Origin: an uncultured Luteolibacter sp.
GTDB lineage: Bacteria; Verrucomicrobiota; Verrucomicrobiia; Verrucomicrobiales; Akkermansiaceae
Reading direction: 5' to 3'
Length of the DNA: 64,000 nt
NCBI GenBank assembly: GCA_964569415.1
Contig: CAZMUK010000001.1
Location: 16,481-80,480, forward strand
Under the pieces are notes generated by a model. It ran no database searches and had not been told where the DNA came from. It saw only the letters and a program-made list of their open reading frames with translations. Shown here one piece after another: positions 1 through 64,000 of the stretch (its first letter is position 1; every line of letters begins with the position of its first letter). Both the position numbers and the translations under genes were made by a program.

Positions 1-94
1 ATGTCCACAGCAGCACAGTGAATCAGTCGAGGTTGTTTTTGTCGCGGGCCGCGAGTTTGGTGCGGGTGGATTTGCGCCAGCGGCCGCCTTGCTC

Positions 95-241
95 TGGCTC
101 GAGGACGACTCGCTCGCCGATCCCGACAATCTCCCGGAACCGCCGGATTTCGCCGAAGAGATCATCGAGAACATCGAAGAGGGTCCCTGAAACTTCGGTG
201 TGGTTGCAGGTGCCCTATCGGCGGGCAGGGTCGGGGAATGA
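95..241 (+). pseudogene. Remnant resembling the C-terminus of a type I restriction-modification M subunit (HsdM), with an in-frame stop
   Basis: Frame from 95 reads WLEDDSLADPDNLPEPPDFAEEIIENIEEGP*NFGVVAGAL, resembling the HsdM C-terminal WLKDDSL..xDNLPxP..LAxEIIENLExGL..F motif. TGA at 188-190; upstream in-frame sequence is not HsdM-like. Confidence 0.55.
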
Positions 242-390
242 CGGCGTTCGGCGAAGTCTCCGCCTGATTCGTCTCCGGCAAATGCGGCCCGGAGAGGCTG
301 CTGGAACCGGGCGGGGAAACCTGCCCGGCCTTTTGCGTGCCGGGAGGGCGGGGATGGGCACGATGATCCGAGCTTTCGGGACCGTGCGTC

Positions 391-2520
391 CTACGCCCTC
401 TTCGTTTCCCGCCACGAGCGGATCATTTCCAGGAAGGGACTGCCGTAGCGTTGGAGTTTCGCCACCCCGATCCCGGGGACCAGCAGGGCCGAGTCGGTAT
501 CGAGCGGTTGGTGGCGCGCGAGGGCCTCGAGGGTTTTGTTGGAGAACACCACATAGGGGGGCATTCCTTCCTGTTTGGCGAGGCGCTGGCGCAGGTCGCG
601 CAGCAGCGAGTAGAGTTGGGGATCGAAGCCGTGGTCCTCGAGGGAGGCCTCTGGGCGCGATGTTTCGCGGGCGGGCCAGACCAGTTGGTAGTTGTCGTCG
701 CCGCGCATGACCCGGTCGCCCAGCGGGGTGAGGGTCATCAGCGGGTATTCGCCGGCGACGGTGTGGACCAGTCCCGCATCCGAGAGCGAGCGGATGAGGC
801 TGTTGAGGTAGCCGCTGCCGAGGTCGCGCAGGATGCCGTGGGTGCTGAGCTTGTCGAGTCCGGCGGCGACGATTTCGCGGGAGCGGCTGCCGGAAAGCAT
901 TTGGACGATGCGGCCGCGGCCGAAGCGCGGTTCCCAGCCTTCGCGGGTGCGGCGCGACATCCGCGCCACGCCGCTGAGCGCCTTGCGGACGGTCAGTGCC
1001 TCCTCGGGGTCCGGTCCGCGGGCGTCGCGCGGGCCGTCCTCGCGGCAGACATCGCAGGACCCGCAGGAGGCCGCGCCGCGTTCGCCGAAGTAGGAGAGGA
1101 TCCATCGCTGTCGGCAGCTGCGGTCGTAGCACAACTCCACCATCGATTTCAGCTTATCGCGGTCGCGCTGCTCCTTTTCAATGATCGCCTCCTCGTCGAG
1201 TTCGAGCTTGCCCGGGGTGATCTCCGGTTTGAGCAATCTTGTGCCGCGCATGCGTCGGCCGGGGATGTCGAAACGGGTGATCCATCCGCCGCGCGCGAGC
1301 ACCGACAGCGCGCTGCCCACCGACATCGCGTTGCGGACTTCGGTGGCTTCGGCCATTTGCTCAATGGTGAGGTGCACCTCGTGGGCTTCGTTGCTTTCGC
1401 GCTGCAGCAGCGCGTAGACAGCCCGGATCTCCGCCGCGGTCGGGTTCGCCCCCTCGATGAAAAACTCCTGGGTGCGGGTGTCGGCGTAGTTGAAAAGCAG
1501 CTCGCAGCACGCCGCTTCCCCGTCGCGCCCGGCGCGCCCGGCCTCTTGGTAGTAGGCCTCGACGCTGCCCGGCACCTCGTAGTGGATCACGAACCGCACA
1601 TCGGGGCGGTCGATGCCCATGCCGAAGGCATTGGTTGCCACCGCGATGTCCGCTTGTCGGCGCAGGAACACATCCTGGGCGCGGGCGCGTTCCGCGTCGT
1701 CCATGCCTCCGTGGTAGGCCACGCATTTGAGTCCCCAGCTTGCGAGGGTTTCCGAGACTGCCTCGACCTTTTTGCGGGTGGCGCAATAGACGATTCCCGT
1801 CTTGTGGGCGGCGATCACCGCGCGCAGGCGCGCGTCCTTGTGGGCGGCGTTCTCCGCTTGGGTGACCGTGAGCGAGAGGTTCGGGCGGGCGAAGCCGCTT
1901 ACCTGTTCGAAGGGTTCGCGCAGGGCGAGCACGCGGCGGATGTCCTCCCGCACCACCGGCGTGGCGGTGGCGGTGAGTGCAACGCATTGCGGGTGGCCGA
2001 GTTTCTCGAGGGCGCGGCCGAGGCGGAGGTAGTCGGGGCGGAAATCATGCCCCCACTGGCTGAGGCAGTGGGCCTCATCCACCGCGAAGAGGGAGACCTC
2101 GATGCCGTCCAGTGCCTTGAGGAAACTTTCCGCGCGGAAGCGTTCCGGGGCGACATAGACCAGTTTGTATCTCCCTTGGCGCAGCGCGTCGAGTCGCTCG
2201 CGTTGCTCCGGCCATGGCACGGTCGAGTTGATCAAGGTCGCGGGGATGCTGCGTGCCTCGAGCGCGTCCACCTGGTCCTTCATCAGCGCGATGAGCGGCG
2301 AGACCACGAGGGTCACTCCGGGAAAGCAGAGTGCGGGGATTTGGAAGCAAAGGGACTTGCCTCCGCCGGTGGGCATCACCACGAGGCCGTCGCGGCCCGA
2401 GAGCACGGACGAGATCACCTGTTCCTGACCCTCGAGGAATCCTCCGAAGCCGAAATACGCCTCCAGCGCCTCTTGCGGCGTGCGGAGAATCGGTTTCGTT
2501 CCCGTGGGGGTGGTCTCCAT
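391..2520 (-). CDS. recQ: ATP-dependent DNA helicase RecQ (helicase core, RQC Zn/winged helix, HRDC)
   Basis: MPTGGGKSLCFQ, VDEAHCLSQWGHDFRPDY, ATNAFGMGIDRPDVR, YYQEAGRAGRDG, CGSCDVC, and a C-terminal HRDC-like LRDLRQRLAKQEGMPPYVVFSN. Start placed at METT (2520); the ORF extends to 2559. Confidence 0.95.
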   Translation of the reverse strand: METTPTGTKPILRTPQEALEAYFGFGGFLEGQEQVISSVLSGRDGLVVMPTGGGKSLCFQIPALCFPGVTLVVSPLIALMKDQVDALEARSIPATLINSTVPWPEQRERLDALRQGRYKLVYVAPERFRAESFLKALDGIEVSLFAVDEAHCLSQWGHDFRPDYLRLGRALEKLGHPQCVALTATATPVVREDIRRVLALREPFEQVSGFARPNLSLTVTQAENAAHKDARLRAVIAAHKTGIVYCATRKKVEAVSETLASWGLKCVAYHGGMDDAERARAQDVFLRRQADIAVATNAFGMGIDRPDVRFVIHYEVPGSVEAYYQEAGRAGRDGEAACCELLFNYADTRTQEFFIEGANPTAAEIRAVYALLQRESNEAHEVHLTIEQMAEATEVRNAMSVGSALSVLARGGWITRFDIPGRRMRGTRLLKPEITPGKLELDEEAIIEKEQRDRDKLKSMVELCYDRSCRQRWILSYFGERGAASCGSCDVCREDGPRDARGPDPEEALTVRKALSGVARMSRRTREGWEPRFGRGRIVQMLSGSRSREIVAAGLDKLSTHGILRDLGSGYLNSLIRSLSDAGLVHTVAGEYPLMTLTPLGDRVMRGDDNYQLVWPARETSRPEASLEDHGFDPQLYSLLRDLRQRLAKQEGMPPYVVFSNKTLEALARHQPLDTDSALLVPGIGVAKLQRYGSPFLEMIRSWRETKRA

Positions 2521-2850
2521 TTGCTGGGCAAATGAACAATACGGCGCCGGGCGCGTCAATCGCCGATCGAAGGGCCTACGGGCGACAAAGCAAAGCCGGA
2601 CGAATCGCGGGGCGGGCAGGTGGAAAACCGGCGCCGAGGCGAGCCGGCGGCTTGCCGGCCCTTGCAGAAGGCATCCCCGTCATCACCACTCGCGGCTGCG
2701 GGGTTCGGCATCATCCTTTGCCGCGCGTGGTGCTTTCGCGACCCGTCGCTGCCGGGTTGCGAGTTCCCTCCCGTGGTTCCTTGGCGAAGCGGATGTGCTT
2801 GCCGCACTTCGCGCTTGGAAGAGGGGTGCCGTGCGGGATAAGCCTGCTTC

Positions 2851-3951
2851 ATGCACGACTCCCGCATCGACGCTCTTGCCCGTCAGTTGATCCGTTATTC
2901 GACCTCGTTGAAAAAGGGCGAGAAGATCCTTTTGGACCTGCACGATGTGCCGGATGTGGTCGGGGTGGCCCTGATCCGCGAGGTGCGCGCGCGCGGAGGA
3001 GTGCCGTTCCTGCGGGTGCATCAGGGGCTGCTCGGGCGCGAAATGTTGCGAGGCGCCTCCGATAGCCAATATGCCGTCATCGCGCGCCACCTGATGGCCG
3101 AGATGAAGGACATGGATGCCTACATTGCGGTTCGCGGCAGCCACAACATCGCCGAGGCATCGGATGTGCCGGCCGACCGCATGAAGCTGGCGATGCGGCA
3201 TCTGCGGCCGGTGCTCGACCACCGGGTGAAGAAGACCAAGTGGTGCGTGCTGCGCTGGCCCACCGCATCGATGGCCCAACAAGCGGGCATGAGCACGGAG
3301 GCCTTCGAGAATTTTTATTTCCGGGTCTGCCTGCTCGATTACAAGGCCTTGGTGCCCGCGATGAACGCGCTCAAGCGCCTGATGGACCGCACCGACCGGG
3401 TGGAGATCAAGGGGCCGGGCACCGATTTGCGTTTCTCGATCCGCGGTATTCCGGCGGTGGTGTGCGGCGGCAGCTACAACATTCCCGACGGCGAAGTCTT
3501 CACGGCACCGGTCAAGGATTCGGTCGAGGGGGTGATCTCCCACAACGCGCCGACGATCTATCAGGGCATTCCCTTCGACTCGGTGCGGCTCGAGTTTTCC
3601 AAGGGCCGGATCGTGCGCGCGGAGGCCGGAGCGAAGACCAAGCAACTCAACCGCATCCTCGACAGCGATCCGGGTGCGCGCTACATCGGCGAGTTCGCGC
3701 TCGGGTTTCATCCGGCGATCCGCGAGCCGATGCGCGACATCCTTTTCGACGAAAAGATCGCGGGTTCGTTCCATTTCACACCGGGCCAGGCCTACGAGGA
3801 GGCCGACAACGGCAACCGTTCGCAGGTGCACTGGGATATGGTCAGCATCCAGCGGCGCGACTATGGCGGCGGGGAGATCCGCTTCGACGGCAAGCTCGTG
3901 CGCAAGGACGGCAGGTTTTTGCCCAAGGCCCTGTCGAAACTCAACGGCTGA
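2851..3951 (+). CDS. Aminopeptidase, M29 (AmpS/PepS thermophilic metalloprotease) family
   Basis: [48 protein letters not shown] are M29 metal-binding motifs. Confidence 0.9.
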
Positions 3952-3978
3952 TGCCGTGTCGCGCTTCGACGCCTTGCC

Positions 3979-5871
3979 TTACTCCTGCAGGTAGGTGCGC
4001 GGCCGGTAGAGCAGTGCGTAAGGGATGAACGCCAGCGTGGTGCCGAGCATCAGCCAGGTGAAAAAGCGGAAGTACGCGGTGCCGCGCAGCTTGGTTTGCC
4101 CGCCGCAGAAGGCACTCAGCATCGGTTCCGTGGCCGCTTGCTTGTCGGCCGGTGCCGCTTCCGCCGCATCTGCCTCGCGCTTCCTGCGTTCCAGCCACGG
4201 TTCGGCGGGCCTGAGGAATCCGGCGCTCGCCGGAGCATCCGCGTCGGCGGGTGCGGGCAGTTCCATGATCACGCCGCAGTCCCATTTCGTCCCGGAGCGG
4301 CGGTCCGGGCCGTTGCCGACGATGCGCACCTGTCGTGAGTTGAGGATTTCGTAACGCAGCGGATTGCTCCAGAAGTCCCGCAGCTCTCCGAGAAGGGCCG
4401 TGGCTTCTGGTTCCGAAGGCAGGCGTCCGCCGGCTTGCGCGGCGCGGTCGGCGACAATCCTCGCCGCCTCGCGAAAAATTTCCATGCCCGGGATTTCCAG
4501 TGCGATCGGTGTCCCTTCACGCAGGCGCTGCACCATGTCGTCGGCGGTTCCGGTGATGCCGTCGTAGCCCGCCAGCACCACTTGGCGCGGATCCTTGTGC
4601 ATGTCGGCGGGCAGCGTTTCCCCGAGCTGGCTTGCGAGTTGTTCCGCCGCCGCATCCGGCACGCGGATTTGGTGATTCACGGCCGCGACCAGAAAATTCC
4701 CGAGCGCCACCGCGCAGAGGTAGAGGCACATCACCAAGGATTTGAGCCGTCGTGGCGCCTGGGTGTATGCGTATTCGAGCGAGACGATCGACACCATCAC
4801 CTCGGCGATCGTCAGCAGCGCGTAGGCGAGAATCTGCCAGCCGATGTTCGGCCGTTGCCCGGCATCGATCCAGCCCTGCACCAGCGTCACGAGGGCGAAG
4901 GCGCCGGTCATGATGAAGAACCCCAGCCCGATCTTGCGCAGCGGCGAGAGCCTCCACACCCGGTCGCCGAGCGGGTAGACCAGATACGCGAAAAGCGGGA
5001 TGAAGGTGAGTACGAACACCGAGTTGAGCGCCTGCACCTGCGAAGGCAGCCACTCCATGCCGAGGAAGCGCCGGTCCATGTCCTCCGCCTGGAAGATCCA
5101 GGTCGATCCGGTTTGGTCGAAGAGCGCCCAGAACATCGCCACGAACAGGTACATCGGCAGCAGCTTGCCGATCGCGCGCAGACCCTCGCCGCCGAGCAGT
5201 TCGCGGAAGAACGCCTTGCCAGCGGGCGGCACATGCACAAAGCGGTTTCGGCCCGCGTGAAAGACGATGGTTGCCAGCAGCATCAGCACACCGGGAACAC
5301 CGAAGGCCCAGTGCGGGCCGTGCCATTCCAGCAACCATGGGGTGAGCAGCATCGACACAAACGCCCCGAAATTGATCGCGAAATAAAACCAGTTGAACAC
5401 CTTGGGCAGCAGGTGCGCGTTCTGTGCGCCGAACTGGTCGCCGACATGCGCCGACACGCAGGGCTTGATGCCGCCCGAGCCGAGGGCGATGAGGCCGAGG
5501 CCCGCGGCGAGCCAACTGGCCGAGTGTCCCGCCAAGCCCATGAAGGCCAGTGCCGCGTGGCCGAGGCAGTAGACGACAGAGAGCGCGATGATGGTGCGGT
5601 ACTTGCCGATGAAAATGTCGGCCAGCAGCGCGCCGAGCAAGGGGGTGAGGTACACCGCACCGGTGAAGAGGTGGACCTTTTCCGCCGCCTCCGCCTCGCT
5701 CATCGGCGAGCCGGGCCGTCCGTCCATCAGGTGCAGGTACTGGACCATGAAGACCGCCAGCACCGCTTTCATGCCGTAGAACGAAAAGCGTTCCGCAGCC
5801 TCGTTGCCTACGATGTGGAGGATGCCGGGAGGCATGCCGATGCTGCCCGAGGGGGAACTGCGGTAAGTCAT
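3979..5871 (-). CDS. POT/PTR2 family proton-dependent oligopeptide transporter with a large insertion before the last helix
   Basis: NEAAERFSFYG (ExxER motif), GSGGIKPCVSAHVGDQF, FNWFYFAINFG, LFDQTGSTW. Start at 5871 overlaps the upstream GT4 stop (ATGA); the longer 985-aa ORF is an upstream read-through artefact. Confidence 0.92.
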   Translation of the reverse strand: MTYRSSPSGSIGMPPGILHIVGNEAAERFSFYGMKAVLAVFMVQYLHLMDGRPGSPMSEAEAAEKVHLFTGAVYLTPLLGALLADIFIGKYRTIIALSVVYCLGHAALAFMGLAGHSASWLAAGLGLIALGSGGIKPCVSAHVGDQFGAQNAHLLPKVFNWFYFAINFGAFVSMLLTPWLLEWHGPHWAFGVPGVLMLLATIVFHAGRNRFVHVPPAGKAFFRELLGGEGLRAIGKLLPMYLFVAMFWALFDQTGSTWIFQAEDMDRRFLGMEWLPSQVQALNSVFVLTFIPLFAYLVYPLGDRVWRLSPLRKIGLGFFIMTGAFALVTLVQGWIDAGQRPNIGWQILAYALLTIAEVMVSIVSLEYAYTQAPRRLKSLVMCLYLCAVALGNFLVAAVNHQIRVPDAAAEQLASQLGETLPADMHKDPRQVVLAGYDGITGTADDMVQRLREGTPIALEIPGMEIFREAARIVADRAAQAGGRLPSEPEATALLGELRDFWSNPLRYEILNSRQVRIVGNGPDRRSGTKWDCGVIMELPAPADADAPASAGFLRPAEPWLERRKREADAAEAAPADKQAATEPMLSAFCGGQTKLRGTAYFRFFTWLMLGTTLAFIPYALLYRPRTYLQE

Positions 5872-7037
5872 GGTGCGTCGGTGCGAGGGCCTTGGTTTCC
5901 GCGGGTTCCGCGCGCGGCCGCGAGAAGGATCTCCTCGAGTTGGTTGCCGATGCGGTCCCAACCGAGCGTTTCCGCGGTGCTTCGCGCACCGCAGCCGAGG
6001 ATGGCGCGCAGTGCCGGATCCGCCAGACGGGTGGCCGACCGCAGGAAGGCCGCCTCGTCGCCTTGCGGGACTTTGAGGCAGTTTTGTCCGTCGATGCCGT
6101 GCCACGCCGCGGCCGCGTGATCGAATGCCAAGGCCGCCAGTCCCGAGGCCATGCCTTCGAGCAGCACATTGCCGAAGGTCTCGGTCACGCTGGGAAAGAG
6201 GAGGATGTCCGCCGAGGCGTAGCATTCCGCCAGCGCGTCGCCCGTGCGATAGCCGGTGAAACGCACCTCCGGGTGCTCGCGCTGCAGGGTGGCGCGCGCG
6301 GGGCCGTCGCCCACCACGATGCAGACCGCCTGCGGCTCGATCGCGCGCAGGGCCGCGAATGCGCGCAGCGCGAGGCCGATGTTTTTCTCGGTCGATACCC
6401 TTCCGGTGACCAGCACCACCGGTGCCTCGGGTGCCGCGCCCCATTCCGCGCGGAGTTGCGGGCTTCGTCGTGAGGGCTGGAAGTGCCGCGTGTCCACGCC
6501 GCGGCCGAGCAGCCTCACCTTGCGGAAGCCGGCCGCAGTGAGGTCGGCCACGATCTGCGGCGAGGGTGCCAGCGAGGCGTACAAGCGGTTGTGGAACCAC
6601 CGTTGGTATGTCAGCACCCGTTTCGCAAAGCGGCGGAATCCGTAGGTTTCCAGATAGTCGTGAAAGCGAGTGTGGAATCCGCCGATCGCCGGGATGCCGA
6701 GGACTCCGGCCGCGCGGAGTGCCGCGTAGCCGAGCGGGGATTCGATGGCGATGTAGACCGCATCGGGTCGCTCGCGCTTCCATCGGCGGCGCAGCCAACC
6801 CGGCCAGGGCGCGCCCACCTTGATTTCCCAATATCCCGGCAGGGGCCACCACGGCAGACCCGTTTCGTGGGGGCCTTGCGGTTTGCCGGGTCGCAGCACC
6901 TCCACGCGGTGGCCCCGCCTGCGGAGTTCCCCGCACAGGGTGCCGAGTGTCATCGCCACTCCGTTGATGTCACCGGGAAAGGTGTCCGATACCACCTCGA
7001 TGTGAAGCGGTCCGTTTCCGGAAGCGGCGGGCATCAT
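5868..7037 (-). CDS. Glycosyltransferase family 4 (GT-B)
   Basis: VVSDTFPGDINGVA N-terminal motif, GRVSTEKNI, VGDGP, FPSVTETFGNVLLEGMASG (E-x7-E). Confidence 0.9.
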   Translation of the reverse strand: MMPAASGNGPLHIEVVSDTFPGDINGVAMTLGTLCGELRRRGHRVEVLRPGKPQGPHETGLPWWPLPGYWEIKVGAPWPGWLRRRWKRERPDAVYIAIESPLGYAALRAAGVLGIPAIGGFHTRFHDYLETYGFRRFAKRVLTYQRWFHNRLYASLAPSPQIVADLTAAGFRKVRLLGRGVDTRHFQPSRRSPQLRAEWGAAPEAPVVLVTGRVSTEKNIGLALRAFAALRAIEPQAVCIVVGDGPARATLQREHPEVRFTGYRTGDALAECYASADILLFPSVTETFGNVLLEGMASGLAALAFDHAAAAWHGIDGQNCLKVPQGDEAAFLRSATRLADPALRAILGCGARSTAETLGWDRIGNQLEEILLAAARGTRGNQGPRTDAP

Positions 7038-7047
7038 GATCGTGGGG

Positions 7048-9069
7048 TCAGCGAACGAGTCTTACCCAAAGTCGTTTCAATTTCGAGAGCAGCCGCAGAT
7101 GGAGTGCGCGGCAATCCCCATCGGTGCCGGGTCGGGCGAGGAGTTCCGCGACCTTCAGCGCGGTGGTGAATTCGCCGGTGGCGGGGTTCACATAGCGTGG
7201 GTAGCGCACCAGCGCGCCGCAGACCAGTTCCTCGACGGAGATCCGCCGTGTCCGGCGCGGGCAGGAAAGGTGGTCGCGGGTCAGGCCCCATCCGGCGTAA
7301 AAGGGCAGCCCGTAGGTCACCACCGCCTTGCCGCGGATGAGTGCCTCGAAGCCGACGGTGGAGGTCATCGTGTGGATCTCGTCGCAGAGATCGAGCCAAT
7401 CGAGGATGTTTCCCGAGGTCACCGCCAGATCACAGATTTCGTGATATTCCGCGGGCAGCAGTTCCCCATGGCGTGCGCCTGCCACCAGATCGGGATGCGC
7501 CTTGAACACGATGCAGGCCTGTGGCTCCTGTTCGCGCACGCGGCGCAGCAGGGCGAGGTTGGTTTTCAGTTCCGGGCTGCCGAAGAGGATCGAGGCATCC
7601 GCCTCCACCTGTCCCGGCACGAGGATCACCTTGCGTCCTCGCACCAGAGCCGGATCGAGCCGCAGTTCTTCGCGGGCGAGGTTGTATTTGGTCAGGCGCT
7701 TCTCGAGCAGGAGTGCGATGAGTTGCCGCGCTTGGGCCAGATCCGCTTCGCCGGAACCTTCCTCGAGGATCCGTTCCAGATCCGAGGTTGCGTCGGCGTC
7801 GAAGTAGATGCCCGTTTCATCGACCACCCACGAGTAGGGGAAATGGAAGGCGGCACCGAGTCCTTTCGATCGTAGGAAGCCGTCCTCGATGCGTGCCGTG
7901 CGGCCGTGGAAGCCGGCGGGAAATTCCTGCTTGCGTCCCCACAGGAGCAACCTTGCCGATGGATCGGCCGCCGTGCCTTGTGCACCGGAAAACGGCAATT
8001 GGTGCAAACGGCCCGCTGGACTGCGCAGGTAGGCCGGGGCGATGCGTTGTTTCCAGGGGGAGAGGCCGATGGCGATGTTCGTGCCGCGGTTGCGGCGGAA
8101 CAGTTCCTTTTGCAGGGCGATGTGATCGAGGATGCGGTCAAGTCCGCAGGGTTCGCCGGTGTCGGGATCGAAGTAATGGCAGTAGCGCAGGTAGGCGTGC
8201 CCGAAAAGTTCCTCCAGCGGCAAGCGTCGGCCGCGGGCGACCGGCGCGCGGTCTTCGGTGAGGCCCCAGCCTGCGTAAAAAGGTGCGCCGAAGACGACCA
8301 CCCGGCAACCGTGGATCAGCGCTTCCATTCCCATCAACGACGAGGCGGCGAATACTGTCCGGCAGAAGGTGAAGCATTGCGCGGGCGAGAGGTCGGGCGG
8401 CAGCAGGTGGAGGCGCTTGTCGTGGAGCAGGTGCCGCGGAAAGCACGACTTGCGCGCGCGGAACAAATGATCCGGGTGAGCCCTCAGGTAGACCGGGGCG
8501 CCCTCGCATTCGTCGAAGGCCGCCTGCAGCATTTCCGCGAAGCGTGCATGCGGGATGCCGCCGTGGCGGATTGCCGCATCGCCGCGGGCTTGATCCACCA
8601 CCAGGATGCCCGGTTTCCGTTTCGCCGGCGCATCTTCATATTCGCCCGGGAACCAGTTGTATTTCGAGGCACCGGTCCCGCGAAATCGTTCCATCGTGGC
8701 GCGAATCTCCGCTGCGCCGAGCGGATCATGGCGCATCCATCCCGACGGGGTGCCGGACTCGAGTGCGTCGAGCAGGTCGGAGCGGCCGTCGTCGGCGTAG
8801 TGGATGCCCTTGGAGTCTGCGATGAGTCCGTAGCAGAACCCTTTGGCGCCCGGTTGCAGGGAGCGCACGAATGCATCCTCGAGCAGAAGCAAGCGGGATT
8901 CTCCGTGACGGCGCGCTCCGTGTCTGGCCGCGAGTCCGCTTGGTTTGCATCCCCATCCCGCATGGAGTGGCGCTGCGGGCGTGCCGAGTTCGCGCAGCAA
9001 GGCGGGCAGCAGCGGGTGCTGCAGCACCTTGCGGTACAGCCACGGGGCGGCGGCTCCCTCGATCCTCAT
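7048..9069 (-). CDS. kpsC: Capsule biosynthesis protein KpsC (tandem Capsule_synth beta-Kdo-transferase-like domains)
   Basis: Two repeats of the EDxFxRS...D..GI(H/Y), x-HPD and SSLMGMEALI / TSTVGFEALIRG...GxPFYAGWGLT motifs. The ATG at 9069 overlaps the upstream stop (ATGA), giving 673 aa. Confidence 0.9.
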   Translation of the reverse strand: MRIEGAAAPWLYRKVLQHPLLPALLRELGTPAAPLHAGWGCKPSGLAARHGARRHGESRLLLLEDAFVRSLQPGAKGFCYGLIADSKGIHYADDGRSDLLDALESGTPSGWMRHDPLGAAEIRATMERFRGTGASKYNWFPGEYEDAPAKRKPGILVVDQARGDAAIRHGGIPHARFAEMLQAAFDECEGAPVYLRAHPDHLFRARKSCFPRHLLHDKRLHLLPPDLSPAQCFTFCRTVFAASSLMGMEALIHGCRVVVFGAPFYAGWGLTEDRAPVARGRRLPLEELFGHAYLRYCHYFDPDTGEPCGLDRILDHIALQKELFRRNRGTNIAIGLSPWKQRIAPAYLRSPAGRLHQLPFSGAQGTAADPSARLLLWGRKQEFPAGFHGRTARIEDGFLRSKGLGAAFHFPYSWVVDETGIYFDADATSDLERILEEGSGEADLAQARQLIALLLEKRLTKYNLAREELRLDPALVRGRKVILVPGQVEADASILFGSPELKTNLALLRRVREQEPQACIVFKAHPDLVAGARHGELLPAEYHEICDLAVTSGNILDWLDLCDEIHTMTSTVGFEALIRGKAVVTYGLPFYAGWGLTRDHLSCPRRTRRISVEELVCGALVRYPRYVNPATGEFTTALKVAELLARPGTDGDCRALHLRLLSKLKRLWVRLVR

Positions 9070-10421
9070 GTCGGGAAATCCACCTCCTCCGGTTTGCGGG
9101 ACAGCCAGTCCTCGAGTTTTGCAAAGTGCTGCTCCCAAGTCGGCGGGGAAAACGAAGCGACCCGTTCCAACTGCCGCGTGCGTTCCCCGGGGGTGGCGGA
9201 TGCGAAGTGAAGGATGCGTTCGCTCCATGCCTGTGCGTCCTGTGGCGGGAGCAGTTCCGGGATGCCTTGGCCCGCCTCGCGGAATGCGGGGATGTCAGAT
9301 GCGATCACCGGCACGCCGAGTGCGAGGGCCTCGACCAGTGGCATGCCCCAGCCCTCCGCGTGAGACGGGAAGAGCAGGGCGCGTGCGCCGCGCATCCGCT
9401 CGAGGAGTTCCGCATCGGGCACGCCGCCCGCTTCCTCAACATGCGGCCGGATCTCCCGGCAGGTGTCGAGCAGACGGAACACCTCTTCGTTTTCCCAGCC
9501 GCGTTTGCCGATGATGACCAACCGCGGTACGCGTTCCGGGGGCAGGCATTCCGCGAAATGCCGCCAGACTTTCATCAAGAGCAGGTGGTTCTTGCGTGCC
9601 TCGATGGTTCCGATCGTGACGAAGACCGGAGGAGTCCCGCCATCGGCCGGATCCGCGACCGCGTTTCTCCCGGTCAGTGTGTCTTCCACGCCGATGGGGA
9701 TCACCGCGACGGGGCGCGCGGGGGCGCCGAGGCGGTTGCGCCACGCTTCCAGCCGTTCCGCCGTGTGTCGCGAGTTCACGATCAAACGGGTGCCGTAGCG
9801 AAACGCGTTGCGGATCCGCAGCAGGTGGCGTTGTCCCTCGTGGGCGCGGCAGTACTGCGGGAAGTCGCAGGGGATCGTGTCGTGGATGAAGAACACCCGT
9901 TCAAGCCGCGATTGTCTGGCGAGTGCGGCGAGAAAGGGAGTGCGGGTGAGCATCGCGTGCGAAATGCCGAAGTAGCGTCCGCGTTTCGAGTCCGTGCGCC
10001 ACGCCGGGTCGCAGCGGTAGAGGCCCGCCGAGGCGGAACTGTCGAGCAGGTCGAGCTTTTCCAGCAGCGGCCTTGTGCAGAGCTCCGCGGGATCGGCGAT
10101 ATTGGTGAGGGCGCGGAGTCCCCGTTTGCGTGCGCGCCATTTGGTTGCCGCGCGGATTGCCAGCGAGTTGTCGCGCAGCAGGCGCAGTCGTGCCGGGCGG
10201 GGCAGGCCGCTGCCGCGGGTCCATTGTTCCGCAATCTCGTCGGCGAGCGGAGCCGCCGTTCCCGCCGGGATTTCGGTGAAACCGGCTACCCCGTTGGCGA
10301 TGTAGCCCGCTCTGCCTTTCGCACGCAGCCAACGGAGGTAGGCGAGGTCGACTCTGTCGATTCCGCTCGGGCTGCCCGTTGCGGCGCGTTTCGCCAGGCG
10401 GGTGATGTCGAAGTAGTCCAT
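9066..10421 (-). CDS. Glycosyltransferase family 4, capsule-associated
   Basis: MDYFDITRL..SGIDRVDLAY, FFIHDTIPCDFPQY, IGTIEARKNH, FPSHAEGWGMPLVEALALG. Confidence 0.88.
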   Translation of the reverse strand: MDYFDITRLAKRAATGSPSGIDRVDLAYLRWLRAKGRAGYIANGVAGFTEIPAGTAAPLADEIAEQWTRGSGLPRPARLRLLRDNSLAIRAATKWRARKRGLRALTNIADPAELCTRPLLEKLDLLDSSASAGLYRCDPAWRTDSKRGRYFGISHAMLTRTPFLAALARQSRLERVFFIHDTIPCDFPQYCRAHEGQRHLLRIRNAFRYGTRLIVNSRHTAERLEAWRNRLGAPARPVAVIPIGVEDTLTGRNAVADPADGGTPPVFVTIGTIEARKNHLLLMKVWRHFAECLPPERVPRLVIIGKRGWENEEVFRLLDTCREIRPHVEEAGGVPDAELLERMRGARALLFPSHAEGWGMPLVEALALGVPVIASDIPAFREAGQGIPELLPPQDAQAWSERILHFASATPGERTRQLERVASFSPPTWEQHFAKLEDWLSRKPEEVDFPT

Positions 10422-10489
10422 GGGAAACGGCGGCCGCGTGCCCATCAAGCGCGGGGGAGCGGCCGTGGCCAAGCCGATTTCGCCGCTGT

Positions 10490-11776
10490 GTGATTGATGC
10501 GGCGCAAAATGCCCCTTGCTGGGTGTGCCGGAGGATCCGTAGCTTGTGGCTTGTGGGCCGCGGCGTCTTGTTGTCGACCCCCAGCCACGACCTCGCAGGC
10601 CGCTTGCTGGGGATCGGTGCCGTTTTTCCTGTCGTGGGTGGAGCGTTCCGGCGCTGGCAGAGGGTACGCGCAAAGCGTTTTCTCGCTGCCATGCGTGCCG
10701 GGGGAACCGCCCGCCTGATCGATGCCGTGCGGCAGCATCCGGAGGGGAGGGCTTTCCAAGCCGCCTTGGATGCATGGCTGGTGCGTGCCGCCGCCCGTCC
10801 GCTTCCGGCCTTGCGACCGTTGCCGGATGAATCCGCGGCCGAGGTCTGCCGTTGTTCGGTGGTGATCAACACCGTGGGGCGGCCCGCGGAATTGGAGCGC
10901 ACGCTGGAGGATCTCGCCGGATCCTGGGACGCGCGGGACGAACTTCTCATCGTGCTGGGTCCCGGCGATGACGAGAGCGCGGGTGTCGTCACGGGATCGG
11001 CATTGCCTTGCAAGCTGCTGCATTGCGGCGTGCGCAACCTCGCTGTGTCGCGCAACCTCGGCCTGCGAGCGGCGCGCGGAAAGCGGGTCGTGTTTCTCGA
11101 CGACGATGCCTCGCCCGAGCGTGGATGGATCGAGGCGTTGCTGGCGGCATTCGAGAGGGACGCATCGGTGGCGGTGGTGGCGGGTTTCGTGCGGGATGCC
11201 GAGGGACAACGCTTTCTCGACCGCTATGTGGTGTCCGACCTGCTCGGTGGGTCGTGCTGGCTCGACGACGCCTCGGATGCGGCGTGTGCGATCGAGGCTG
11301 CGGGCCCGGGCCGCGCGTTTCTGCGGGCGGTGGGCTGCAACATGGCCTTCGACCGCATCCGCCTGCTGCAGTGCGGCGGCTTTGATCCGGCCTATGCGTA
11401 TTTCCTCGAGGAAACCGATGCCGTCCTCCGCTTGTGGCAGACCGGCGCAAGCTGTGTGGCGGCCCCGGATGCGCGGGTGAGGCATCGGCTGGCCTCCAAT
11501 CCCGTCCGTTCCCCGGATGCACCGGCGGATCGCCTTCCGATCGTGCGCAGTCAACTGCACTTCCTGCACCGGCACGCCTTCGGCAAGGCTCCCGCATCCG
11601 CCATCGGTGCCGCAGTGTGGCTGCGCGTGCTGGAGGCGCTCGAGCGCATCGCACGCTCCAGCGGGCCGGGGCGGGCCGGGAAGCGGCGCTGCGGCGAAGG
11701 GCAAAGGGAAACCCTCGCCTTGCTCGCCTCCGAACTGCGCGAAGTACCGGGGCGGGATGGTCCGCTGCAGGAATGA
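10490..11776 (+). CDS. Glycosyltransferase family 2 (start uncertain)
   Basis: SVVINTVGRP, NLAVSRNLG, VFLDDDA (DXD), GCNMAF, FDPAYAYFLEETD. Confidence 0.8.
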   Translation: MIDAAQNAPCWVCRRIRSLWLVGRGVLLSTPSHDLAGRLLGIGAVFPVVGGAFRRWQRVRAKRFLAAMRAGGTARLIDAVRQHPEGRAFQAALDAWLVRAAARPLPALRPLPDESAAEVCRCSVVINTVGRPAELERTLEDLAGSWDARDELLIVLGPGDDESAGVVTGSALPCKLLHCGVRNLAVSRNLGLRAARGKRVVFLDDDASPERGWIEALLAAFERDASVAVVAGFVRDAEGQRFLDRYVVSDLLGGSCWLDDASDAACAIEAAGPGRAFLRAVGCNMAFDRIRLLQCGGFDPAYAYFLEETDAVLRLWQTGASCVAAPDARVRHRLASNPVRSPDAPADRLPIVRSQLHFLHRHAFGKAPASAIGAAVWLRVLEALERIARSSGPGRAGKRRCGEGQRETLALLASELREVPGRDGPLQE

Positions 11777-11840
11777 CTCGACTTGCCGCCGCGCCAACGC
11801 AGCATCCCGGGCGGACCGCGCGCGGGCGGGAACCTTGCCG

Positions 11841-12872
11841 ATGAGCTTGAATTTCCAGCAGATTCTTGAAAAGCCGCGGGGCTTTTTCTGGCCGGCGCGG
11901 GTCAAGGAAATGAAGCGCCGGGCCTGGCGCTCGCTGCAGCGACTGCGACCGGTGCAGGACCACACCGCACGCATCCGGCCCGGGGCGCGCCTGTTGCTAA
12001 CCATGGGCCGCGACGAGAACCCGCGCATCCCGCATTTCCTCGAGTACTACCGCAAGCTCGGCATCGACCACTTCTTGTTTGTCGACAACCAGTCCTCGCC
12101 GCCGATGGCCGACTTGCTTGCCGGACAGCCCGATGTCTCGTTGTGGCATACCGACGAAGGCTACGCCGAAACACGATTCGGAGTCGACTGGATGAACGCG
12201 CTTCTCGCGCGCCATGCGGTGGGCCACTGGGTGCTGACGGTCGACCTCGATGAGTACTTTGTCCACCCCTTCATGGAGACGCGGCCCTACGGCGAGTTGC
12301 TTTCCCATCTCGACGATCTCGACAAGCCGTCGCTCTACGCATTGATGATCGACATGTATCCCGCCGGCCCGATCGCAGCGGCAGAGGTACCGCAGGGAGC
12401 CTCCCCGCTTGAGTACGCGCCGTACTTCGACCGTGCCGGCTACTACATGGCGCGCGGCGGTCACGGCGACACCTGGGCGCGCGGCGGACCGCGTTTGCGG
12501 GTGTTCCACCCGGACGATTTCACGGCCGCGCCCGCCATCAACAAGATCCCGCTCATCAACTGGCGGCGGCACTTCGTGTACTACAGCAGCACGCACGCCG
12601 CCTACCCCGCCCGGCTCAACCGCATGCAGCGCACCATCCACGAGCCCACCGGCGCGTTGCTCCACTTCAAGTTCGTCTCCTCGATCCGCGAGAAGATCGA
12701 TTCCGCGTTGCGCCTGCGCAACCACTATGAGGGATCGCGCGAGTACGAGAAATACAGGGAGCGGATCGACGACGGGGGCGGGCTGTGCCTGCGTTCGCCG
12801 GCATCGGCACGCTACGAGGGATCCCGCTCGCTGATCGATTGCGGGTTGATGACGCCCGGAGGCTGGAGTTGA
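11841..12872 (+). CDS. Glycosyltransferase family 2 (Glyco_tranf_2_4-like)
   Basis: RDENPRIPHFLEYYRKLGIDHFLFVDN, WVLTVDLDEYF, ALLHFKF. Start at MSLNF (11841). Confidence 0.82.
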   Translation: MSLNFQQILEKPRGFFWPARVKEMKRRAWRSLQRLRPVQDHTARIRPGARLLLTMGRDENPRIPHFLEYYRKLGIDHFLFVDNQSSPPMADLLAGQPDVSLWHTDEGYAETRFGVDWMNALLARHAVGHWVLTVDLDEYFVHPFMETRPYGELLSHLDDLDKPSLYALMIDMYPAGPIAAAEVPQGASPLEYAPYFDRAGYYMARGGHGDTWARGGPRLRVFHPDDFTAAPAINKIPLINWRRHFVYYSSTHAAYPARLNRMQRTIHEPTGALLHFKFVSSIREKIDSALRLRNHYEGSREYEKYRERIDDGGGLCLRSPASARYEGSRSLIDCGLMTPGGWS

Positions 12873-12893
12873 AGGGAAGATGGAACAGACATC

Positions 12894-14399
12894 ATGAAAC
12901 TCGGTTTCCTCATTCTCGCCCACGACCGTCCCGATCAGGTGCGGCGGCTCTGCGCGACGCTCGCGGCCGGGGGCGACCGAGTGGTGGTGCACTACGACGC
13001 CGCCGCGGCGGCCGCGGACCGCGAGGCGGTGGCGCGCATTGCCGCGGAGCATGCCGGACAGGTGCGTGTCATCTCAAAAGTTCGCTGCCGTTGGGGCGAG
13101 TGGAGCCTTGTGGAGGCGGTGCTCCATGCCTTGCGGGAATTCGCCGCGATGGCGGACCCGCCCGACCACATTCACCTCATGAGCGCCGCCGAATGCCCGC
13201 TGCGGCCCTTGGCCGACCTCCGCGAATTCCTGCGCCGCCACCCCGACCGCGATTTCATCGAGTGCAAGGACATCGGCCGCGGCGAGTGGGTCAAGGGCGG
13301 GCTGGGGATCGAGCGGTTCCGCTTCCATTTCCCCTTCAACTACCGCAGTTCGCGCAAAGCATTCGATCGCCTCGTTTGGCTGCAGCGCAAGCTCAGGATC
13401 CGGCGGAAAATGCCCTGCGGCCTGCGCCCGCACATGGGGTCCCAGTGGTGGACCATGCGCTGGTCGACCTGCGAAGCCTTGCTCGCGTTCATCGACGCCA
13501 ATCCGCGCGTGACGCGCTACTTCCGCAGCACCTGGATCCCCGACGAATCCTTCGTGCAGACGCTCGTGGCCAAGCTGGTGCCGCGCGCGGAGATCGCCGA
13601 TCTGCAACTCACCTTCCACCATCTCACGCCCACGGGCCGGCCCTATGTGTTTCACGACGACCATCTTGGCCTGCTGCGGCGGATTCCCCATTTCTTCGCG
13701 CGCAAGGTGTCCGCCGCGGCTGGCGTGGTCTGGAGCGAACCATGGACCGATCCCTCCCGCACGCGGCGCATTCCCTCTCCGCGTCACCTTGCCCTCGTGC
13801 GCGATCTCCTGCGTTCCAGAATTGATAACAATTATATCATTTCCCGTCCGGTGCCGGGACATTCCCCGGATCCTGCTCCCTTGGATGCGGCGGGGCTTGC
13901 GGCGCGGCCGCCGTTCCGCGGCACGAGACCCTTCGTGCTCTGCCTGCTTGGGGAAACGGCCCTTGCCGGGGAGGTTCGCGCGGCGGTCTCGGCGCAGGAC
14001 AACTGCCTCTGGCTCGGCAGGCCCTTCGCTCCCGCGGCGGTGGACAGTCCTGCCGCGGTTCTCGATCCGATGGGCGCCTCGCCCGCCGCATGGAGATTGC
14101 GCGACGCCTTTCCCGCCGATTTCGTGCGCCAGCTGCTCGACGCCTGTCCGGCGGGACTTCTTCCGGTCGGCGTCGTTTGCCTCGGCGAGGACCGCCTCGA
14201 CATCAGCGTCCTCGAGCCGATGGACGGACTGCTGCCCTTGCTTGTGACGCGCGACCGGCCCTCCGCGTGGACGGTGTCCCGGGTCGCCGGCGTGCTGCAG
14301 CGGCAGAGTCCGCTGGCTGCCGGAAGGATGGTGGCGGTCTGCCTCGCCGACTTGCCGAGGGAGCTTGCGTGTGCGGGTGTTTCTCCATTCCACCCCTGA
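12894..14399 (+). CDS. Core-2/I-branching (GT14-like) glycosyltransferase with C-terminal extension
   Basis: MKLGFLILAHD, CRWGEWSLVEA, IHLMSAAECPLRP, GSQWW, IPDESFVQTL, FFARK. Confidence 0.85.
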   Translation: MKLGFLILAHDRPDQVRRLCATLAAGGDRVVVHYDAAAAAADREAVARIAAEHAGQVRVISKVRCRWGEWSLVEAVLHALREFAAMADPPDHIHLMSAAECPLRPLADLREFLRRHPDRDFIECKDIGRGEWVKGGLGIERFRFHFPFNYRSSRKAFDRLVWLQRKLRIRRKMPCGLRPHMGSQWWTMRWSTCEALLAFIDANPRVTRYFRSTWIPDESFVQTLVAKLVPRAEIADLQLTFHHLTPTGRPYVFHDDHLGLLRRIPHFFARKVSAAAGVVWSEPWTDPSRTRRIPSPRHLALVRDLLRSRIDNNYIISRPVPGHSPDPAPLDAAGLAARPPFRGTRPFVLCLLGETALAGEVRAAVSAQDNCLWLGRPFAPAAVDSPAAVLDPMGASPAAWRLRDAFPADFVRQLLDACPAGLLPVGVVCLGEDRLDISVLEPMDGLLPLLVTRDRPSAWTVSRVAGVLQRQSPLAAGRMVAVCLADLPRELACAGVSPFHP

Positions 14400-14421
14400 C
14401 CATCCGCGGGCATCCCCGGCA

Positions 14422-16764
14422 ATGAAATTCCTAAACCAACAACGCGAGGCTGCAGAGGATCCGGGGAGGCTCGGCATCGAGGTGCTGGGGCGTTTCGGAA
14501 ATTATCATTATGTCGGGGGATGGATCGAGGGAGGCCCGATCCCGTCCTTGCCCCGTTCGTATTTTTTCCACGGTGTTGCGCGGCCGATCTCGCCCGAGTC
14601 GTCGTATGTGCGGGATGTTGGCGCGAATGCTGAGCGCAGGGAGTTCCTTGATCTTTTCTGGGTCAACGACGGCTACCTCTTGGAGGTCGATTCCGGGCAT
14701 CCGTTCACGGCCGGCTTCGCGCATTCGGGCGGCGGGCCTCCGCTCAAGCCGGTGCGGGTCGAATCCGTGGCTGCGGGCGACGGCGGCAGCCTGATCGGTG
14801 CGCTCGAGGCGGTCGCCTGCAAGGGAGCATGGACCGACCGGATTCTTTTTGAGATTCTCGGCGAATGTGGCGAGGGCGATCGTGAATCTTACGCGGCCGC
14901 TGCGGTGGCACGGATCGGGTGGGACGCATATCGTGATGCCTTCCTCCGGCGGCATCTTGCATCCGGTGGCAGCGAGCGGGATCTTGCGTTTCTTTCGTTC
15001 CTGTGTGATGCCGCCGTCTGTTTTCATGGCGATCGGATGCCGCGGGAGATGTTGGCACGATTGAGTGCCGAGGCCGACGGTTTCCGCGATGGCACGAGCG
15101 GGATCCCGGTCGCGGCCGGTTTGGTCAAGGCGCTCTCTCAGGCCGATCCCGAGCGGGCCTGTCGTTTGGCACTATGGGTTTTGCGCGAGCGGATGCCGTG
15201 CCGGGAGGATGTGGCATCGGTCATCCGCCGCTGCCTTCCCGCGGATTCCCAGTGGTGGTTGCATCATGCCCTGCTCAACGCGGAACTCGGGGCCGGGCAG
15301 GTTGCCGACGCCCTCGGATGTGCCGGGTTGGCGGCTGCTGTCGGAAACCGCGCGGATCTCGCGGCGATCTGCCTCGAGGCTGCGTGCCTGGCCGATCCGG
15401 ACGCCCAGGGCGCGGCATGGAACGCCGGATGGTTTTGTGTCACGCGGAACGAGTCGCACCGCGCCTCCGCCCACTTCGCGCGGATCACCCGCCATTACAC
15501 CCGCCAATCGCTTTGCACGAACTGGCCGCACCAGGGTCGACAACCCTGGCCCGCTTGGCTTTTGCCGAAGGAATGCTTTCCTCTTCCGGAAGGTCTTGCC
15601 GGATGGCCGCGCATCACGGTCATCACGCCCTCGTACAACCAAGGAGCCTACATTGAGGAAACCATTCTTTCCATTCTGAACCAGGGATATCCCAACCTCC
15701 AATACATCGTCGTGGACGGAGTTTCCACCGATGGCACGCGAGAGGTGCTCGAGAGGTACCGCGACCGCATCGACCATCTCATCATCGAGAAAGACAACGG
15801 CCAGACCGAGGCGATCAACAAGGGCTTGCGGCTTGCTGACGGGGATCTCGTGGCATGGCTCAACAGCGACGACATGTATGCGCCGGGCGCTTTGCATGCC
15901 GCTGCCTTGCGCTGGATGGAGGGGGGAGCCGAGGTTGTCGCCGGCATTTGTGCCGAGCATTCGGACCATGAGCTGCTGATCATCAACAAGCCTTGCGCGG
16001 GGCTCGGGGAATTTTCCGTCGAGGGTCTTTCCGGTATTTTCGAACGATGGTTCCGCGGATGGTATTTTTATCAGCCAGAGGTCTTTTTCGAGAGGGCTCT
16101 CATTGAAAAGGTCGGCCTGCTCGACGAGACTCTCCACTACGCGATGGATGGTGAGTTGTGGATGCGCTTCGCATCCGCAGGCGCGCGACTGGCTGTCGTC
16201 GGCTGGCCTTTTGCGTTCTTCCGCAAGCATGGAGAGCAGAAGACCCATTCCCCCTTGCCGTGGTTGCGCGAGCAGGCGGCGGTCCGTGCGCGCTTCATCA
16301 AGCCGCGGGCTTCGGGAAGCCGTGCCGCCGGGATTCTCAACGGACTGCGGCACCTTCGGGAGCTCGGCGCGGTGCGGGTCGGTGTGGTCGGGCCTCCCCT
16401 TTGCGGAGAGGACCGGCTTGCCGCGGAGCGTGCGCTTGGTGGGCTATTGGGGGTCGGGCTCTCGTTTGAGGATGGAGACAGGATTTCCGGGGCCGACCTT
16501 CTTTTGTTCCGTCCGGTGTCCGGGGATGATTGGAGGAACTGCTTCGAGGCCCGGGGTTCCCTTGGCGGCGGTTTCGCGGTCGGGTGGTTCCGTCACCAAC
16601 CCGAGGACCCGTTCGAGGCCTTTGCCCTCGCGTCGTCGCTGGATGTGATCGCATCCCCTTGCGAGCAGGATTTCGAGTACCTCCGCAGTGCCGAGGTTCT
16701 CTTTGGATCCGATCTTGAAACCATGGCCCGGGAAGCGAATTTGGGTCTTGAACCTCCGGGGTGA
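14422..16764 (+). CDS. Multi-domain GT2 glycosyltransferase (unknown N-terminal domain, helical region, GT2)
   Basis: WPRITVITPSYNQGAYIEETILSILNQGYPNLQYIVVDG, WLNSDDMY, YQPEVFF, YAMDGELW. The N-terminal region is shared with the next gene. Confidence 0.85.
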   Translation: MKFLNQQREAAEDPGRLGIEVLGRFGNYHYVGGWIEGGPIPSLPRSYFFHGVARPISPESSYVRDVGANAERREFLDLFWVNDGYLLEVDSGHPFTAGFAHSGGGPPLKPVRVESVAAGDGGSLIGALEAVACKGAWTDRILFEILGECGEGDRESYAAAAVARIGWDAYRDAFLRRHLASGGSERDLAFLSFLCDAAVCFHGDRMPREMLARLSAEADGFRDGTSGIPVAAGLVKALSQADPERACRLALWVLRERMPCREDVASVIRRCLPADSQWWLHHALLNAELGAGQVADALGCAGLAAAVGNRADLAAICLEAACLADPDAQGAAWNAGWFCVTRNESHRASAHFARITRHYTRQSLCTNWPHQGRQPWPAWLLPKECFPLPEGLAGWPRITVITPSYNQGAYIEETILSILNQGYPNLQYIVVDGVSTDGTREVLERYRDRIDHLIIEKDNGQTEAINKGLRLADGDLVAWLNSDDMYAPGALHAAALRWMEGGAEVVAGICAEHSDHELLIINKPCAGLGEFSVEGLSGIFERWFRGWYFYQPEVFFERALIEKVGLLDETLHYAMDGELWMRFASAGARLAVVGWPFAFFRKHGEQKTHSPLPWLREQAAVRARFIKPRASGSRAAGILNGLRHLRELGAVRVGVVGPPLCGEDRLAAERALGGLLGVGLSFEDGDRISGADLLLFRPVSGDDWRNCFEARGSLGGGFAVGWFRHQPEDPFEAFALASSLDVIASPCEQDFEYLRSAEVLFGSDLETMAREANLGLEPPG

Positions 16765-18836
16765 ATGCCATTGGTTCTCGCGTGTCGACCGGATGCCGCA
16801 TCTTTGCCCTGTCCGCGCTTTTCAAGCTCCGTCATGTTCCTTCCCGCGCCCTCATGAATCAGGATCAAGGCACAGTGGGGATGCGGGTGGCTGTCGGCGG
16901 AAGGGTGGGAAACTATTTTTTCGTCCACGGTTGGCAGGGCCTGTGCCCGCCGAAGAAGGCCGTTTTCCGTTACGAACTTGTCTCCACTTCCGCGAGTTCC
17001 GCGCCGGAATTCGCGTTCAGCTCGAGGGTGCCGCGGAATGGTTCCGACGGTGCCCCGGATGCGCGGCGCGCGCGCCATGCAGGAGGGTTTCTCCATCTGT
17101 TTTGGATCAACGACGGGTACAAGGCCGATGTCTCCGCAGAGGCACCGATGCGTCTGTCCCTTTCAAACGGTCCGGGCCGGGATGCTCTTGCGGTGGTCGA
17201 CATCACCGTACTGGGCGAGAAGGACGGAGGTGCATTTCTCCGGGTGCTTGAGGCCAGCCGGACCTCTGAGGTGTGGCTGAACCGGGTGGTGCTTGAGATC
17301 GTGCCCCTGCTTGATGAAGCGTCCCGCAAGCGCTTTTACGCCGCGCTTCCCGCGGTAACGGCGTGGGAAAAGGCGGAGAAGCCGCTGCTCGCCAGTCTCG
17401 AGCGGCACGATGCCGGTGTGTCGCTCGCGGCCCGGAGCGCCTTTTACCATGGCGCCTCTGCGTGCGGCAGGGTGTCCGGCAAGCTGGGCCGACGGCTGGT
17501 GCGGTGTGTTGCCGCTCTGTCCTCGGCGTGGGATTCTGCATCCGATCGTCTCACCAATGCGGCGGAGGCTGCGCTGCACTTGGAGGATGAGAACCGCGCG
17601 CTGCTTGGCCAACTGCATCTTGTCCAAGAGGAGCTTGAGCTGCTGTTGCTGGAGAACCGCAGGATCCGTGGCGAGCGGGACGGCGCCGTCAGGGAACGGG
17701 ATTTGCTTCGCAAGGAGTCCCACGGTCGCGCGGCGAGGATCAGCGAGCTGGAGATCCGGCTCGCGGCATCCGGCGCGCAGGCGGATCCCGCCGCGGATGG
17801 CTCCCCATTGTCTCCGGAGCTTTGCGAGGCGGCCTTTTTAGTGGCATCCTCGGCAAATCCGACCGAGGCCGTCGCCACAACCCTGGGGGTCCAGGGGATC
17901 ACTCCGTGGAATCGGTTCCTTTTTCTGCGAGAGGTGGCCAAGCTTTTCTTCGCCGCGCGCAACCGGATGGTGGCCCTCGGGTTTATCGAGGAGGCCTCCC
18001 GTTCGCTCGACGGGCTTCCCGAAAGCTGCCGGGCGGTGCTTGTCCGCGACCTTCTCGCGATGGGCGGCGCGGAGGAGGCTTTTGAAATGGCGCTGCGCGG
18101 GATCGGTGGCGAGGCGGCCTATTCTCCGGAGGAAAGGCAACTCCTGCAAACCGCGCGCGACGCATTGCAGCAGAGGATTTACGACGACAAAGGCCATGGT
18201 CACGAAGTTCTGCTCTCGTTTCTCTCCGCCAACGCGGGAGCGATCCGCGAGGCCAAGGGCGGCGGTCCGCCGGTGCTCATCGAGATCGGGACCACCCGTG
18301 AGAGTGCCTCCGGACAAGGATCCACACGGCGGCTCATGGAATTCTGCCGCAAGGAGGGATTCCATTTTATCACGGTCGACATGGATTCGGCGAACGCGGA
18401 GATGGCGGCGCTGATGTTCCGTGAGAACGGCGTGCCTTTCGAGGCCGTGCATTCCAAGGGAGAGGACTTTCTCGCCGCCATGGAGGGAAGCATCGACTGC
18501 GTGTTTCTGGATGCCTATGACTTTGATCACGGCAGGCATAGCGAATTGCGACAGTCGCGTTACGAGAAGTTCCTCGGCGCGCGCATCAGCGATGCGGACT
18601 GCCACCGGATGCATCTCGACTGCGCCAAGGCGGTTGCCGCCCGGATGATGCCGTGGACGGTGGTTTGCATGGACGATACCTGGCTGGAGGACGGCCGGTG
18701 GGTCGCCAAGGGCGCGCTCGCCATGCCCTTTCTTCTCAATGAGGGGTTGGGCTTTCTCGATGTGAGGAACCGTTCCGCATTGTTGGGCGGACCGCAATGG
18801 TTCCGGCCCTGCCCACCCTCCCCTGCGCAACCATGA
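16761..18836 (+). CDS. Hypothetical protein: shared N-terminal domain, coiled coil, C-terminal SAM-methyltransferase-like domain
   Basis: Coiled coil EDENRALLGQLHLVQEELELLLLENRR; MTase-like VLIEIGTTRE, ITVDMD, DCVFLDAYD, VCMDDTW. The GTG start overlaps the previous stop; an alternative ATG is at 16854. Confidence 0.7.
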   Translation: MNAIGSRVSTGCRIFALSALFKLRHVPSRALMNQDQGTVGMRVAVGGRVGNYFFVHGWQGLCPPKKAVFRYELVSTSASSAPEFAFSSRVPRNGSDGAPDARRARHAGGFLHLFWINDGYKADVSAEAPMRLSLSNGPGRDALAVVDITVLGEKDGGAFLRVLEASRTSEVWLNRVVLEIVPLLDEASRKRFYAALPAVTAWEKAEKPLLASLERHDAGVSLAARSAFYHGASACGRVSGKLGRRLVRCVAALSSAWDSASDRLTNAAEAALHLEDENRALLGQLHLVQEELELLLLENRRIRGERDGAVRERDLLRKESHGRAARISELEIRLAASGAQADPAADGSPLSPELCEAAFLVASSANPTEAVATTLGVQGITPWNRFLFLREVAKLFFAARNRMVALGFIEEASRSLDGLPESCRAVLVRDLLAMGGAEEAFEMALRGIGGEAAYSPEERQLLQTARDALQQRIYDDKGHGHEVLLSFLSANAGAIREAKGGGPPVLIEIGTTRESASGQGSTRRLMEFCRKEGFHFITVDMDSANAEMAALMFRENGVPFEAVHSKGEDFLAAMEGSIDCVFLDAYDFDHGRHSELRQSRYEKFLGARISDADCHRMHLDCAKAVAARMMPWTVVCMDDTWLEDGRWVAKGALAMPFLLNEGLGFLDVRNRSALLGGPQWFRPCPPSPAQP

Positions 18837-19516
18837 GCATTGTGGCCCTGCTTCCCATGAAGGCCCATAGCGCGCGGGTCAGCGGCAAGAATTTCCGAGA
18901 ATTCGCCGGCAAACCGCTCTTCCGCTGGATCCTCGACACGCTTTTGTCCGTTGACGAGATCAGCTGTGTCGTGATCAACACCGATGCCCGCGGGATCCTT
19001 GCTGAAAAGGGCCTGCACGATGAGGAGCGCATCCTGATCCGCGACCGCGCTCCTGGGATCCGCGGCGACTTCGTGAGTATGAATCTGGTCATTGCCGACG
19101 ATATTGCGGCGGTTGCCGCCGATGCCTATCTCATGACCCACACCACCAATCCCCTCCTTTCGGCGGGAACGATCTGTGCTGCGATCGCAGCCTACCGAGA
19201 GGGCCTCGCCGCCTCCGCATGCGACAGCCTTTTCACCGTCAACCGATTCCAGACGCGCTTCTATCGGGGCGATGGTTCGCCGGTGAACCACGATCCCGAC
19301 AACCTTGTCCGCACGCAGGATCTCGAGCCATGGTTCGAGGAGAATTCCAACCTCTACCTTTTCTCGCGGAAAAGCTTCGCCGCCACCAAGGCCCGCATCG
19401 GATGCAGGCCGCTGTTGTTCGAGACCCCGAGGACCGAGTCCGCCGATATCGATGATCAGGAAGGCTGGGACATGGCCGAGAGTCTTGCGAAAGTGACCTT
19501 GCTACACCGGAAATGA
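18833..19516 (+). CDS. Acylneuraminate cytidylyltransferase family protein (CMP-ulosonate synthetase, NeuA-like)
   Basis: LLPMKAHSARVSGKNFREFAGKPL, VVINTD, HTTNPL, RTQDL, ENSNLYLF, DIDDQEGW. ATGA-coupled to the upstream gene. Confidence 0.88.
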   Translation: MSIVALLPMKAHSARVSGKNFREFAGKPLFRWILDTLLSVDEISCVVINTDARGILAEKGLHDEERILIRDRAPGIRGDFVSMNLVIADDIAAVAADAYLMTHTTNPLLSAGTICAAIAAYREGLAASACDSLFTVNRFQTRFYRGDGSPVNHDPDNLVRTQDLEPWFEENSNLYLFSRKSFAATKARIGCRPLLFETPRTESADIDDQEGWDMAESLAKVTLLHRK

Positions 19517-19598
19517 GCATGGGCTGCTAAGCACAGACTCCGTCCCGGCGGCGTCCGGGCAAGACGGCCCTGCTCCCGCACCCATCCCTCCCGAAACG

Positions 19599-21224
19599 AT
19601 GAACCCATACATCCGCCGCAATACCGACATTCTTCCGCTTCTCGCCCATTGCTCCGGCAGCGAGACGGAAGAGACGGGGATCATTGCCCATATCCTTTCC
19701 GGCCTCGGGCCGTTCTCCCCGTTCGCGGTCGAGTTCGGTCAGCGGATTCTCGGTGGCGGCACCGTGGGGGACACCGCGCGGGATTTCGGGTTTTCCCTGC
19801 TCAACATCGATGCGGAGGCCTCGTCGGACGGGGAGCGGATGCACCCGTGGAACGACGGCAGGGTCTGGACTCTTTTCAAGCGCAGGATCTGCCCGCTCAA
19901 TCTCAACACCCTGTTTGACGAGGGCGGGGTGCCGCAGGATCCGGCGGTTGCGGTGATCGACATCGACGGCATGGACTACTGGTGCATGCTGGCGCTGCTG
20001 GGCAGGCGGAGGCCGGCTCTTCTCATCGTGGAGTACAATTGCCATGTACCCTTTGGTATGTCCGCGAGTCTGGCTTTCAACCGCGGGCATGCCTACCGCC
20101 GCAACACGGATTACGGAGCCTCGTTGCGCGCGCTGACGGATCTCGCCGCGGCGCACGGATATCTTCCCGTTCACATCCACGGTCCGCTCAACTTGTACTT
20201 CGTGGATGCCGGGAAGGTGAGGGATCCGGGACTCAAGGAACTGTCCTCCAGGATCGCCGGTCTTTCCGCGGATGAGTTTGCGCGCGCCTCGGATACCGCT
20301 TTGTTCTACGACAGCTTTTTCGGCGGCAAGCGTCCGAGTTGGTTTGGCACGCCCCCGCCCGACACGGGCAAGGCGCCGTGGATCAGGCTCGACCGGATCG
20401 GCGGGGAAACCCAGCGGATATGCATCGGCGACATCGGGCTCGAGGTGTTCCGATCCGACCAAGGTGGTGATCATTACCGGCAGCGCGGGCACAAGGAGGA
20501 CGGGGTCTCGCCGTTGTGGTCTTTGATCCGCGACAGGCTGACGCCCGAAGTGTTGATCGATATCGGGGCGAACTACGGTTATACCACCTCGCTGCTTGCG
20601 AAGCGGCTCGGCGTCCGCCGTGTGGTGGCTGTGGAACCCGATCCGAGGCTTGCCGCGATCCTGCGATCAAACCTCCGGGAAAACATTCCCGCTATCGAGA
20701 TCACGGTGGCGGAGGCCTGCGTTTCCTCGAATCCCGATTGCGTCTCGGCGATCGGGATCAACCCGTGGTCCACCCAGGACAACCGTCTTCTCGCACAAAA
20801 AGACTGGCAGGAGGCGGTGGTGCGCTCAATCACCCTCGCGGACATCTTGTCCGAAGTCGGCCGGGAGCAGGCGCTGTTCATCAAATGCGACACCCAGGGA
20901 TACGATCTTGATGTGCTTGCATCCGGTCGCGAACAGCTTGCCGGCAGGGACAACTGGATGATGCGTTTCGAATTCGCCCCGATGTGGATCGAAAACCAGG
21001 GATTCGTCCCCGCGGAGCGACTCGCGGACCTTTGCGGGTCCTTTGATTTGTTCGAGGGTCCGCTTCGGACTCCTTGGAACGCTGGCTTCGGCGATCTGTT
21101 CTCCCGCCCGCTCCGCGCGGAGGAAGCCGAGGCTTTCGTGGCCTATGTCCGCGAACTCAACCACAAGGGCACGGGCTGGCTCGACCTCTACATCCTGCCG
21201 CGCGGCGCTCCTTTCCGTCTCTAG
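19599..21224 (+). CDS. Two-domain protein: N-terminal methyltransferase-like domain fused to an FkbM family methyltransferase
   Basis: N-terminal AVEFG...VIDIDGMDYW...IVEYN...YGASL; C-terminal IDIGANYGY, AVEPDP, FIKCDTQGYDLDVL. Confidence 0.75.
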   Translation: MNPYIRRNTDILPLLAHCSGSETEETGIIAHILSGLGPFSPFAVEFGQRILGGGTVGDTARDFGFSLLNIDAEASSDGERMHPWNDGRVWTLFKRRICPLNLNTLFDEGGVPQDPAVAVIDIDGMDYWCMLALLGRRRPALLIVEYNCHVPFGMSASLAFNRGHAYRRNTDYGASLRALTDLAAAHGYLPVHIHGPLNLYFVDAGKVRDPGLKELSSRIAGLSADEFARASDTALFYDSFFGGKRPSWFGTPPPDTGKAPWIRLDRIGGETQRICIGDIGLEVFRSDQGGDHYRQRGHKEDGVSPLWSLIRDRLTPEVLIDIGANYGYTTSLLAKRLGVRRVVAVEPDPRLAAILRSNLRENIPAIEITVAEACVSSNPDCVSAIGINPWSTQDNRLLAQKDWQEAVVRSITLADILSEVGREQALFIKCDTQGYDLDVLASGREQLAGRDNWMMRFEFAPMWIENQGFVPAERLADLCGSFDLFEGPLRTPWNAGFGDLFSRPLRAEEAEAFVAYVRELNHKGTGWLDLYILPRGAPFRL

Positions 21225-21255
21225 GATCCGAAACTTCGTTTCCCGTTCGCTTCCC

Positions 21256-22191
21256 ATGTCTGAGCTAAGCATCCTCTGCACTTGTCCGCCGATGATCGGC
21301 GGAATCGACCGGGTCCGTGACGAGTTCGCACGCCGCGGAGCGCGTGTAATCATCCCGGAATTCGCCCAGATCCTTTCCGAGGATGAATTGGTCGGGCTCG
21401 TTCCGCAGCATGACGGATGGATCATCGGTGATGATCCGGCTACTGCGCGCGTCTTTGCGGCGGGCCGTGCCGGGAAATTGCGCGCGGCCGTCAAGTGGGG
21501 GGTGGGAACCGACAATGTCGATTTCAAGGGGGCGGAGGCCGCCGGTCTGGATGTGGCCAATACCCCGGGCATGTTCGGCGAGGAGGTTTCCGATGTGGCT
21601 ATAGCGTACCTGATCGGTCTCGCGCGTGGCCTGTTCGCCATCGACCGCGGTGTGCGTGCCGGCGGATGGCCCAAGCCCTCGGGCATTTCACTCGCCGGCA
21701 AGACCGTGGCGCTGGCGGGGTACGGCAACATCGGCCGCACGACCGCGCGCAAGTTGCTTGCGTTTGGGATGAAGGTGATCGTTCACGACCCCGGCTGCTG
21801 GCCGGAGCCGGTCCCCGGGCTCGTGGGCCGCGGATGGCCCGAAGGGCTCGGAGAGGCCGACTTTGTGGTGCTCACCTGCGCACTCACGGCATCTAACCGG
21901 CGGATGGTCAATGCGGAGACCATTGCACTGATGAAACCCGGGGTGCGCATCGTCAATGTGAGCCGCGGCCCCCTTATCGACGAGGCTGCCCTCGCTGGGG
22001 CCCTCAGGTCGGGCCATGTGGCTGCAGCCGCGCTCGATGTCTTCGAGGAGGAACCATTGCCGCCCGACAATCCCTTGCGCGGTTTCGAGCAGTGCGTTTT
22101 CGGGTCGCACAACGGCTCGAACACGCGGGAGGCCGTAGACCGCACCTCTCTTCGCGCGATTGAACTCCTCTTCCTCAGGCTGGGAAAATGA
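21256..22191 (+). CDS. D-isomer-specific 2-hydroxyacid dehydrogenase (phosphoglycerate dehydrogenase-like)
   Basis: KWGVGTDNVD, GYGNIG, VNVSRGPLIDE, AALDVFEEEP, FGSHNGS. Confidence 0.9.
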   Translation: MSELSILCTCPPMIGGIDRVRDEFARRGARVIIPEFAQILSEDELVGLVPQHDGWIIGDDPATARVFAAGRAGKLRAAVKWGVGTDNVDFKGAEAAGLDVANTPGMFGEEVSDVAIAYLIGLARGLFAIDRGVRAGGWPKPSGISLAGKTVALAGYGNIGRTTARKLLAFGMKVIVHDPGCWPEPVPGLVGRGWPEGLGEADFVVLTCALTASNRRMVNAETIALMKPGVRIVNVSRGPLIDEAALAGALRSGHVAAAALDVFEEEPLPPDNPLRGFEQCVFGSHNGSNTREAVDRTSLRAIELLFLRLGK

Positions 22192-22295
22192 CGGTTGCAT
22201 GACCTGCCTGCAAGGGCTATGCGGAGTCGCTCATCGGGCCTGTTCCGGGGCCCGGAAGGCCCCTGATCGCCAGATATTCCCAGCCCCCACCGCTC

Positions 22296-23039
22296 GTGAA
22301 ACCAGCAGTCCTCATCACCGGCGCCCTCGGCGGGATCGGAAGGGCCCTGTGCGAGGAGTTTCACACGCATGATTTCCGCGTTATCGCGGTCGACAGGATG
22401 GAGGGGGATGTCCCATGTCACCGTTTCCTTCGCGGCGATGTGGCGGCCTTGGCCACCGATCCCGAGGCAAGGTGTTCCTTCGCCGCCGAAGTCCGCTCGG
22501 TCCTCGATGCCGAAGGGATGCCGCTGCAGGGAATCGTCAACAATGCCGCCGTGCAGGTCCTCGGGGGTGTCGATCAACTCGACATCCGCGATTGGCAGGA
22601 AACTCTGACGACTAATCTGCTCGGCCCCTTTTTCATGGCGCAGGCACTGCTGCCGGAACTTGAGAAGGTCCGCGGATCGGTGGTCAACATTTCAAGTATC
22701 CACGAGAAGCTCACCAAGCCCGGCTTTGTCGCGTACGCGACCTCCAAGTCCGCGCTCTCTGGTCTCACCCGTGCGATGGCTGTCGATCTCGGTGCCCGCG
22801 TGAAGGTCAATGCGATTTGTCCTGCGGCGATCAAGACCCCGATGTTGGAAGCCGGTTTTGCTGGGCGGCCGGAGGCTTTTGATGCTCTACATCACGCGCA
22901 TCCGGGCGGGCGCATCGGGCTGCCTGAGGAGGTGGCCCACCTTGCTCGCTATCTCGTTGCCGAGGCCCCCGACTTCCTTAGCGGAAGCTGTCTCGGACTC
23001 GACGGAGGGATCGCCGCACGGCTCTACGATCCGGCATAG
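22296..23039 (+). CDS. SDR family oxidoreductase
   Basis: TGALGGIG, VNNAA, VNISS, YATSK (YxxxK), VNAICP. GTG start. Confidence 0.9.
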   Translation: MKPAVLITGALGGIGRALCEEFHTHDFRVIAVDRMEGDVPCHRFLRGDVAALATDPEARCSFAAEVRSVLDAEGMPLQGIVNNAAVQVLGGVDQLDIRDWQETLTTNLLGPFFMAQALLPELEKVRGSVVNISSIHEKLTKPGFVAYATSKSALSGLTRAMAVDLGARVKVNAICPAAIKTPMLEAGFAGRPEAFDALHHAHPGGRIGLPEEVAHLARYLVAEAPDFLSGSCLGLDGGIAARLYDPA

Positions 23040-23400
23040 GGCCGCAATCTGATCATTCACCGCACCAACCTATGGAAATCGATACCTGCGAGACGAACCT
23101 CACGAAGCCGAGTTTCGTTTGCCCTCCGCTAGGCCTGGTTCCCTTGCGCAATGTTCCCACGCGGCGTGGATCGATTTACAACATGTCCTTGTGCAGGGAG
23201 GGCGCCGTCCGATTGGGCCGGGATTTGCAATCGGGGATCAGGGTTGTCCTCAACCGCAATGCCTCCAAATTGAAGGGAAATGAGGAACACCGCTTTGTCA
23301 AAACAGGTCTTTGGGATGGTTCTTTCGCCTTGTCCCGGCGAGGTGCGCCCGAGAACGGAACGCTTCCCGATACACCCCTCTCCATGAACCCCGCTTCCCC

Positions 23401-24111
23401 ATGGTCAAACTGCTGAGATATTCGGATTATTCGTCCGTCGAGACCGCAGGTATCGACGTTTCCCAGACCAAGCCTTTCCAGCACATCTCCATTAGGCGTG
23501 TGCTGTCGCATCATTGTGGTGCAAGACACCGCGTCGCTGAGATCGGTTCGAAGACGAGCTTCGACACCCTGCTGGGTTTGCCGGGGGTCTTCCGCTACAT
23601 TATCGAGCCCTACAACTCGGCTCCAGGTGCGGGACCAGCGACGATCCCACCGCTTCCCTATCCGATTGCTCTGTTCCGCTGCCTAGTCGGGACGGATAGC
23701 GGAATCATCCCTGATGGTTTCTTCGACTGCACCTTTTCCGTGTCCGTGATTGAGCATGTTGGTCAGGCAGAGGCCGGGTATGATTGTCGCCCCACAAACT
23801 CCCCTCCAGCCGAGTCGGAGGCTCTGAGGGACGGTTTTTGCCGCGAACTGCACCGCATCACCATGCCGGGAGGGGTCACCATTCACAGCGTGGATCATGC
23901 CGCGCGCAACCTTTCGTTCGTCGATAATTTTTTGGCGGCTGGTTTCAGCCTGCTGGAGCCCGGGCCATTGCCGACCACCGATGACTGTCTCGGGGATCCG
24001 GAGGCCGTGCGGCAGAGAACCCAGTGGACCAAGCTTGATCGGCCGATGCCTGCGGAGGAGCAGGCACTTCATTCGGTGCTTCTGATGGCCTTCCGCAAAT
24101 CATTCCCTTAG
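23401..24111 (+). CDS. Class I SAM-dependent methyltransferase-like protein
   Basis: RVAEIG, FFDCTFSVSVIEHV, RITMPGG. Paralogous to the next gene. Confidence 0.7.
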   Translation: MVKLLRYSDYSSVETAGIDVSQTKPFQHISIRRVLSHHCGARHRVAEIGSKTSFDTLLGLPGVFRYIIEPYNSAPGAGPATIPPLPYPIALFRCLVGTDSGIIPDGFFDCTFSVSVIEHVGQAEAGYDCRPTNSPPAESEALRDGFCRELHRITMPGGVTIHSVDHAARNLSFVDNFLAAGFSLLEPGPLPTTDDCLGDPEAVRQRTQWTKLDRPMPAEEQALHSVLLMAFRKSFP

Positions 24112-24153
24112 TCCCGCCCACACCCGATCCGCATCCACTCTCTCGATACCACG

Positions 24154-24879
24154 ATGCTTCGCTTCATCACAAAAAAGGAATACTGGGCCGCCGAGGACGA
24201 CGGCACCGTCGAACTCCTGCCCGCCGCTCCCTTCGCATGGCACCTCAAGAACATCCAGGATGCGGTGGCGATGTCCCGGCTGAGGGACTGCGCCGGCAAG
24301 GACATCGCCGAGATCGGTGGCGGAGACTCCCGAGTGCTGCATGCCGTATCGCGCGCCAACCGCGTCACCAACATCGACTCCTTCGAGGGGCTCGGCAACG
24401 GGCCGGTCGGAAAGCCGGAAAACCCGGCCTACCGGATCGTTCCCTGCCTCATCGGTTCCTTCGACGACCGCCTTGCCCCGGAATCGTTCGACATCGTGTT
24501 CTCGATCTCGGTGGTGGAGCATGTTCCGGGCGAGGCTCTCGCGGATTTTCATCGCGACTGCCTGCGCATTCTCCGTCCCGGCGGATTGCTGTTCCATCTC
24601 ATTGATATCTATCTCCGGGACGATCCGGAGCGCAACAGCGGGGCGGGAGAGCGGATCGCCCGTTACGCGGAATGGTTCGCTCACGACCAGTGCGAGCCCT
24701 TCGATCCGGGGCAGGTGCTGGATCCGCACCCGCTGCGGTTTTCGTGCGGTTTCGCGAGCAATCCCGACAATGTGATGAACCGCTGGAACAAACTCGCGCC
24801 GTCATTGGCGGAGCTCCGGGCGGAAGCACAGAGCGTGAGCCTCATTTTCTCCGCCCGGCGCAAAGCGTCCGCGCCATGA
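24154..24879 (+). CDS. Class I SAM-dependent methyltransferase (Methyltransf_11-like)
   Basis: DIAEIGGGDSR, SFDIVFSISVVEHV, RILRPGG. Confidence 0.8.
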   Translation: MLRFITKKEYWAAEDDGTVELLPAAPFAWHLKNIQDAVAMSRLRDCAGKDIAEIGGGDSRVLHAVSRANRVTNIDSFEGLGNGPVGKPENPAYRIVPCLIGSFDDRLAPESFDIVFSISVVEHVPGEALADFHRDCLRILRPGGLLFHLIDIYLRDDPERNSGAGERIARYAEWFAHDQCEPFDPGQVLDPHPLRFSCGFASNPDNVMNRWNKLAPSLAELRAEAQSVSLIFSARRKASAP

Positions 24880-27800
24880 CCGTTTCCATTATCACGCCGA
24901 GCTTCAATCAGGCGGAATTCCTTCCCGCGTGCCTCGATTCGGTCGCGCGGCAGACCGTGCGCCCGCTCGAGCATATCGTGCTGGATCCCGGCTCGACCGA
25001 CGGCAGCAGGGAGATCGCCGCCGCCTGCCCCGGTGTGACCCTGATCGCCGAACCGGACGAGGGTCAGGCGGACGCCGTCGGCAAGGGATTTGCCCTCGCC
25101 CGTGGGGAGGTGATCGGTTGGCTCAATTCGGACGACCAGTACGCGAGCGACGATGTGCTGGCCGCGGTGCTCGCGCGCTTCGGCGGTGAGGATAAGCCCG
25201 ACATCGTTTACGGAACGGGCAGCTACATCGACGAGCAAGGCAAGGTTCTGCGTTCCGCGTATGTGAATGGCGCGCCCGATACCCTCGCCGACCGCCTGCA
25301 CCGCGAGGTGGGGATCCTGCAACCGGCGGTTTTTCTCCGCAGGGAAGCAGTGTTGAGGCTGGGCCCGCCGTCGAAGGACCTCTCCTACTGCATGGACTAC
25401 GAGTACTGGATCCGGGCGCTCAAGGCGGGTCTGCGTTTCGCCCACATCGCCAGGCCTCTTGCCCTTGCGCGGTATTACCCGCGCAACAAAACCTTCGGCA
25501 AGCGCGGGGAGAGTTATCACGAGGTATGCCGGATGCTGAAAGGCCGTTTCGGCTATGTTCCGGTCGAATGGTTGCGGCGCTATGCGGAGTTCCGGGTGAA
25601 GGGTCACGACGGGATTCTAAACTACGAGAGCGGGGCAGGGGAGAACACTGCCATCATGGATGAGGTGGCACGCCTCCTCCACGCCTTTGACAACGACCAT
25701 TCCGCGTTGTCCCTGCTCGGCGGGGAGGCGGTTCCCCGTGGCGCGGAATCGACGCTCGCCGCCATGCGAGATGCGGGAATCCCGCTGCGTCCCGTGGCAC
25801 GGGAGGTGGATGTGGATACCAAGTCGCTCCCGGGCAAGGTTTGTTACACCGTCGGCGCCCGTCGATGGGCCTTCGAAAAAAACTGGAAGGAAGGCGCGGT
25901 CGCCCGATCAGCGGAGGAATTCCGGCGCATCCGGAAGGACCGATCCTCCGACACCTGCGTGGTGGTGGGTAACGGGCCGAGTCTCAACTTGTGCGACCTG
26001 TCTTTGTTGGAGGGGGCGGATGTGTTCATTTCCAATTATGCCTTTCTCAAACCGGAGCTCGCCGCGAGGGCGACCTACTTCTCGGTGGTGAACCATCTCG
26101 TCGCTGAGCAGGGAGCGGACCACATATCGCTGTTCCGCGGGGCGCGGAAGTTCTTCCCGTACTGGCTTCGCTATTGCATAGCCGACGACCCCGATGCGTT
26201 CTTCGTCAACTCGGTCGGCTATGCGGAATTCAGCACCGACATCTTCGAAAACATCTCGTGGCGTAGCACGGTCACCTTCTTCAACCTGCAACTGGCGTAC
26301 GGCCTCGGCTACCGCAAGGTCCTGATGATCGGGTTCGACCATCACTACAAGCAGGATCCAGGGGTCAAGGAGGGAGACGAGCTCTTTTGCCGCGAGGATG
26401 ATGCGAATCACTTTGATCCCGGGTATTTCAAGAACAAGCTCTGGCAGGCTGCGGATGTCGGCAATATGGAACGAATGTATCTTCTCGCCAAAACCGCCTT
26501 TGAGGCCGACGGGCGCGAGATCGTGAACTGTACGGTAGGCGGCCATCTTGAGGTGTTCCGGCGCGGAGATCTTGCGGCGGAGCTGGCAGCCGCTCCGACG
26601 GGAGCGGTTTCCCCGCGCGGAGGCGATGAAGCGGAGCTGTCGATGCCGAGGCTTTTGGTGATCGACAGCACTCCCATCGGCTCGGTCTCCGCAACCGGCC
26701 AACTCAAGCAGACTTATCTTGCGGGTTGGCCGGAGGATCGCCTGTTGCAGATCTGGAGCGGGCATGGCGGCGCGGCGATTCTCCACGCGCTCCGCCCCGG
26801 TGAAACGGTCGAGCAGAGCCGATTGCAGCCGCTTGATCTTGATGCCGTTTCGGATCTTTGCCGCGCCTTCGGTCCGGAAGCGGTGTACTTTCGTCCGGTG
26901 GATGATTCTTTGCTGATGAGTGCCGCGGAGCGGATCATCGCCGAGAGCCGCGTTCCTTTCGCGATCCACATGATGGATGACTGGCCGGGGCGCCTGAGGG
27001 GAGGCGATCCCGCGCGATTCCGGGTGCTTGATGAGTCGTTGCGGAGATTAATCTCCCGCGCTTCCCTCAGGTGGAGCATCTGCGATCGGATGTCCGAGGA
27101 GTACCTTGAGCGTTACGGTCACGGTTTCGAGGCTCTTGCCAACGGTGCGGACCCCACCTGTTTTCCCGCGGCAAAGGGCCCGGAGGAGCGGCCGCGGAGA
27201 CGACCGTTCCGGCTGCGCTATCTCGGGGCGCTGGCGAGGGACATGACTTTCGACAGCGTGATGGACATCGCGCGTGCGGTGGCGGATCTGCAGGGCGAGG
27301 TTGCGATCGAATTCGACATCCACACAATGGATTGGTGTCGCGCCGATGCCGAGCGCATCTGTGCCGGGCTTGCCGGGGTGCGGGTGTGCGGCTTGGTCCC
27401 CTGGGAGGAGTACCATGCCACGCTCTCCGACTCGGACTGCGTGGTGATCGCGTATAATTTTGATCCAGCGAGCATTGCCTACACGAGATTGTCGTTCGCG
27501 AACAAGCTGCCGGAATGTCTCGCATCGGGTGCGGTGCTGCTCGCCTACGGACCCGGCGAGGTGGCGTCGATCGGCTATCTCCGGGCTTCGGGTTGTGCGT
27601 GTGTAGTTGATGCGAGGGATCCTGTGCTTCTCAAGCGATCGCTGGCGGGTCTGGTGGGCGACCCCGAATCCTGCCGTCTGCTTGCCGCAAAGGCGAGGGA
27701 TCTCGCAGAGCGCTGCTTTTCGCCGGAAGATGTCCGCGGGCGGTTCCGGGAAGGCATTGCAAGGCTCGCTCGCTCATCTTCGCCGATACGGGGTCTGCGG

Positions 27801-29264
27801 GGTATGCCCGGTCCGTATCCGCGCGAGGATGGCGCACATTTTGACGAAACCGACGCGGTGGCGGCCCTTTTCGGGGATCGTGCCGAACCCGGCGTCATGA
27901 TTGATGTCGGAGCCCATCACGGGACCGCCCTCGCCCGGTTCCTCGACCGCGGCTGGCGGATCTGGGCCTTCGAGCCGGACGCGGAGAACAGGTCCCGCCT
28001 CGAGGAACATGTTCAGGGGCACTCCTTGGCTGCGAATGTGGTTCTCGACAGCCGTTGTGTAGGCAAGGAGGCGCGGACCGGACTTCCGTTCTACACCTCC
28101 GATGAGAGTACCGGGATCAGCGGCCTTTCCGCTTTCCGCGACAGTCATCGCGAGGCGCGCCGTGTCGACATGGTTTCCCTGACGGAGTTCTTCAAGGGGC
28201 GCGATATGCCTGTGGTGGATTTTCTCAAGATCGATACGGAGGGTCACGATCTTTTCGTACTTCAGGGATTCCCATGGGATCGCGACCGTCCTGCGGTGAT
28301 CGAGTGCGAGTTTGAGGACATCAAGACGGTTCCGCTCGGGTACACGATGCGGGACATGGCGGATTTTCTGGAGGGAAAAGGATACACGGTCTATGTGAGC
28401 GAGTGGCATCCGATCCTGCGCTACGGGCAGCGGCATGATTGGAACCGGTTGCGGAGATATCCGTGCGGCCTTTCTTGTCCGGACGCATGGGGCAACCTGC
28501 TTGCCTTTGCATCTCCGCCCTCCGAGGAAGCCGTGTGTGCTGCGATCCGCTCGGTACTCGGTTTCCATCGCCCGAAAGCGGGTTCCGGCTCCGCTGCGGT
28601 TACCCCGTGCGGGATTTGCGGGACCCTTCCGGTTTCGTTTGCAGCGACCCCCCATTTCGTTCGCGAGGGGGAAACCCTTTGGTCCGTGCACCTTGGTGAA
28701 TCTGCCGGAACTGCCTCGCTGACCCTTGATTTCGCGAAGCGCGGTGAAGGCGTGGTTCGTTGGGTCGGGTTGGTTCGCATCGAGGCGGATCGGGCGATCG
28801 CCGTCACTGTGTCCCTTGCGTGCGCCGGTCACCCGGGTGGTGCCGGTGGCATGCGCAAGGTCTTGCTGGCTCCCGATGTGCCGCAGACCCTGATGCTTGT
28901 CCACGAGGCAGCGGACGGGCACGCGGGTGCGGGCATTCGCTTGGAGACGGAGGCCGGCACCGGTCCGGATGTCCGGATTTCCCTCTCGGATGTCTGGGTT
29001 CTTCCGGTGCCATCCCGGGAGAAAGGGGGCGACGCACCGAATCATCCGGTGCGGCAAGGAAACCGGCATTTCCGGATGGCGAGATATGCCGAGAGTCTGA
29101 TGCATTACCTCGAGGCGAGGTGTGCACTGGGCATGAAGGCGATGGATTTCAACATCCGGCTTGCCCTTTCCCGTTTGGGAGTGACCGATACAGGGGAAGT
29201 TCGCAAGGTTCTCGCCGCAGTATCGCCGCCTCTCTCCCGCAAGAGTCCGGCTCTTCGGTCTTGA
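24876..29264 (+). CDS. Giant multi-domain glycosyltransferase: GT2, DUF115/GT42-like, GT-B (GT4-like), FkbM methyltransferase, C-terminal domain (1462 aa)
   Basis: MTVSIITPSFNQ/WLNSDD (GT2); DTCVVVGNGPSL..IGFDH (about 25950-26570); LSFANKLPECLASG (GT-B); MIDVGAHHG/LKIDTEGHD (FkbM). ATGA-coupled start at 24876. Confidence 0.88.
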   Translation: MTVSIITPSFNQAEFLPACLDSVARQTVRPLEHIVLDPGSTDGSREIAAACPGVTLIAEPDEGQADAVGKGFALARGEVIGWLNSDDQYASDDVLAAVLARFGGEDKPDIVYGTGSYIDEQGKVLRSAYVNGAPDTLADRLHREVGILQPAVFLRREAVLRLGPPSKDLSYCMDYEYWIRALKAGLRFAHIARPLALARYYPRNKTFGKRGESYHEVCRMLKGRFGYVPVEWLRRYAEFRVKGHDGILNYESGAGENTAIMDEVARLLHAFDNDHSALSLLGGEAVPRGAESTLAAMRDAGIPLRPVAREVDVDTKSLPGKVCYTVGARRWAFEKNWKEGAVARSAEEFRRIRKDRSSDTCVVVGNGPSLNLCDLSLLEGADVFISNYAFLKPELAARATYFSVVNHLVAEQGADHISLFRGARKFFPYWLRYCIADDPDAFFVNSVGYAEFSTDIFENISWRSTVTFFNLQLAYGLGYRKVLMIGFDHHYKQDPGVKEGDELFCREDDANHFDPGYFKNKLWQAADVGNMERMYLLAKTAFEADGREIVNCTVGGHLEVFRRGDLAAELAAAPTGAVSPRGGDEAELSMPRLLVIDSTPIGSVSATGQLKQTYLAGWPEDRLLQIWSGHGGAAILHALRPGETVEQSRLQPLDLDAVSDLCRAFGPEAVYFRPVDDSLLMSAAERIIAESRVPFAIHMMDDWPGRLRGGDPARFRVLDESLRRLISRASLRWSICDRMSEEYLERYGHGFEALANGADPTCFPAAKGPEERPRRRPFRLRYLGALARDMTFDSVMDIARAVADLQGEVAIEFDIHTMDWCRADAERICAGLAGVRVCGLVPWEEYHATLSDSDCVVIAYNFDPASIAYTRLSFANKLPECLASGAVLLAYGPGEVASIGYLRASGCACVVDARDPVLLKRSLAGLVGDPESCRLLAAKARDLAERCFSPEDVRGRFREGIARLARSSSPIRGLRGMPGPYPREDGAHFDETDAVAALFGDRAEPGVMIDVGAHHGTALARFLDRGWRIWAFEPDAENRSRLEEHVQGHSLAANVVLDSRCVGKEARTGLPFYTSDESTGISGLSAFRDSHREARRVDMVSLTEFFKGRDMPVVDFLKIDTEGHDLFVLQGFPWDRDRPAVIECEFEDIKTVPLGYTMRDMADFLEGKGYTVYVSEWHPILRYGQRHDWNRLRRYPCGLSCPDAWGNLLAFASPPSEEAVCAAIRSVLGFHRPKAGSGSAAVTPCGICGTLPVSFAATPHFVREGETLWSVHLGESAGTASLTLDFAKRGEGVVRWVGLVRIEADRAIAVTVSLACAGHPGGAGGMRKVLLAPDVPQTLMLVHEAADGHAGAGIRLETEAGTGPDVRISLSDVWVLPVPSREKGGDAPNHPVRQGNRHFRMARYAESLMHYLEARCALGMKAMDFNIRLALSRLGVTDTGEVRKVLAAVSPPLSRKSPALRS

Positions 29265-29298
29265 TCGTTGTACGGGGCTTCGCCTACAAGCGGGGGCG

Positions 29299-30762
29299 AT
29301 GACCACCCCGGATCCTGCAGTCCCTGTTTTTCAGATCAGCGGGAGCACCTATCGTCTGGTGTCGTGCTTTCATGATTCGCGTTCGTATCCCGGACTGGCG
29401 CCCGCCGCCGCCGCGGTCCGTCCCATGATGGCCGATCTCGGTTTTCCGACCGTGCATTGGGTGGATGGAAGGCACTACCTTGCCGACGGGCGCTGGAGGG
29501 ATGCCGCTCTGGAGCGCGCTGCGGAGCGCCTCGACCGGTTGGCGCAGACACGCCGGGGCGATACCTGTGTGGTGGTGGGAAACGGACCAAGCCTCAAGCA
29601 CGTGGACCTCGATCTCCTCGACGGATACGATGTGTTTCTCTCCAACTACGCCGCGACGGATCCCGTGCTGCGGTCCAAAGCGCGCTACTTGAGCGTGGTC
29701 AACCCGTTCGTCGCCGAACAGGACCCGCGGTTGTTTGACGAACTGGCTGGCCTTGTCCGGTTCTTTCCCTATTGGCTCAGGTACTGCCTCAAGGAGGATG
29801 AGGATGTGCTCTTCCTCAATGAAATCGGTGGAGAACCCTTCTTCAGCACCAATGTTTCACAAAAGGTTTCCGGACACTCTACGGTCACCCATTTCAACCT
29901 CCAGATCGCCTATTCGCTCGGGTACCGCAAGGTGGTGCTGATCGGGATCGACAATACCTACCACCAACCTGTCGAGGCAAAAGAGGGCGATGTGCTTACC
30001 TGCGAGGGTGACGATCCGAATCATTTCCGTCCGGACTATTTCCGGGGGAAAAAATGGCAGGCGGCGGATCCGTCTCGGATGGAGCTCGTGTACCGCCTGT
30101 GCCGGGATGCGTACGATGCCGATGGCAGGGAAATTGTCAATTGCACTGCGGGTGGGGCCCTCGAGGTCTATCGGCGGGGCGGACTGGCGCTTGAACTTCC
30201 GCGGAATCCGCCCCCTCCGGCATCTTCCCGGCCAACCGACAGACCCGGCATCGCGGCGGATCTGGATTGGGCCTCTTGGATGCGCAACCGTCATCGTGGC
30301 CAGTCCTGCTCGATCGTGGTTGACGCGCCACTGCCCGGGGAATGGTGGTGGACTTCGACGGATGCGGCGCTGAGTGTCGATCAAAGGGACCTCGGCTTCG
30401 AGTGTCCCTCGGTCCGGCCGCACTACCTACTGATGACCGATGCCGCGGTAATCCGGCAGTCGGCACCGGACATCCGCTTGCTTCGCTGCGTGAAGTTCCT
30501 TGCGTGCGCGGACGCTCCCCGGAGCCTTGCGGGAGATCCGCAGGCGCATGGCATTGATTCCTCTACCCTGCCGGATCCGCTTGGTTTGGGCCGGTGTTTT
30601 CCGGAAAGCGCCGATGCGAGACTGCTTCTCGCGCTCCGCTTGGCCGCGCATCTCGGCTTCGCGAGTTTGCGGGTTCCCGTTCGTTTCGAGCCGCTCTTTA
30701 CCGGGTGTGCCTCCTTGCGCGAGGCTTTGGCGGGCGGCGGCATCTCGTTGGCGTTTCGCTGA
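29299..30762 (+). CDS. DUF115 (MAF_flag10/MptE-like, GT42-like fold) domain protein with a degenerate second copy
   Basis: DTCVVVGNGPSL, SGHSTVTHFNLQIAYSLGYRKVVLIGIDN, NHFRPDYF, IVNCTAGGALEVYRRG, nearly colinear with the domain in the giant GT. Confidence 0.75.
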   Translation: MTTPDPAVPVFQISGSTYRLVSCFHDSRSYPGLAPAAAAVRPMMADLGFPTVHWVDGRHYLADGRWRDAALERAAERLDRLAQTRRGDTCVVVGNGPSLKHVDLDLLDGYDVFLSNYAATDPVLRSKARYLSVVNPFVAEQDPRLFDELAGLVRFFPYWLRYCLKEDEDVLFLNEIGGEPFFSTNVSQKVSGHSTVTHFNLQIAYSLGYRKVVLIGIDNTYHQPVEAKEGDVLTCEGDDPNHFRPDYFRGKKWQAADPSRMELVYRLCRDAYDADGREIVNCTAGGALEVYRRGGLALELPRNPPPPASSRPTDRPGIAADLDWASWMRNRHRGQSCSIVVDAPLPGEWWWTSTDAALSVDQRDLGFECPSVRPHYLLMTDAAVIRQSAPDIRLLRCVKFLACADAPRSLAGDPQAHGIDSSTLPDPLGLGRCFPESADARLLLALRLAAHLGFASLRVPVRFEPLFTGCASLREALAGGGISLAFR

Positions 30763-30780
30763 ATGCGGCCGCGAGCCGTT

Positions 30781-31716
30781 TCAACCCTCCAGCATGCCGC
30801 GCACCACCGGCCGGATCCAGTCCTGAAGCAGTTCGCCGCGCGAGAGTTCGGGAACCGCGTAGTACGGTTCAGCATCGTCGGGATCCGCCTCAAGAAACAG
30901 CCGTTTCCGGCCGAAGCGGGTTTTGGCAACCTTGCGGTTGGATGCTTCGAAGCGGCGCAGGATTTCCCTGCGTTCGGCAGGCGTGTAGAGCGTCTTGGCC
31001 GGAGTGGCATGGGTGCGCAGGCATTCGCGCAGGGCGCGGTTGATGCGGATCCGCATGCGCGGCGGAAGATCAAACAGCCCGAGATGCCGCGCCAAAGGCA
31101 GTGCGTGGACCGGCAGGCTCTCGTTGGCGCGCGGGATCGTGAAGTCGAGCCCCTCAGGTGCGATGTCTGCCCGTTGCACAAAATCACCGACTACATCCTC
31201 CACCTGCCCGGGTTCCACCACGGCTGCCTCCACCCGATGACGGCCGAGCACGCCCGACCACCGGTCCAGCAACGCGGCATAGTCGAGCCAATGGAAGTCG
31301 CCGATGCAGCCGAGGAACTCCCGGTGGTCCATCTGCGACATGTGTTTTGAGAAGGGCCACTTCACATGTTGGTTGTACCAGGACATCACCCAGTGGTCCT
31401 GACGGCGGAGGTAGAAGAACGCGCGGACCTCAAAGGAGCGAGTGAGGTCCTTGAGCCAGCGGAGGTCGGTAAGTGTGCAAAAATCCTCGGCGCTGAGGAT
31501 CACCGTATGGGTGGACGGGACCGCTTCGGCCCAATTTGCCACTTCCCTCGCACCTTCCCTCCGATCCGCGAGGTAGCCGATGAGTCCCTGATGGTTCCGT
31601 GCTTGCCCGGGGTAGGAAATCCCCTGGGCGGCAAGAGCAGCCCGGTTTCCCTCGAGGAAGGCCTGCAGGCTGGTGCTTCCCGTGCGGTGGATGCCGGCGT
31701 GAAGGAGGAGGCGCAT
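30781..31716 (-). CDS. Sulfotransferase-fold (P-loop) hypothetical protein, paralog 1
   Basis: LLLHAGIHRTGSTSLQ (5'-PSB-like), ILSAEDF, FYLRRQDHWVMSWYNQ. 311 aa from MRLL. Confidence 0.7.
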   Translation of the reverse strand: MRLLLHAGIHRTGSTSLQAFLEGNRAALAAQGISYPGQARNHQGLIGYLADRREGAREVANWAEAVPSTHTVILSAEDFCTLTDLRWLKDLTRSFEVRAFFYLRRQDHWVMSWYNQHVKWPFSKHMSQMDHREFLGCIGDFHWLDYAALLDRWSGVLGRHRVEAAVVEPGQVEDVVGDFVQRADIAPEGLDFTIPRANESLPVHALPLARHLGLFDLPPRMRIRINRALRECLRTHATPAKTLYTPAERREILRRFEASNRKVAKTRFGRKRLFLEADPDDAEPYYAVPELSRGELLQDWIRPVVRGMLEG

Positions 31717-31892
31717 GGGTCGTAGAGCCGGGGGTTCGGCGGGTTTCATTGCCGCCGCGGCGGCCGGCGGCAAGGAATTTCGGAGGCGGGCCCTCTTGCG
31801 GCACGGTTTGCGACCTACCGCTTGTGTCCGCCCCCGATTGCCTGCACACTCGCGGGGCCGCGGTTCCCACCACGCGGCACTCCGGCGGATTC

Positions 31893-32561
31893 ATGAAGAC
31901 GATCAAACACCTTGATGTGAGGATTCCCGTTTACGAGGACGTTTTCTCCCCCAATCTTCTCAAGTCGTTTGCCGATGGAAAGTACGAGCATCACGAGGCC
32001 CGGGAACTCGGACGCATCATCCAGCAGGACGAGCGCGTGCTCGAGATCGGGGCTGGGATCGGCTTCATCTCCACGATCGTGTCGCGCAATCCGCTGACTT
32101 CCTCGCTGCGGTGTTACGAGGCCAATCCGCGGTTGATTCCGGTCATCCGTGAGGTGCACGAGCTCAACGGCGTGCTCGGCGCGGAGGTGCGCAACGGTGT
32201 GCTCGGTCACGCAGGTGGTTCGGCGACATTCTACTTGCGCAAGGATTTCTGGGCCTCCTCGCTGAGCAAAGGGCCTTTCCCTTATCAGGAAACAGTCGAG
32301 GTACCGTGTTTCGATTTCAATCGTGAGATCCAGGAGTACCGGCCCACGCTCATCATCTGCGACATCGAGGGCGGCGAACTTGATCTCTTCGAGCAGTCGG
32401 TGCTCACCGGTGTGAAAAAAGTGTATGTGGAGGTCCACCAACGGGTGCTCGGACGGCGCGGGATGCTGCGGCTGTTCCAGGCAATGGGCGTGCGCGGCTT
32501 CCATTACGACCAGCACCATTCGTCCGGCAGCGTTGTCCTTTTCTCGCACGTGGCCCGCTGA
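31893..32561 (+). CDS. FkbM family methyltransferase
   Basis: VLEIGAGIG, YEANP, LIICDIEGGE. Start at MKTIK (31893). Confidence 0.85.
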   Translation: MKTIKHLDVRIPVYEDVFSPNLLKSFADGKYEHHEARELGRIIQQDERVLEIGAGIGFISTIVSRNPLTSSLRCYEANPRLIPVIREVHELNGVLGAEVRNGVLGHAGGSATFYLRKDFWASSLSKGPFPYQETVEVPCFDFNREIQEYRPTLIICDIEGGELDLFEQSVLTGVKKVYVEVHQRVLGRRGMLRLFQAMGVRGFHYDQHHSSGSVVLFSHVAR

Positions 32562-32577
32562 CGCGTCGCGTCTTGGA

Positions 32578-33513
32578 TCAGGGTTTCGCCAGCGCGTGGA
32601 TCAGGGGACGGATCCACTCGCGCAGCAGTTCCTCTGAGGAAAGCTCCGGAAAGTCGAAGTACGGATCCTGTGTTCCAGGGGGCGGTTCGTGAAACAACTC
32701 GGGCCGTCCGAGGAATTCCCGGGCGGCGAGATGGTTCGAGGCCTTGAACCGGGCGAGCAAGGCGTTTCGTTCCTGCGGAGAAAGAATCGTGTTTTCAGTG
32801 CTTTTTTTGGCGGTAAGGCTGCCGCGCAGGGCTGTGATCAGCCGGACTCTGGCCTTGCCGGACAGGTCATGAATGCCGAGGTGGCGGGCTACTTCGAGAA
32901 GGTGCACCGGAAGACTGTCGTTGAACCGGACCCCGGCCGGCTCCAACCCCTCGGCGGGCAGGCCTGCCCGTGTGATGAAGTCGGCGACGACATCCTCCAC
33001 CTGTCCCTGCTCCACAACCCCGACCGCCACGGCGTCCTTGCCGATGACATTGCTCCACCGGCGGAGCATCGTCGCGAAGTCGAGCCAGTGGAAATCCCCT
33101 ACTGCCGCGAGGAATTCCCCCTTGCTCATGCGCGACTTGTCGCGATCGAAGGGCCACTTGATGTGTTGGTTGTACCAGGACATCACCCAATGGTCTTGGC
33201 GGCGCAGGTAAAACACGGCCCGTACCTCGTGCTGCGCGGCAAGGGCCTCGAGCCAGGAAAGGTCCTGATGGATGCAGAAATCCTCGCCGCTGAGGACGAC
33301 AAGCCGGCTCGAGGCGCATGGATCCAGCAAAAGCCCGAGGCTTTCCGGATCAGCCGGATTCTTCCTGAGGGCCCAAGCGGCCTTCTGGTGGTTTGCCTCG
33401 CTGCCCGGATAGGCGATCCCGTGACCGGCAAGAGCCGTGCGGTTCCGGTGGAGGAACTGCTGCAGGCTGCTGGTTCCGGTGCGGTGAATCCCCGCGTGGA
33501 TGACGATCTTCAT
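32578..33513 (-). CDS. Sulfotransferase-fold (P-loop) hypothetical protein, paralog 2
   Basis: IVIHAGIHRTGTSSLQ, VLSGEDF, FYLRRQDHWVMSWYNQ. 311 aa. Confidence 0.7.
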   Translation of the reverse strand: MKIVIHAGIHRTGTSSLQQFLHRNRTALAGHGIAYPGSEANHQKAAWALRKNPADPESLGLLLDPCASSRLVVLSGEDFCIHQDLSWLEALAAQHEVRAVFYLRRQDHWVMSWYNQHIKWPFDRDKSRMSKGEFLAAVGDFHWLDFATMLRRWSNVIGKDAVAVGVVEQGQVEDVVADFITRAGLPAEGLEPAGVRFNDSLPVHLLEVARHLGIHDLSGKARVRLITALRGSLTAKKSTENTILSPQERNALLARFKASNHLAAREFLGRPELFHEPPPGTQDPYFDFPELSSEELLREWIRPLIHALAKP

Positions 33514-34319
33514 GCGCGCGTGCGGGCCCGTTCCCTGCCCGGGGGGCGGTAGTCGAAGGCCGAGTAGTCCTCACGATAGATCCTCGTCAGCAACTGCGCC
33601 GACTCGGCATTGAGAATTTCATCAAGCGTGAACGGAGAGCGGGGGCCTTCGTTGAAGCGCTGTGCGGTGATCGTGAGATCCTCCCAACCGGCTCTACGGA
33701 GGACGAACGACATGTCTTCGGCGAAGTTTTCAACCCTGCCGACGAAGCCGACGAGATCATGGAGGCGGGATGCAAGGATGCGTTTCGACTGCACCGCCCA
33801 GTGCGCATTCTCCGGAACCCGGGTCTTGCCCGAGAGGTTCTTGGAGACAAAGCGGAGGAACTGCCCAAATCCTGCCGCTACCTGCTCCCGGGTGACCTCT
33901 TGTTCTCCCAGCGGCGGGAGCGTGAAACCGTACGAACGGGCGAGTAGCTGGCGGACTCTCGGAAAGGCATACGGCCCGGTGGCCCAGACTTTCTCGACGA
34001 ATGCCGAGTAGGCGCGCGGAGAGGGGTCACGGACGAAGGTGAACACTATGTAAGGCCGATCGAAATGAGCGGTTCTACGGTATGCGGAGAACGCCTGCCC
34101 GCGCAAGAGGACATCATCGTAGCGGATTTGCCGGTGGATGGCGATCGGATCCCCGCTCCACGTCCCATGCTGGATGCGGTAAAGGATGTTCTTGATCGTG
34201 GTACACGCCGATTTCGGCATGTTGAAGTAGGCAATGGGAAGATTGGAAGGCGCCACCAAGGCGCTGGGCTTTTCGCCTTCGTGGCTCTGGTTTTCGGGTT
34301 GCTGCGGAGTCTGGCTCAT
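33510..34319 (-). CDS. Sulfotransferase family 2 protein
   Basis: YFNMPKSACTTIK (5'-PSB), FTFVRDPSPRAYSAF (3'-PB), HWAVQ, FVGRVENFAED, YREDYSAFDY. Confidence 0.85.
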   Translation of the reverse strand: MSQTPQQPENQSHEGEKPSALVAPSNLPIAYFNMPKSACTTIKNILYRIQHGTWSGDPIAIHRQIRYDDVLLRGQAFSAYRRTAHFDRPYIVFTFVRDPSPRAYSAFVEKVWATGPYAFPRVRQLLARSYGFTLPPLGEQEVTREQVAAGFGQFLRFVSKNLSGKTRVPENAHWAVQSKRILASRLHDLVGFVGRVENFAEDMSFVLRRAGWEDLTITAQRFNEGPRSPFTLDEILNAESAQLLTRIYREDYSAFDYRPPGRERARTRA

Positions 34320-34373
34320 CGTGGCGGAGGGGTCGTGAGTGGGAAGGGCGGCGCGACAGGCCGACCTATCGGA

Positions 34374-35099
34374 TCAACCGTTGTTGTGGCGAAGGACTCC
34401 GGCCGGGGCCTGATCCCGAAGGGATTCGTAGAGAGCGAGGTCGGGCGCGAAACGGGTCCTCAACCGGGCAAGGAGCGCCTCTGGCAGGGAGGCGATCTCC
34501 GCCGCCTCCTGCCCGCGTGGTCCAGCCGATTCCCCCCGGCGCAGCCATCGCCCCAGCCCCGCGCCCCCGCCTTTTCCCCCAGAGCGATTTGCGCGCGGAA
34601 TCCTGATCTCCTTTCCTGTTTTGCTCGAAAGGAAGGCGGCCAGCGAATCCATTTGGTCGAGGCGGAAGATCCGGTTGACCCCGATGGTTCCGTTGCCCAG
34701 TGTGACGAACTCGTATTGCGATCCCAGTCTTGCGAACTCCGGTTGCTCGGGATTCAGGTAGGCTTCCGCGAAATCCCGGAATGTAAGTCCCCCGGTGTGA
34801 TGAAGATGCTGCGGGTGGGAGCGGTCCGCCAGCTGCGCCCGGCTCCGGTACTGGTACCAACTGCGAAGCCAGTCGATCGGCTCGCGGATGATGCAGAAGG
34901 TCTCGATCTCGCCCGCCGGATCGGCCTTGTGGAGCAACGGGCGGATGTGGCTGTGGAATTTCCGCGCGCTGACATGCTTGAGGGAGGGATGCCCCGCCAG
35001 TCTTGCGTCCGCATAGGGCTTGAGCGCGCGCTCGACCGAGGTCGATCCGCATTTGGGCACGCAGAGGAAGGCAAACTTGTGTTTGACGCTGAGCAACAT
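34374..35099 (-). CDS. Sulfotransferase family 2 protein
   Basis: FLCVPKCGSTSVE, FCIIREPIDWLRSWY, FAPDLALY. Confidence 0.82.
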   Translation of the reverse strand: MLLSVKHKFAFLCVPKCGSTSVERALKPYADARLAGHPSLKHVSARKFHSHIRPLLHKADPAGEIETFCIIREPIDWLRSWYQYRSRAQLADRSHPQHLHHTGGLTFRDFAEAYLNPEQPEFARLGSQYEFVTLGNGTIGVNRIFRLDQMDSLAAFLSSKTGKEIRIPRANRSGGKGGGAGLGRWLRRGESAGPRGQEAAEIASLPEALLARLRTRFAPDLALYESLRDQAPAGVLRHNNG

Positions 35100-35118
35100 C
35101 AGGGGCTGGTGGTGGGAT

Positions 35119-36240
35119 TCAGGCTCCTTCGAAGACCGAGTGGGTCATGGCGCGGCCGACAAGGAAGACGAGGAAGCCGAGGACGAGGATCGTGGCCGTG
35201 GCGTACCAGCGGCGGGGCAGGGCTGCTTCTTCGGGCAGGAAGGGTTGTTGCACCACCGAGAAAAACCGCGACAGCGAAGCTGCTTCCATGCGGTTCTTCT
35301 CGAGCATGGCCTCCGAGCCGGTGCGCAGGCGGTTGGCGAAATCGAGTTTCAGCTGCAGTTCCTTGAACTCGAGCAGCACCTGATTGAGACGGTCGCGCTC
35401 GGGTCCGGAGAGTTTGGCCGTCTCGACATCGATGATTTCCTTGAGCGAGCGCAGGCGGCTGCTGAGGGTTGCGATGTTGGGGGATTCCGGAGAGTCGCGC
35501 TCGAGGGTAGCCAGTTCCGCGGTGCCGCGCAGGTGCTCGAGTTCGAGCGAGCGCAGGGCGGCGATACTGGATTCGATCTCCATGTCGGGCGCGATGAGGC
35601 GGTGGCGGTTCTGGAGTTCCAGCATTTCGCGGTTGAGTTCCGCCACGCGCTTCTGGGTGCGTTCCACCTCGCTGCGGACGAAGGACAATTGTTGATCGGC
35701 AATCTGGTGGTTTAGCTGGTTGATGTAGGCGCCGGCCCGTTCGAGGATGGTGGCGGCGATGCGGCAGGAGAGTTCCGGATCGAAGGTGTCCACTGAGAGC
35801 AAGGTGAGGCCGGTATCCTTGTCGAAGTGACCGTAGATGCGCTTGCGGTAAAACTCCAATCTGTCCTCGAGCGAAGCATTTGGCTCGAGGCGGAAGACGC
35901 GGTCTTTCACTGCGGAGCTGTAGTGCTCCTCGAGGTGGTACTCCTTTTCCAGCGGCAGCAGAAGATCGGAGGACGAGATGTAACCGATCACCAGCATGGA
36001 GTCCATGGTTCCCGAGTCCGAGAGGCCCGGGAGAGCGAGTTGGACGAGGCCGGAGTCGATGGTGGATCCGTCCTGACGCGAGATCTTGAACGAAGCTTTG
36101 GTGACGAAGCGGTCTTGGGCGAAGGCCCAGACATAGACAACTGCGGCGACGACGATGGCCGCGTATCCCAAAGCGAGCAGGCGCAGGAATAGGGCGAGCC
36201 AGCCTTGTTTCTTTTTCGTATGGATGTAGGTCGCGGTCAT
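35119..36240 (-). CDS. kpsE: Capsule export inner-membrane co-polymerase KpsE/CtrB (PCP-3)
   Basis: N-terminal TM, YISSSDLL, TGLTLLSVDTFDP, coiled coil, QQPFLPEEAALPRR before the C-terminal TM; directly downstream of kpsT. Confidence 0.9.
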   Translation of the reverse strand: MTATYIHTKKKQGWLALFLRLLALGYAAIVVAAVVYVWAFAQDRFVTKASFKISRQDGSTIDSGLVQLALPGLSDSGTMDSMLVIGYISSSDLLLPLEKEYHLEEHYSSAVKDRVFRLEPNASLEDRLEFYRKRIYGHFDKDTGLTLLSVDTFDPELSCRIAATILERAGAYINQLNHQIADQQLSFVRSEVERTQKRVAELNREMLELQNRHRLIAPDMEIESSIAALRSLELEHLRGTAELATLERDSPESPNIATLSSRLRSLKEIIDVETAKLSGPERDRLNQVLLEFKELQLKLDFANRLRTGSEAMLEKNRMEAASLSRFFSVVQQPFLPEEAALPRRWYATATILVLGFLVFLVGRAMTHSVFEGA

Positions 36241-37028
36241 GGTGCGGGTGGAGTCGGTGTCTGTTGGTCGGCCGGTCGGGGTTCCTGTTGCCTCTGTCCG
36301 CGCCTGGCGGCGCGTTTCTTTGCCATCCGGCGGGTGCCCCGTTTGGGCATTCCGTGGTTGCGGTGTTCGTGGATGTAGTCCTCGTAGGCGGCGATTCCTT
36401 CGTCGATATCGTCGAAAAAGTCCGCTTTGCCATCGCGCAGGAACAGGGCGGCTTGGCAGGACTGGCGCAGGGTCTTGAGATTGTGGGAGACGAAGATCAG
36501 CGAGGCGCGCGAGCGGATGTGCTCGAAAGCGGCCTTGGCCTTTTCGCGGAACAGGATGTCGCCCACCGAGGTGAGTTCGTCGATAAGGTAGACATCGAAG
36601 CGGAAGGCCATCGAGAGGCCGAAGCTGAGTCTGGCGCGCATGCCCGAGGAGTAGGTGTTGATGGGCATGTCGAAGTACTCGCCGATCTCCGCGAAGTCCG
36701 TGACCTGTCGCATCACCTCGCGGATCTGGTCGGGCGAGAGGCCGTTGATGCGGCAGACGAAGAGGACATTCTGCCGTCCGGTGAGTGAGCCCTGGAAGCC
36801 GGAGCTGAGGCCGAGCGGCCAGGAGATGTCCGAGTCGGTGATGATCGCTCCGGAGTCCGCCACTTCCGCGCCGCCGATCAGGCGCAGGAAGGTCGACTTG
36901 CCGGCGCCGTTGGGTCCGAGCACCGCGATGTTGACCTTGTCGGGAATCGTCAGCGAGACGCGGTCGAGCACGAAGCGCCGGCCGTTCTTGACCGGGTAGG
37001 ACTTCGAGACATCGCGCAGTTCGATCAT
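36237..37028 (-). CDS. kpsT: Capsule export ABC transporter ATP-binding protein KpsT
   Basis: MIELRDVSKSY, GPNGAGKST, YSSGMRARL, YLIDELTSVGD, FVSHN. Confidence 0.95.
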   Translation of the reverse strand: MIELRDVSKSYPVKNGRRFVLDRVSLTIPDKVNIAVLGPNGAGKSTFLRLIGGAEVADSGAIITDSDISWPLGLSSGFQGSLTGRQNVLFVCRINGLSPDQIREVMRQVTDFAEIGEYFDMPINTYSSGMRARLSFGLSMAFRFDVYLIDELTSVGDILFREKAKAAFEHIRSRASLIFVSHNLKTLRQSCQAALFLRDGKADFFDDIDEGIAAYEDYIHEHRNHGMPKRGTRRMAKKRAARRGQRQQEPRPADQQTPTPPAP

Positions 37029-37039
37029 GGTGTTGCCGT

Positions 37040-37843
37040 TTACCGGCTGCTGAGGTGGTTGCGGTGATTGTGGAACAGGGTGGCGCCCGCCGCCAGTGCG
37101 ATGACGGCGAAGGCGGCCGGGTAGGCGAGGTTGGCGCCTTCCGCGCGGTAGTAGGGGAAGAGGGCGTGGCGGCTGATCTCGATCGTGTGAACCAGCGGGT
37201 TGAGGAAGAGCAATTCCTGGGTGGCGGCGGGGAGTGCGGCGGTCGGGAACAGCACCGCCGAGATGAACAGCAGCGGTCGCTGGAGCACCGAGACGATTTT
37301 TTCGGTTTCCTCCACATAGGCGGCAGCCACGCCGAAAATCAGGCCGAAGCCGCAGCCGGTCAGCCAAGTGAGCACGTAGGCCGCCGCCAGTTCGTGGAGG
37401 CTGCCGAGCGAAATTTGCATGCCGATCCACATACTGATGACACAGAATATCACGAAGGAGAAGCCGGTGGTGATCAGTTCGAAGAGGAAGCGGGCGAGAA
37501 AGGGGTCGAGCGGCTTCACGGAGGGGTAGACCAACAGCCCCTGATTGGCGTTGAGGGCGTTGATGGCCGAGTTCATCGGGCCGGTGAACAGTTTCAGCAT
37601 AAGCATCCCATTGAGGAGGAAGAACGGGTAGGGGATTTCCGGGACGCTGCGTGCGGCGAGCGAGCCGATGATGATGCCGATTACGATCACGCCGAGGAGC
37701 GGTTCGAGCAGCATCCAGAACAGGCCGAGCCGGTATTTGCCGAAGCGGGTGGTCATTTCCCGCGCGATGAGGGCGCGCAACACCAGCACCTGGGTCATCC
37801 ACGGCGCGTGTTCCGGCAGCGGGATGGGGACGGGTTTGGACAT
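37040..37843 (-). CDS. kpsM: Capsule export ABC transporter permease KpsM
   Basis: ALIAREMTTRFGKYRLGLFWMLLEP, six TM segments, NPLVHTIEISR. Confidence 0.95.
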   Translation of the reverse strand: MSKPVPIPLPEHAPWMTQVLVLRALIAREMTTRFGKYRLGLFWMLLEPLLGVIVIGIIIGSLAARSVPEIPYPFFLLNGMLMLKLFTGPMNSAINALNANQGLLVYPSVKPLDPFLARFLFELITTGFSFVIFCVISMWIGMQISLGSLHELAAAYVLTWLTGCGFGLIFGVAAAYVEETEKIVSVLQRPLLFISAVLFPTAALPAATQELLFLNPLVHTIEISRHALFPYYRAEGANLAYPAAFAVIALAAGATLFHNHRNHLSSR

Positions 37844-37874
37844 GGTTGGCGGAGGCGGGTGGTCCGCTCCTTGC

Positions 37875-38351
37875 TCAGCGCAGCACCTTGGAGAGCGAGT
37901 AGGCCGAGACGGTCGTATGCATCAGGCGCGCCTTTTCCTTCGGCACCCCGTAGGCGAGCAGCAGATCGAGGAAGAGGCGGTCGGCCGTTCCGCGCGAGAT
38001 TCCGGGTTGGGTGAAGAGCCAGTCATGGAAGACCGCAGCCCAGGTTTCCGGGTGTTCGACTCCGTCGCCGAGGGATTTTTTGACCGATGAGGGGGCGGTG
38101 ATGCCATTGGAGGTGTAGCCGCGCTGGACGGTCCAAGTGCGGCCATCGAGGGTGACCATCCAAGGGCGGCGGACGCGGTAATGGCCGTTTTCGAGCCGAC
38201 GCAGGTTGGGAGCCTCTGGTTTGGCTTGGTTGCCCACCGGCTGCTTGCTGGTGCCCGGTCGTTGGAATGGCTGGGAGGCGGTGGGCTGGGCCGGGAGGCA
38301 AGCAGAGGACAGCACTACGACTGCGAGAGTTGCGGGGATCCGGAGCTTCAT
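37875..38351 (-). CDS. DUF1353 domain-containing exported protein
   Basis: Signal peptide; VQRGYTSNGIT, AAVFHDWLF, ADRLFLDLL are typical of DUF1353. Confidence 0.75.
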   Translation of the reverse strand: MKLRIPATLAVVVLSSACLPAQPTASQPFQRPGTSKQPVGNQAKPEAPNLRRLENGHYRVRRPWMVTLDGRTWTVQRGYTSNGITAPSSVKKSLGDGVEHPETWAAVFHDWLFTQPGISRGTADRLFLDLLLAYGVPKEKARLMHTTVSAYSLSKVLR

Positions 38352-38368
38352 CGGGTGGATGGTGCGGT

Positions 38369-39442
38369 TCAGTTTCCGTAGCGCGCTGCGGAGTTGGCAG
38401 CTTGCGAGATGGAGATCGGCAGGATTTGGGTGATGAGGCGGTTCCAGCGACTCAGCGGGGCCTCAGTCACATAGACGAGATCCTGTCCCTTGATCGGGAA
38501 TTTCTGCACGAGGGGCAGCACCGAGGGGTTCCTGAGGTCGAAGGTGTAAACGGTGGATGGCGAGCCCGGGCGGAACACGAAGAGGCCCGATGGGTCGGAG
38601 CGTTGTTCGTTGAAGCCGATGCCTGCGCCCAGTGCGTCGGCAAGGGTCGGGTGTGGTGAGGGGAAGGGAACGGTGGTGGGCTTGTTGACCGCACCCATCA
38701 CATGGAAGCGGTTGTCCTCGTCGGCGGTGAGCGTGATTAGGTCCCCTTCCTCAAGTGGGAACGGATTGGCGCGGAAGCCGAGATAATCGAAGCGGTAGTC
38801 CCTGCCACCACGACGCACCAGATAATGGAAGAGGTGCTCCGCCTCGCCGGGGCCTCCAGCCGCGGCCAGTGCATCGACGGAGGTCAGGCCTTTGCGGTCC
38901 AGAGGCACGGGCCCGGGGTTGCGGACTTTTCCCAGCACGTTGGCCGTCCGGTCGAGCCGGCCACTCCGCGAAACATTCACCTGAGCGGTTTTGGAAATCG
39001 GGCGAACCTTTTCCGCAAGGTCGGCGGCCACCTCGGCGAGGCTGCGGTCGATGACCTGGAGCGCCCCGACATACGGGATGGAGACCAGTCCATCCTCCGG
39101 CACCTCGAGCGGGCCGTAGCGGAAGACGGATCCTTTGGAGTAAAACGGACTCTGCTCGGACAGATCCGTCACGACAAACACGAGATTGTCGCGCGCCCGG
39201 ATGCGGTCCGAGTATCCCTCGCCCTTCATGCGCGGGGGCACTTGGGCAAGACCGTAGCTGCGGCTGCGGCGGGGAACCTGAGTCTCGGAGCGTACCTCAA
39301 CAAGTTCGAAGGCCCCGGCCTGTGCTTGATCCTGTATCGTTCCCTTCAAGGGCCCGGTGCCCGAGAGCAGCGAGCAGCAGGGGAGGGCGAGCGAGAGAGC
39401 CGGGATGGCGGGGCGGAGAAGGATCGACCGGCTCAAGGACAT
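38369..39442 (-). CDS. Polysaccharide export outer-membrane lipoprotein (Wza/CtrA/BexD type; KpsD equivalent)
   Basis: Hydrophobic leader ending in Cys, DGLVSIPYVGALQV (Poly_export motif), SLBB-like repeats, DLVYVTEAPLSRWNR. Start placed at MSLSR; the ORF extends to 39553. Confidence 0.9.
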   Translation of the reverse strand: MSLSRSILLRPAIPALSLALPCCSLLSGTGPLKGTIQDQAQAGAFELVEVRSETQVPRRSRSYGLAQVPPRMKGEGYSDRIRARDNLVFVVTDLSEQSPFYSKGSVFRYGPLEVPEDGLVSIPYVGALQVIDRSLAEVAADLAEKVRPISKTAQVNVSRSGRLDRTANVLGKVRNPGPVPLDRKGLTSVDALAAAGGPGEAEHLFHYLVRRGGRDYRFDYLGFRANPFPLEEGDLITLTADEDNRFHVMGAVNKPTTVPFPSPHPTLADALGAGIGFNEQRSDPSGLFVFRPGSPSTVYTFDLRNPSVLPLVQKFPIKGQDLVYVTEAPLSRWNRLITQILPISISQAANSAARYGN

Positions 39443-39617
39443 AGCGAGGAGGATACGGCGGCGGTTCCGAGAGGCTGATGCCGCTGGGTAGAGGCGCATA
39501 CCGGACCGGGTTTTGAACCGCCGGACGCAGGGTTTGTCAAGCACCGCAGGCATTCATCGGCAGCGGTGGCACGAGGAATTCCTGATGGATCGTCGCCGCG
39601 GGTACGAGCGGCAGGCT

Positions 39618-41018
39618 TCATGATTCCCCGGAAGGCTCCGGCATCGGGGCCTGACCTTTCCCGAAAAACCGCTGCTGGAACGGAATGGGCCACTGGATGC
39701 GGCAGCGGCCGGGGACATTGAAGCAGCGTTGGGAGAGGGTGCCGCGGCCCTGATTGGTGGCAAGGAGGAGGTGAAGAAACTCGGTGACGCGTCTGGCCTT
39801 CGGCCGCTTTGCCTTGGTCCAAAACTCGTCGAGTCCGCCCTGAAAGGTCAACTCCGGCAGGTCGTAGACCGCGCGGCCCAGGGTGATGACCGGCGCATGG
39901 TGGATCAGGCCGGAAATGCCCACCGAGCTGTTGATGTTGACCACACCGCGGGCATGTTCGAGCAGGGTCGGGAGGTGGACCCGGTCGACATAGAGCAGGC
40001 GCCCCCCGCCCAGTCGGTGGTCGAGGCCGGCGATGAGGTCGGTGTAGTCCTTGTAGCCGCGGTCCATCGGGTGGACCTTGAAGACCAGTTTGGTATCGCG
40101 CGGCGCATGGGCGGCGAAGGAGCGCACCACGCGTTTGATGAATTGCTCGATCGACGCGAAATCCGAGCACATCAGGATCTGGGTATCGCTGTGAACCTGG
40201 AGCGGCACCGCGTAGTAGTTTCCCGAGAGCGTGCCGGCGAAAAGGTCGTCGTACTCCGCGTCTCTCCTCCGTTCGAAGAAGCGCCAGAGATGGATCGCAC
40301 TGTGCTTGAGGTGGTGCAGGAGGTTCATCCTGCGTTGGTCGACAAAGTGGGGAAACAGCGGCGAAGTGATGCGGCTGAACAGGTAATTGGCGACGAAGGC
40401 GGTCAGCTTGGCCGGAGTGCTCACTTGGCGGATCTGAGGCGGGATTTCCCGTGGCTGCGGCGCTTCGGCTTCTCCGTTGAGGATGCCTTGCCAAGCGGCG
40501 GGAATCGCCTCGGCCGGGACCTGTTCGCGACTGAAGACCATCACGCAGTTCGGGCGGATGAGTCCGAGTTCAAAGACTTGGCAGCCGAGGCCGAGTTCGT
40601 GCGCCAGTCTCCACGCCACTTGGTTGTAGGGGCGGTAGTGGTTGTAGAGAAACAAGGTGTCGTAGCCGTGGTCCGCGATCAATTTGCGGAGCCACATTTC
40701 AAAACCGGCCAGCGGCGCGCGGTAGGTGTGGGTGGGGATTCCGCGGAGTTTGTAGATCAGGTCCGGGGCGCAGAGCAGCACCTTGCCCACCTCGTGTCCG
40801 GCGTCTCGCAGGTCCTTGGCGAGCAAGGACATCCCGGCCTCCCAGTCGCCCTGCACGATCAGGATGCGCTTTCCGGGCGCCGCGGAGGGAGCGCCGCTTG
40901 TTCCTGCAGCCGAAGTGGAATCCGACACAGCGGGGTCTCCGGTCAGCAGCAGGTCCATCACCTCGCCAGCCGCCAAGCCTCCCTCGGCCTGACGAAAGCT
41001 GGGCGATTCGGCGAGCAT
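39618..41018 (-). CDS. kpsS: Capsule biosynthesis protein KpsS (Capsule_synth beta-Kdo transferase)
   Basis: FELGLIRPNCV, VPLQVHSDTQI, VFKVHPMDRGY, NINSSVGISGL, LGRAVYD. An alternative start is at 40958. Confidence 0.9.
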   Translation of the reverse strand: MLAESPSFRQAEGGLAAGEVMDLLLTGDPAVSDSTSAAGTSGAPSAAPGKRILIVQGDWEAGMSLLAKDLRDAGHEVGKVLLCAPDLIYKLRGIPTHTYRAPLAGFEMWLRKLIADHGYDTLFLYNHYRPYNQVAWRLAHELGLGCQVFELGLIRPNCVMVFSREQVPAEAIPAAWQGILNGEAEAPQPREIPPQIRQVSTPAKLTAFVANYLFSRITSPLFPHFVDQRRMNLLHHLKHSAIHLWRFFERRRDAEYDDLFAGTLSGNYYAVPLQVHSDTQILMCSDFASIEQFIKRVVRSFAAHAPRDTKLVFKVHPMDRGYKDYTDLIAGLDHRLGGGRLLYVDRVHLPTLLEHARGVVNINSSVGISGLIHHAPVITLGRAVYDLPELTFQGGLDEFWTKAKRPKARRVTEFLHLLLATNQGRGTLSQRCFNVPGRCRIQWPIPFQQRFFGKGQAPMPEPSGES

Positions 41019-41461
41019 GGCGGTTGGCGAAAAAAGGGGGGAGCGGAGCCGGTCTGACGCAGCCCGGCACTCCCGGCAACAGACCGGGCAATCCTAAGGA
41101 GAGGCCGGGTTCCGTCAATCTCAGAACCCAAGGCAATGCCTGTTGCCCCAAAAGTTTTGACACCGGGTGAGCTTGGCTTAGGGGGCTGGAGAAGCTCGTT
41201 GACTCAAAAAAGGATGACACCGGCAACCAAAGGAATGCCGATGAGTCGAAAAAATGGCTGGAGGAGTGCTGCCGCGCCTGCGGCAGCGGTAGGCGGGGCG
41301 AGGCCGGGAAGGCCGGCTGCAGAGGCGGATTCTGGGCAGAAACCTAAAAAAGGGTCTGTCCCTCTATACGATTTCCCCGCTGCACCGAAGGCATCCCCTC
41401 TCGGCATTTCCGAATTTCAGCTTTTCAGCATTTACCATCAAAACATCAAAAGAGTCTTTAT

Positions 41462-41481
41462 ATTATATACATTATGTATAT
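41462..41481 (-). promoter_or_regulatory. AT-rich putative promoter (-10 TATAAT on the minus strand) overlapped by a perfect 17-bp palindrome
   Basis: attata at 41462-41467 is TATAAT on the minus strand, facing kpsS. atatacat-t-atgtatat at 41465-41481 is a perfect inverted repeat inside an AT-rich island in a GC-rich genome. Confidence 0.5.
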
Positions 41482-41582
41482 TCTTTCGTGTGCTTTCACC
41501 AAGCCGCCGCTACTTGAGCCAGCCCTCGATGCGCCCAGCCCCATTCACCGTTCACCGCTTCCCAAGTTCGGCCTTTCAGCCT

Positions 41583-41876
41583 CTACCTTGCGCCCGACTC
41601 TTGGCGCAGCAGCCGGTCGGCGAAAAAGGGACCGGCCGGCAGGAGTGAGGCGATTCCGAGAAGAAACGCGGTCCGCAGGGAAATGAGGCCACGCCCCCAG
41701 GCACCGAGGACGAGCATGCCGAGCACGACAAAAAGCACCCCGTGCCCCCAGCCGACCAGGGTGACCGCAAAGGGCTGTCCGAGGAGATACTTGAGCGGCA
41801 TCGCCACCACCAGCAGCAGGAGAAACGACACCCCCTCGCAGAGCGACGCGACACGCAGGGTTCTCAAAAGCGTCAT
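41583..41876 (-). CDS. DUF3817 family small membrane protein
   Basis: LRVASLCEGVSFLLLLVVAMPLKY, GWGHGVLF, SLLPAGPFFADR. Confidence 0.85.
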   Translation of the reverse strand: MTLLRTLRVASLCEGVSFLLLLVVAMPLKYLLGQPFAVTLVGWGHGVLFVVLGMLVLGAWGRGLISLRTAFLLGIASLLPAGPFFADRLLRQESGAR

Positions 41877-42178
41877 CGACGCACCCTTGCCCCGAATCCC
41901 CGGACCGGCAAACCGGATTTTCCCAACCCGGAAAGCTCTGCCTGCTCTCGTTCATGGTCGGCAAGCAACGCGCCCCGCCCGCGCCCACAGGCCACCTCAT
42001 CGGAATCGCCGCTTGCCCGAAGCAAGAGGCGCGGCTACCCAAGGGCTCCCTCATTCGACTGCCGGAATCCCGATGACGGGAAAACCGACGGGAGAAGAAG
42101 GACCCAGCCTTTGCCGAACCATCCATCAGGTTGCCGCGGCCGCCCCGGCCAACCAAGGGCGGCAGCCTGCCGCGAAAT

Positions 42179-42730
42179 ATGCCATCGGCCCCGAAATCGC
42201 GACCCGCACTTCTCCTCGACCGTGATGGAGTAGTCAATGTGGACACGGGATACCTCCGCCATTCGTCGGAGATGGTGTTCATGGAGGGGATCTTCGAGCT
42301 GTGCCGGGAGGCGCAGGGAAAAGGGTATCTGCTGGTGATTGTGACCAACCAATCGGGGATCGGCAGGGGCTTGTTCACCCATGAGGAGTACGGCGACCTG
42401 ACGGAATGGATGCTGGGGGAGTTCCGCGCGGCGGGGTGTCCGATCGATCTGGTGAAACATTGCCCCGCACTGCCGGATAGCGGCGATCCGAACCGCAAGC
42501 CGGCCCCGGGAATGATTCTCGATGCGGCACAAGCCCTCGACATCGATCTGGCAAACAGCATCATGATCGGCGATCGCGCCAGCGACATGCTCGCGGGCAG
42601 CAGCGCGGGGGTGGGCTGCCTGCTGCTGCTGGGCGCCGGGGAGGACGGCGGGGTCCATGGCGTGACGCGGATCGCGGAGCTCGGGAACGCCATCAAACAT
42701 TTGATATCATTTTCCCATGGAGAACAGTGA
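42179..42730 (+). CDS. gmhB: D-glycero-manno-heptose 1,7-bisphosphate phosphatase-like HAD IIIA phosphatase
   Basis: LLLDRDGVVN, VTNQSGIGRG, RKPAPGMIL, MIGDRASD. Confidence 0.9.
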   Translation: MPSAPKSRPALLLDRDGVVNVDTGYLRHSSEMVFMEGIFELCREAQGKGYLLVIVTNQSGIGRGLFTHEEYGDLTEWMLGEFRAAGCPIDLVKHCPALPDSGDPNRKPAPGMILDAAQALDIDLANSIMIGDRASDMLAGSSAGVGCLLLLGAGEDGGVHGVTRIAELGNAIKHLISFSHGEQ

Positions 42731-43295
42731 CTGCCGGGCCTATCTGGCCACCCTGCGCGGGGCGTTGGAATCACCGGCCTTCGAGCGGGTGCCCGAACTC
42801 GCGCGCGCCCTCGCCGGGGTGAGGGAACGCGGAAATTGCGTGTACCTTTGCGGCAACGGCGGCAGCGGCGGCAACGCGCTTCACCTGGCAAACGACCTGA
42901 TCTTCGGCGCCGGCGGAAAGGGCGGCCACGGACTGCGCGTCGAGGCGCTCCCGGCCAACGCCGCGGTGCTCACCTGCCTCGCGAATGATCTGGGGTACGC
43001 AGAGGTGTTCTCGCGCCAACTCCGCATCAAGGGCCGCCCGGGCGATCTGTTGATCGTGCTTTCGGGAAGCGGCAATTCCCCGAATGTCGTGCGCGCCCTC
43101 GAAACGGCGAAGGAACTGGGGGTGCAGAGCGCGGCGATCCTTGCCTTCGGCGGAGGACGCTGCGCGGAACTCGCCGACATCGTCCTGCACTTCGAACTGG
43201 ACGACATGCAGGTGGCGGAGGATCTGCAATTGGTGGTCGGCCACATGATCGTGCAGTGGCTGGCGCGCATCGCCAACGAATCCACCGACGCATGA
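42717..43295 (+). CDS. gmhA: Phosphoheptose isomerase-like SIS domain protein
   Basis: CGNGGSGGNALH, ANDLGYAEVFSRQ, SGSGNSPNV, AEDLQLVVGH. Confidence 0.88.
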   Translation: MENSDCRAYLATLRGALESPAFERVPELARALAGVRERGNCVYLCGNGGSGGNALHLANDLIFGAGGKGGHGLRVEALPANAAVLTCLANDLGYAEVFSRQLRIKGRPGDLLIVLSGSGNSPNVVRALETAKELGVQSAAILAFGGGRCAELADIVLHFELDDMQVAEDLQLVVGHMIVQWLARIANESTDA

Positions 43296-44314
43296 ACCTT
43301 TCTCCCGCCCTATCGGATCCGCCGCGCATCGTGGTGATCGGCAGCAACTCCTTCTCCGGAGCGGGCTTCGTGTCGCGTTGCCTGCGCGAAGGCTGGGAGG
43401 TGCTGGGGATCAGCCGTTCGCCCGAGGCGGATCCGGTATTCCTGCCCTACCGTTGGGACATCGCGGCAGACGACCTCGCACGCTTCCGTTTCCTGCAGCT
43501 CGACCTCAACCGCGACACCGATGCGGTGGTCGATGCCGTCGCGGAACAACCCTCGATCGTGGTGAACTTCGCGGCCCAAGGCATGGTGGCCGAAAGTTGG
43601 GAGCGTCCCGTCGACTGGTACCGCACGAATGTCCTGGCCAATGTCGCGCTGCACGAGGGCCTGCGCCGCATCGAAAGCCTGCAGCGCTATGTGCATGTCT
43701 CCACGCCTGAGGTCTACGGCGGCATCACGGGCGAGGTGAACGAGGACCAACCCTTCGATCCCAGCACCCCCTACGCCGCATCGCGCGCCGCCTGCGAACT
43801 GCACCTGCGCACCTTCATCAGGCAGTACCGTTTCCCCGCGGTGATCACGCGCGCGGCGAATGTCTGCGGCCCGGGCCAGCAGCTCTATCGCATCATCCCG
43901 CGCACCCTGCTTTTCCTCGCGCTCGGCAAGCGCCTGAGTCTGCACGGCGGCGGACGCTCGGTGCGCTCGTTCATCCACATTGACGATGTTGCCTGCGGCA
44001 CCTTGCTCGCCGCCCTCCGCGCCGAACCGGGCGATGCCTTCCATTTCTCGACCCGCCGCGCGGTGTCGATCCACGAACTGGTCGCGATGATCTGCGATCA
44101 AGCGGGCATCGCGATCGGCGACTTCGTCGAAAATGTCCCGGACCGCCCGGGCAAGGATCCGTCCTACTTGCTCGACAGCACCCGCGCGCGCACCCGGCTC
44201 GGCTGGGACGACAGGATCACCCTCGAGGAAATCATCCGCGGAACCTCGGAGTGGATCCACTCCAACCTCGACCGCCTGCGCGAACTTCCCCATCACTACA
44301 TTCACCAACCCTGA
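43292..44314 (+). CDS. NAD-dependent NDP-sugar 4,6-dehydratase/epimerase
   Basis: GSNSFSG, NFAAQGMVAESW, HVSTPEVYG, YAASR, RSFIHIDD. ATGA-coupled. Confidence 0.87.
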   Translation: MNLSPALSDPPRIVVIGSNSFSGAGFVSRCLREGWEVLGISRSPEADPVFLPYRWDIAADDLARFRFLQLDLNRDTDAVVDAVAEQPSIVVNFAAQGMVAESWERPVDWYRTNVLANVALHEGLRRIESLQRYVHVSTPEVYGGITGEVNEDQPFDPSTPYAASRAACELHLRTFIRQYRFPAVITRAANVCGPGQQLYRIIPRTLLFLALGKRLSLHGGGRSVRSFIHIDDVACGTLLAALRAEPGDAFHFSTRRAVSIHELVAMICDQAGIAIGDFVENVPDRPGKDPSYLLDSTRARTRLGWDDRITLEEIIRGTSEWIHSNLDRLRELPHHYIHQP

Positions 44315-44323
44315 CGAATCACC

Positions 44324-45358
44324 ATGGCACGCATTCTAGTCACCGGAGGCTTCGGCTATGTGGGCAGCCGGCTTGTTCCCCATCTTCTTGAAAAAGGCCA
44401 CGATGTGCGGGTGATCGACCTGATGCTCTACGGCGACGGCGGGCTCCACGCGCTGGAGGCGACGCCCGGCCATGCGGCCAGGCGCGAACGCTTCGGTCTC
44501 GTCCGCGGCGACATCCGCGACCCGCAGGCCGTGCGCAAGGCGCTGGAGGACCGCGATACGGTCATCCATCTCGCAGCGATCTCCAACGATCCCACCGGCG
44601 AGGTCGACGAGGTGCTCACGCGACAGGTGAATTTCGACGCGATCGGGATGCTGCTGACCCTCGCGCGCGAGGCGGGTGTGAACCGATTCATCAATGCCTC
44701 GTCCTCCAGCGTCTTCGGCGCACGCAGCGAGTCGGAAATCGACGAACGCCTCGAACCGGAGCCGATCACGACCTATTCGAAATACAAGGCCCTCTCCGAG
44801 TGGTTGGTGCTGGCGGCGGGATCGTCCGGGTTCTGCGCGGTGAATGTGCGTCCGGCGACGATCTGCGGGTATTCCCCGCGCCAACGCTTCGACCTCACGG
44901 TCAACAAGCTCACCGCCGACGCGATCACCAAGGGAGTAATCACCGTGCACGGCGGCGAGCAGCGCCGTCCGAATGTGGGCATGACCGACATGATCAACCT
45001 CTACGCCCTGCTCGTCGAAACCCCGGCGGAGTCGATCAACGGCCGCACCTTCAACTTCGGTTTCGAAAACCACAAGGTGATCGACATCGCCGAAATCATC
45101 CGGTCCGAGCTGGCCGACCGCAATGTCTCGATCGAAGTCACCTCGACCCTTGATCACCGCGACTACCACATTTCCTCGCGGCACATCCTCGAGGAACTGG
45201 GCTACCGGCCGACCAGCAGCATCCGCGCCGAGGTGGCGGAGCTGCGCCGCGCGATCGAAGGAGGCGCCTTCACCGACACCGACGACCCGCTGTACTACAA
45301 CATGCGCTGCATGAAGCTGGGCCGCGACGCCCGTTGCACGGAACTCATCGCCCGATGA
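44324..45358 (+). CDS. NAD-dependent NDP-sugar epimerase/dehydratase (extended SDR)
   Basis: TGGFGYVG, HLAAISNDP, ASSSSVFG, YSKYK, RQRFDLTVN. Confidence 0.88.
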   Translation: MARILVTGGFGYVGSRLVPHLLEKGHDVRVIDLMLYGDGGLHALEATPGHAARRERFGLVRGDIRDPQAVRKALEDRDTVIHLAAISNDPTGEVDEVLTRQVNFDAIGMLLTLAREAGVNRFINASSSSVFGARSESEIDERLEPEPITTYSKYKALSEWLVLAAGSSGFCAVNVRPATICGYSPRQRFDLTVNKLTADAITKGVITVHGGEQRRPNVGMTDMINLYALLVETPAESINGRTFNFGFENHKVIDIAEIIRSELADRNVSIEVTSTLDHRDYHISSRHILEELGYRPTSSIRAEVAELRRAIEGGAFTDTDDPLYYNMRCMKLGRDARCTELIAR

Positions 45359-46908
45359 CCCCCGAGCAGAAGATCATTCCCTTCGCCGATGCGGTGGAGC
45401 ATTTCGCTCGCCTCCGTGCGGAAGGCCGCAGGCTGGTGCAGTGCCACGGCACCTTCGATCTCGTCCATCCCGGCCACATCCTGCATCTGCAACAGGCGGC
45501 CTCCCTCGGTGATGCGCTGGTGGTCACTCTCACCGCGGCCTCCCATGTCAACAAAGGGCCCGGGCGCCCCTACTTCAACGATTCGCTGCGCGCCCTGAGC
45601 CTCGCGGCCCTGGCCTGCGTCGATTTCGTGGTGTTGATTCCCCATGCCGCCGCGGTCGAGGCGATCGAAACGGTGCGGCCGCATGTGTACTGCAAGGGAA
45701 CCGAGTACTCGGATGCCGCCAACGATGTGACCGGAAACATCCGCGACGATCTCAAGACGGTCGAACGCTGCGGCGGCAAGATGGTGTATCTCGGCGAAAC
45801 GCTCTCGAGTTCGACGCGTTTGCTCAACAGCCACTTCGAGACCGCCAATCCCGAGGTCGCCTCGTTCTGCGCAGAGGTTGCCGCGCATTTCCCGCCGCAG
45901 CAGTTCGCGGATGCGGTGAACGGCTTTTCCCGACTGCGTGTCCTTGTCGTGGGAGATACGATTTTCGACAGGTATTCCTTCGTCAAGGTCCAGGGGCTCA
46001 CCTCGAAGAACCGCATCATCTCCGGCCGCTATCTGCACGAGGAGACCCAGGCCGGTGGCGCGCTTGCGGTGTATCGTCACATCAAGCAGTTCACCCCGAA
46101 TGTGCGCTTCGTTTCGCTGCTCGGGACGGAGGCCTGGCTCGATCCGGTACTGCGGCCCTACCTTCCCGCCGAAGACGATGCGACGGTCCGCGATCAGGAA
46201 TTCGTTTCGATCATCAAGCAGCGCTATGTCGAACCGGTCAGCGAGGGCAAGGACCTGAGCAAGCTCTTCTCGGTGAACTTCATCAACTCCGATCCGCCGG
46301 AACAAGCGGCGATCGATCGCATCCTCGGCAAGTTGGAGGCGGAGATCGGACGGGCGGATCTCGTGGTCCTTGCCGACTTCGGCCACGGAATGATGCAGGA
46401 TGCGGTGCGCGATCTTCTGCAGGACAGCGGCGTGTTCCTGGCCCTGAACTGCCAGACCAATTCGAACAACCACGGCTTCAACATCATCTCGCGCCAGTAC
46501 CGCAGGGCGGATGTGTTCTCGCTCGACGAACAGGAAATGATGCTCTCCTGCGGGCAGCGCAAGGTCGACTTCGCCGCCGAACTGGCCAAGCTGCGCGATC
46601 ATCTGGGGGCCCGCGCCGGCTGGCTCACCCGTGGGGCGGTCAAGACCATCGGCGTGGATTCCTCGGGCAACGCCGCCGCCTGTCCGCCGCTCGGCGACGA
46701 TGTGACCGACACGGTGGGTGCCGGCGATGCATTCTTCAGTGTCGTCGCCCTTGCCGCGGTTGCCGGTCTGCCGGTCGATCTCGCCACCCTGATGGGACAA
46801 CTCGCCGGCGCTCAGGCCGTGAAGATCGTCGGCAACCGCGATCCGATCTCCAAGGCGGTGCTGCTCAAGGGCGGCATGTCGATGCTCAACCGGGAAAAGG
46901 CTGTTTGA
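45355..46908 (+). CDS. Bifunctional nucleotidyltransferase (N-terminal) / PfkB sugar kinase (C-terminal), HldE-like with reversed domain order
   Basis: HGTFDLVHPGH (HxGH), KGPGRP, then VLVVGDTIFD, DFGHG, DTVGAGDAF. Confidence 0.88.
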   Translation: MTPEQKIIPFADAVEHFARLRAEGRRLVQCHGTFDLVHPGHILHLQQAASLGDALVVTLTAASHVNKGPGRPYFNDSLRALSLAALACVDFVVLIPHAAAVEAIETVRPHVYCKGTEYSDAANDVTGNIRDDLKTVERCGGKMVYLGETLSSSTRLLNSHFETANPEVASFCAEVAAHFPPQQFADAVNGFSRLRVLVVGDTIFDRYSFVKVQGLTSKNRIISGRYLHEETQAGGALAVYRHIKQFTPNVRFVSLLGTEAWLDPVLRPYLPAEDDATVRDQEFVSIIKQRYVEPVSEGKDLSKLFSVNFINSDPPEQAAIDRILGKLEAEIGRADLVVLADFGHGMMQDAVRDLLQDSGVFLALNCQTNSNNHGFNIISRQYRRADVFSLDEQEMMLSCGQRKVDFAAELAKLRDHLGARAGWLTRGAVKTIGVDSSGNAAACPPLGDDVTDTVGAGDAFFSVVALAAVAGLPVDLATLMGQLAGAQAVKIVGNRDPISKAVLLKGGMSMLNREKAV

Positions 46909-46948
46909 AATCCGGTGGCAGCCTGTTGACGCCGCCTGCATCCTGGGC

Positions 46949-47785
46949 TTGCCGTCCTTGACGATTTCCTCCGTGGACAAGTTGCGCTCCATTGCCGCCG
47001 GACTGCGCCGTGATGTGATCGGCATGTCCCACCGCGCGCGGACGCCTCACCTCGGATCCTGCCTTTCGTGCATCGATCTGCTGGTCGCCTTGTATTGGGA
47101 TTTCCTGCACATCGATCCGCGCGATCCGACTTCGCCCGACCGCGATCGTTTCATCCTCAGCAAGGGCCATGCGGCCCCGGCGCTTTACTCCGTCCTATGT
47201 GCGCGCGGATTCTTTCCGCCCGTGCTGCTTGCGAACTACGCAAGCGACGGCGCCGCGCTTGCCGAGCAACCGGCGCCCGGCTGCGCCCCCGGCGTGGAAT
47301 GGGCCACCGGCTCGCTCGGGCACGGTCTTCCGGTTGGCGTCGGCATGGCGTTGGCTGCACGGATTGCGAAACGCGACTACCGCAGCGTTGTCATGCTCAG
47401 CGACGGGGAGTGCAACGAGGGCACCGTCTGGGAGGCGGCGATGTTCGCTGCCGCGCAACGGATCGGCTCGCTGACGGTGATCGTCGATTACAACAAGTGG
47501 CAAGCAACGGGACGCAGCGAGGAGGTGATGGCGCTCGCACCCTTGCGCGAAAAGTGGGAGGCTTTCGGGTGGGAAAGTTGCGAGGTGAACGGCCACGATT
47601 TTCCGGAGATCCGCGAGGCCCTCGCCCGTGCCGGGACGGCAGGCCGTTCCCGGCCCCTCGCCATCGTCGCCCACACCATCAAGGGCCGCGGCGTCTCGTT
47701 CATGGAGGACGACAACAACTGGCACTATCGCATTCCCAATGCGGAAGAACTGGCCAGCGCAGAAAAGGAACTCGCGCTGGAATGA
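46949..47785 (+). CDS. Transketolase, N-terminal (TPP-binding) subunit
   Basis: HLGSCLSCID, DRFILSKGHAA, TGSLGHGL, SDGECNEGTVWEA, HTIKGRGVSFME. TTG start is uncertain. Confidence 0.92.
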   Translation: MPSLTISSVDKLRSIAAGLRRDVIGMSHRARTPHLGSCLSCIDLLVALYWDFLHIDPRDPTSPDRDRFILSKGHAAPALYSVLCARGFFPPVLLANYASDGAALAEQPAPGCAPGVEWATGSLGHGLPVGVGMALAARIAKRDYRSVVMLSDGECNEGTVWEAAMFAAAQRIGSLTVIVDYNKWQATGRSEEVMALAPLREKWEAFGWESCEVNGHDFPEIREALARAGTAGRSRPLAIVAHTIKGRGVSFMEDDNNWHYRIPNAEELASAEKELALE

Positions 47786-48201
47786 TGAAGGAAGAAGGCA
47801 GAAGGCAAAATAGAAAAGCAGATCTTGCCGATAGAACAAAGCTCTATGCCCGGCGCATTATTCGGCTTGTGTCGGCTTTGCCGAAGTCGGTTGTTGCGCA
47901 AGTGTTGGGCAAACAGGTTCTGCGTAGCGGAACGTCGGTGGGCGCGAACTATCGCGAAGCATCACGAGCTAGAAGCAAAGCTGAGTTCATCGCAAAAATG
48001 GGCGATTGCCTGAAAGAACTTGGTGAATCTGAATACTGGCTCGAGCTACTTTCCGAAGAAAGCGTGGTTCCATCGGCCAAACTTGCTCCGCTGCTGCAAG
48101 AAACTCACGAGCTAACCGCGATATTTGTCACGAGTATCAAAACCGCCCGCGGAAGCTGACTGTGCATTCATCATTCTGCACTCTGACTTCTAACTTTTCC
48201 C
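47780..48201. mobile_element. Putative repeat-bounded four-helix-bundle cassette inserted between the transketolase subunits
   Basis: gaatgatgaa (47780-47789) and ttcatcattc (48167-48176) form a perfect 10-bp inverted repeat. Purine-rich short repeats lie on the left and pyrimidine-rich short repeats on the right. Confidence 0.55.
47782..48159 (+). CDS. Four helix bundle protein (TIGR02436-type)
   Basis: QVLRSGTSVGANYREA.RARSKAEFIAK...LKEL.ESEYWLELL...ELTAIFVTSIK. 125 aa; visibly more A/T-rich than its neighbours. Confidence 0.93.
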   Translation: MMKEEGRRQNRKADLADRTKLYARRIIRLVSALPKSVVAQVLGKQVLRSGTSVGANYREASRARSKAEFIAKMGDCLKELGESEYWLELLSEESVVPSAKLAPLLQETHELTAIFVTSIKTARGS

Positions 48202-49125
48202 ATGCGTAACGCCTTCGCAGACGAAATCACGAGTCTTGCGCGGGAACGCGGGGACATCGTGCTGCTCTCCGGCGACATCGGCAACCGGCTTTTCGATCGG
48301 TTCAAGGAGGTGGCTCCCGGTCGTTTCTTCAACTGCGGAGTCGCCGAGGCGAACATGGTCGGCCTGGCTGCGGGGATGGCGGCCAGCGGTCTGCGGCCCG
48401 TTTGCTACACCATTGCCTCTTTCCTCACCTACCGGGTGATCGAGCAGATCCGGCTGGATCTCGGATACCATCACCAGCCCGTCATCCTGGTCGGCACCGG
48501 TGCGGGCTTGTCCTATGCCTCGCTGGGATCGACGCACCACTCGGTGGAGGACATGGGAATGCTGCGCCTGATTCCCGGACTTGCCGTGCTGGCGCCCGGC
48601 GACGAAAAGGAACTGCGGCCGGCCCTGCGCGCGGCGCTGGATCATCCTGGCCCGGTGTACATTCGCATCGGAAAGAAGGGCGAACCGGTGGTTCACGAGC
48701 ACGAACCGGAAGTCACCATCGGAAAGGCCGTACGCCTGCGCGAAGGAAACGACGCATGGATTCTCACACTGGGGAACACGCTGCCGATGGCCATGGAGGC
48801 CGCCGGAAAGCTTGCGGGAGAAGGACTGAGCTGCGGTGTCGCCAGCATGATCTCCCTCAAGCCCCTCGACAACAGCCTTCTTGCCGAGGTGTTCGGCTCA
48901 TCGAAAGTCGTTGCCACGATCGAAGAGCACTCGGTCCTCGGCGGTCTGGGCACAGCCGTTTCCGAATGGCTCGCCGGTAATGCTTCATCGGCCAAGGCCA
49001 AGCTCCTCACCTTCGGAACACCCGACGAGTTTCTCCACGCCACCACCCACCAACCATCCGCCCGCGCGTGGGCCGGTTTGACTGCAGACATAGTTGCCGA
49101 ACGCATTCTTGCGCTAAGCCAGTAG
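48202..49125 (+). CDS. Transketolase, C-terminal (pyrimidine-binding/C) subunit
   Basis: MRNAFADEI, LLSGDIG, FNCGVAEANMVGLAAG, GSTHHSVED, YIRIGK, TIEEHSVLGGLG. Confidence 0.92.
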   Translation: MRNAFADEITSLARERGDIVLLSGDIGNRLFDRFKEVAPGRFFNCGVAEANMVGLAAGMAASGLRPVCYTIASFLTYRVIEQIRLDLGYHHQPVILVGTGAGLSYASLGSTHHSVEDMGMLRLIPGLAVLAPGDEKELRPALRAALDHPGPVYIRIGKKGEPVVHEHEPEVTIGKAVRLREGNDAWILTLGNTLPMAMEAAGKLAGEGLSCGVASMISLKPLDNSLLAEVFGSSKVVATIEEHSVLGGLGTAVSEWLAGNASSAKAKLLTFGTPDEFLHATTHQPSARAWAGLTADIVAERILALSQ

Positions 49126-49164
49126 CATTCTGCATTCATCATTCTAAATTCTTCATTTCACTTC
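49125..49164. repeat. ORF-less copy of the four-helix-bundle cassette right-end repeat filling a whole intergenic space
   Basis: tgcattcatcattct at 49131-49145 is identical to 48163-48177. Confidence 0.75.
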
Positions 49165-49833
49165 ATGTCCTACATCGACTTCATCGCTCCGATCCACAAG
49201 GCGACGAGTCGTGATTATCTCGCTCGCGTAAACGATCCCGAATTTCCCAAGGCGAGGGCCGCGGAGTTGGCGCTTCAGTGGGGCGTCGATTACTGGGATG
49301 GCGACCGCCGCACCGGATACGGCGGCATGAACTACGATGGCCGCTGGCGCAAGGTGGCGGATCTCATGGCCTCCCATTACGGTCTCAAGGCGGGCGACCG
49401 CGTGCTGGACATCGGATGCGGAAAGGGATTTTTGCTCCATGACCTGACCCAGGCGGTTCCCGGCATCGAGGTGACCGGACTCGAGATCAGCAACTATGCC
49501 ATCAAACACGCCAAACCCGAGGTGAGGGAACGCATCGTCCACGGCAATGCCGCGGTATTGCCGTTTGCGGACGGGGAATTCGATTTCGTGTACTCCATCA
49601 ATACCCTGCACAATCTTCCTTGCCCCGAACTCGACCGTGCCCTGCGCGAAATGATGCGGGTCGGCAGGGGACACCGGTATCTTTGCGTCGAAAGCTGGCG
49701 CAACGAGTCCGAGAAAGCGAACCTGCTTTACTGGCAACTCACCTGCCGCGCCTTCTTCGCGCCGGACGAATGGGAGTGGTGGTTCGAACGGACCGGCTAC
49801 ACCGGCGACCACAGCTTTATTTATTTCGAGTGA
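49165..49833 (+). CDS. Class I SAM-dependent methyltransferase
   Basis: RVLDIGCGKGFL, FDFVYSINTLHN, REMMRVG. Confidence 0.88.
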   Translation: MSYIDFIAPIHKATSRDYLARVNDPEFPKARAAELALQWGVDYWDGDRRTGYGGMNYDGRWRKVADLMASHYGLKAGDRVLDIGCGKGFLLHDLTQAVPGIEVTGLEISNYAIKHAKPEVRERIVHGNAAVLPFADGEFDFVYSINTLHNLPCPELDRALREMMRVGRGHRYLCVESWRNESEKANLLYWQLTCRAFFAPDEWEWWFERTGYTGDHSFIYFE

Positions 49834-49836
49834 CCT

Positions 49837-50519
49837 GAACCACGAATCACACGGATTCCACGGATTATTCAGGGAAAATCAAGACTGAGTGCACATTGGG
49901 AAAGACCTCACGAAATCGCGAGGCATCCGGTTAGGGGTAGAAATTCTTTCCTGAGTCTGTTCGGGTATCTGTGCGATTTGGCACTTCCAAGGTTCAATTT
50001 TTCCTATCGTTTCAAACAACTTCTTACCGGACCAATCCGTGAAGCGGTCCGATCCCGAGTCAATGGCTTCCATGAATCCTCCTGGAAAACCACTGGTTCA
50101 CGAAGAACTCAGCAAGCGGATCATCGGTGCGGCCATGGATGTTCTCAATGCACTCCGACCCGGGTTGGATGAAAAGGTCCATGAGAACGCCCTGGTTGTT
50201 GAGTTGCGTCTCCGCGGCCATCAGGTGGAGCAGCAGCGAGGGTTCCCCATCCGGTATAAGGGAAATTTGGTGGGAACGCTGATTCCGGATCTGATCGTTG
50301 ATGATCTCGTAATTGTGGATACCAAGGTCGTCTCCACCTTCAACGATGCCCATACCGCTCAAATGACTGGTTATTTGGCAATTACCGGCCTTCGATTTGC
50401 CATCCTGTTGAATTTCAAGTCTGCGAAACTCGAGTGGAAACGGGTCGTCCGCTGATAAACATGAGGTTTTGCACACGGCAACTCTTTTGAATCAGTGTCA
50501 TTTGTGTGATCCGTGGTTC
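49837..50519. mobile_element. GxxExxY cassette bounded by 30-bp imperfect terminal inverted repeats
   Basis: Left gaaccacgaatcacacggattccacggatt (49837-49866); the reverse complement of the right repeat (50490-50519) is gaaccacggatcacacaaatgacactgatt. 24 of 30 positions match. Confidence 0.7.
50072..50455 (+). CDS. GxxExxY protein (PD-(D/E)xK nuclease fold)
   Basis: IIGAAMDVLNALRPGLDEKVHENAL, YKGNLVG...PDLIVDDLVIVDTK, AQMTGYL..TG...ILLNF. Start at 50072 or 50063. Confidence 0.9.
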   Translation: MNPPGKPLVHEELSKRIIGAAMDVLNALRPGLDEKVHENALVVELRLRGHQVEQQRGFPIRYKGNLVGTLIPDLIVDDLVIVDTKVVSTFNDAHTAQMTGYLAITGLRFAILLNFKSAKLEWKRVVR

Positions 50520-50526
50520 GAAAACC

Positions 50527-51579
50527 ATGAAAACCCCAGCCGCCATTTTGGTCGAGCAGCGCAAACCGCTGGTGATCGACGAAGTCGAGGTTCCGGTGCT
50601 GCGGCGCGGACAGGTGCTTGTCGAGATCCACGCCACGCGTGTCTGCGGATCGCAGATCGGCGAGATCGACGGAGTCAAGGGTCCCGATCGCTATCTTCCC
50701 CACCTGCTCGGTCACGAGGCGGGCGGCATCGTACTCGAGGTCGGAACGGATGTGACCCATGTTGCGCCGGGTGACCGTGTGGTCTGCCACTGGCGTCCGG
50801 GAGCCGGCATCGATGCGGGAGGATCGGTGTACGATTGGCACGGCAAGCCGGTCAATGCGGGCCCAATCACCACCTTTCAACGACACGCCGTCATTTCCGA
50901 GAACCGACTTACCAAAGTTCCCGCCGATACCGATTTCGAATTGTGCTGCCTTCTCGCCGACACCCTGACGACCGGATTCGGGATCATAAACAATGACGCC
51001 AAGGTCAAAGCGGGGGAGTCGGTTGTCATTTTCGGGGTGGGAGGAATCGGTCTCGGCGTGGTGCTCGGAGCCAAGCTTGCGGGAGCGGACCCGGTCATCG
51101 GCATAGATCTTCATGAGCACAAATTGGCCAAAGCTGCCGAATACGGCCTGACGCATCAGATCAATGCCTCGCGCGAAAACGCTGCTGATCGGGTGAAGGA
51201 GATTCTTGGTGGATTGGCCGATGTCACGATTGATGGAACCGGGAATCCCGGTGTTATCGAAACGGCCTACGACCTGGCCAAGCTGCGCGGGGGGCGCTGC
51301 GTGTTGTTTGGCGTGATGCCCCACGACCAGCGCGTGAGCATCCACACCCTGCCGCTGCACTTCGGTCGAATCCTCACCGGATCGGAGGGCGGCCAAAGCC
51401 AACCGGATAAGGACATTCCGAAGATTCTCGGCACCCTGGCCGCGCAAGGGTTCGATTGGCGGGGACTCGTTTCTCATCGGTCCGTGATGCAGGCCGTCAA
51501 TGAAAACACCGCTGCAATGCGCGCCGGCTCGGTGGTGAATGCGGTGCTGCACATGCATCAGAGCCCCGCCGGGTCCTGA
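50527..51579 (+). CDS. Zinc-binding alcohol dehydrogenase (MDR) family protein
   Basis: VCGSQ, LLGHEAGG, GVGGIG. The structural four-Cys zinc loop appears absent. Confidence 0.88.
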   Translation: MKTPAAILVEQRKPLVIDEVEVPVLRRGQVLVEIHATRVCGSQIGEIDGVKGPDRYLPHLLGHEAGGIVLEVGTDVTHVAPGDRVVCHWRPGAGIDAGGSVYDWHGKPVNAGPITTFQRHAVISENRLTKVPADTDFELCCLLADTLTTGFGIINNDAKVKAGESVVIFGVGGIGLGVVLGAKLAGADPVIGIDLHEHKLAKAAEYGLTHQINASRENAADRVKEILGGLADVTIDGTGNPGVIETAYDLAKLRGGRCVLFGVMPHDQRVSIHTLPLHFGRILTGSEGGQSQPDKDIPKILGTLAAQGFDWRGLVSHRSVMQAVNENTAAMRAGSVVNAVLHMHQSPAGS

Positions 51580-51610
51580 TCGGAACAGGTTAGTCCGGGA
51601 AGAAAGCCAA

Positions 51611-53308
51611 ATGACCTCATTTATCTCGAAGGCCGGATGGCGCGGAGTCGCTTTGATCTTCTGTGTGGGTCTTCTGTCGCACGGCCTGCTTTTGTTCAAC
51701 GAAAATGTCGTTGGGGACGGATGGTGGGAGTTTTCGGATGTCGCGTGGTAAGGCGGCCCGACGGTGACGGCCCAGCACCTTGCCGAGGTGGGTCGGCCGC
51801 TGGATCTGGTTTACTACAAGCCGTTTTGTCTTGTCAGCGACTTCGCTTCGCGCGTGTGGCTGTCCAAGTTTTTCGGTTCCCTTGCCTGGATCGCCTCTGC
51901 GGTGATGATGGCGGGGGTTCTCGCACGGGGTGCACGGATTCCTCGCACGGTCGCGGTCGGGGTCGGCGCAAATGTTGCGGCTTGTCCGGTCTTCGTGCTG
52001 CTCGGGGAGTTCTCCTTGTGGATGTACACCTCCGCCGTTTTCCTCTTCTGGGTCGGATGGTCCATTCTGGTCTACCTTCCGCGCTTGCCGGTACGAAGTG
52101 CCTTGTTCCTGCGGCTTCCGGCCTTGGCCGTGTTCTTCCTCAGCTTCAATTTGAACTCGTTGCTCGTTCTTTTCTATTCGGTATGCATTCTCCTGATGCT
52201 GGTCCGTCTCCGCGGGATCGGTTTTCGCAGGTTTCCGGAACGGGCGCTTTCGCTTGCATTGCGAAAATGCGACTTCCTTTTGCTTCCGGTGTTATTCTGG
52301 ATCTGGAGATCGCTGTTTTGTCCGAAGTCGGGACCGTATGTCGGCTACAACACCCTCGATTTCGCGCCTGGCAAGTTGTGGGTTGGTGCCGGAGAGGCGT
52401 ACCGGCAGCTTCTCCTGCCCTGGGCCGAGGGGATCCTGGAACCCAGCGGCTGGATTTATGTTGCGGCTCTCGTCTGCCTGGTTTTCGGGTGGTTCCAGCG
52501 CCGCAGCAGGGCCAACGAAACGGTTTCCGCCAGGCCGCCGGTCGGGATGTTTTTTGCGGGTATCTTCCTTCTTCTGGCCGCGGTCTTCCCGTACCTTGCG
52601 GTGGGCCAGATCCCGTCGGCGGAAGGATGGTCCAGTCGCAACGCGATTCTCACGCCGCTTCCCCTTGCCTTGGCGCTGACCTCTTCATTCGTATTCCTGT
52701 CCCGCCGAATCTGGCCCGGATCGCCGAATGCGTGGCAACTTGTTGCCGCCGCATGGATCGTCCTCAGTACCGGCCAGTGTATCCGCAACTATCTTTCCTT
52801 GCAGGGTTTGGGGGCCAAGCACGAGACGATCTCGCGGCGGATCAACGAGATCATCGCGGGCGACCCCCCGGCATTGATTCAGCTCCGCGACTATTTCCGG
52901 CTCCCCGGCACAATCGACTCCTACCCTCCCGGCATCTGGACGCTTCTTCCCACCAAGGGATCAATCGACCCGAAGACCTTTGTGATCGAAACCGTCGCCT
53001 CCGCCCCGGATCAGGCGCGAAGCGATGATGCGGGCAGAGTCATGTACGAGCCGGTCTGGTTTGCCGTCTCCGGCAAGGGCTTGGCGGACGCGATTGAAGC
53101 CACGACGCTTGCTCACACCATGGAGGGAATCCCGAGGCAAGGCAGGCATGTGGGTCTCTTGGTCCGCCCGGTGCGGCAGGACGGAGATGCGGCGAAACTT
53201 GGCCTTGATTACCTTTGGACCAAATGGTTTGATCGTACCCAGATGAACAGGTTCCTTGCCAGCATTGCGACAAGTGAGTTCGGGGAACTTCCGCCTGTGA
53301 CGGAGTAA
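51611..53308 (+). pseudogene. Multi-pass membrane protein (GT-C/GtrII-like) interrupted by an in-frame TAA
   Basis: ATG at 51611 reads MTSF...GDGWWEFSDVAW, then TAA (51749-51751), then GGPTVTAQHLAEVGRP... continuing in the same frame to 53308 with about 10 hydrophobic segments. Confidence 0.65.
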
Positions 53309-53344
53309 GAGCCCGTTTTCCATACCGGAACCTCCATTTGACCC

Positions 53345-54121
53345 ATGAAAACCGTCATCCTTGCCGGCGGCCTCGGCTCGCGCTTGAGCGAGGAAACGAT
53401 GAACCGCCCCAAACCGCTCATCGAGATCGGCGGGCGACCGATTCTCTGGCACATCATGAAAATTTATTCGTCGTTCGGACTGAATGATTTTGTGATCTGT
53501 CTTGGTTACAAAGGCTATCTAATCAAGGAGTTTTTTGCGAATTATTTCCTGCACATGTCGGATGTGACGATCGATCTGGCAAGCAACAAGATCAATGTAC
53601 ATCGCAACGAATCGGAGCCTTGGAGGGTGACCCTTGTGGATACCGGAGAGGGGACGATGACGGGAGGCAGGATAAAACGGATCCGTCCCTATGTGGAGAA
53701 CGAGGACTTCTGCCTCACCTATGGCGATGGCGTAGCGGATGTGGATGTCTCTGCTCTCGTTGAGTTTCATCGCAAAGAGGGCGCCCATGCCTCCCTTACC
53801 GCCATGCAACCGCCGGGACGCTTCGGTGCTTTGAGCGTTTCGGGAAAGCGCGTCGTCCGGTTCCAGGAGAAGCCCACCGGAGACAACGCCTGGGTGAACG
53901 GTGGCTTTTTCGTGTGTTCTCCGAGGGTGTTCGATTACATCGACGGGGATGACAGCGTTTGGGAGCGAGAACCACTCGAACGCCTTTCGGCGGAAGGGCA
54001 GCTGGCGACGTTTTTCCACAGGGGTTTCTGGCAACCGGTCGACACGCTTCGTGACCGGAACCATCTTCAGGAGCTTTGGGACGGCGGTCAGGCGCCCTGG
54101 CAAGTCTGGAACAGAAAATGA
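53345..54121 (+). CDS. rfbF: Glucose-1-phosphate cytidylyltransferase
   Basis: MKTVILAGGLGSRLSEET..RPKPLIEIGG, VDTGEGTMTGGR, LTYGDGV, GFWQPVDTLRD. Confidence 0.95.
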   Translation: MKTVILAGGLGSRLSEETMNRPKPLIEIGGRPILWHIMKIYSSFGLNDFVICLGYKGYLIKEFFANYFLHMSDVTIDLASNKINVHRNESEPWRVTLVDTGEGTMTGGRIKRIRPYVENEDFCLTYGDGVADVDVSALVEFHRKEGAHASLTAMQPPGRFGALSVSGKRVVRFQEKPTGDNAWVNGGFFVCSPRVFDYIDGDDSVWEREPLERLSAEGQLATFFHRGFWQPVDTLRDRNHLQELWDGGQAPWQVWNRK

Positions 54122-55203
54122 ACCGCTCATTCTGGCGAGGCAAACGGGTATTGGTGACCGGCCACACGGGCTTCAAGGGCAGTTGGCTTGTTTCGTGGCT
54201 GCTCCGTGCGGGGGCGCGGGTGGGCGGCTACAGCCTGACTCCCGGGCCGGGGCCCTCCCTGTTTCGCGAACTCGGTCTCGCCAAGAGGGTGCAGCATCAC
54301 ATCGGCGACATCAGGTCCCCTGAAAAGCTCATCAAGGCGGTCAAGGATGCGGATCCCCAGATTGTCTTCCATCTCGCCGCCCAGCCGCTGGTGCGGGAAT
54401 CCTACCGCAGTCCGGTACAAACCTATGCGGTCAATGTGCTCGGCACCGTGAACCTTCTCCAGGCAGTCAGGCTTACGAAGGGAGTGAAGGTCGTCATCAA
54501 TGTAACGACCGACAAGGTCTACGCGAACGACGAGAAGGGCGTCGGGTTTAGTGAACACGCTCCGTTGGGAGGCCATGACCCGTACAGCAGCAGCAAGGCC
54601 TGTTCCGAGCTTGTGACCCAGTCCTATCGAGACTCGTTTTTTTCCAAGGAATCCGCCGTATGCTCCGTTCCGGTGCGGGTGGCCACTGCCCGCTCGGGCA
54701 ATGTTGTCGGAGGAGGCGACTGGGCTCACGACCGCCTGATTCCCGATCTTGCCCGGGCATTCGAAGCCAACAGTGAAGCCTTGGTCCGTAACCCCGGTGC
54801 CGTCAGACCCTGGCAACATGTCCTTGAGCCGTTACACGGCTACCTGCTGCTTGCGGAATCATTGTGGTTCTCCCCGGACAACGCCACCTCCTGGAACTTC
54901 GGCCCTGCTTCCCGCCTGTCGAGGAATGTCGGGTGGATGGCAGATATGTTCGTGCGCGAGTGGGGGGATGGCGCCCGTTGGAGGGCGGACAGACGGAAGC
55001 ATCCGCCGGAGGCGCGGTTGTTGAAACTCGATTCGAGGCGGGCCGCAGCAAAGCTGGGCTGGAATTGCCGCCTGTCGATCGGACAGACGGTCAGGTGGAC
55101 GGCAGAGTGGTACAAGCAGAGGTGCAGCGGAGACTGCGTTCGCGATCTCACCGAAAGGCAACTGGCGGAGTACGAAAAACTCGTTTCATCGGCACGGTCA
55201 TGA
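54118..55203 (+). CDS. rfbG: CDP-glucose 4,6-dehydratase
   Basis: FWRGKRVLVTGHTGFKGSWL, HLAAQPLVRESY, TTDKVY, DPYSSSK, RPWQHVLEPL. Confidence 0.95.
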   Translation: MNRSFWRGKRVLVTGHTGFKGSWLVSWLLRAGARVGGYSLTPGPGPSLFRELGLAKRVQHHIGDIRSPEKLIKAVKDADPQIVFHLAAQPLVRESYRSPVQTYAVNVLGTVNLLQAVRLTKGVKVVINVTTDKVYANDEKGVGFSEHAPLGGHDPYSSSKACSELVTQSYRDSFFSKESAVCSVPVRVATARSGNVVGGGDWAHDRLIPDLARAFEANSEALVRNPGAVRPWQHVLEPLHGYLLLAESLWFSPDNATSWNFGPASRLSRNVGWMADMFVREWGDGARWRADRRKHPPEARLLKLDSRRAAAKLGWNCRLSIGQTVRWTAEWYKQRCSGDCVRDLTERQLAEYEKLVSSARS

Positions 55204-56216
55204 ACGGATCCGAAGCACCGCCTTCCCCGAAACGGGACCGGACAAAGACCCTCTCCATCGTGGTGCCGTTTCTCAATGAGGAGACGATCATCGACCTGTT
55301 TTTCGAGGAAACCATGGGCAGGGTCGCCGAACTGGGAATGCCTTATGAGATGATCTGCGTCGACAACGGCAGCACAGATGCCACCTCCGACCGGCTGCTC
55401 CTATGGAGGACCAGGCATCCCGAGATCAAAGTCATCCGCTTTTCGCGTTATTTCGGCAAGGAGGCCGCCCTCACCGCCGGCCTGGACCATGCCTCGGGTG
55501 ACGCGGTGATCCTGATGGACCCCGATCTTCAGGATCCTCCCGCGATGCTCGATGTATTTGTCTGCAAATGGATCGAGGGCTTCGACATGGTCTACGCCAC
55601 CCGTCGCTCCTCGGGGATCGAGTCTCCGGTCAAGTCGTGGCTCAACCGTATGTTCTACCGGGTTTTCAATTTCGTCTGCGAGCAGGGCATTCCGTCCCAG
55701 ACCGGCGACTTCCGGCTCATCGATTCAAAGATCGCGGATGTCCTCAGGCACACCCGGGAAAAGTCGCGTTTTCTGCGGGGCCTCACGACCTGGGCGGGCT
55801 TCAAAAGCCATGCCCTGTTTTTCGACCGCCCCGAGCGGCGCAAAGGAAAGTCGAAGTCCAACTATCTTTTCCTCTGGGCATACGCCCTTGATGCAATCCT
55901 GTCCTCGACCACCCGGCCTCTGCGCATCTGGGTCTACCTCGGATTCATGATCTCGGGGGCCGCGCTCATGGCTGCCTTGATCCTGATCATCAGAACCATG
56001 TTCTTCGGCAAGGACGTGATCGGCTACGCAAGCACCATGGTGACGATTCTTTTCTTCGGGGGATTTCAATTGATATCAATTGGCGTGGTTGCGGAGTACA
56101 TCGGGCGTATATACCGCGAGGTCCAGAACCGGCCGCTTTATGTGATTGACGAATCCTTCGGAATCGCGACCGATCGCGTCCCGCCGGAATGCGGGGGAGG
56201 CGGCAACCCTGACTGA
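55200..56216 (+). CDS. GtrB-like polyprenyl-phosphate glycosyltransferase (GT2 plus two C-terminal TM helices)
   Basis: SIVVPFLNEE, DNGSTD, FSRYFGKEAAL, MDPDLQDPP, GDFRLID, EYIGRIYREVQNRPLY. Confidence 0.92.
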   Translation: MNGSEAPPSPKRDRTKTLSIVVPFLNEETIIDLFFEETMGRVAELGMPYEMICVDNGSTDATSDRLLLWRTRHPEIKVIRFSRYFGKEAALTAGLDHASGDAVILMDPDLQDPPAMLDVFVCKWIEGFDMVYATRRSSGIESPVKSWLNRMFYRVFNFVCEQGIPSQTGDFRLIDSKIADVLRHTREKSRFLRGLTTWAGFKSHALFFDRPERRKGKSKSNYLFLWAYALDAILSSTTRPLRIWVYLGFMISGAALMAALILIIRTMFFGKDVIGYASTMVTILFFGGFQLISIGVVAEYIGRIYREVQNRPLYVIDESFGIATDRVPPECGGGGNPD

Positions 56217-56226
56217 TTAACAGCTT

Positions 56227-57519
56227 ATGACGACATGGAAGCAATGCCGCCTCTGCGGCCATTCGGAACTGAAAACGATTCTTGATCTCGGGGAGCAGCC
56301 GTTGAGTGGTGTTTTCCCGATGCCAGATGAGGCGGACCCGGGCAAGTCGCCCTTGGAGTTGGTGCGTTGCGGCTCGCCGGCGTGCGGACTCGTCCAACTG
56401 AAGCACACGGCCGAGTTGGGGGAAATGTACGGTGCGACCTACGGTTATTTCTCGTCGATCAGTCCGATGATGGTGGCGCATCTGCTCGGGAAGGTCGGCG
56501 ATCTTGCGCAGCGGGCCGGGCTCCGGCCGGGCGATGCCGTGCTGGACATCGGCTGCAACGACGGGACGCTGCTCAATGGTTACGGCAAGGATGCAGGTTT
56601 GCTGCGTGCGGGAATGGATCCGTCTGCCGCGAAGTTTGCAGACCGTTACGATCCGGACATCCGGGTTGCCTTTGACTTCTTTTCCGCGGCCGGGGCCGGG
56701 AAGCTCCTCGGGGACAGGAAGTGCAAGGTGATCACATCGATCGCCATGTTCTACGACCTCGACGACCCGCTTTCCTTTGTCCGTGACATTGCTTCGCTTC
56801 TCACGATCGACGGCATCTGGGCTGCGGAGTTGTCCTACCTTCCGCTTTTGCTCAAGCAACTGACCTACGATCAGGTCTGCCACGAACATGTGACCTACAT
56901 CGGTTTACGCGAAATGGATTCGATCGCGCGGCAATGCGGGTTGCGGATACTGGATGTCTGGTTCAACGACATGAACGGCGGCAGCTTCTATTTCCATGCG
57001 GGGCGCGCGGACGGACCCTATATTGCGAACACGCCGAAGATCGAGGCCTTGCTTGCCGAGGAGGCTGTTCTTGCATCGGACGCCCCCTTCGCCCGTCTGC
57101 ACAACCGGGTCCTGAACCATCGCGACGAGATCAGGAATTTCCTCGGTTTCGCCCGGGCCGCGAAGGCCTCGGTTTGCGGATACGGGGCATCCACCAAGGG
57201 GAACATCGTGATGAGCTACTGCGGCATCGGTCCCGGGGACCTTGAATTCATCGGCGACAGGAATCCGGAGAAGGACGGACGCGTCACGCCGGGGACACGC
57301 ATCCCCATCGTGTCGCACGCCGAGCTGAGGAAACGGAGGCCGGATTACCTCCTCTGTTTCATCTGGCATTTGCGCAAGGAGGTGTTGGCCGACGAACGGG
57401 ACTACATCATGAACGGAGGAAGGATCGTTTTTGTTCTTCCCCGTCTCCACATCGTCGATACGTCCAACTACGAGAGATATCTCGGGGCATCGTTCGAGGA
57501 TCTTGCCTTCTCGATTTGA
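56227..57519 (+). CDS. NDP-sugar C-methyltransferase (Zn-ribbon, SAM domain, Methyltransf_14-like C-terminus)
   Basis: CRLCG, LVRCG..CGLVQL, LDIGCNDGTLL, YDQVCHEH, GYGASTKGN, PGTRIPI. Confidence 0.88.
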   Translation: MTTWKQCRLCGHSELKTILDLGEQPLSGVFPMPDEADPGKSPLELVRCGSPACGLVQLKHTAELGEMYGATYGYFSSISPMMVAHLLGKVGDLAQRAGLRPGDAVLDIGCNDGTLLNGYGKDAGLLRAGMDPSAAKFADRYDPDIRVAFDFFSAAGAGKLLGDRKCKVITSIAMFYDLDDPLSFVRDIASLLTIDGIWAAELSYLPLLLKQLTYDQVCHEHVTYIGLREMDSIARQCGLRILDVWFNDMNGGSFYFHAGRADGPYIANTPKIEALLAEEAVLASDAPFARLHNRVLNHRDEIRNFLGFARAAKASVCGYGASTKGNIVMSYCGIGPGDLEFIGDRNPEKDGRVTPGTRIPIVSHAELRKRRPDYLLCFIWHLRKEVLADERDYIMNGGRIVFVLPRLHIVDTSNYERYLGASFEDLAFSI

Positions 57520-57566
57520 GCAGTTTCAATGGCCATTGCGGCTGGGCGGCTGGATCTTTCCTCGGG

Positions 57567-58550
57567 ATGGGCACTTGTTTCTGGAGAGGGCGGCGGGTGC
57601 TGGTGACAGGCGCTGGCGGTTTTATCGGCCGCAGGCTGGTGCAGGCCATTTCAGCCCGCGGCGCCTGCGTCACCCGTTTGTTCCATGGGTGCGAGGGACG
57701 CAAGTTCCAACAGGGTGTCGGATGGCTGGCGGCGGGGATCACCGACCTGGGCGATATGGCCCATGCCGTTGGTGACGGTGATTTCGAACTGGTTTTTCAC
57801 CTGGCGGCGGTCAACACCAATCGGGGCAGTAGGTTTCCTGCCTACGGCGTCTTTGAAACGAATTTGCGCGGAACCTACACGGTTCTTGAGGCGGCACGCA
57901 TGGCGGGGAAGCAGCCGAAGGTGGTGGTTTTCTCCAGCCGTGAAGTCGAGCCCTTGCTGCGGCGGGATCCGGATGGACCCACCCATCCCTATGCCGCATC
58001 CAAGCTCGGTGCGGAACTTGCTGCCGCTGCCTATGCGGACACTTGCGGCCTGGATGTGTCCATCATCAGAACCGGAAATGCATACGGTCCCGGCGACTTG
58101 AATTTCGGAAGACTGATTCCCGCCGTGATCCTCTCGCTCCTTACCGGCGAGCGGCCCGTCATAAAGGGACCGCCCGAGGCCGTGAGGGACTACATTTACA
58201 TCGACGATTTGATTGCGGCCTCGATGGAAACAGCCGAGAGAGCAAATGGAAACGTCCGGGGCGAGCGGGTGCATCGGCTTGCCACCGGAGTCCAGACAAC
58301 TACGGCTTCGGTTGTCCGCAAGCTCCTCAAGCTCGCCGGCTGGAAGGATGTGGATCCTTTTCCGGGCGTTCCATTCGGCGGCGAGAGAACGGATGAGTAC
58401 CATATTCCCGCACGTTCCGGGTCCAGCCCGGAAAAGTGGAGCGGGGTATCCCTCGACGAGGGGCTTGTGCGGACTTTTGCGTGGTACCAGCGGATCTTTC
58501 GAAGGTTTGGCGGCTCCGCTCTCAGGGAACTGGGGAAAGGCCATCCATGA
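57567..58550 (+). CDS. NAD-dependent CDP-sugar epimerase/reductase (RfbG-related SDR)
   Basis: FWRGRRVLVTGAGGFIG, FHLAA, YAASK, GNAYGPGD, RDYIYIDD. Confidence 0.85.
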   Translation: MGTCFWRGRRVLVTGAGGFIGRRLVQAISARGACVTRLFHGCEGRKFQQGVGWLAAGITDLGDMAHAVGDGDFELVFHLAAVNTNRGSRFPAYGVFETNLRGTYTVLEAARMAGKQPKVVVFSSREVEPLLRRDPDGPTHPYAASKLGAELAAAAYADTCGLDVSIIRTGNAYGPGDLNFGRLIPAVILSLLTGERPVIKGPPEAVRDYIYIDDLIAASMETAERANGNVRGERVHRLATGVQTTTASVVRKLLKLAGWKDVDPFPGVPFGGERTDEYHIPARSGSSPEKWSGVSLDEGLVRTFAWYQRIFRRFGGSALRELGKGHP

Positions 58551-59071
58551 TCGTGGCTTTTCTAACCGTTTCCGCCGTCGCCCTGTGTGCGGCCTGGCTC
58601 CTGCACATCCTGCTCTGGCGGGTGCGACTTCCTTCGCGGCAACTGATGACCTTGCTATCGGTATTTTCCGCAGTCTGGGTTTTGGCCTCGGTCTGGATTC
58701 TGCTCTCGCCGGGATCGTTCGGTTTGGGGGATCGGGTTTCGGCTGCGGGATTCATCTACTTTGGCCTCCTCTATTGGTCCGCGGCTCTCTGCTATGTGAT
58801 CACCTATTCCGCGATGGAGGGGGACAGTCCGACGCTGAGTCTGACACGGCACCTGCATCGCACGGGCAAGGGGGGTGTCCCGCATGAGGAGATTGAGGAG
58901 TTTTTCCGTCAAAGGCCGTTTGTCGGTGCCCGGGTGACGGCTTTGGTCGCGGACGGGGTTCTCGTCGAGGAAGAGAGCGGCTATCGGCTTTCGTCGGGGA
59001 GGTATCTGTTTTTCCGCGTGATCCTCGGCTATCGGCGGTTCGTCTTCGGGCAGGTAAAGGCGGGGGGATAG
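58547..59071 (+). CDS. Small membrane protein (3-4 TM plus soluble C-terminal domain), paralog A
   Basis: Hydrophobic N-terminal half; C-terminal ..HEEIEEFF..ARVTALVADGVLVEEESGYRL. ATGA-coupled. Confidence 0.75.
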   Translation: MIVAFLTVSAVALCAAWLLHILLWRVRLPSRQLMTLLSVFSAVWVLASVWILLSPGSFGLGDRVSAAGFIYFGLLYWSAALCYVITYSAMEGDSPTLSLTRHLHRTGKGGVPHEEIEEFFRQRPFVGARVTALVADGVLVEEESGYRLSSGRYLFFRVILGYRRFVFGQVKAGG

Positions 59072-59086
59072 CAGCGATCGGGTTTT

Positions 59087-59173
59087 GCCACGGATTTCGC
59101 GTTCAGCGCAGATATGGGGTGCGAAAAATCAATTAATTCGGATCAGTGAGATTGGTTTCGTCAGTGGTTCGAA
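59087..59173. repeat. ORF-less element resembling both ends of the GxxExxY cassette
   Basis: 59141-59173 matches 50490-50522 at 25 of 33 positions without gaps. gccacggatt at 59087 resembles the left-end ccacg(a/g)at motif. Confidence 0.65.
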
Positions 59174-59185
59174 CCCCGAAATACC

Positions 59186-59725
59186 ATGGCGGTTGAATGG
59201 TTTTATTTGTCGAGCCCCATTGCGGCATTGGCCATCATGGTCTTGGTGCAGGCTGTTTTCCTTCGCCTGAGGCGCGGAGAGCGCTTTTTCGAGTCGGTGG
59301 TTCGGGGGTTTTCGGCGGGGCTGCTGGTTGTGCTTGCCCTGCAGGCGGTGTTGCTGCTGGTTTTTCCGCGCAATGCCGACCGTTGGGTATTGGCCCTCGT
59401 CGCCAATCCGGCCATCTACATCATGCTCGCCTACTGTTTTTTCAACTTCATCAATCTCGGCCAGGCATCGATCCGGATCCGCATTTTCAAGGAATGCGAC
59501 GAGCGAGGTGGTTTCATCACACATGAGGAGTTGCGCACCGTGTATGACGACGAGCTGATCCGCAGGGCGAGGCTCGAGCGCTTGCTCGAGGGTGGCGACA
59601 TCGTTTGCGAGGACGGCCGATGGAGGCTGGTCAATCCAAGACTGGTTCCGGTGGCCGTTGTGGTTTTCGCGCTCAAGAGGTTTGTCTTGCGCCGGGAGAG
59701 TGAATTCGACGGGATCGGCAAATGA
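59186..59725 (+). CDS. Small membrane protein (3-4 TM plus soluble C-terminal domain), paralog B
   Basis: Hydrophobic N-terminal half; C-terminal ..HEELRTVY..ARLERLLEGGDIVCEDGRWRL. Confidence 0.75.
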   Translation: MAVEWFYLSSPIAALAIMVLVQAVFLRLRRGERFFESVVRGFSAGLLVVLALQAVLLLVFPRNADRWVLALVANPAIYIMLAYCFFNFINLGQASIRIRIFKECDERGGFITHEELRTVYDDELIRRARLERLLEGGDIVCEDGRWRLVNPRLVPVAVVVFALKRFVLRRESEFDGIGK

Positions 59726-60492
59726 GACTCGGACCCACAGAGGAGGTTTCGCCCGCCGCCGCCACGCAGGAAGCTCCCGTGTTTCTGAGTCTCTTTGTTG
59801 CCTGCTACAACGAGCAGGACAATATTCTCGGAACTCTGGAGACGCTGGTCCGTGCGTTGCGGAACACGGTTCCGTCCTTCGACATCATCGTCATCGACGA
59901 CGCATCCCGTGACGAGAGCGTTTCCCGGATCCGGGGATTCATGGCGGAGAACCCCGGGGTTCCGCTCCGCCTGCTGTTGAACGAGCATAACCAAGGAGTG
60001 GCGACCAACTATGCGGAAGGAGCGTTCCGGGCCAAAGGCGAGTGGTACCGGATGATCTGCGGCGACAATGTCGAGCCGCAGGAGACCCTGGAGACGATCT
60101 TCAGGGCAATCGGGAAGGCCGAGGTGGTGGTTCCCTACACGGTCGAGATCCGCGGACGCAGCACGTTCCGCCGCCTTCTTTCCAAGACCTTCACGACATT
60201 GGTCAATTTCATCAGCGGGTACCGGATGCATTACTACAACGGGTTGCTGGTGACACGCGCCGAGTATGTGAGGCGTTGGCACTCGAACTCGCATGGATTC
60301 GGTTTTCAGGCGGACCTTCTCACCAGGCTGCTTTCAAAAAATCTCCCGCATCTCGAGGTTGCGGTCTACGGCAACGAACGGGCCACGGGCGAATCCAAGG
60401 CCTTGACGCTCCGCAATCTTGCCTCTGTCGCGCATTCGTTGCAGAACATCGCGATCCGCCGCATCTCCAAAGCTCTCTACGGCCAGTGCTGA
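59722..60492 (+). CDS. Glycosyltransferase family 2 (DPM1-like)
   Basis: LFVACYNEQDNI, IDDASRD, MICGDN, HGFGFQADLL, GNERATGESKA. Confidence 0.87.
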   Translation: MRLGPTEEVSPAAATQEAPVFLSLFVACYNEQDNILGTLETLVRALRNTVPSFDIIVIDDASRDESVSRIRGFMAENPGVPLRLLLNEHNQGVATNYAEGAFRAKGEWYRMICGDNVEPQETLETIFRAIGKAEVVVPYTVEIRGRSTFRRLLSKTFTTLVNFISGYRMHYYNGLLVTRAEYVRRWHSNSHGFGFQADLLTRLLSKNLPHLEVAVYGNERATGESKALTLRNLASVAHSLQNIAIRRISKALYGQC

Positions 60493-61070
60493 TCGGCATC
60501 GATCTCGACAACACCATCGTCTGCTACGACGCGGTTTTCGCCGATCTCGCTTCCGAGGCAGGCCTGCCGGAGGAAGTCGCGGCAGCGGGCAAGCAGGCGA
60601 TCCGCGACCATCTCCGCCGGGCGGGCCGCGAGGAGGAGTGGACGATGATGCAGGGACTTGCCTACGGCAGGCGAATGCCTGATGCAGCGCCCTTTCCCGG
60701 CGTGTTGGAGTTCATGGCGCAGGCGGTCGGGCTTGGATACGAATTGGCGGTTGTCAGCCATCGCACACGCCAACCGATTCTCGGGGACCCCTTCGACCTG
60801 CATGGCGCTGCCTCGGAGTGGCTGGTCCGGTGCGGCGCGGACCGTTTGGCGCGGATCTTCCTTGAGGAGTCCCAGGCATCGAAGGCCGCCCGTGTCCGCG
60901 ATCTCGGATGCGCGGTGTTCATTGATGATCTTTCCGATTTTCTCGGGCGTTCTGATCTTCCCGTTTTGATGAGAAAGATTCTTTTCGTTCCCGTGGAAAG
61001 CGGCGAATGTCCCGGATTCGAGACGGTGGGGAGCTGGGAGCGGATCGCGAACCTCTTGTTGGCGAGGTGA
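60486..61070 (+). CDS. HAD-superfamily hydrolase-like protein
   Basis: LIGIDLDNTI (motif I), VVSHRT (motif II), VFIDDL (motif IV). GTG start at 60486. Confidence 0.8.
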   Translation: MLIGIDLDNTIVCYDAVFADLASEAGLPEEVAAAGKQAIRDHLRRAGREEEWTMMQGLAYGRRMPDAAPFPGVLEFMAQAVGLGYELAVVSHRTRQPILGDPFDLHGAASEWLVRCGADRLARIFLEESQASKAARVRDLGCAVFIDDLSDFLGRSDLPVLMRKILFVPVESGECPGFETVGSWERIANLLLAR

Positions 61071-62053
61071 GTGGCGACTTTTTGCTGTCGGCCGAAGTCG
61101 CTGCGTGGTTGGAGCACCGGGGTTTCACCCGTGCCGAGCGGGTTGTGGGGGGCAGGAACAACCGGTTGTTCCGGGTGTGGGGCGGGCGTGGCACGGCGGC
61201 TCTCAAGCTTCATTACCGGGGAGGCGGTGACCGCCGCAACCGTTTTGGTGTGGAGAGGTCGTTTTACTCGTTGGCCCGAACGCGCGGGGTTTCCGCTCCG
61301 CTTCTGCTCGACTCCGATGAGGACCTCGGAGCATGTTTGCTCGAGTGGGTGGACGGAACTCCTGTGGGTGCAATCAACGGGCAGGACCTCGAAGATGCGG
61401 CGGGATTCCTCACCGGAATGAATGAACCGGTTCCGGCGTCGTCCGAAGTACCGGTTCCGGCGAGTGAGGCCTGCTTTGCGACGAGGGACCATTTGGCGCT
61501 TCTTGATGCCAGGATCGACCGCCTGCGCGAAGCGGCCGAGGGAGTTGCTGCGGTCGGGGATTTTCTTGAGTCGATCCTGTTGCCTCACGTTGCCGAGCTT
61601 CGGGTACGACTGGAGGGTGATGTCCCGGCGGATTTCGGAGCGGGTGGGGGGCGGAGGATTCTTTCGCCTGGGGACTTCGGTTTTCATAACGCCATGCGGC
61701 GCGATGACGGGCGTCTGGTGTTTTTCGATTTCGAGTATTCCGGATGGGACGATCCCGCGAAGACCGTCGCGGACATTTTCCTGCAGCCCGAGAGTCCTGT
61801 CGCTTGGGGGTTTCTTGAAGGATTCTGTGCCAAGCTGGATGGATGGCCGGATCTTGTGCGGAGAGTGCGGGCTTGGGTTCCGTTTTACGCCGCGAAATGG
61901 GCGGTGATTCTTCTGGGTCCGATCACGAACCAAGCCGCGGAGAGACGCCGTTTCGCGGGCGAGGGGACCGATGCTGCAGCCGTCGTACGCCAACAGGAGA
62001 AAGCGAAGGAAGTCATCCGTCGCGGGAGGGAATTGGCAAACCGGGGAGCCTGA
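61067..62053 (+). CDS. Aminoglycoside phosphotransferase/choline kinase family protein
   Basis: GGRNNRLFRV, ALKLH, LSPGDFGFHNA (catalytic loop), FFDFEYSGWDDP. The GTG start overlaps the previous stop. Confidence 0.85.
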   Translation: MSGDFLLSAEVAAWLEHRGFTRAERVVGGRNNRLFRVWGGRGTAALKLHYRGGGDRRNRFGVERSFYSLARTRGVSAPLLLDSDEDLGACLLEWVDGTPVGAINGQDLEDAAGFLTGMNEPVPASSEVPVPASEACFATRDHLALLDARIDRLREAAEGVAAVGDFLESILLPHVAELRVRLEGDVPADFGAGGGRRILSPGDFGFHNAMRRDDGRLVFFDFEYSGWDDPAKTVADIFLQPESPVAWGFLEGFCAKLDGWPDLVRRVRAWVPFYAAKWAVILLGPITNQAAERRRFAGEGTDAAAVVRQQEKAKEVIRRGRELANRGA

Positions 62054-63204
62054 TGGATTTGTTCACCGTGCATTGTCACCATTGCCATGCCGCAAGCGCG
62101 GCCGCAGGAGTTTCCGCCATTGAGGGAGGCGTGACTTCGGATTGTCGGCCTTGGAACGGCACGGTCCGCATCGCGGTCTGTCCCGCATGTGCGGCAGTCC
62201 AGGCGCCAATTGATGACGGATGGAGGCGCGGGGTCGATGCGATCTATCGTGAATACGACACCTACGCCGCGGCGGGTGGCGAGGAGCAGAAGGTAATCGG
62301 AGATGATGGTTCCGAGGTCCGCGCGAGATCACGCGTGATCATCGAATGGTTGGGCAAGCTCGGCCTGTTGAGGGACAGGGGTGCGGTGTTGGATGTCGGT
62401 TGCGGCCGCGGGGCGTTTCTTGGCGAGTTTTCCGCGGGTTTTCCGGGATGGGATCTCGGAGGAACCGAGTTCGACGATCGAAACCTCGGGATCCTGTCGG
62501 GGCTTCCGTCATTCACAGGGCTGCAGACCGCGGCTTTCGGTGATCTGGCCGGGGAGTTCGATTTGATTTCGATGATCCATGTTCTTGAACACATCGAGGA
62601 TCCTGTTGCCTGTTTGTCTGCCTTGCGCCGACGGACGCGGGAGGGCGCTCTTGTTTTGGTGCAGGTGCCGGACTGGTTGGAGAACCCGTTTGCTTTGACC
62701 ATCGCGGATCACGCTACCCATTTCACTGCGGACGCGCTGCAGCGGGTCGCACGGCGGGCCGGATGGGAGCCGGTTTGCGAACCGCTTCATGTGGTTCCCA
62801 AGGAACTGACCTTGCTGGCGAGGGCGGTCGATGTCTTGGCTCCGCAGGAAGGCATTGCTCCCGCGGATGTTGAAGCCTTGCTGGCAGGTCGGATTCACTG
62901 GTTGGAGGGAGTGCGCCGCAAAGCGAGGAAATTGCGGGAAGATTCCGGGAGTTTCGGGATCTTCGGCACCGCGGTGGCTGCGACTTGGTTGGTGTCGAGC
63001 GGCGGGCTGGAGGCGGATTTTCTTGTCGACGAGGATCCGAGCCGGATCGGAAGCACCCATCTCGGAATACCGATCCTCGCTCCATCAGATGTTCCGGAAG
63101 GATCAGATGTCTTCATCGGTCTTGCGCCGGCGGTATCCCGGCGGCTAGCCGGAAAGTTCTCCGGATGTTCTTCCCGATATCATCCGGTCGGAGAAATGGC
63201 TTGA
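62053..63204 (+). CDS. Class I SAM-dependent methyltransferase with an N-terminal Zn-ribbon
   Basis: CHHC...CPAC, VLDVGCGRG, FDLISMIHVLEH, C-terminal GIFGTAVAA..LVDED...THLGIP. Confidence 0.85.
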   Translation: MDLFTVHCHHCHAASAAAGVSAIEGGVTSDCRPWNGTVRIAVCPACAAVQAPIDDGWRRGVDAIYREYDTYAAAGGEEQKVIGDDGSEVRARSRVIIEWLGKLGLLRDRGAVLDVGCGRGAFLGEFSAGFPGWDLGGTEFDDRNLGILSGLPSFTGLQTAAFGDLAGEFDLISMIHVLEHIEDPVACLSALRRRTREGALVLVQVPDWLENPFALTIADHATHFTADALQRVARRAGWEPVCEPLHVVPKELTLLARAVDVLAPQEGIAPADVEALLAGRIHWLEGVRRKARKLREDSGSFGIFGTAVAATWLVSSGGLEADFLVDEDPSRIGSTHLGIPILAPSDVPEGSDVFIGLAPAVSRRLAGKFSGCSSRYHPVGEMA

Positions 63205-63206
63205 TC

Positions 63207-64000
63207 GTGACTCTCATCGTCGGTGCGGATGGTTTGATTGGCAGGGCCTTGCTCCGCCTTTTGTGTGACGCGGGGGAGGAGGTGGTCGGCACGAGCCGCA
63301 GGCCGGGGAGCGGTTTGGTGGAGTTGGATTTGCGGGAGCCTGATTGCTTTTCCGTTCAGCCCGGAATTCACACGGCGGTGCTCTGTGCGGGGATCGGGTC
63401 CTTGGCCGAGTGCGCCTCGGCCCCCCTTGCCACCGCAGCGGTGAATGTGGACGGGACGGTGAGGCTTGCGAGGTCGCTTGCGGATGCGGGCGTGAATGTG
63501 GTGCTTCTTTCGACCAATTTGGTTTTCGATGGTGCGACGGCGTTTCCGACACCGGGTGATCCAGTGAGTCCGTGCTGCGAATACGGTCGGCAAAAGGCGC
63601 GGATGGAGCGGGAGCTTCAAGGGCCTCGTTTTGCGATCCTTCGCCTGACGAAAGTGACCGAGTCTCTCGGTGGCAGGTTCCGTGCCTGGCGGGATACGCT
63701 GCTTGGCGGGGGCGACATCCATGCCTCTTCCGTTCTTCGCTTTTCGCCGGTATCCCTTGCTTCCGTTTGCTCGGTGCTGGCCGCGTTGTCGCGTCGCTTC
63801 GAGCCCGGTGTGTTCCAACTCTCCGGCGAGCGGGATGTTTCGTACTTCGAAGCGGCGTTGGAGTGGGCTTCTTTTCTCGGTGTCCCGGCGCGACAGGTCA
63901 GGCCCGATGTCGATGCCGCAACTGCGCTTCTGGATCCTATGCCGAGGCATGGCACGCTGGCCCTTGCCTTGCCCGCCGCGTGTCCGGCTCGCAACTTCGC
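63207..64000 (+). CDS. RmlD-like NDP-4-keto-6-deoxyhexose reductase (partial, runs off the window)
   Basis: Manual translation from GTG 63207: TLIVGADGLIG, AVLCAG, VNVDGT, LSTNLVFDG, YGRQK. No stop seen before 64000; absent from the ORF track because it is unterminated. Confidence 0.82.
   Translation, partial: MTLIVGADGLIGRALLRLLCDAGEEVVGTSRRPGSGLVELDLREPDCFSVQPGIHTAVLCAGIGSLAECASAPLATAAVNVDGTVRLARSLADAGVNVVLLSTNLVFDGATAFPTPGDPVSPCCEYGRQKARMERELQGPRFAILRLTKVTESLGGRFRAWRDTLLGGGDIHASSVLRFSPVSLASVCSVLAALSRRFEPGVFQLSGERDVSYFEAALEWASFLGVPARQVRPDVDAATALLDPMPRHGTLALALPAACPARNF

What the first reader, a model, noticed from the sequence alone, without database searches (positions are those of the whole stretch)
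24876..29264. 1462-aa assembly-line glycan enzyme: GT2, ulosonate-transferase-like, GT-B and methyltransferase domains
Seen: four recognisable catalytic modules in one frame (GT2 about 24876-25600; GNGPS/DUF115 about 25950-26570; GT-B about 26650-27770; FkbM about 27840-28540), then an unassigned domain and a short TPR-like helix pair. Known: ABC-dependent capsules are often built by multi-domain polymerases. Inference: this is the capsule polymerase, combining elongation and in-line O-methylation; I do not recognise this domain combination.
Basis: partly seen in the sequence, partly recalled or inferred. Interest (0 to 1): 0.62.

Follow-up and report, generated by a model that had tools for sequence, protein, structure and literature searches.

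The report
Five-module capsule glycan assembly enzyme
One 1462-residue protein in a Verrucomicrobial capsule locus joins three sugar-adding modules, a methylating module and a sugar-binding-like module; it belongs to a large, unstudied enzyme family found in many phyla that probably builds an acidic, methylated surface sugar chain.

Summary

- **Domains:** GT2 (1-240), a sialyltransferase-like DUF115 domain (335-575), a GT4-like GT-B (590-975) and FkbM (985-1232). Candidate catalytic motifs are at least 95% conserved in 62-122 homologues.
- **The "unassigned" end:** it folds as a CBM4/16/61-like beta-sandwich plus TPR-like helices.
- **Not an artefact:** twelve other cluster representatives keep the same five-module order at 42-55% identity.
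- **Not rare:** 792 cluster representatives match the DUF115-like part at E<=1e-30, in at least 30 module arrangements and about eight phyla. I found none characterised.
- **Conserved core:** GT2 plus the sialyltransferase-like domain. It travels with a cytidylyltransferase / 2-hydroxyacid-dehydrogenase / SDR cassette, which is also present 2-6 kb upstream here.
- **Context:** elsewhere the family sits beside Wzm/Wzt exporters, usually with a CBM-sized tail. Here it sits in a complete KpsMTED/C/S locus.

Most likely it is a cytoplasmic chain-building enzyme that adds a hexose, a CMP-activated ulosonic acid and a third sugar, and O-methylates the product. Whether it acts repeatedly (polymerase) or once (cap or adaptor) is unresolved. 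I class it as a new variant of a known kind.

The parts
24876..29264 (+). Whole gene, 1462 aa (P0001). It has no predicted membrane helix, and its start is translationally coupled (ATGA) to the upstream methyltransferase gene.
   Evidence: highest 19-residue hydropathy 1.3
24876..25595 (+). GT2 (GT-A fold, inverting type) module, residues 1-240. D37/D42, the S85-D86-D87 'DxD' motif and D174 (in MDYEYW) are at least 95% conserved.
   Evidence: Pfam PF00535 3e-22. PDB: K4CP chondroitin polymerase 2.3e-14, WrtF fucosyltransferase 2.3e-13. NSDD aligns with DSDD and MDYEY with VDYDM of K4CP. Conservation in 122 sequences.
25596..25877 (+). Conserved helical linker and beta-hairpin, residues 241-334. 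It is always present between the GT2 and the sialyltransferase-like module.
   Evidence: AF2 model with short helices, pTM 0.86 together with the next domain; alignment A1
25878..26600 (+). Sialyltransferase-like (DUF115/MptE-like; GT42/GT73/Maf superfamily) module, residues 335-575. Motifs: VVGNGPSL (363-370), N387, SWRSTV...LGYRKVLMIGFDHHY (461-491), D509-x-N-H512-F.
   Evidence: homologues carry precomputed PF01973 and PF27901 (WaaZ_KDO_III) hits
26643..27800 (+). GT-B, GT4-like module, residues 590-975. Conserved MDDW (700-703), NFD (861-863), N876-K877, E880.
27828..28571 (+). FkbM-type SAM-dependent methyltransferase module, residues 985-1232. Motifs: D1010-VGA-x-x-G1016, E1033, K1118-I-D-x-E-G.
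28632..29012 (+). Beta-sandwich (jelly-roll) domain with the fold of carbohydrate-binding modules CBM4/16/61, residues 1253-1379.
   Evidence: AF2 pLDDT 83; Foldseek 1gu3 1.2e-6 and many other CBMs; no sequence-family match
29043..29219 (+). TPR-like helical hairpins, residues 1390-1448. The C-terminal stretch 1386-1462, which includes a further ~14-residue tail, is strongly basic (pI 10.8).
29299..30762 (+). Next gene, 487 aa. Residues about 60-300 are a paralogue (50% identity) of the sialyltransferase-like module.
24154..24879 (+). Upstream class-I methyltransferase (Methyltransf_11). Orthologues (36-49% identity) lie next to the big enzyme in most related loci.
18797..23039 (+). Co-conserved cassette: divergent CTP_transf_3 cytidylyltransferase (18797-19516), an FkbM fusion protein (19599-21224), 2-hydroxyacid dehydrogenase (longest frame 21043-22191) and a glucose-1-dehydrogenase-like SDR (22296-23039). 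It is the presumed source of the CMP-sugar donor.
35099..41018 (-). Export and priming genes of the locus: KpsE, KpsT (232 aa, no CBM tail), KpsM, a small ORF, KpsD and KpsS. KpsC lies at 7048-9228(-).

Best explanation
P0001 is a soluble or peripheral cytoplasmic multi-enzyme of the locus's ABC-transporter (KpsMT)-dependent glycan pathway. It works as a chain-building enzyme with one active site per linkage.

- **GT2 module:** adds a sugar from an NDP-sugar with inversion.
- **Sialyltransferase-like module:** adds a CMP-activated 2-ulosonic acid. The donor is most likely the product of the divergent cytidylyltransferase / 2-hydroxyacid-dehydrogenase / SDR cassette 2-6 kb upstream, otherwise CMP-Kdo.
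- **GT4-like module:** adds a third, locus-specific sugar.
- **FkbM module:** O-methylates the product.
- **C-terminus:** the CBM-like beta-sandwich holds the growing glycan, and the basic TPR-like tail docks the enzyme to partners or to the anionic membrane.

The chain grows on the lipid-linked poly-Kdo primer made by KpsS/KpsC and leaves through KpsMT-KpsE-KpsD.

Shown here: the domain identities, their intact conserved motifs, the locus context and the gene linkage across phyla. Inferred: the donors, the order of action, repeated (polymerase) rather than single-pass use, and glycan binding by the beta-sandwich.
For: - **One frame with intact modules:** four catalytic modules in a single frame, with their candidate motifs at least 95% conserved in 62-122 homologues.
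- **GT2 resembles polymerising enzymes:** its closest solved relatives are polymerising GT2s of ABC-dependent pathways, namely K4CP of the E. coli K4 capsule and WrtF of the R. tropici O-antigen (PMC12595478).
- **Sialyltransferase-like module:** it matches Cst-I/Cst-II by profile and by fold. Its motif region also matches WaaZ, the Kdo III transferase (PF27901). DUF115 Maf enzymes transfer CMP-activated nonulosonic acids and Kdo (bioRxiv 10.1101/2020.06.03.131540).
- **Linked CMP-sugar cassette:** the CTP_transf_3 / 2-HADH / SDR cassette lies within 10 kb of the family in 28 of the 49 close loci (L001-L049), and also beside many of the more distant DUF115-only relatives.
- **No NeuB route:** the window's genome has no NeuB-type synthase. 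It has a separate canonical CTP_transf_3, probably KdsB.
- **Capsule locus:** a complete Kps gene set surrounds the gene.
- **Cytoplasmic:** no membrane helix.
- **One module per linkage:** arrangements such as ST-GT2-ST-GT2 and GT2-ST-ST-ST-GTB-FkbM fit this logic.
- **Precedent:** multi-module polymerases are established in these pathways (PMC11231755).
Against: - No biochemical data exist for any family member, and no glycan structure is known for any host I found.
- The window holds at least five other GT modules, so this need not be the main polymerase.
- The GT2-ST pair is unusually conserved (47-61%) for a serotype-specific polymerase.
- In other genomes it is tied to Wzt exporters with CBM-sized tails, which favours a cap-making role.
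- None of 83 related loci has Kps genes within 10 kb.
- The Pfam MptE-like score is below the family cut-off, and the fold match to Cst-I is weak (TM 0.30/0.41).
- The first Glu of the GT4 EX7E motif is missing.
Confidence: 0.45

Rival explanations
1. Cap or adaptor builder (single pass). The conserved GT2 plus sialyltransferase-like pair and the FkbM module add one defined, methylated hexose-ulosonate unit at the non-reducing end (a chain terminator or export signal) or at the junction with the primer. Other GTs of the locus make the repeat.
For: - The pair is 47-61% identical across about eight phyla, although the neighbouring sugar-precursor genes differ (dTDP-Rha, GDP-6-deoxyhexose, heptose).
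- It is linked to a conserved CMP-sugar cassette and to several methyltransferases.
- 31 of 37 related loci with a Wzt-type ATPase show a C-terminal tail of at least 160 aa, the size of the cap-recognising CBM.
- Known caps are Kdo or methyl(-phosphate) groups (PMC11231755).
Against: - There is no long coiled-coil, which the cited paper calls a characteristic marker of terminators; the AF2 linker has only short helices.
- KpsT in the window has no CBM, and Kps-type capsules are not known to need a cap (PMC11231755).
- Some related loci have few other GTs to serve as a polymerase.
- Tandem ST modules suggest more than a single terminal residue.
Confidence: 0.3
2. The enzyme serves a different glycan from the Kps-exported capsule, for example an O-antigen-like or glycoprotein glycan. 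It only lies between the kps genes because surface-glycan genes cluster.
For: The family is otherwise found with Wzm/Wzt, never with KpsE/D/C/S, in 83 loci. The gene is absent from all 40 relatives searched, so it arrived by transfer.
Against: - No Wzm/Wzt is in the window.
- The gene lies in a same-strand operon that converges on kpsMTE, flanked by KpsC and KpsS.
- A Sulfitobacter plasmid combines a short KpsT-sized ABC ATPase, an ABC permease, a sulfotransferase, the cassette and DUF115-like genes.
Confidence: 0.12
3. The DUF115-like module is not a glycosyltransferase. It would be structural, or have a nucleotide-binding role such as that of the MptE pterin kinase, leaving the protein with two GTs plus a methyltransferase.
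For: The Pfam family is named after a kinase. The score is below the cut-off, the fold similarity to Cst-I is modest, and Maf (5mu5) was not among the top 50 fold matches.
Against: - The best profile matches and the two best fold matches are all sialyltransferases.
- The nucleotide-binding GNGPS motif and the LGY..(I/L).G.D motif are shared with Cst-II and WaaZ.
- 34 positions are at least 95% conserved, including D488, D509 and H512.
- The module is tightly linked to a cytidylyltransferase gene.
Confidence: 0.05
4. Assembly artefact or read-through fusion of separate genes.
Against: Twelve other cluster representatives from independent samples have the same five modules in the same order, 42-55% identical end to end. 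There is no stop or frameshift.
Confidence: 0.02

Closest known systems
WbbB of Raoultella terrigena / Klebsiella pneumoniae O12 (GT99 + GT102 + GT103)
   Same: A single cytoplasmic polypeptide of an ABC-transporter-dependent pathway. It carries a CMP-ulosonate (Kdo) transferase plus two further GT modules (PMC11231755).
   Different: The folds are unrelated: the GT99 module is a modified GT-B, whereas this one is a GT42/DUF115-like module. WbbB has a long coiled-coil ruler; this protein has none. This protein adds an FkbM methyltransferase and a CBM-like domain. WbbB works with a Wzt-CBM exporter, the window with KpsMT.
Cst-I / Cst-II (GT42) of Campylobacter jejuni, WaaZ (Kdo III transferase) and Maf flagellin glycosyltransferases (DUF115)
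   Same: They share the GNGPS nucleotide-binding motif and the (S/T)...A..LGY..(I/L).G.D motif. They are the best profile and fold matches. All use CMP-activated 2-keto-3-deoxy sugar acids.
   Different: The match is weak: 16% identity and TM 0.3-0.4. P0001 is below the Pfam cut-off. The module is embedded in a 1462-aa multi-enzyme, the acceptor is presumably a polysaccharide, and the donor is unknown. The genome has no NeuB-type synthase.
K4CP/KfoC chondroitin polymerase of E. coli K4 (two GT2 modules) and WrtF of Rhizobium tropici (GT2 fucosyltransferase)
   Same: They are the closest solved sequence relatives of the GT2 module (2.3e-14 and 2.3e-13). The DxD-type and general-base motifs align. 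Both act in chain polymerisation of ABC-dependent glycans (PMC12595478).
   Different: Identity is only about 25-30%, and donor specificity cannot be carried over. Neither enzyme has sialyltransferase-like, FkbM or CBM modules.
Hexosyl-/sialyltransferase capsule polymerases of Neisseria meningitidis serogroups W and Y (from my own knowledge, not tested here)
   Same: One polypeptide in a Kps-type system alternates a hexosyltransferase and a sialic-acid (nonulosonic acid) transferase module to make a hexose-ulosonate copolymer. This is the nearest working analogy for the polymerase reading.
   Different: The families differ (GT4 + GT97 there). Those enzymes have no methyltransferase or CBM, and no sequence relation was seen in my PDB or profile searches.
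WbdD (E. coli O9a) and the ORF6 terminator of K. pneumoniae O7
   Same: Both place a SAM-dependent methyltransferase inside an ABC-dependent glycan assembly protein. ORF6 of O7 also carries GT2 polymerase modules (PMC11231755).
   Different: Those enzymes are methyltransferase-kinase pairs on a coiled-coil ruler that make a methyl-phosphate cap. Here the module is FkbM-type, with no kinase and no coiled-coil.

Membership tests
GT2 (Pfam PF00535, GT-A inverting glycosyltransferases) | Profile match above the curated cut-off | tested here: met
   79.7 bits against 23.3, residues 4-128
GT2 (Pfam PF00535, GT-A inverting glycosyltransferases) | DxD-type metal/diphosphate motif and acidic general base | tested here: met
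   N84-S-D86-D87 aligns with DSDD of K4CP. D174 (MDYEY) aligns with the VDYD motif, whose Asp is the general base (PMC12595478). Both are at least 95% conserved.
MptE-like / DUF115 (PF01973), including GT42, WaaZ and Maf | Pfam profile match above the gathering score | tested here: not met
   25.4 bits against a cut-off of 34.6, and only profile positions 5-38. Homologue P0062 reaches 36.1 bits. I therefore file it as a distant relative, not a member sensu stricto.
MptE-like / DUF115 (PF01973), including GT42, WaaZ and Maf | GNGPS nucleotide-binding motif and the downstream LGY..(I/L).G.D motif, in that order | tested here: met
   VVGNGPSL 363-370 and STVTFFNLQLAYGLGYRKVLMIGFDH 463-489 align with Cst-I/Cst-II residues about 5-51 and 129-164. 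The WaaZ model matches 451-489.
MptE-like / DUF115 (PF01973), including GT42, WaaZ and Maf | Modified GT-A (sialyltransferase) fold | tested here: inconclusive
   The two best PDB fold matches are Cst-I (E 1.3e-3, prob 1.00, TM 0.30/0.41) and ST6GALNAC2 (E 0.039). There is nothing else below E 0.07, and Maf 5mu5 is not in the top 50.
MptE-like / DUF115 (PF01973), including GT42, WaaZ and Maf | Catalytic base (His188 in Cst-II; Asp/Glu in Maf) and a CMP-sugar donor | not testable with these tools
   H512 in the conserved D509-x-N-H-F motif and D488 are candidates. No alignment reached the Cst-II His.
GT4-like GT-B glycosyltransferases | Profile match to family models or solved members | tested here: inconclusive
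   P0001 has no Pfam hit. NCBIfam WcaI gives 25.5 bits against a cut-off of 276. The profile of 12 homologues hits GT4 structures at 2.8e-6 to 1e-3, but only over the C-terminal Rossmann half. Homologues carry PF13524/PF13692.
GT4-like GT-B glycosyltransferases | EX7E motif | tested here: not met
   The first Glu is replaced (…RLSFANKLPE880CLASG…). Only the second acidic residue is kept (E880, at least 95% conserved). N876-K877 are at least 95% conserved.
FkbM methyltransferases (PF05050 / TIGR01444) | Profile matches above the cut-offs, and SAM-binding motif I | tested here: met
   73.5 bits against 22.7 and 63.8 against 37.7. D1010-VGA-HH-G1016, E1033 and K1118-IDTEG are conserved.
Carbohydrate-binding modules of the CBM4/16/61 beta-sandwich type | Beta-jelly-roll fold | tested here: met
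   1gu3 E 1.2e-6 with TM 0.64 on the target; 177 PDB matches at E<=1e-3, and the listed top 50 are dominated by CBMs.
Carbohydrate-binding modules of the CBM4/16/61 beta-sandwich type | Sugar binding, or sequence membership of a CAZy CBM family | not testable with these tools
   There is no sequence match to any PDB chain in the beta part. There is no profile relation to the Wzt C-terminal tails of related loci (hhalign prob 0.7%).
Polymerase-terminator proteins of Wzt-CBM systems (WbbB/WbdD type) | Extended coiled-coil ruler in the same protein | tested here: not met
   Only short helices lie between the modules in the AF2 model of 205-590. No other long helical stretch was seen.
Polymerase-terminator proteins of Wzt-CBM systems (WbbB/WbdD type) | Exporter ATPase with a C-terminal CBM | tested here: not met
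   The window's KpsT is 232 aa with no tail, and the window has no Wzm/Wzt. The feature is met in 31 of 37 related loci.
Group-2-like (Kps) ABC-dependent capsule locus | KpsM, KpsT, KpsE, KpsD, KpsC and KpsS present | tested here: met
   ABC2_membrane; ABC_tran; Poly_export/SLBB/Wza_C; Capsule_synth once (KpsS) and twice (KpsC). KpsE is assigned by position only, with no Pfam hit.

The most novel reading that the evidence does not exclude
The protein and its family would mark a cross-phylum, undescribed glycan system with three features:
- A sialyltransferase-like module that founds a new glycosyltransferase family.
- A donor that is a CMP-activated, non-3-deoxy 2-ulosonic acid made without any NeuB/KdsA-type synthase. 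The route would be aldose, then lactone (SDR), then aldonate (MBL or SMP-30 lactonase), then 2-keto-aldonate (2-hydroxyacid dehydrogenase), then the CMP adduct (divergent cytidylyltransferase).
- In this Kps-type locus, a CBM-like domain carried by the synthase itself that takes over the chain-end sensing which Wzt's CBM performs in the related loci.
Probability: 0.2. Interest if true: 0.75.

Novelty: new variant of a known kind. Interest (0 to 1): 0.5.

Why it matters
Multi-module enzymes are how ABC-transporter-dependent capsules and O-antigens are built, but the characterised ones come from a few pathogens.

This family is large. 792 clusters at 50% identity match the sialyltransferase-like part at E<=1e-30, and 2884 match at E<=1e-10. 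It spans cyanobacteria, Planctomycetota, Verrucomicrobiota, Chloroflexi, Nitrospirae, Desulfobacterota and alpha- and gammaproteobacteria. It shuffles five modules like building blocks. It is annotated only as 'FkbM family methyltransferase'.

If studied, it could yield:
- a new CMP-ulosonate transferase family;
- the identity of the acid sugar made by the linked cassette;
- a natural set of module swaps for glycoengineering.

It would also test whether Kps-type capsules can use cap or ruler logic, so far known only from O-antigen systems.

Tried and rejected
- **Synthase CBM versus Wzt CBM:** an hhalign comparison of alignment A2 with 26 Wzt tails gave probability 0.7%. I rejected a sequence-level relation.
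- **A WbdD-like coiled-coil partner as a conserved neighbour:** the LHxVQEELE-type motif of the window's 691-aa protein occurs in only 1 of 83 related loci, and the protein has no orthologue there. It is not a family feature.
- **Kps genes next to relatives:** none in 83 loci.
- **Vertical conservation:** none of 40 relatives has the gene; they have only generic GT2 hits.
- **A NeuB-type synthase in the genome as donor source:** none found.
- **GT137, the K. pneumoniae O4 alpha-Kdo terminator, as a relative:** its published description (two beta/alpha/beta domains resembling methyltransferases, no GT similarity) does not fit this module.
- **Literature:** six searches found no characterised member of this architecture.
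- **Plasmid collection:** six distant hits, annotated as hypothetical or MptE-like.
- **PF27901 (WaaZ_KDO_III):** it is not in the local Pfam copy, so I could only rely on precomputed hits and on the NCBIfam WaaZ model.


Full report
**Observation.** The frame from ATG 24876 to the stop at 29262-29264 is open for 1462 codons. Its ATG overlaps the stop of the upstream methyltransferase gene (24154-24879). The next gene starts 35 bases after its stop, so it sits inside a long plus-strand operon (about 11517-31350). Homologues start at the same GT2 N-terminus. No 19-residue window reaches membrane-helix hydropathy (maximum 1.3), so the protein is soluble or peripheral.

**Domains.**
- **GT2.** Pfam gives GT2 at residues 4-128 (3e-22).
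  - The GT2 segment is closest, among solved structures, to the second GT2 module of the E. coli K4 chondroitin polymerase (2.3e-14). Next is WrtF, a GT2 fucosyltransferase that polymerises the Rhizobium tropici O-antigen (2.3e-13).
  - The NSDD and MDYEY motifs align with the DxD and general-base motifs of K4CP (PMC12595478).
- **DUF115-like.** P0001 reaches only 25 bits against Pfam MptE-like (cut-off 34.6).
  - A profile of 16 homologous segments hits the GT42 sialyltransferases Cst-I and Cst-II at E about 6e-5, through GNGPS and the LGY..(I/L).G.D motif in the right order.
  - The NCBIfam model of WaaZ (Kdo III transferase) touches the same motif. Homologues carry precomputed PF01973 and PF27901 (WaaZ_KDO_III) hits.
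  - An AlphaFold model of residues 205-590 (pLDDT 87, pTM 0.86) has Cst-I as best PDB match (E 1.3e-3, TM 0.30/0.41) and human ST6GALNAC2 second. Nothing else falls below E 0.07.
  - The resemblance is real but distant.
- **GT-B.** The region matches GT4 enzymes only by profile and only in its C-terminal half (2.8e-6). It lacks the first Glu of EX7E.
- **FkbM.** Pfam places it at residues 1010-1171 (3e-20) and TIGR01444 agrees; both scores are above their cut-offs.
- **C-terminus.** Four helices follow at 1390-1448 with weak TPR matches, and the C-terminal stretch 1386-1462 is very basic (pI 10.8).
- **Conservation.** In 62-122 homologues the expected functional residues are at least 95% conserved:
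  - GT2: D37, D42, D86, D87, D174.
  - Sialyltransferase-like: N366-L370, N387, D488, D509, H512.
  - GT-B: D701, D702, N876, K877, E880.
  - FkbM: D1010, G1012, G1016, E1033, K1118, D1120, E1122.

**The family.**
- A word-indexed search returned 365 relatives. The best are 55% and 50% identical over the full length.
- An exhaustive profile search with the linker plus sialyltransferase-like part found 792 cluster representatives at E<=1e-30, 2884 at E<=1e-10 and 5435 at E<=1e-3.
- Among the 243 sequences retrieved, the five modules occur in at least 30 orders:
  - ST alone: 48.
  - GT2-ST-FkbM: 36.
  - GT2-ST-GTB-FkbM: 20.
  - GT2-ST-GTB: 18.
  - GT2-ST-FkbM-CBM/TPR: 15.
  - The window's exact order: 13, including the window.
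  - Also ST-GT2-ST-GT2 and up to three ST modules in a row.
- GT2, the helical linker and ST form the constant unit (query residues 1-575 in most hits).
- Named hosts include Oceanicoccus, Methylocaldum marinum, Hyphococcus, Synechococcus, Microcoleus, Thiocystis violacea, Hyphomonas, Shimia and Roseovarius. MAG hosts include Phycisphaerales, Lentisphaerae, Nitrospirae, Anaerolineae, Desulfosarcina and Verrucomicrobiota.
- The only source names are 'FkbM family methyltransferase', 'glycosyltransferase' (in several wordings) and 'hypothetical protein'.
- None of 40 relatives of the window's organism (24 in the same genus) has the gene, so it is a transferred, strain-specific part of the locus.

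**Context here.**
- The gene lies in a complete Kps-type locus:
  - KpsC at 7048-9228(-) and KpsS at 39618-41018(-).
  - KpsD at 38369-39553(-) and KpsM at 37040-37843(-).
  - KpsT at 36345-37040(-), 232 aa with no extra domain.
  - KpsE next to it, assigned by position only.
- The same region holds five further GT modules: a GT4, a GT2_4, a GT14-like, a 799-aa GT2 protein and a 487-aa paralogue of the ST module directly downstream (50% identity).
- It also holds several methyltransferases and four sulfotransferase-like genes.
- The product is therefore likely a complex, acidic, methylated and sulfated glycan. This protein is the largest of several transferases, not the only one.

**Context elsewhere.**
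- In eight loci with gene tables and 83 loci scanned with my own BLAST, the family travels with a recurring set. Its parts are a divergent CTP_transf_3 cytidylyltransferase, a 2-hydroxyacid dehydrogenase and a glucose-1-dehydrogenase-like SDR. An MBL-fold protein, a ~320-aa GT2, a small MptE-like protein and a Methyltransf_11 gene often accompany them.
- The window has the cytidylyltransferase, dehydrogenase, SDR and Methyltransf_11 in the same order, 2-6 kb upstream.
- The window's genome has no NeuB-type synthase. It has a second, canonical CTP_transf_3 elsewhere, probably KdsB.
- This linkage is the best pointer to the donor of the ST module: a CMP-activated acid sugar, either the cassette's product or CMP-Kdo.
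- In a Sulfitobacter plasmid the cassette includes an SMP-30 gluconolactonase. Together with the aldose-dehydrogenase-like SDR and the MBL proteins, this suggests a synthase-free route to a CMP-2-keto-aldonic acid. This is inference only. An earlier AI note (e1-725641) had the same idea, and that is not independent support.
- None of the 83 loci has KpsE/D/C/S within 10 kb. Instead 37 have a Wzt-type ATPase, and 31 of those carry a tail of at least 160 residues, the size of the cap-recognising CBM of O-antigen exporters.

**Mechanism.**
- I take the protein to be a cytoplasmic chain-building multi-enzyme with one active site per linkage:
  - GT2 (inverting, NDP-sugar donor).
  - ST-like (CMP-ulosonate donor).
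  - GT4-like (third sugar).
  - FkbM (O-methylation).
  - The beta-sandwich holds the glycan, and the basic TPR tail docks the enzyme.
- In this Kps locus the acceptor would be the KpsS/KpsC-made poly-Kdo lipid, perhaps after a transition step.
- The nearest working analogies are WbbB of Klebsiella O12, which has a Kdo transferase plus two polymerase GTs in one chain (PMC11231755), and, from my own knowledge, the hexosyl/sialyl-transferase capsule polymerases of meningococcal serogroups W and Y.
- What I cannot settle is whether the conserved GT2-ST pair acts repeatedly (polymerase) or once (cap or adaptor).
  - Favouring repeated use: the Kps context, the polymerase-like GT2 relatives, and the scarcity of other GTs in some loci.
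  - Favouring single use: the unusually high conservation of the pair across loci with different sugar-precursor genes, the many methyltransferases, and the Wzt-CBM linkage.
- The absence of a coiled-coil ruler separates it from the classical terminators.
- My odds:

| Reading | Odds |
|---|---|
| Chain-building polymerase-type enzyme | 0.45 |
| Single-pass cap or adaptor builder | 0.30 |
| Serves a different glycan from the capsule | 0.12 |
| ST-like module not a transferase | 0.05 |
| Assembly artefact | 0.02 |

**Novelty.** The kind of thing, a multi-module glycan assembly enzyme of an ABC-dependent pathway, is well known. This particular combination and its family appear in none of the papers I could search. 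The ST-like module is too far from GT42, GT73 and Maf to be filed in any of them. I rate it a new variant of a known kind, of moderate interest, with a more novel reading still open: a new CMP-ulosonate pathway and transferase family, and a CBM borne by the synthase.

**Limits.**
- There is no biochemistry and no glycan structure.
- Only two of the six regions were modelled.
- No model was made of the whole protein.

Noticed in passing
window 18797-23039 (+); also L001 1951-4323, L002 19934-22287, L003 1241-3634, L086 5476-7890, L087 16913-20446: A cytidylyltransferase (CTP_transf_3, PseF-like but far below cut-off), a 2-hydroxyacid dehydrogenase and a glucose-1-dehydrogenase-like SDR form a cassette conserved across phyla next to DUF115-like transferases. 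An MBL-fold protein often accompanies them, and once an SMP-30 gluconolactonase does. This suggests a NeuB/KdsA-independent route to a CMP-activated 2-keto sugar acid. The genome has no NeuB homologue.
   Followed up: partly
L002-L078 (related loci), e.g. L003 5831-7111: In 31 of 37 related loci the Wzt-type ABC ATPase has a C-terminal tail of 160-380 residues (CBM size). The window uses a short KpsT and full Kps export genes, a combination seen in none of the 83 related loci.
   Followed up: partly
window 16761-18836 (+) and 14365-16764 (+): The 691-aa protein has a coiled-coil-like stretch of about 70 residues (…LLGQLHLVQEELELLLLENRRIRGERD…) and a C-terminal methyltransferase-like region. 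About 100-190 residues of its N-terminal region are ~30% identical to the N-terminal region of the neighbouring 799-aa GT2 protein. It could be a WbdD-like ruler or terminator, but it has no orthologue in related loci.
   Followed up: partly
window 23311-24111 (+): This 266-aa ORF has no family hit, but it is 30% identical over about 95 residues to the adjacent Methyltransf_11 protein (24154-24879). It is probably a divergent second methyltransferase.
   Followed up: no
L087 (Sulfitobacter sp. D7 plasmid p4SUD7, NZ_CP020698.1 28220-57284): A plasmid-borne locus combines an ABC permease, a short ABC ATPase, a 'sugar transporter', a sulfotransferase, a 2021-aa glycosyltransferase, two DUF115-like proteins, the CMP-sugar cassette and a gluconolactonase. 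It is the closest overall parallel to the window's Kps plus sulfotransferase setting, and it is in a cultured strain.
   Followed up: no
window 27774-29306 (-): A 510-codon open frame lies on the opposite strand over the 3' part of the gene. It is a shadow frame of the GC-rich (63%) coding sequence, not a gene.
   Followed up: no
G000 contig C1 and relatives G001-G040: The multi-domain gene is absent from all 24 same-genus and 16 same-order genomes searched. Its best relatives (50-55% identity) come from unrelated metagenomes, which points to horizontal acquisition of this part of the capsule locus.
   Followed up: partly

What the first reader, a model, noticed from the sequence alone, without database searches (positions are those of the whole stretch)
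42179..51579. Candidate higher-carbon (heptose/octose) nucleotide-sugar pathway with its own transketolase
Seen: gmhB-like, gmhA-like, two NDP-sugar dehydratase/epimerases, a nucleotidyltransferase-kinase fusion, split transketolase, methyltransferase and Zn-dehydrogenase in one tightly coupled run. Known: GmhA-HldE-GmhB make NDP-heptose from sedoheptulose-7-P, and the lincosamide octose pathway uses an analogous isomerase/kinase/phosphatase/nucleotidyltransferase set after a dedicated chain-extending enzyme. Inference: the locus transketolase supplies a non-standard ketose phosphate or adds a C2 branch to an NDP-4-keto sugar, yielding an unusual deoxy, methylated or branched sugar.
Basis: partly seen in the sequence, partly recalled or inferred. 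Interest (0 to 1): 0.65.

Follow-up and report, generated by a model that had tools for sequence, protein, structure and literature searches.

The report
Bradyrhizose-type heptose–transketolase sugar operon
This Verrucomicrobial capsule locus carries a conserved but biochemically unstudied gene set, related to the operon Bradyrhizobium needs for its ten-carbon sugar bradyrhizose, in which an altered two-part transketolase most likely adds two carbons to an activated heptose rather than supplying an ordinary precursor.

Summary
All nine genes are present at 42179-51579. Two small unrelated genes also sit in the run: a four-helix-bundle gene between TK-N and TK-C, and a GxxExxY gene before the ADH.

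The run is only part of a larger module. A HAD-like phosphatase, an APH-like kinase, a GT2 and two small membrane proteins at 58.6-62 kb belong to it as well.

The module is conserved in at least 249 species, mostly Verrucomicrobiota. In loci with enough flank, 59 of 61 have a ThDP enzyme after the nucleotidyltransferase-kinase gene. It is either this split transketolase (50 loci) or a pyruvate-dehydrogenase-E1 alpha/beta-like pair (9 loci).

The transketolase keeps its cofactor residues. It has lost the sugar-phosphate-binding residues (H461G, D469L, R520K), invariantly so in about 50 orthologs. The genome also has a normal full-length tkt.

Metagenome contigs that match both published gdh primers of Bradyrhizobium ORS285 carry an 11-gene run with the same genes. 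A gdh mutant lacks the bradyrhizose O-antigen.

The transketolase therefore most likely builds the sugar skeleton (heptose plus C2) at the nucleotide-sugar level. The chemistry is inferred, not shown. Verdict: a new variant of a genetically known but uncharacterised pathway family.

The parts
42179..42730 (+). GmhB-like HAD-IIIA phosphatase
   Evidence: NF006506 scores 148.6 bits (cut-off 178) and TIGR00213 scores 137.8 (cut-off 149.6). It is the only copy in the genome.
42717..43295 (+). GmhA-like SIS isomerase
   Evidence: SIS_2, E 4.8e-19. TIGR00441 scores 107.5 (cut-off 209). It is the only SIS_2 gene in the genome. It is 47-60% identical to the SIS gene in related loci.
43256..44314 (+). 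SDR1, a gdh-type RmlB-like extended SDR with S-T-P-E and Y-x-x-x-R motifs
   Evidence: Searches show similarity to dTDP-glucose 4,6-dehydratases. The motifs are invariant in 53-54 orthologs and are shared by the gdh homologs on primer-matched contigs (47-52% identity).
44324..45358 (+). SDR2, an epimerase/dehydrogenase-type SDR with no dehydratase Glu
   Evidence: The best PDB match is 6VO6, E 3.2e-29. From memory this is Cj1427, a GDP-heptose C4-dehydrogenase.
45334..46908 (+). Nucleotidyltransferase (N-terminal) fused to a PfkB kinase (C-terminal); HldE-like with reversed domain order
   Evidence: It is 56-80% identical in 80 loci. The same architecture occurs in the gdh-type contigs.
46949..47785 (+). 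Transketolase-like subunit N (ThDP/Mg binding)
   Evidence: H26, H66, D155, N185 and H261 are kept, and H100 is replaced by Q.
47782..48159 (+). Inserted four-helix-bundle (23S rRNA IVS protein family) gene, not part of the pathway
   Evidence: TIGR02436. In orthologous loci it is present, absent or at other junctions.
48202..49125 (+). Transketolase-like subunit C (Pyr and TKC domains)
   Evidence: E411 and H473 are kept. The changes H461G, D469L and R520K are invariant in about 50 orthologs.
49165..49833 (+). Class I SAM methyltransferase (MT220) that travels with the TK
   Evidence: It is 48% identical to the MT next to the TK in the Solidesulfovibrio plasmid, and 58-63% identical to the MT in gdh-type contigs.
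50039..50455 (+). Inserted GxxExxY / PDDEXK_3 gene, not part of the pathway
   Evidence: Its presence varies among orthologous loci.
50506..51579 (+). Zn-dependent (MDR) alcohol dehydrogenase of the liver/class III ADH type
   Evidence: The catalytic Zn ligands are visible in the sequence. It is present in both TK-type and E1-type loci.
58601..59725 (+). Two small membrane proteins (tm171-like 58601-59071, tm180-like 59186-59725) of the conserved module
   Evidence: They are 37-38% identical to the two genes after the ADH in L008. They recur.
59722..60492 (+). GT2 of about 256 aa; ArnC-like (undecaprenyl-phosphate sugar transferase) is its second-best NCBIfam match
   Evidence: It is 46-63% identical in related loci.
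60489..61070 (+). HAD-like phosphatase (HAD192) with a DxDxT motif
   Evidence: It co-occurs with the TK only and is fused in frame to the APH in L081.
61007..62053 (+). APH/protein-kinase-like small-molecule kinase
   Evidence: It co-occurs with the TK only.
61843..63998 (+). Second methyltransferase (ORF 61843-63204) and RmlD-like reductase (62985-63998, which runs off the window)
   Evidence: Homologs follow the APH in L008, L011, L102 and L103.

Best explanation
The run is the front half of a Verrucomicrobial member of the 'gdh operon' family. In photosynthetic Bradyrhizobium that operon is genetically required for the O-antigen made of the ten-carbon bicyclic sugar bradyrhizose.

Proposed flow; every step is inferred, none is shown:

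1. The GmhA-like isomerase, the PfkB kinase, a phosphatase (GmhB-like and/or HAD192) and the N-terminal nucleotidyltransferase turn a ketose 7-phosphate, most simply sedoheptulose-7-P, into an NDP-heptose.
2. SDR2 (a Cj1427-like C4-dehydrogenase) and/or SDR1 (gdh-type) make a 4-keto sugar nucleotide.
3. The divergent split transketolase, with ThDP and Mg, transfers a two-carbon glycolaldehyde unit onto this nucleotide sugar.
4. The Zn-ADH, the RmlD-like reductase and the methyltransferase(s) finish the sugar.
5. A small GT2 and two membrane proteins may pass the sugar to a lipid carrier for the capsule or LPS. This lipid-carrier role is suggested only by a weak ArnC-like match.

On this reading the transketolase builds the carbon skeleton, giving a C9 branched, extended or ring-closed sugar (C10 if a C-methyl is added). 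It does not supply sedoheptulose-7-P.
For: **Family membership**
- The degenerate form of the ORS285 gdh forward primer (PMC4743980) found 8 metagenome contigs.
- Four contigs carry both primers with at most 2 mismatches. In L109 the two sites lie 381 bp apart inside an SDR1 homolog.
- The longer versions show exactly eleven co-directional genes: NT-PfkB, NTP_transferase, SDR, SIS, gdh-SDR, TKN, TKC, ADH, HAD, APH, MT. This matches the paper's 'cluster of eleven genes'.
- The window has homologs of ten of these eleven (27-63% identity). It shares the odd SDR1 motifs TPE and YxxxR and the TK signature G/L/K.

**TK is not housekeeping**
- A full-length canonical tkt is on contig C12.
- The window TK-C lies in a starred clade away from E. 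coli TktA, the own-genome tkt and the C. hydrogenoformans split TK (quick tree).
- H461G, D469L and R520K are invariant in about 50 orthologs. They are typical of a large divergent subfamily: 114 of 133 representatives have G at H461.

**Action at nucleotide-sugar level**
- 59 of 61 loci have a ThDP enzyme after the NT-kinase: TK in 50, a PDH-E1 alpha/beta-like pair in 9.
- E1-like pairs (AviB1/B2, Pau11/12) are one of only two mechanisms described for sugar two-carbon branches (PMC4425429).
- The paralogous TK on C39 sits in an rfbF-rfbG-SDR-TKN-MT-TKC cluster with no sugar-phosphate enzymes.
- Its Paenibacillus counterpart encodes the SDR and TK-N as one 635-aa protein.
- SDR2's best PDB relative is 6VO6, E 3e-29.
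Against: - No enzyme of the family has been assayed, so the donor, the acceptor and the product are all inferred.
- The Bradyrhizobium record itself could not be fetched. The link rests on primer-matched metagenome contigs and on one polar-effect-prone insertion mutant.
- The HAD phosphatase and APH kinase co-occur strictly with the TK (33 of 38 TK loci, 0 of 6 E1 loci). R358 is retained. Both would also fit a phosphorylated substrate.
- The SDR-TKN fusion and the C39 cluster concern a paralog that is only 39-44% identical.
- ThDP enzymes prefer aldehyde acceptors to ketones.
- The nucleotide (ADP, CDP or GDP) is unknown.
Confidence: 0.6

Rival explanations
1. Precursor supply. The locus transketolase works on sugar phosphates. 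It makes sedoheptulose-7-P or an unusual ketose phosphate (for example octulose-8-P or nonulose-9-P). The GmhA-like isomerase, kinase, phosphatase and nucleotidyltransferase then activate that product, as in the lincosamide octose logic.
For: - The TK lies in one run with isomerase, kinase and phosphatase genes.
- An extra kinase/phosphatase pair (APH, HAD192) co-occurs with the TK only.
- The R358 equivalent is conserved.
- The 'heptose' enzymes all score below equivalog cut-offs, so their substrate need not be S7P.
Against: - A canonical tkt is present.
- H461, D469 and R520 are lost.
- An E1 alpha/beta pair substitutes for the TK in 9 loci. With pyruvate it would give a 1-deoxy-ketose that a GmhA-type isomerase cannot convert to an aldose.
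- The paralogous TK lies in a CDP-hexose cluster with no sugar-phosphate enzymes, and its Paenibacillus counterpart is fused to an SDR.
Confidence: 0.15
2. Linear chain extension. The Zn-ADH oxidises the terminal CH2OH of the NDP-heptose to an aldehyde. The TK (or E1) adds C2 there, giving an unbranched NDP-nonos-8-ulose with no branch at C4.
For: - The ADH is of the liver/class III type that interconverts primary alcohols and aldehydes. It is present in both TK and E1 loci.
- Aldehydes are the normal acceptors of transketolases and DXS-like enzymes (general knowledge).
Against: - The C39/Paenibacillus-type clusters act on 6-deoxyhexoses, which have no terminal alcohol.
- The module has two 4-keto-generating SDRs.
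- Published hemiacetal behaviour of bradyrhizose (O4, O5 and O9 all close on C1) implies a C4-C9 bond, that is, a branch at C4. This is my inference.
Confidence: 0.15
3. Ordinary pathway. The genes make only standard ADP- or GDP-(6-deoxy)-manno-heptose for LPS or capsule, and the TK is a passenger or a redundant housekeeping copy.
For: - This is the only gmhA, gmhB and HldE-like set in the genome, and one GT9 heptosyltransferase-like gene exists elsewhere. The front end may therefore also feed the LPS core.
Against: - The TK (or E1), ADH and MT are kept next to the NT-kinase in 59 of 61 loci across several phyla, with an invariant altered active site.
- Such conservation is not expected of a passenger gene.
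Confidence: 0.04

Closest known systems
Eleven-gene 'gdh' operon of photosynthetic Bradyrhizobium (ORS285 BRAO285v1_100023 region; Busset et al. 2016, PMC4743980)
   Same: - It has the same gene set: NT-PfkB fusion, SIS isomerase, two SDRs including the gdh type with TPE/YxxxR, split TK with the G/L/K signature, Zn-ADH, HAD, APH kinase and a 220-aa MT.
- Identities to the window are 27-63%.
- The gdh insertion mutant lacks the bradyrhizose O-antigen.
   Different: - The phylum differs.
- In the window the module is split by a 7-kb block (GT-C-like gene, rfbF, rfbG, GT2, C-MT, SDR) and by two small inserted genes.
- The window has GmhB, two membrane proteins and a GT2, and it lies in an ABC-transporter capsule locus. 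No NTP_transferase could be assigned to the module; the rfbF-like one at 53345-54121 lies in the inserted block.
- H100 is Q in the Verrucomicrobial TKs and H in the proteobacterial ones.
- The comparison was made with primer-matched metagenome contigs, not with the ORS285 record.
- The operon itself is biochemically uncharacterised.
AviB1/AviB2 and Pau11/Pau12 (PDH-E1 alpha/beta-like) and YerE: the described enzymes for two-carbon branches on deoxysugars (PMC4425429)
   Same: - All use ThDP-dependent C2 transfer onto a 4-keto sugar.
- A ketoreductase and tailoring enzymes follow.
- An E1 alpha/beta-like pair occupies the TK's position in 9 sister loci and in the Azospirillum oryzae plasmid.
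   Different: - The window enzyme is of the transketolase type, not the E1 or acetolactate-synthase type. It would presumably transfer glycolaldehyde rather than acetaldehyde.
- The substrate is heptose-derived.
- No activity has been shown.
ADP-heptose pathway GmhA / HldE / GmhB and the C. jejuni GDP-heptose modification enzymes (Cj1427 C4-dehydrogenase; PMC10680097)
   Same: - It has the isomerase, kinase, phosphatase and nucleotidyltransferase logic.
- SDR2 resembles 6VO6.
   Different: - All scores are below equivalog cut-offs and the domain order is the reverse of HldE.
- No HldD was recognised, and extra TK, ADH, HAD and APH genes are present.
Split transketolase of Carboxydothermus hydrogenoformans (PDB 6YAK/6YAJ; PMC7661550)
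   Same: - It has the same two-chain architecture and is the best PDB match: E 4.5e-66 for the N subunit and 4e-51 for the C subunit.
   Different: - That enzyme keeps THAG...GEDG..HQ. The window has GTGAG...ASLG..HH, that is H461G, D469L and Q474H, and it has K for R520.

Membership tests
Bradyrhizobium gdh (bradyrhizose) operon family | gdh-type RmlB-like SDR (the mutated gene) | tested here: met
   SDR1 is 47-52% identical to the SDR that carries both ORS285 gdh primer sites. It shares the S-T-P-E and Y-x-x-x-R motifs.
Bradyrhizobium gdh (bradyrhizose) operon family | Presence of the other ten genes of the eleven-gene run | tested here: met
   Homologs of NT-PfkB, SDR, SIS, TKN, TKC, ADH, HAD, APH and MT are all in the window. 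An orthologous NTP_transferase is uncertain. The order is interrupted by a 7-kb block.
Bradyrhizobium gdh (bradyrhizose) operon family | Direct sequence comparison with the ORS285, ORS278 or BTAi1 record | not tested
Only primer-matched metagenome contigs were used.
Bradyrhizobium gdh (bradyrhizose) operon family | The product is bradyrhizose or a relative | not testable with these tools
   This needs glycan chemistry.
Canonical transketolase (EC 2.2.1.1) | ThDP/Mg and cofactor-activating residues (H26, H66, D155, N185, H261, E411, H473) | tested here: met
Canonical transketolase (EC 2.2.1.1) | Substrate residues H461, D469, R520 (and H100) | tested here: not met
   The window has G, L, K and Q at these positions, invariant in about 50 orthologs.
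Canonical transketolase (EC 2.2.1.1) | NCBIfam equivalog cut-off | tested here: not met
   NF004559 scores 266 bits (N subunit) and 172 bits (C subunit) against a cut-off of 488.
GmhA / HldE / GmhB ADP-heptose pathway | Equivalog-level HMM scores and the HldE domain order (kinase then adenylyltransferase) | tested here: not met
   The scores are 107.5 vs 209, 115.8 vs 521 and 148.6 vs 178. The nucleotidyltransferase is N-terminal.
AviB1/B2-type or YerE-type sugar C2-branching enzymes | PDH-E1 alpha/beta or acetolactate-synthase-like fold | tested here: not met
   The window enzyme is of the Transketolase_N / Transket_pyr type. E1 pairs occur only in sister loci.
Cj1427-type NDP-heptose C4-dehydrogenase (SDR2) | Close sequence relation and catalytic S/Y/K without a dehydratase Glu | tested here: inconclusive
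   The match to 6VO6 has E 3.2e-29. The YxxxK motif is present and there is no Glu after the SSS motif. That 6VO6 is Cj1427 is from memory and could not be confirmed.

The most novel reading that the evidence does not exclude
The module makes a carbocycle-fused higher sugar of the bradyrhizose type by a route never described:

1. The transketolase-like enzyme adds a glycolaldehyde unit to C4 of an NDP-4-keto-heptose, making what would be the C4-C9 bond.
2. The Zn-ADH oxidises C7 to an aldehyde.
3. An intramolecular aldol between the new hydroxymethyl carbon and C7 closes a six-membered carbocycle.
4. A methyltransferase could supply the tenth carbon.

This would make split-TK-like proteins a third class of sugar C2-branching enzyme. 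It would also put bradyrhizose-like sugars on the surface of many Verrucomicrobiota.
Probability: 0.3. Interest if true: 0.85.

Novelty: new variant of a known kind. Interest (0 to 1): 0.6.

Why it matters
[quoted passage not shown] Only two enzyme types are described for two-carbon branches on sugars.

This locus and its hundreds of relatives give a defined, testable enzyme set. It contains a transketolase with a rebuilt pocket and an E1-type natural substitute.

If the reading is right, it explains how C9/C10 branched or bicyclic sugars are built. It also predicts such sugars in abundant soil and freshwater Verrucomicrobiota, and it offers a new C-C bond-forming biocatalyst that acts on nucleotide sugars.

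If the reading is wrong, a strictly conserved and widespread altered transketolase in glycan loci still lacks a function.

Tried and rejected
- **Open-literature searches.** Searches for transketolase together with heptose, capsule, O-antigen, CDP-glucose or branched sugars found nothing relevant.
- **'TK-less' variant.** I first thought a variant without any ThDP enzyme existed. My ORF picker had mis-called those loci. They carry E1 alpha/beta-like genes.
- **HAD192 and APH.** Profile searches against PDB, and Pfam and NCBIfam scans, gave no informative relative. Their role stays open.
- **Contexts of distant TK-C representatives.** The contigs were too short to be useful.
- **Fetching the Bradyrhizobium record.** A search with an alphaproteobacterial TK-N listed no Bradyrhizobium among the best 120.
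- **6VO6 = Cj1427.** This could not be confirmed from held papers.
- **A. oryzae SDRs.** They are not orthologs of SDR1.
- **Head of the cluster in the closest relatives.** The 256-aa gene at the head of the cluster in the closest Chthoniobacterales loci is not gmhA.
- **Window C-methyltransferase.** The gene at 56227-57519 is only about 30% identical to the C-MT that accompanies the module elsewhere. I did not assign it to the pathway.

Full report
**Observation**

The window belongs to a 2.6-Mb, 176-contig Verrucomicrobiota genome.

- GmhB-like HAD phosphatase, 42179-42730
- GmhA-like SIS isomerase, 42717-43295
- RmlB-like SDR1, to 44314
- second SDR2, 44324-45358
- 524-aa fusion with a cytidylyltransferase-family domain at the N-terminus and a PfkB kinase at the C-terminus, 45334-46908. 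This is the reverse of the HldE order.
- Transketolase_N, 46949-47785
- Transket_pyr plus Transketolase_C, 48202-49125
- class I SAM methyltransferase, 49165-49833
- Zn-ADH, 50506-51579

Two small genes not mentioned in the finding sit in the run. One is a four-helix-bundle (23S rRNA IVS protein) gene at 47782-48159, exactly between the two TK halves. The other is a PDDEXK_3/GxxExxY gene at 50039-50455. In orthologous loci without the four-helix-bundle gene, TK-N and TK-C are still separate and overlap by 4 nt. The split is therefore ancestral and the small gene is an insertion. All the heptose-type enzymes score below NCBIfam equivalog cut-offs.

**Surroundings**

Upstream on the minus strand lie KpsC/S-like, Wza-like, ABC-2 and sulfotransferase genes. 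This is an ABC-transporter-type capsule locus. Downstream of the ADH lies a block at 51764-58550.

After that block come homologs of the genes that directly follow the ADH in related loci:

- two small membrane proteins
- a 256-aa GT2 whose second-best NCBIfam match is ArnC-like
- a HAD-like phosphatase, 60489-61070
- an APH-like kinase, 61007-62053
- a second methyltransferase and an RmlD-like reductase

The finding therefore covers only the first half of a larger module.

**Conservation**

A profile of the NT-kinase fusion found relatives in 249 species representatives. The best 80 loci are nearly all Verrucomicrobiota MAGs. tblastn of the window's proteins over these loci gives a recurring order: gmhA-SDR1-SDR2-NTkin-(ADH)-TKN-TKC-HAD-APH-MT-(ADH).

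Loci that at first looked TK-less carry a pyruvate-dehydrogenase-E1 alpha/beta-like pair at the same place. Among 61 loci with at least 3 kb after the NT-kinase, 50 have the split TK, 9 have the E1 pair and 2 have neither.

The HAD and APH genes accompany the TK in 33 of 38 loci and the E1 pair in 0 of 6. Fisher's test gives p = 6.5e-5, but the loci are not phylogenetically independent. In L081 the HAD and APH are one 550-aa reading frame.

**The transketolase itself**

The genome has a canonical full-length tkt on contig C12 and a second split TK on C39. I aligned the window TK to E. coli TktA. It keeps the cofactor residues H26, H66, D155, N185, H261, E411 and H473, and also R358. It has G for H461, L for D469, K for R520 and Q for H100.

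These states are invariant in about 50 orthologs of 52-91% identity. The C. hydrogenoformans split TK, the best PDB match, keeps the canonical residues. Among 133 diverse representatives nearest to TK-C, 114 have G at H461 and 92 have L or A at D469. The window enzyme thus belongs to a large divergent TK-like subfamily. In a quick tree it falls in a starred clade away from the canonical TKs.

**Where such TKs occur**

- The C39 paralog (44% and 39% identity) lies in a cluster ordered Wzt, NTP_transferase, 4,6-dehydratase, SDR, TKN, TylF-MT, TKC, GT. That cluster has no sugar-phosphate enzymes.
- A Paenibacillus plasmid has the same architecture, with the SDR and TK-N fused in one 635-aa protein.
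- A Solidesulfovibrio plasmid has pseB, pseC, HAD, APH, an unannotated gap where TK-N would lie, TKC and the 220-aa MT (MT 48% identical).
- Azospirillum halopraeferens, a cultured species, has TKN-TKC-ADH-HAD-APH-SDR1, then MT and RmlD after an intervening sulfotransferase gene.
- An Azospirillum oryzae plasmid has the E1-type version.

PDH-E1-like pairs (AviB1/B2, Pau11/12) and YerE are the only mechanisms described for two-carbon branches on sugars (PMC4425429).

**Link to bradyrhizose**

Earlier notes of this scan on other genomes pointed to the Bradyrhizobium gdh operon. I treated this as a lead. Busset et al. (PMC4743980) report that insertions in gdh abolish the bradyrhizose O-antigen in ORS285. 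gdh is the 'dTDP-glucose 4,6-dehydratase' in 'a cluster of eleven genes'. The paper prints the primers.

The forward primer encodes D-A-F-L-P-Y-K-W, which matches SDR1's P-V-F-L-P-Y-R-W. A degenerate version of it found eight metagenome contigs. Four of them carry both primers with at most 2 mismatches. In L109 the two sites lie 381 bp apart inside an SDR1 homolog. The paper states a 300-400 bp fragment.

The longer contigs show exactly eleven co-directional genes: NT-PfkB (501 aa), NTP_transferase, SDR, SIS, gdh-SDR, TKN, TKC, ADH, HAD, APH and a 220-aa MT. A TylCIII-type C-methyltransferase follows. These proteins share the SDR1 TPE/YxxxR motifs and the TK G/L/K signature with the window. 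The window module therefore belongs to this operon family. I could not fetch the ORS285 record itself.

**Mechanism (inferred)**

A ThDP enzyme is a near-universal member of the module. It can be replaced by an E1 pair. It is fused to an SDR in a paralogous system. It has lost the sugar-phosphate pocket, and it coexists with a normal tkt. Together these argue that it acts on the nucleotide sugar and builds the skeleton.

SDR2 resembles 6VO6, which from memory is Cj1427, the GDP-heptose C4-dehydrogenase described in PMC10680097. A 4-keto-heptose is therefore a plausible acceptor.

Bradyrhizose is a ten-carbon bicyclic sugar whose C1 closes on O4, O5 or O9 (PMC9912281). That implies a C4-C9 bond. 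This is what C2 addition at C4 would make. Closure onto a C7 aldehyde made by the liver-type ADH would then form the carbocycle. Heptose (7 carbons) plus C2 plus one methyl gives ten carbons. This is a hypothesis only.

The strict TK-HAD-APH association is unexplained. It is the main point in favour of a phosphorylated substrate.

**Verdict**

The branch or extension option is favoured over precursor supply.
- The module is a new variant, in another phylum and architecture, of a genetically known but biochemically uncharacterised pathway family.

Noticed in passing
window 47782-48159 and 50039-50455: A four-helix-bundle (23S rRNA IVS protein family) gene and a GxxExxY/PDDEXK_3 gene sit in gene junctions of the operon. 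In orthologous loci the same families appear at other junctions or are absent (for example between SDR1 and SDR2 in L022, L027 and L028). They behave like mobile junction inserts.
   Followed up: partly
own genome contig C39:14989-20893 (L006:10990-16894): A second split TK-like pair has the same H461G/D469L signature. It lies in a cluster ordered Wzt, NTP_transferase, 4,6-dehydratase, SDR, TKN, TylF-MT, TKC, GT2, GT1. The genome therefore has two TK-containing glycan pathways.
   Followed up: partly
window 51764-58550: A block splits the conserved module between the ADH and the tm171-like gene. Whether its C-MT serves the heptose pathway or a separate CDP-hexose pathway is open.
   Followed up: partly
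L087:17570-19476, also L070, L080, L089: In a subgroup of the E1-type loci, a DmpF-like acylating acetaldehyde dehydrogenase and a DmpG-like 4-hydroxy-2-oxovalerate aldolase follow the ADH and a C-MT. This is a further C-C-bond enzyme pair in a sugar cluster, and it is unexplained.
   Followed up: no
L081:14347-15999: The HAD-like phosphatase and the APH-like kinase are fused in one 550-aa frame in a Pedosphaera-like MAG. The L090 coordinates suggest the same fusion there.
   Followed up: partly
L099:7097-9004 (Paenibacillus cellulosilyticus plasmid): A 635-aa protein fuses an extended SDR to a Transketolase_N domain. It lies in an rfbF-rfbG-CMT-...-TKC-TylF cluster.
   Followed up: yes
window 43256-44314: SDR1 has Y-x-x-x-R instead of the SDR Y-x-x-x-K, S-T-P-E instead of the RmlB S-T-D-E, and an atypical glycine-rich NAD motif (GSNSFSGAG). 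The first two are invariant in 53-54 orthologs and in the gdh-type contigs.
   Followed up: partly
own genome contig C162:404-1021: The genome has a single GT9 (heptosyltransferase-family) gene. Its only gmhA, gmhB and HldE-like genes lie in this capsule locus, so the front end may also feed the LPS core.
   Followed up: no
window 30781-35099: Sulfotransferase-family genes lie beside the capsule export genes. The A. halopraeferens cassette also carries a sulfotransferase (L102:15735-18374).
   Followed up: no
L101 (Solidesulfovibrio carbinolicus pDCAR1, record 76000-93000): The same plasmid carries an NT-PfkB homolog, a SIS gene, several radical SAM genes, NeuB/PseF genes and a second TK pair. 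This is a large glycan island with two TK-like systems.
   Followed up: no

What the first reader, a model, noticed from the sequence alone, without database searches (positions are those of the whole stretch)
47780..59185. Two families of gene-junction micro-elements, each present as a full cassette and an empty copy, inside a glycan operon
Seen: four intergenic spaces in one co-directional operon are occupied by short repeats, running from just after (or overlapping) a stop codon to just before the next ATG. Family 1 (tgcattcatcattct) carries a four-helix-bundle ORF at 47.8 kb and is empty at 49.1 kb. Family 2 (ccacggat.../...gtggttcgaa) carries a GxxExxY nuclease-fold ORF at 50 kb and is empty at 59.1 kb. 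No transposase or integrase is present. Inference: these are non-disruptive, junction-targeting mobile or recombination units, autonomous plus MITE-like, that could insert without breaking operon reading and serve as handles for swapping sugar-biosynthesis genes.
Basis: partly seen in the sequence, partly recalled or inferred. Interest (0 to 1): 0.8.

Follow-up and report, generated by a model that had tools for sequence, protein, structure and literature searches.

The report
Repeat-armed small-gene cassettes at operon junctions
Two small genes in a freshwater Verrucomicrobium's sugar operon, a four-helix-bundle protein and a small nuclease, each lie between mirror-image runs of short repeats exactly between a stop and the next start codon; relatives show such cassettes being gained, gutted, reduced to one arm or replaced, and they are built like the gene-carrying inserts known from 23S ribosomal RNA.

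Summary
All four spacers (47.78-48.20, 49.13-49.16, 49.83-50.53 and 59.07-59.19 kb) are insertions relative to empty orthologous junctions in 14 related Chthoniobacterales loci. Three of those empty junctions are ATGA stop/start overlaps.

The cargo genes are TIGR02436 (four-helix bundle, the S23p/Avd family) and TIGR04256 (GxxExxY, a PD-(D/E)XK nuclease). Each is flanked by inverted arrays of short repeats: about 4-5 heptamers for 4HB and about three 9-mers for GxxExxY.

In 101 genomes of the same family, 47 of 53 such cassettes sit tightly between co-directional genes. Related cassettes at unrelated loci carry the same arm repeat, so arms plus gene move together.

The "empty" copies are decay products: a lone right arm at 49.1 kb and a degenerate two-armed remnant at 59.1 kb. 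They are not a proliferating MITE family. The family-1 15-mer occurs only twice in the genome.

Both cassettes are fixed in this species, and the gene-content breakpoints of the glycan locus carry no element. "Handles for gene swapping" is therefore not supported.

The closest known relative is the ORF-bearing 23S rRNA intervening sequence. However, 20 23S genes in eight complete relatives carry none. How the cassettes move is unknown.

The parts
47775..47832 (+). Left arm of the 4HB cassette. It is a purine-rich heptamer array (GAATGAT GAAGGAA GAAGGCA GAAGGCA AAATAGA AAAGCAG). It contains the tktN stop codon (47783-47785) and the 4HB start codons (ATG at 47782 and 47785).
   Evidence: Sequence. 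TRF reports period 7 at 47787-47807. It forms an inverted repeat with 49125-49144 and with 48163-48177.
47785..48159 (+). Four-helix-bundle protein gene (TIGR02436 / PF05635, the S23p/Avd family). It is intact, at 124 aa.
   Evidence: E 5.7e-25. It matches PDB 2RLD at E 2e-20. dN/dS is 0.06 against the intact ortholog in L003. The protein sequence differs by two adjacent residues (FV to SF) in the sister haplotype.
48160..48201 (+). Right arm of the 4HB cassette (TGCATTC ATCATTC TGCACTC TGACTTC TAACTTT). It runs up to the tktC start codon and acts as that gene's leader.
   Evidence: It is absent from the empty junctions of L006, L007 and L009-L014, where tktN and tktC overlap as ATGA or GTGA in most loci (TGA/TTG in L009; a 5-nt spacer in L013).
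49126..49164 (+). Lone family-1 right arm (CATTCTG CATTCAT CATTCTA AATTCTT CATTTCA CTTC) between the tktC stop and the methyltransferase start. There is no left arm and no ORF.
   Evidence: TRF reports period 7 with 4.7 copies. The 15-mer is shared with 48163. The empty junction is only 5-7 nt long in L006-L009, L013 and L014. The same type of arm follows an AbiEii-type module in L011 and L012 and its remnant in L005.
49834..49873 (+). Left arm of the GxxExxY cassette. It is an array of roughly 9-nt units (GAACCACGAAT CACACGGATT CCACGGATT) starting 1 nt after the methyltransferase stop codon.
   Evidence: SNP 49845 is A in the window and G in the sister haplotype, which restores 16/16 pairing.
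49874..50062 (+). Non-coding interior of the GxxExxY cassette. It contains a decayed inner right-arm unit (ACCAATCCGTGAAGCGGTCCGATCC, 50031-50055). This matches the inner arm of the hairpin that precedes the ORF in L004 and L006.
   Evidence: Comparison of the window with L004 and L006 sequences. No promoter or terminator signal above chance was found.
50063..50455 (+). GxxExxY protein gene (TIGR04256 / PF13366 PDDEXK_3). It is intact, at 130 aa from ATG 50063; an alternative GTG start lies at 50039.
   Evidence: E 2.7e-36. Residues E37, D76 and [DE]86-x-K88 are invariant. The AF2 model has pLDDT 89.8. Its nearest folds are lambda-exonuclease and Cas4-like nucleases, weakly, at TM 0.48-0.58. 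Orthologs are intact in L004, L005 and L012; in L006 the core is open but the upstream start region carries an extra base. dN/dS is 0.04-0.09 where dS is measurable.
50456..50526 (+). 3' spacer and right arm of the GxxExxY cassette (GTGTGATCCGTGGTTC, 50504-50519). It ends 7 nt before the ADH start codon at 50527.
   Evidence: The empty junction is an ATGA or GTGA overlap in L002, L009, L010 and L013.
59072..59185 (+). Degenerate ORF-less family-2 element between g58436 and g59186. The left arm starts CCACGGATT (59088). The right arm ends GTGGTTCGAA (59164-59173).
   Evidence: It is 73% identical over 44 nt to 50479-50522 (D5). The fold is not significant. A homologous element sits at the same junction in L014 and a gutted 4HB cassette in L010. 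The junction is an empty ATGA overlap in L001, L004, L007 and L011-L013.

Best explanation
**What they are.** These are repeat-armed small-gene cassettes of the type known from ORF-bearing 23S rRNA intervening sequences, living here in an mRNA operon, together with their decay products.

A complete cassette has three parts:
- a left arm (an array of short direct repeats);
- a promoterless small ORF, either a 4HB/S23p protein or a GxxExxY PD-(D/E)XK nuclease;
- a right arm, which is the same array inverted.

**Shown.**
- The cassette lies exactly between the stop of one gene and the start of the next co-directional gene. Often this is a junction that was formerly an ATGA overlap.
- The left arm carries or abuts the upstream stop codon and the cassette's own start codon.
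- The distal right arm becomes the leader of the downstream gene.
- Arms and ORF are inherited and relocated as one unit.
- Intact ORFs are under strong purifying selection.
- Cassettes also decay: to pseudogenes, to gutted two-armed hairpins, and to single arms.
- The single arm next to the downstream start codon is what persists. The 49.1-kb copy is such an arm, and the 59.1-kb copy is a degenerate two-armed remnant.

**Inferred.**
- The cassette is transcribed by read-through from the operon promoter and translated by coupling to the upstream gene.
- The arms pair, as RNA and/or as single-stranded or cruciform DNA, so that the insert is looped out. As in the Coxiella IVS, the stem could be cut by RNase III, which would keep polar effects on the operon small.
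- The periodic arms are also binding sites for the cassette's own oligomeric protein.

**Unknown.** The movement step itself is not known. Spread between orthologous junctions is probably helped by homologous recombination of the flanking genes.
For: **Cargo families.**

**Empty versus occupied junctions in 14 relatives**.
- tktN|tktC is empty (gtATGAgg) in 8 loci, carries 4HB in 6, and carries a gutted 4HB remnant with both arms in L005.
- MT|ADH is empty in four loci (L002, L009, L010, L013) and has only a 35-nt spacer in L011. It holds a GxxExxY with CACGGAT arms in 5 loci and a different GxxExxY with CACGGAG arms in L001 and L014.
- The close pair L004/L008 is 98.7% identical over 3.7 kb yet differs at three junctions.

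**Family-wide survey of 101 genomes.**
- GxxExxY is present in 62 genomes and 4HB in 70, at 1-11 copies each.
- Flanking inverted repeats far exceed shuffled controls in 24/29 GxxExxY cassettes and 23/29 4HB cassettes.
- 20/24 and 27/29 cassettes sit between co-directional long ORFs, with arms mostly within about 25 nt of the upstream stop and mostly within about 40 nt (at most 64 nt) of the downstream start.
- The 4HB arms have period 7 with typically 4-5 copies. The GxxExxY arms have period 9 with about 3 copies.

**Arms and ORF move together.** Related proteins at non-homologous loci share the arm repeat. Examples are GTAGCNN, CAGTTNN and GAACCGCCAAGACGCCAAGG.

**Mirror complementarity.** It extends beyond the repeat core: the best diagonal far outscores the next one.

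**Selection and expression signals.**
- dN/dS of intact copies is 0.04-0.11.
- No internal promoter or terminator signal above chance.

**Published parallel.** The Coxiella IVS has tandem heptamers (GACAGAT) upstream of its S23p ORF, RNase III cuts at the first repeat, and S23p is a homopentameric ring (PMC4990558).
Against: - **No direct evidence of movement now.** Five same-species contigs carry the same cassettes with no indel, and paralogs within this genome are only 38-43% identical.
- **Poor pairing in two window elements.** The window's own 4HB arms keep only a 10-bp perfect stem, and the whole-cassette fold is not better than shuffles (z -1.2). The 59.1-kb element does not fold significantly.
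- **Mismatch spectrum.** Mismatches in the arms show no excess of G.U pairs on the sense strand. Antisense-type wobble mismatches number 74 and sense-type 41 (p 0.003). A stem selected only in the sense RNA does not predict this.
- **Decay of the ORF.** Four of six 4HB copies at the tktN|tktC junction are pseudogenes, so the protein is dispensable there.
- **No rRNA copies.** The 23S genes of eight complete relatives carry no ORF-sized insert.
Confidence: 0.72

Rival explanations
1. The operon junctions are a passive sink for small selfish or addiction genes. Glycan loci recombine and exchange DNA often. Any small gene that lands between cistrons without harm survives there, and the arms play no role in insertion.
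For: The same junctions in relatives hold toxin-antitoxin modules (MazE/AbrB+PIN, Phd+PIN, VapB-like+PIN and an AbiEii nucleotidyltransferase) that have no arms of their own. In L005 a 46-bp duplication of the methyltransferase 3' end flanks a TA insertion, which points to illegitimate or homology-facilitated recombination. The identity mosaic between L004 and L008 points the same way.
Against: The sink model does not explain why 47 of 58 surveyed 4HB and GxxExxY genes have matched inverted periodic arms. It does not explain why arm sequence follows the protein lineage to unrelated loci. It also does not explain why ORF-less two-armed hairpins multiply beside the gene in L004-L006.
Confidence: 0.15
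2. The elements are host regulatory devices. They would be operon-internal RNA processing or translational-coupling elements, with an RNA-binding or RNA-cutting protein, kept because they tune the stoichiometry of sugar-pathway enzymes. They would not be mobile elements.
For: Intact ORFs are under strong purifying selection. GxxExxY has been kept at MT|ADH in five divergent species. The right arm persists as the leader of the downstream gene in many lineages. Both cassettes are fixed in the species.
Against: Many close relatives run the same operon with plain ATGA junctions. The 4HB gene is a pseudogene in four of six carriers. Identical cassette types occur between unrelated genes, for example gyrB|gyrA in this genome and the different flanks seen.
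Confidence: 0.08
3. The similarities are chance or compositional resemblance between AT-rich spacers in a 64% GC genome.
For: The repeats are short. The 59.1-kb element and the window's 4HB arms fold no better than shuffled sequence.
Against: The 15-mer occurs twice against 0.04 expected and only twice in 2.6 Mb. Orthologous empty sites exist for all four spacers. Inverted-repeat scores lie 5 to 30 standard deviations above shuffles in dozens of related cassettes.
Confidence: 0.02

Closest known systems
ORF-bearing intervening sequences (IVS) of 23S rRNA (Coxiella burnetii helix 45, Leptospira, Brucella, Xanthomonas; S23p ORF)
   Same: The cargo family is the same (PF05635/TIGR02436 four-helix-bundle protein). 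Both have a stem made from the two ends of the insert. Both have tandem heptamers directly upstream of the ORF: GACAGAT in Coxiella, and AGACAGA, GAATGCA or GTAGCAA here. Both show sporadic distribution and decay of the ORF (PMC4990558).
   Different: The cassettes here lie between protein-coding genes of mRNA operons, not in an rRNA helix. Twenty 23S genes in eight complete genomes of this family are of normal length. A second cargo family, GxxExxY, uses the same design. RNase III excision is not shown here.
Correia elements (CREE/NEMIS) of Neisseria and ERIC-type MITEs
   Same: These are short elements bounded by inverted repeats that sit next to or between genes. They are co-transcribed, fold into hairpins, and can be cut or protected by RNase III (PMC2649163). 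The ORF-less two-armed hairpins of L004-L006 and the 59.1-kb remnant resemble them.
   Different: Correia elements are high-copy and uniform in sequence, insert at TA, and never carry an ORF. Here copy number is 1-4 per genome. Each cassette lineage has its own arm sequence, and the arms are internally periodic.
Free-standing homing endonuclease genes of phages and rRNA-gene insertions with homing endonucleases in CPR bacteria (PMC11270868)
   Same: These are small selfish nuclease genes placed between conserved genes, with presence/absence between relatives and divergent tracts around the insertion. Compare the identity mosaic.
   Different: Homing genes need no inverted arms. The 4HB cargo has no nuclease fold. 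No cleavage specificity is known for GxxExxY.
Type II/IV toxin-antitoxin modules as operon-junction passengers
   Same: They occupy the very same junctions in relatives. They are small, promoterless or weakly expressed, and sporadic.
   Different: The TA modules here have no matched arms. 4HB and GxxExxY are single genes with no partner.
Avd accessory protein of diversity-generating retroelements
   Same: Avd is a homologous pentameric, basic four-helix-bundle protein that binds nucleic acid (PMC10053308).
   Different: No reverse transcriptase, template repeat or variable repeat is present in this locus.

Membership tests
ORF-bearing 23S rRNA intervening sequence | Encodes an S23p / PF05635 four-helix-bundle protein | tested here: met
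   TIGR02436 at E 5.7e-25. PF05635 is recorded on the identical gene in L142. PDB 2RLD matches at E 2e-20. This applies to the 4HB cassette only.
ORF-bearing 23S rRNA intervening sequence | The ends of the insert are inverted repeats that can form a closing stem | tested here: met
   The GxxExxY cassette ends pair in the MFE and centroid folds. The window's 4HB cassette keeps a 10-bp stem, with 14-15 bp in L001, L002 and L003. Inverted repeats exceed shuffles in 47 of 58 related cassettes.
ORF-bearing 23S rRNA intervening sequence | Tandem heptamers immediately upstream of the ORF, as in Coxiella (PMC4990558) | tested here: met
   TRF finds period 7 at 47787-47807. Period 7 (or its multiple, 14) was called in 19 of 29 left arms of related 4HB cassettes, typically with 4-5 copies.
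ORF-bearing 23S rRNA intervening sequence | Located inside a 23S rRNA gene (helix 25 or 45) | tested here: not met
   The cassettes lie between protein-coding genes. This MAG holds no 23S gene. Twenty 23S genes in eight complete relatives measure 2813-2851 nt, so none carries an ORF-sized insert.
ORF-bearing 23S rRNA intervening sequence | Excised from the transcript by RNase III | not testable with these tools
MITE / Correia-like non-autonomous element | Many near-identical ORF-less copies dispersed in the genome | tested here: not met
   The family-1 15-mer occurs twice. The family-2 arms occur at the cassette, at the 59.1-kb remnant and as one solo arm at C23:24549.
MITE / Correia-like non-autonomous element | Terminal inverted repeats enclosing a short non-coding core that folds as a hairpin | tested here: inconclusive
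   This is met in relatives: L004, L005 and L006 hairpins have z of -4.4, -7.3 and -3.2. It is not met by the window's copies: the 49.1-kb copy has one arm only, and the 59.1-kb copy has z -0.76.
MITE / Correia-like non-autonomous element | Fixed target-site duplication | tested here: inconclusive
   NTGA is seen on both sides in several cases: tktN|tktC in L002 and L003, and MT|ADH in the window. It is not consistent. The left stop is TAG at 59.07 kb and TAA in L012, L001 and L014.
PD-(D/E)XK nuclease (GxxExxY, PF13366) | Catalytic E ... D ... (D/E)xK motif and the restriction-endonuclease-like fold | tested here: met
   E37, D76 and [DE]86-x-K88 are invariant in 8 sequences. The AF2 model has pLDDT 89.8. 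Foldseek hits are lambda exonuclease, the Cas4 protein SSO0001 and LHK-Exo at probability 1.0 and TM 0.48-0.58. Enzyme activity was not tested.
Integron gene cassette | A single attC site 3' of the ORF and a nearby IntI integrase / attI platform | tested here: not met
   The arms lie on both sides of the ORF. No integrase was found among the ORFs annotated between 44 and 60 kb. The cassettes sit singly between housekeeping genes.

The most novel reading that the evidence does not exclude
4HB (S23p) and GxxExxY genes with their inverted periodic arms may form one widespread, so far unnamed class of minimal mobile cassettes.

On this reading, the cassette's own oligomeric protein reads its arms, for example one heptamer per subunit of the pentameric 4HB ring, much as TRAP reads its triplet repeats. 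The nuclease or a host enzyme would act on the folded arms. The bottom DNA strand is a candidate substrate, given the antisense-biased wobble pattern.

Such an element could settle in any stop/start junction or rRNA helix tip without harming the host gene. The classical 23S IVS would then be only the rRNA-resident minority of this class.
Probability: 0.25. Interest if true: 0.85.

Novelty: new variant of a known kind. Interest (0 to 1): 0.62.

Why it matters
The origin and mobility of 23S rRNA intervening sequences have been open questions since 1990 (PMC4990558). This locus shows the same element type living between protein-coding genes. It gives a natural series across 15 related loci and four junctions: empty site, full cassette, pseudogene, gutted hairpin, single arm, and replacement by toxin-antitoxin genes.

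That series makes several questions testable:
- whether the arms are read as RNA or as DNA;
- whether the small proteins recognise their own repeats;
- how an insert can sit on a translationally coupled ATGA junction without polar damage.

It also matters for annotation. These arms are translated into spurious N- and C-terminal extensions, such as MMNAEGKMQ or SQRHKGSED. Single relic arms can be mistaken for regulatory leaders.

Tried and rejected
1. **Genome-wide MITE-like spread.** Exact and short-word BLAST searches for both arm families found only the local copies plus one solo arm. Rejected.

2. **Known RNA family, promoter or terminator in the cassettes.** None was found.

3. **Population presence/absence within the species.** Four contigs from other samples are collinear with no indel.

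5. **rRNA-resident copies in this lineage.**
   - The MAG has no 23S gene.
   - A family-wide Rfam search failed.
   - Eight complete genomes have normal-length 23S genes.

6. **Phage carriage.** tblastn of both proteins against 50,697 phage records found nothing.

7. **Species-tree test of gain versus loss.** The locus tree is a near-star with only 3 well-supported forks. It was used only for the sister pairs L004/L008, L011/L012 and L002/L014.

8. **Sense-RNA wobble signature.** An excess of G.U pairs was expected and the opposite bias was found. This remains unexplained.

9. **Fixed target-site duplication.** The evidence is suggestive (NTGA) but inconsistent.

10. **Literature.** No paper was found that describes these cassettes in operons.

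Full report
**1. What is in the window**

The window is C1:16481-80480 of a 2.6-Mb, 64% GC genome in 176 contigs. The closest loci come from freshwater Chthoniobacterales (Verrucomicrobiota) MAGs.

The region 44-60 kb is a co-directional nucleotide-sugar/glycan operon. Its genes are:
- an epimerase;
- a cytidylyltransferase/kinase;
- a split transketolase (tktN 46949-47785, tktC 48202-49125);
- a methyltransferase (MT, 49165-49833);
- a Zn-dependent alcohol dehydrogenase (ADH, start at 50527);
- a membrane protein;
- an NDP-sugar synthase;
- a 4,6-dehydratase;
- a GT2 glycosyltransferase;
- a C-methyltransferase;
- a second epimerase;
- two small membrane proteins.

**2. The repeats are real**

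*Family 1.* The 15-mer occurs at 48163 and 49131. This is 2 matches against 0.04 expected in the window, and there are no other copies in the genome. Both spacers are heptamer arrays. The sequence upstream of the 4HB gene is the same array inverted (GAATGATGAA versus TTCATCATTC).

*Family 2.* The GxxExxY gene lies between GAACCACGAATCACAC and GTGTGATCCGTGGTTC. This 15/16 inverted repeat closes the whole cassette in both the MFE and the centroid fold.

*The 59.1-kb spacer.* It shares 73% identity over 44 nt with the right end of that cassette and begins with CCACGGATT. It no longer folds better than shuffled sequence.

**3. All four spacers are insertions**

I fetched 14 orthologous loci with 75-86% tktC identity and read each junction.

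*tktN|tktC.*
- L006, L007 and L009-L014 are empty. Stop and start overlap (ATGA or GTGA) in six of them; L009 overlaps as TTGA and L013 has a 5-nt spacer.
- The window, L001-L004 and L008 carry a 4HB cassette.
- L003 has an extra two-gene module upstream of it.
- L005 keeps both arms and the last codons of the ORF but has lost the rest.

*tktC|MT.*
- L006-L009, L013 and L014 have 5-7 nt between stop and start.
- The window, L001, L002 and L010 have a lone pyrimidine-rich arm of 27-40 nt. L003 has a longer spacer of about 80 nt that ends in the same kind of arm.
- L004 has a perfect ORF-less family-2 hairpin whose TGA supplies the tktC stop codon.
- L005, L011 and L012 have other cargo followed by the same kind of arm.

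*MT|ADH.*
- L002, L009, L010 and L013 are ATGA or GTGA overlaps.
- The window, L004, L005, L006 and L012 carry the GxxExxY cassette.
- L001 and L014 carry a different GxxExxY gene with CACGGAG-type arms.
- L003 and L005-L008 carry toxin-antitoxin modules.

*g58436|g59186.*
- L001, L004, L007 and L011-L013 are ATGA overlaps.
- The window and L014 carry a family-2 element.
- L010 carries a gutted 4HB cassette.

The other cargo genes in relatives are PIN toxins with MazE/AbrB-, Phd- or VapB-like antitoxins, and an AbiEii nucleotidyltransferase.

**4. Recency and decay**

L004 and L008 are 98.7% identical across 3.7 kb that includes a shared 4HB pseudogene. They still differ at three junctions. 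Their identity falls in blocks (89.6 | 84.5 | 98.7 | 95.9 | 90.8%) that break at junction elements.

The 4HB gene at tktN|tktC is intact only in the window and L003. It is frameshifted or stopped in L001, L002, L004 and L008.

Intact copies are constrained. dN/dS is 0.06 (window versus L003) and 0.08 (L011 versus L012). For GxxExxY it is 0.04-0.09, and dS is saturated between more distant pairs.

Within the species nothing moves. Four contigs from other samples are 99.1-100% identical with no indel and carry all four elements. One of the few SNPs (49845, A in the window and G elsewhere) decides whether the GxxExxY arms pair 15/16 or 16/16.

**5. The design is general in this bacterial family**

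In 101 genomes, GxxExxY occurs in 62 and 4HB in 70, at 1-11 copies each. I analysed the 29 best loci for each gene.

- The best inverted repeat between the two flanks exceeded shuffled controls (8 +/- 1) by a wide margin in 24/29 GxxExxY loci and 23/29 4HB loci, with scores of 12-39.
- In 20/24 and 27/29 cases a long co-directional ORF ends mostly within about 25 nt of the left arm. Another begins mostly within about 40 nt, and at most 64 nt, of the right arm.
- 4HB arms have period 7 with typically 4.0-5.1 units. GxxExxY arms have period 9 with about 3 units.
- The repeat word differs between cassettes (CACGGAT, CGCAGAG, CGCCAAG; GTAGCAA, AGTTTCA, AGACAGA, GTTGAGA), but the two arms of one cassette match each other.
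- Related proteins (60-79% identical) at non-homologous loci share the same word. L091 and L084 have nearly identical arms with unrelated flanks.

The mobile unit is therefore arms plus ORF. For GxxExxY, complementarity is mirrored beyond the repeat core, with best diagonals of 29-44 against next-best of 9-13.

**6. The proteins**

*GxxExxY.*
- It keeps E37, D76 and [DE]86-x-K88.
- It folds with confidence (pLDDT 89.8).
- Its nearest solved folds are lambda-exonuclease, Cas4 and RecB-type nucleases, but only weakly (TM 0.48-0.58).
- No solved structure matches it by sequence.

*4HB.*
- It matches PDB 2RLD.
- It belongs to the S23p/Avd family (PMC10053308).
- The Xanthomonas S23p is reported as a homopentameric ring (cited in PMC4990558).

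**7. Comparison with what is known**

The Coxiella burnetii IVS is a 428-nt selfish element in helix 45 of 23S rRNA. It has an S23p ORF and three to four tandem heptamers (GACAGAT) just upstream of the start codon. RNase III cuts at the first repeat (PMC4990558). Cargo, stem and heptamers match the 4HB cassettes here. The AGACAGA arms of L136 and L137 are nearly the same word.

The location does not match. Twenty 23S genes in eight complete genomes of this family, which carry no to 7 4HB genes each, are 2813-2851 nt long. I therefore file the cassettes as working like an IVS but not as members of that class.

The ORF-less hairpins resemble Correia/ERIC-type elements (PMC2649163). They differ in being low-copy and internally periodic.

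My literature searches found no description of these cassettes in operons.

Earlier notes of this scan describe the same design in other genomes. I treated them as leads only. I had stated my reading before opening them, and I tested the junction rule, the arms and the IVS comparison independently here.

**8. Mechanism: shown and inferred**

*Shown.* Insertion is exact at stop/start junctions. The arms abut or contain the upstream stop and precede the downstream start. Arms and ORF move together. The decay path runs from cassette to pseudogene to gutted hairpin to single arm. The arm next to the downstream start codon persists.

*Inferred.* The cassettes are probably transcribed by read-through, since no promoter or terminator signal rises above chance. 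The cassette ORF is probably translated by coupling, since in the window ATGATGA joins the tktN stop to the 4HB start. The arms probably pair so that the insert is looped out and possibly cut by RNase III.

*Unknown.* The insertion chemistry is not known. Spread between orthologous junctions probably uses homologous recombination of the flanks.

*An unexpected observation.* Arm mismatches are biased towards pairs that would be G.T/G.U wobbles on the antisense strand: 74 against 41 (p 0.003). The SNP at 49845 is of this kind. This argues against a stem selected only in the sense RNA. It is compatible with folding of the bottom DNA strand, with a G-to-A mutational bias, or with selection for A-rich sequence ahead of the cassette's start codon. 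I could not separate these.

**9. The 'swapping handle' idea**

Gene content varies between ADH and g58436: seven genes are present in the window and absent in L001, L004, L007 and L013. Both breakpoints in the window are plain junctions with no arm. One is 51580-51636. The other is the ATGA overlap at 58547. The elements lie one gene outside each breakpoint. The idea is not supported beyond the mosaic seen.

**10. Verdict**

The elements are IVS-type repeat-armed cassettes and their relics, not a transposase-less MITE family in active spread. The class is not described in the literature I could search, and this locus offers an unusually complete natural history of it.

Noticed in passing
genome contig C27:25829-26056 (outside the window): A weak, probably decayed 4HB hit (27 bits) lies between gyrB and gyrA. 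It is followed by a CAATGAC/CGTTGAC heptamer array, with inverted copies upstream.
   Followed up: partly
genome contig C44:21200-21932 (outside the window): A 4HB gene at a contig end is flanked by long, duplicated GCTGAAAT / ATTTCAGC arrays. The upstream array contains a 45-nt unit repeated three times.
   Followed up: no
genome contig C9:1-650 (outside the window): The sequence upstream of this GxxExxY gene repeats the gene's own start (ATGAAAGAAGATC) and its last 55 nt or so (GCGCCTCGTCCACAACCTTCCCGAATAG...). It looks like a tandem internally deleted copy. The contig ends inside the repeat.
   Followed up: no
genome contig C6:17250-17600 (outside the window): An ORF-less palindrome is made of CTAGAGGN 8-mer arrays. 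Its loop contains a family-2 right-arm piece (ATCAGTGTTATCCGTGGTC).
   Followed up: no
L005:5420-6400: A MazE/AbrB-PIN module is flanked by a direct duplication of about 46 bp of the methyltransferase 3' end. The second copy starts at GTGGTTCAAAC, which resembles both the family-2 arm end and the MT coding sequence GTGGTTCGAAC at window 49778.
   Followed up: partly
L004:11700-12370, L005:6300-7114, L006:6380-8000: The GxxExxY gene is flanked by complete hairpins on both sides, and two to five ORF-less family-2 hairpins are stacked in one spacer. The hairpin unit therefore duplicates locally.
   Followed up: partly
window 49845 and arms of 50 related cassettes: Mismatches between arms are biased to A.C / C.A on the sense strand, which corresponds to G.T wobble on the antisense strand: 74 against 41, p 0.003. 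The within-species SNP at 49845 is of this type.
   Followed up: partly
window 49879-50073, minus strand: A 64-aa antisense ORF lies inside the non-coding interior of the GxxExxY cassette. It is called as a gene in public contigs L142 and L144 and has no Pfam hit. It is probably spurious.
   Followed up: no
L001:11662-12135 and L014:11630-12103: The variant GxxExxY ORF reads through its own right arm. This gives a C-terminal tail translated from the repeats (…SQRHKGSEDLTL) and illustrates how arms inflate annotated proteins.
   Followed up: no
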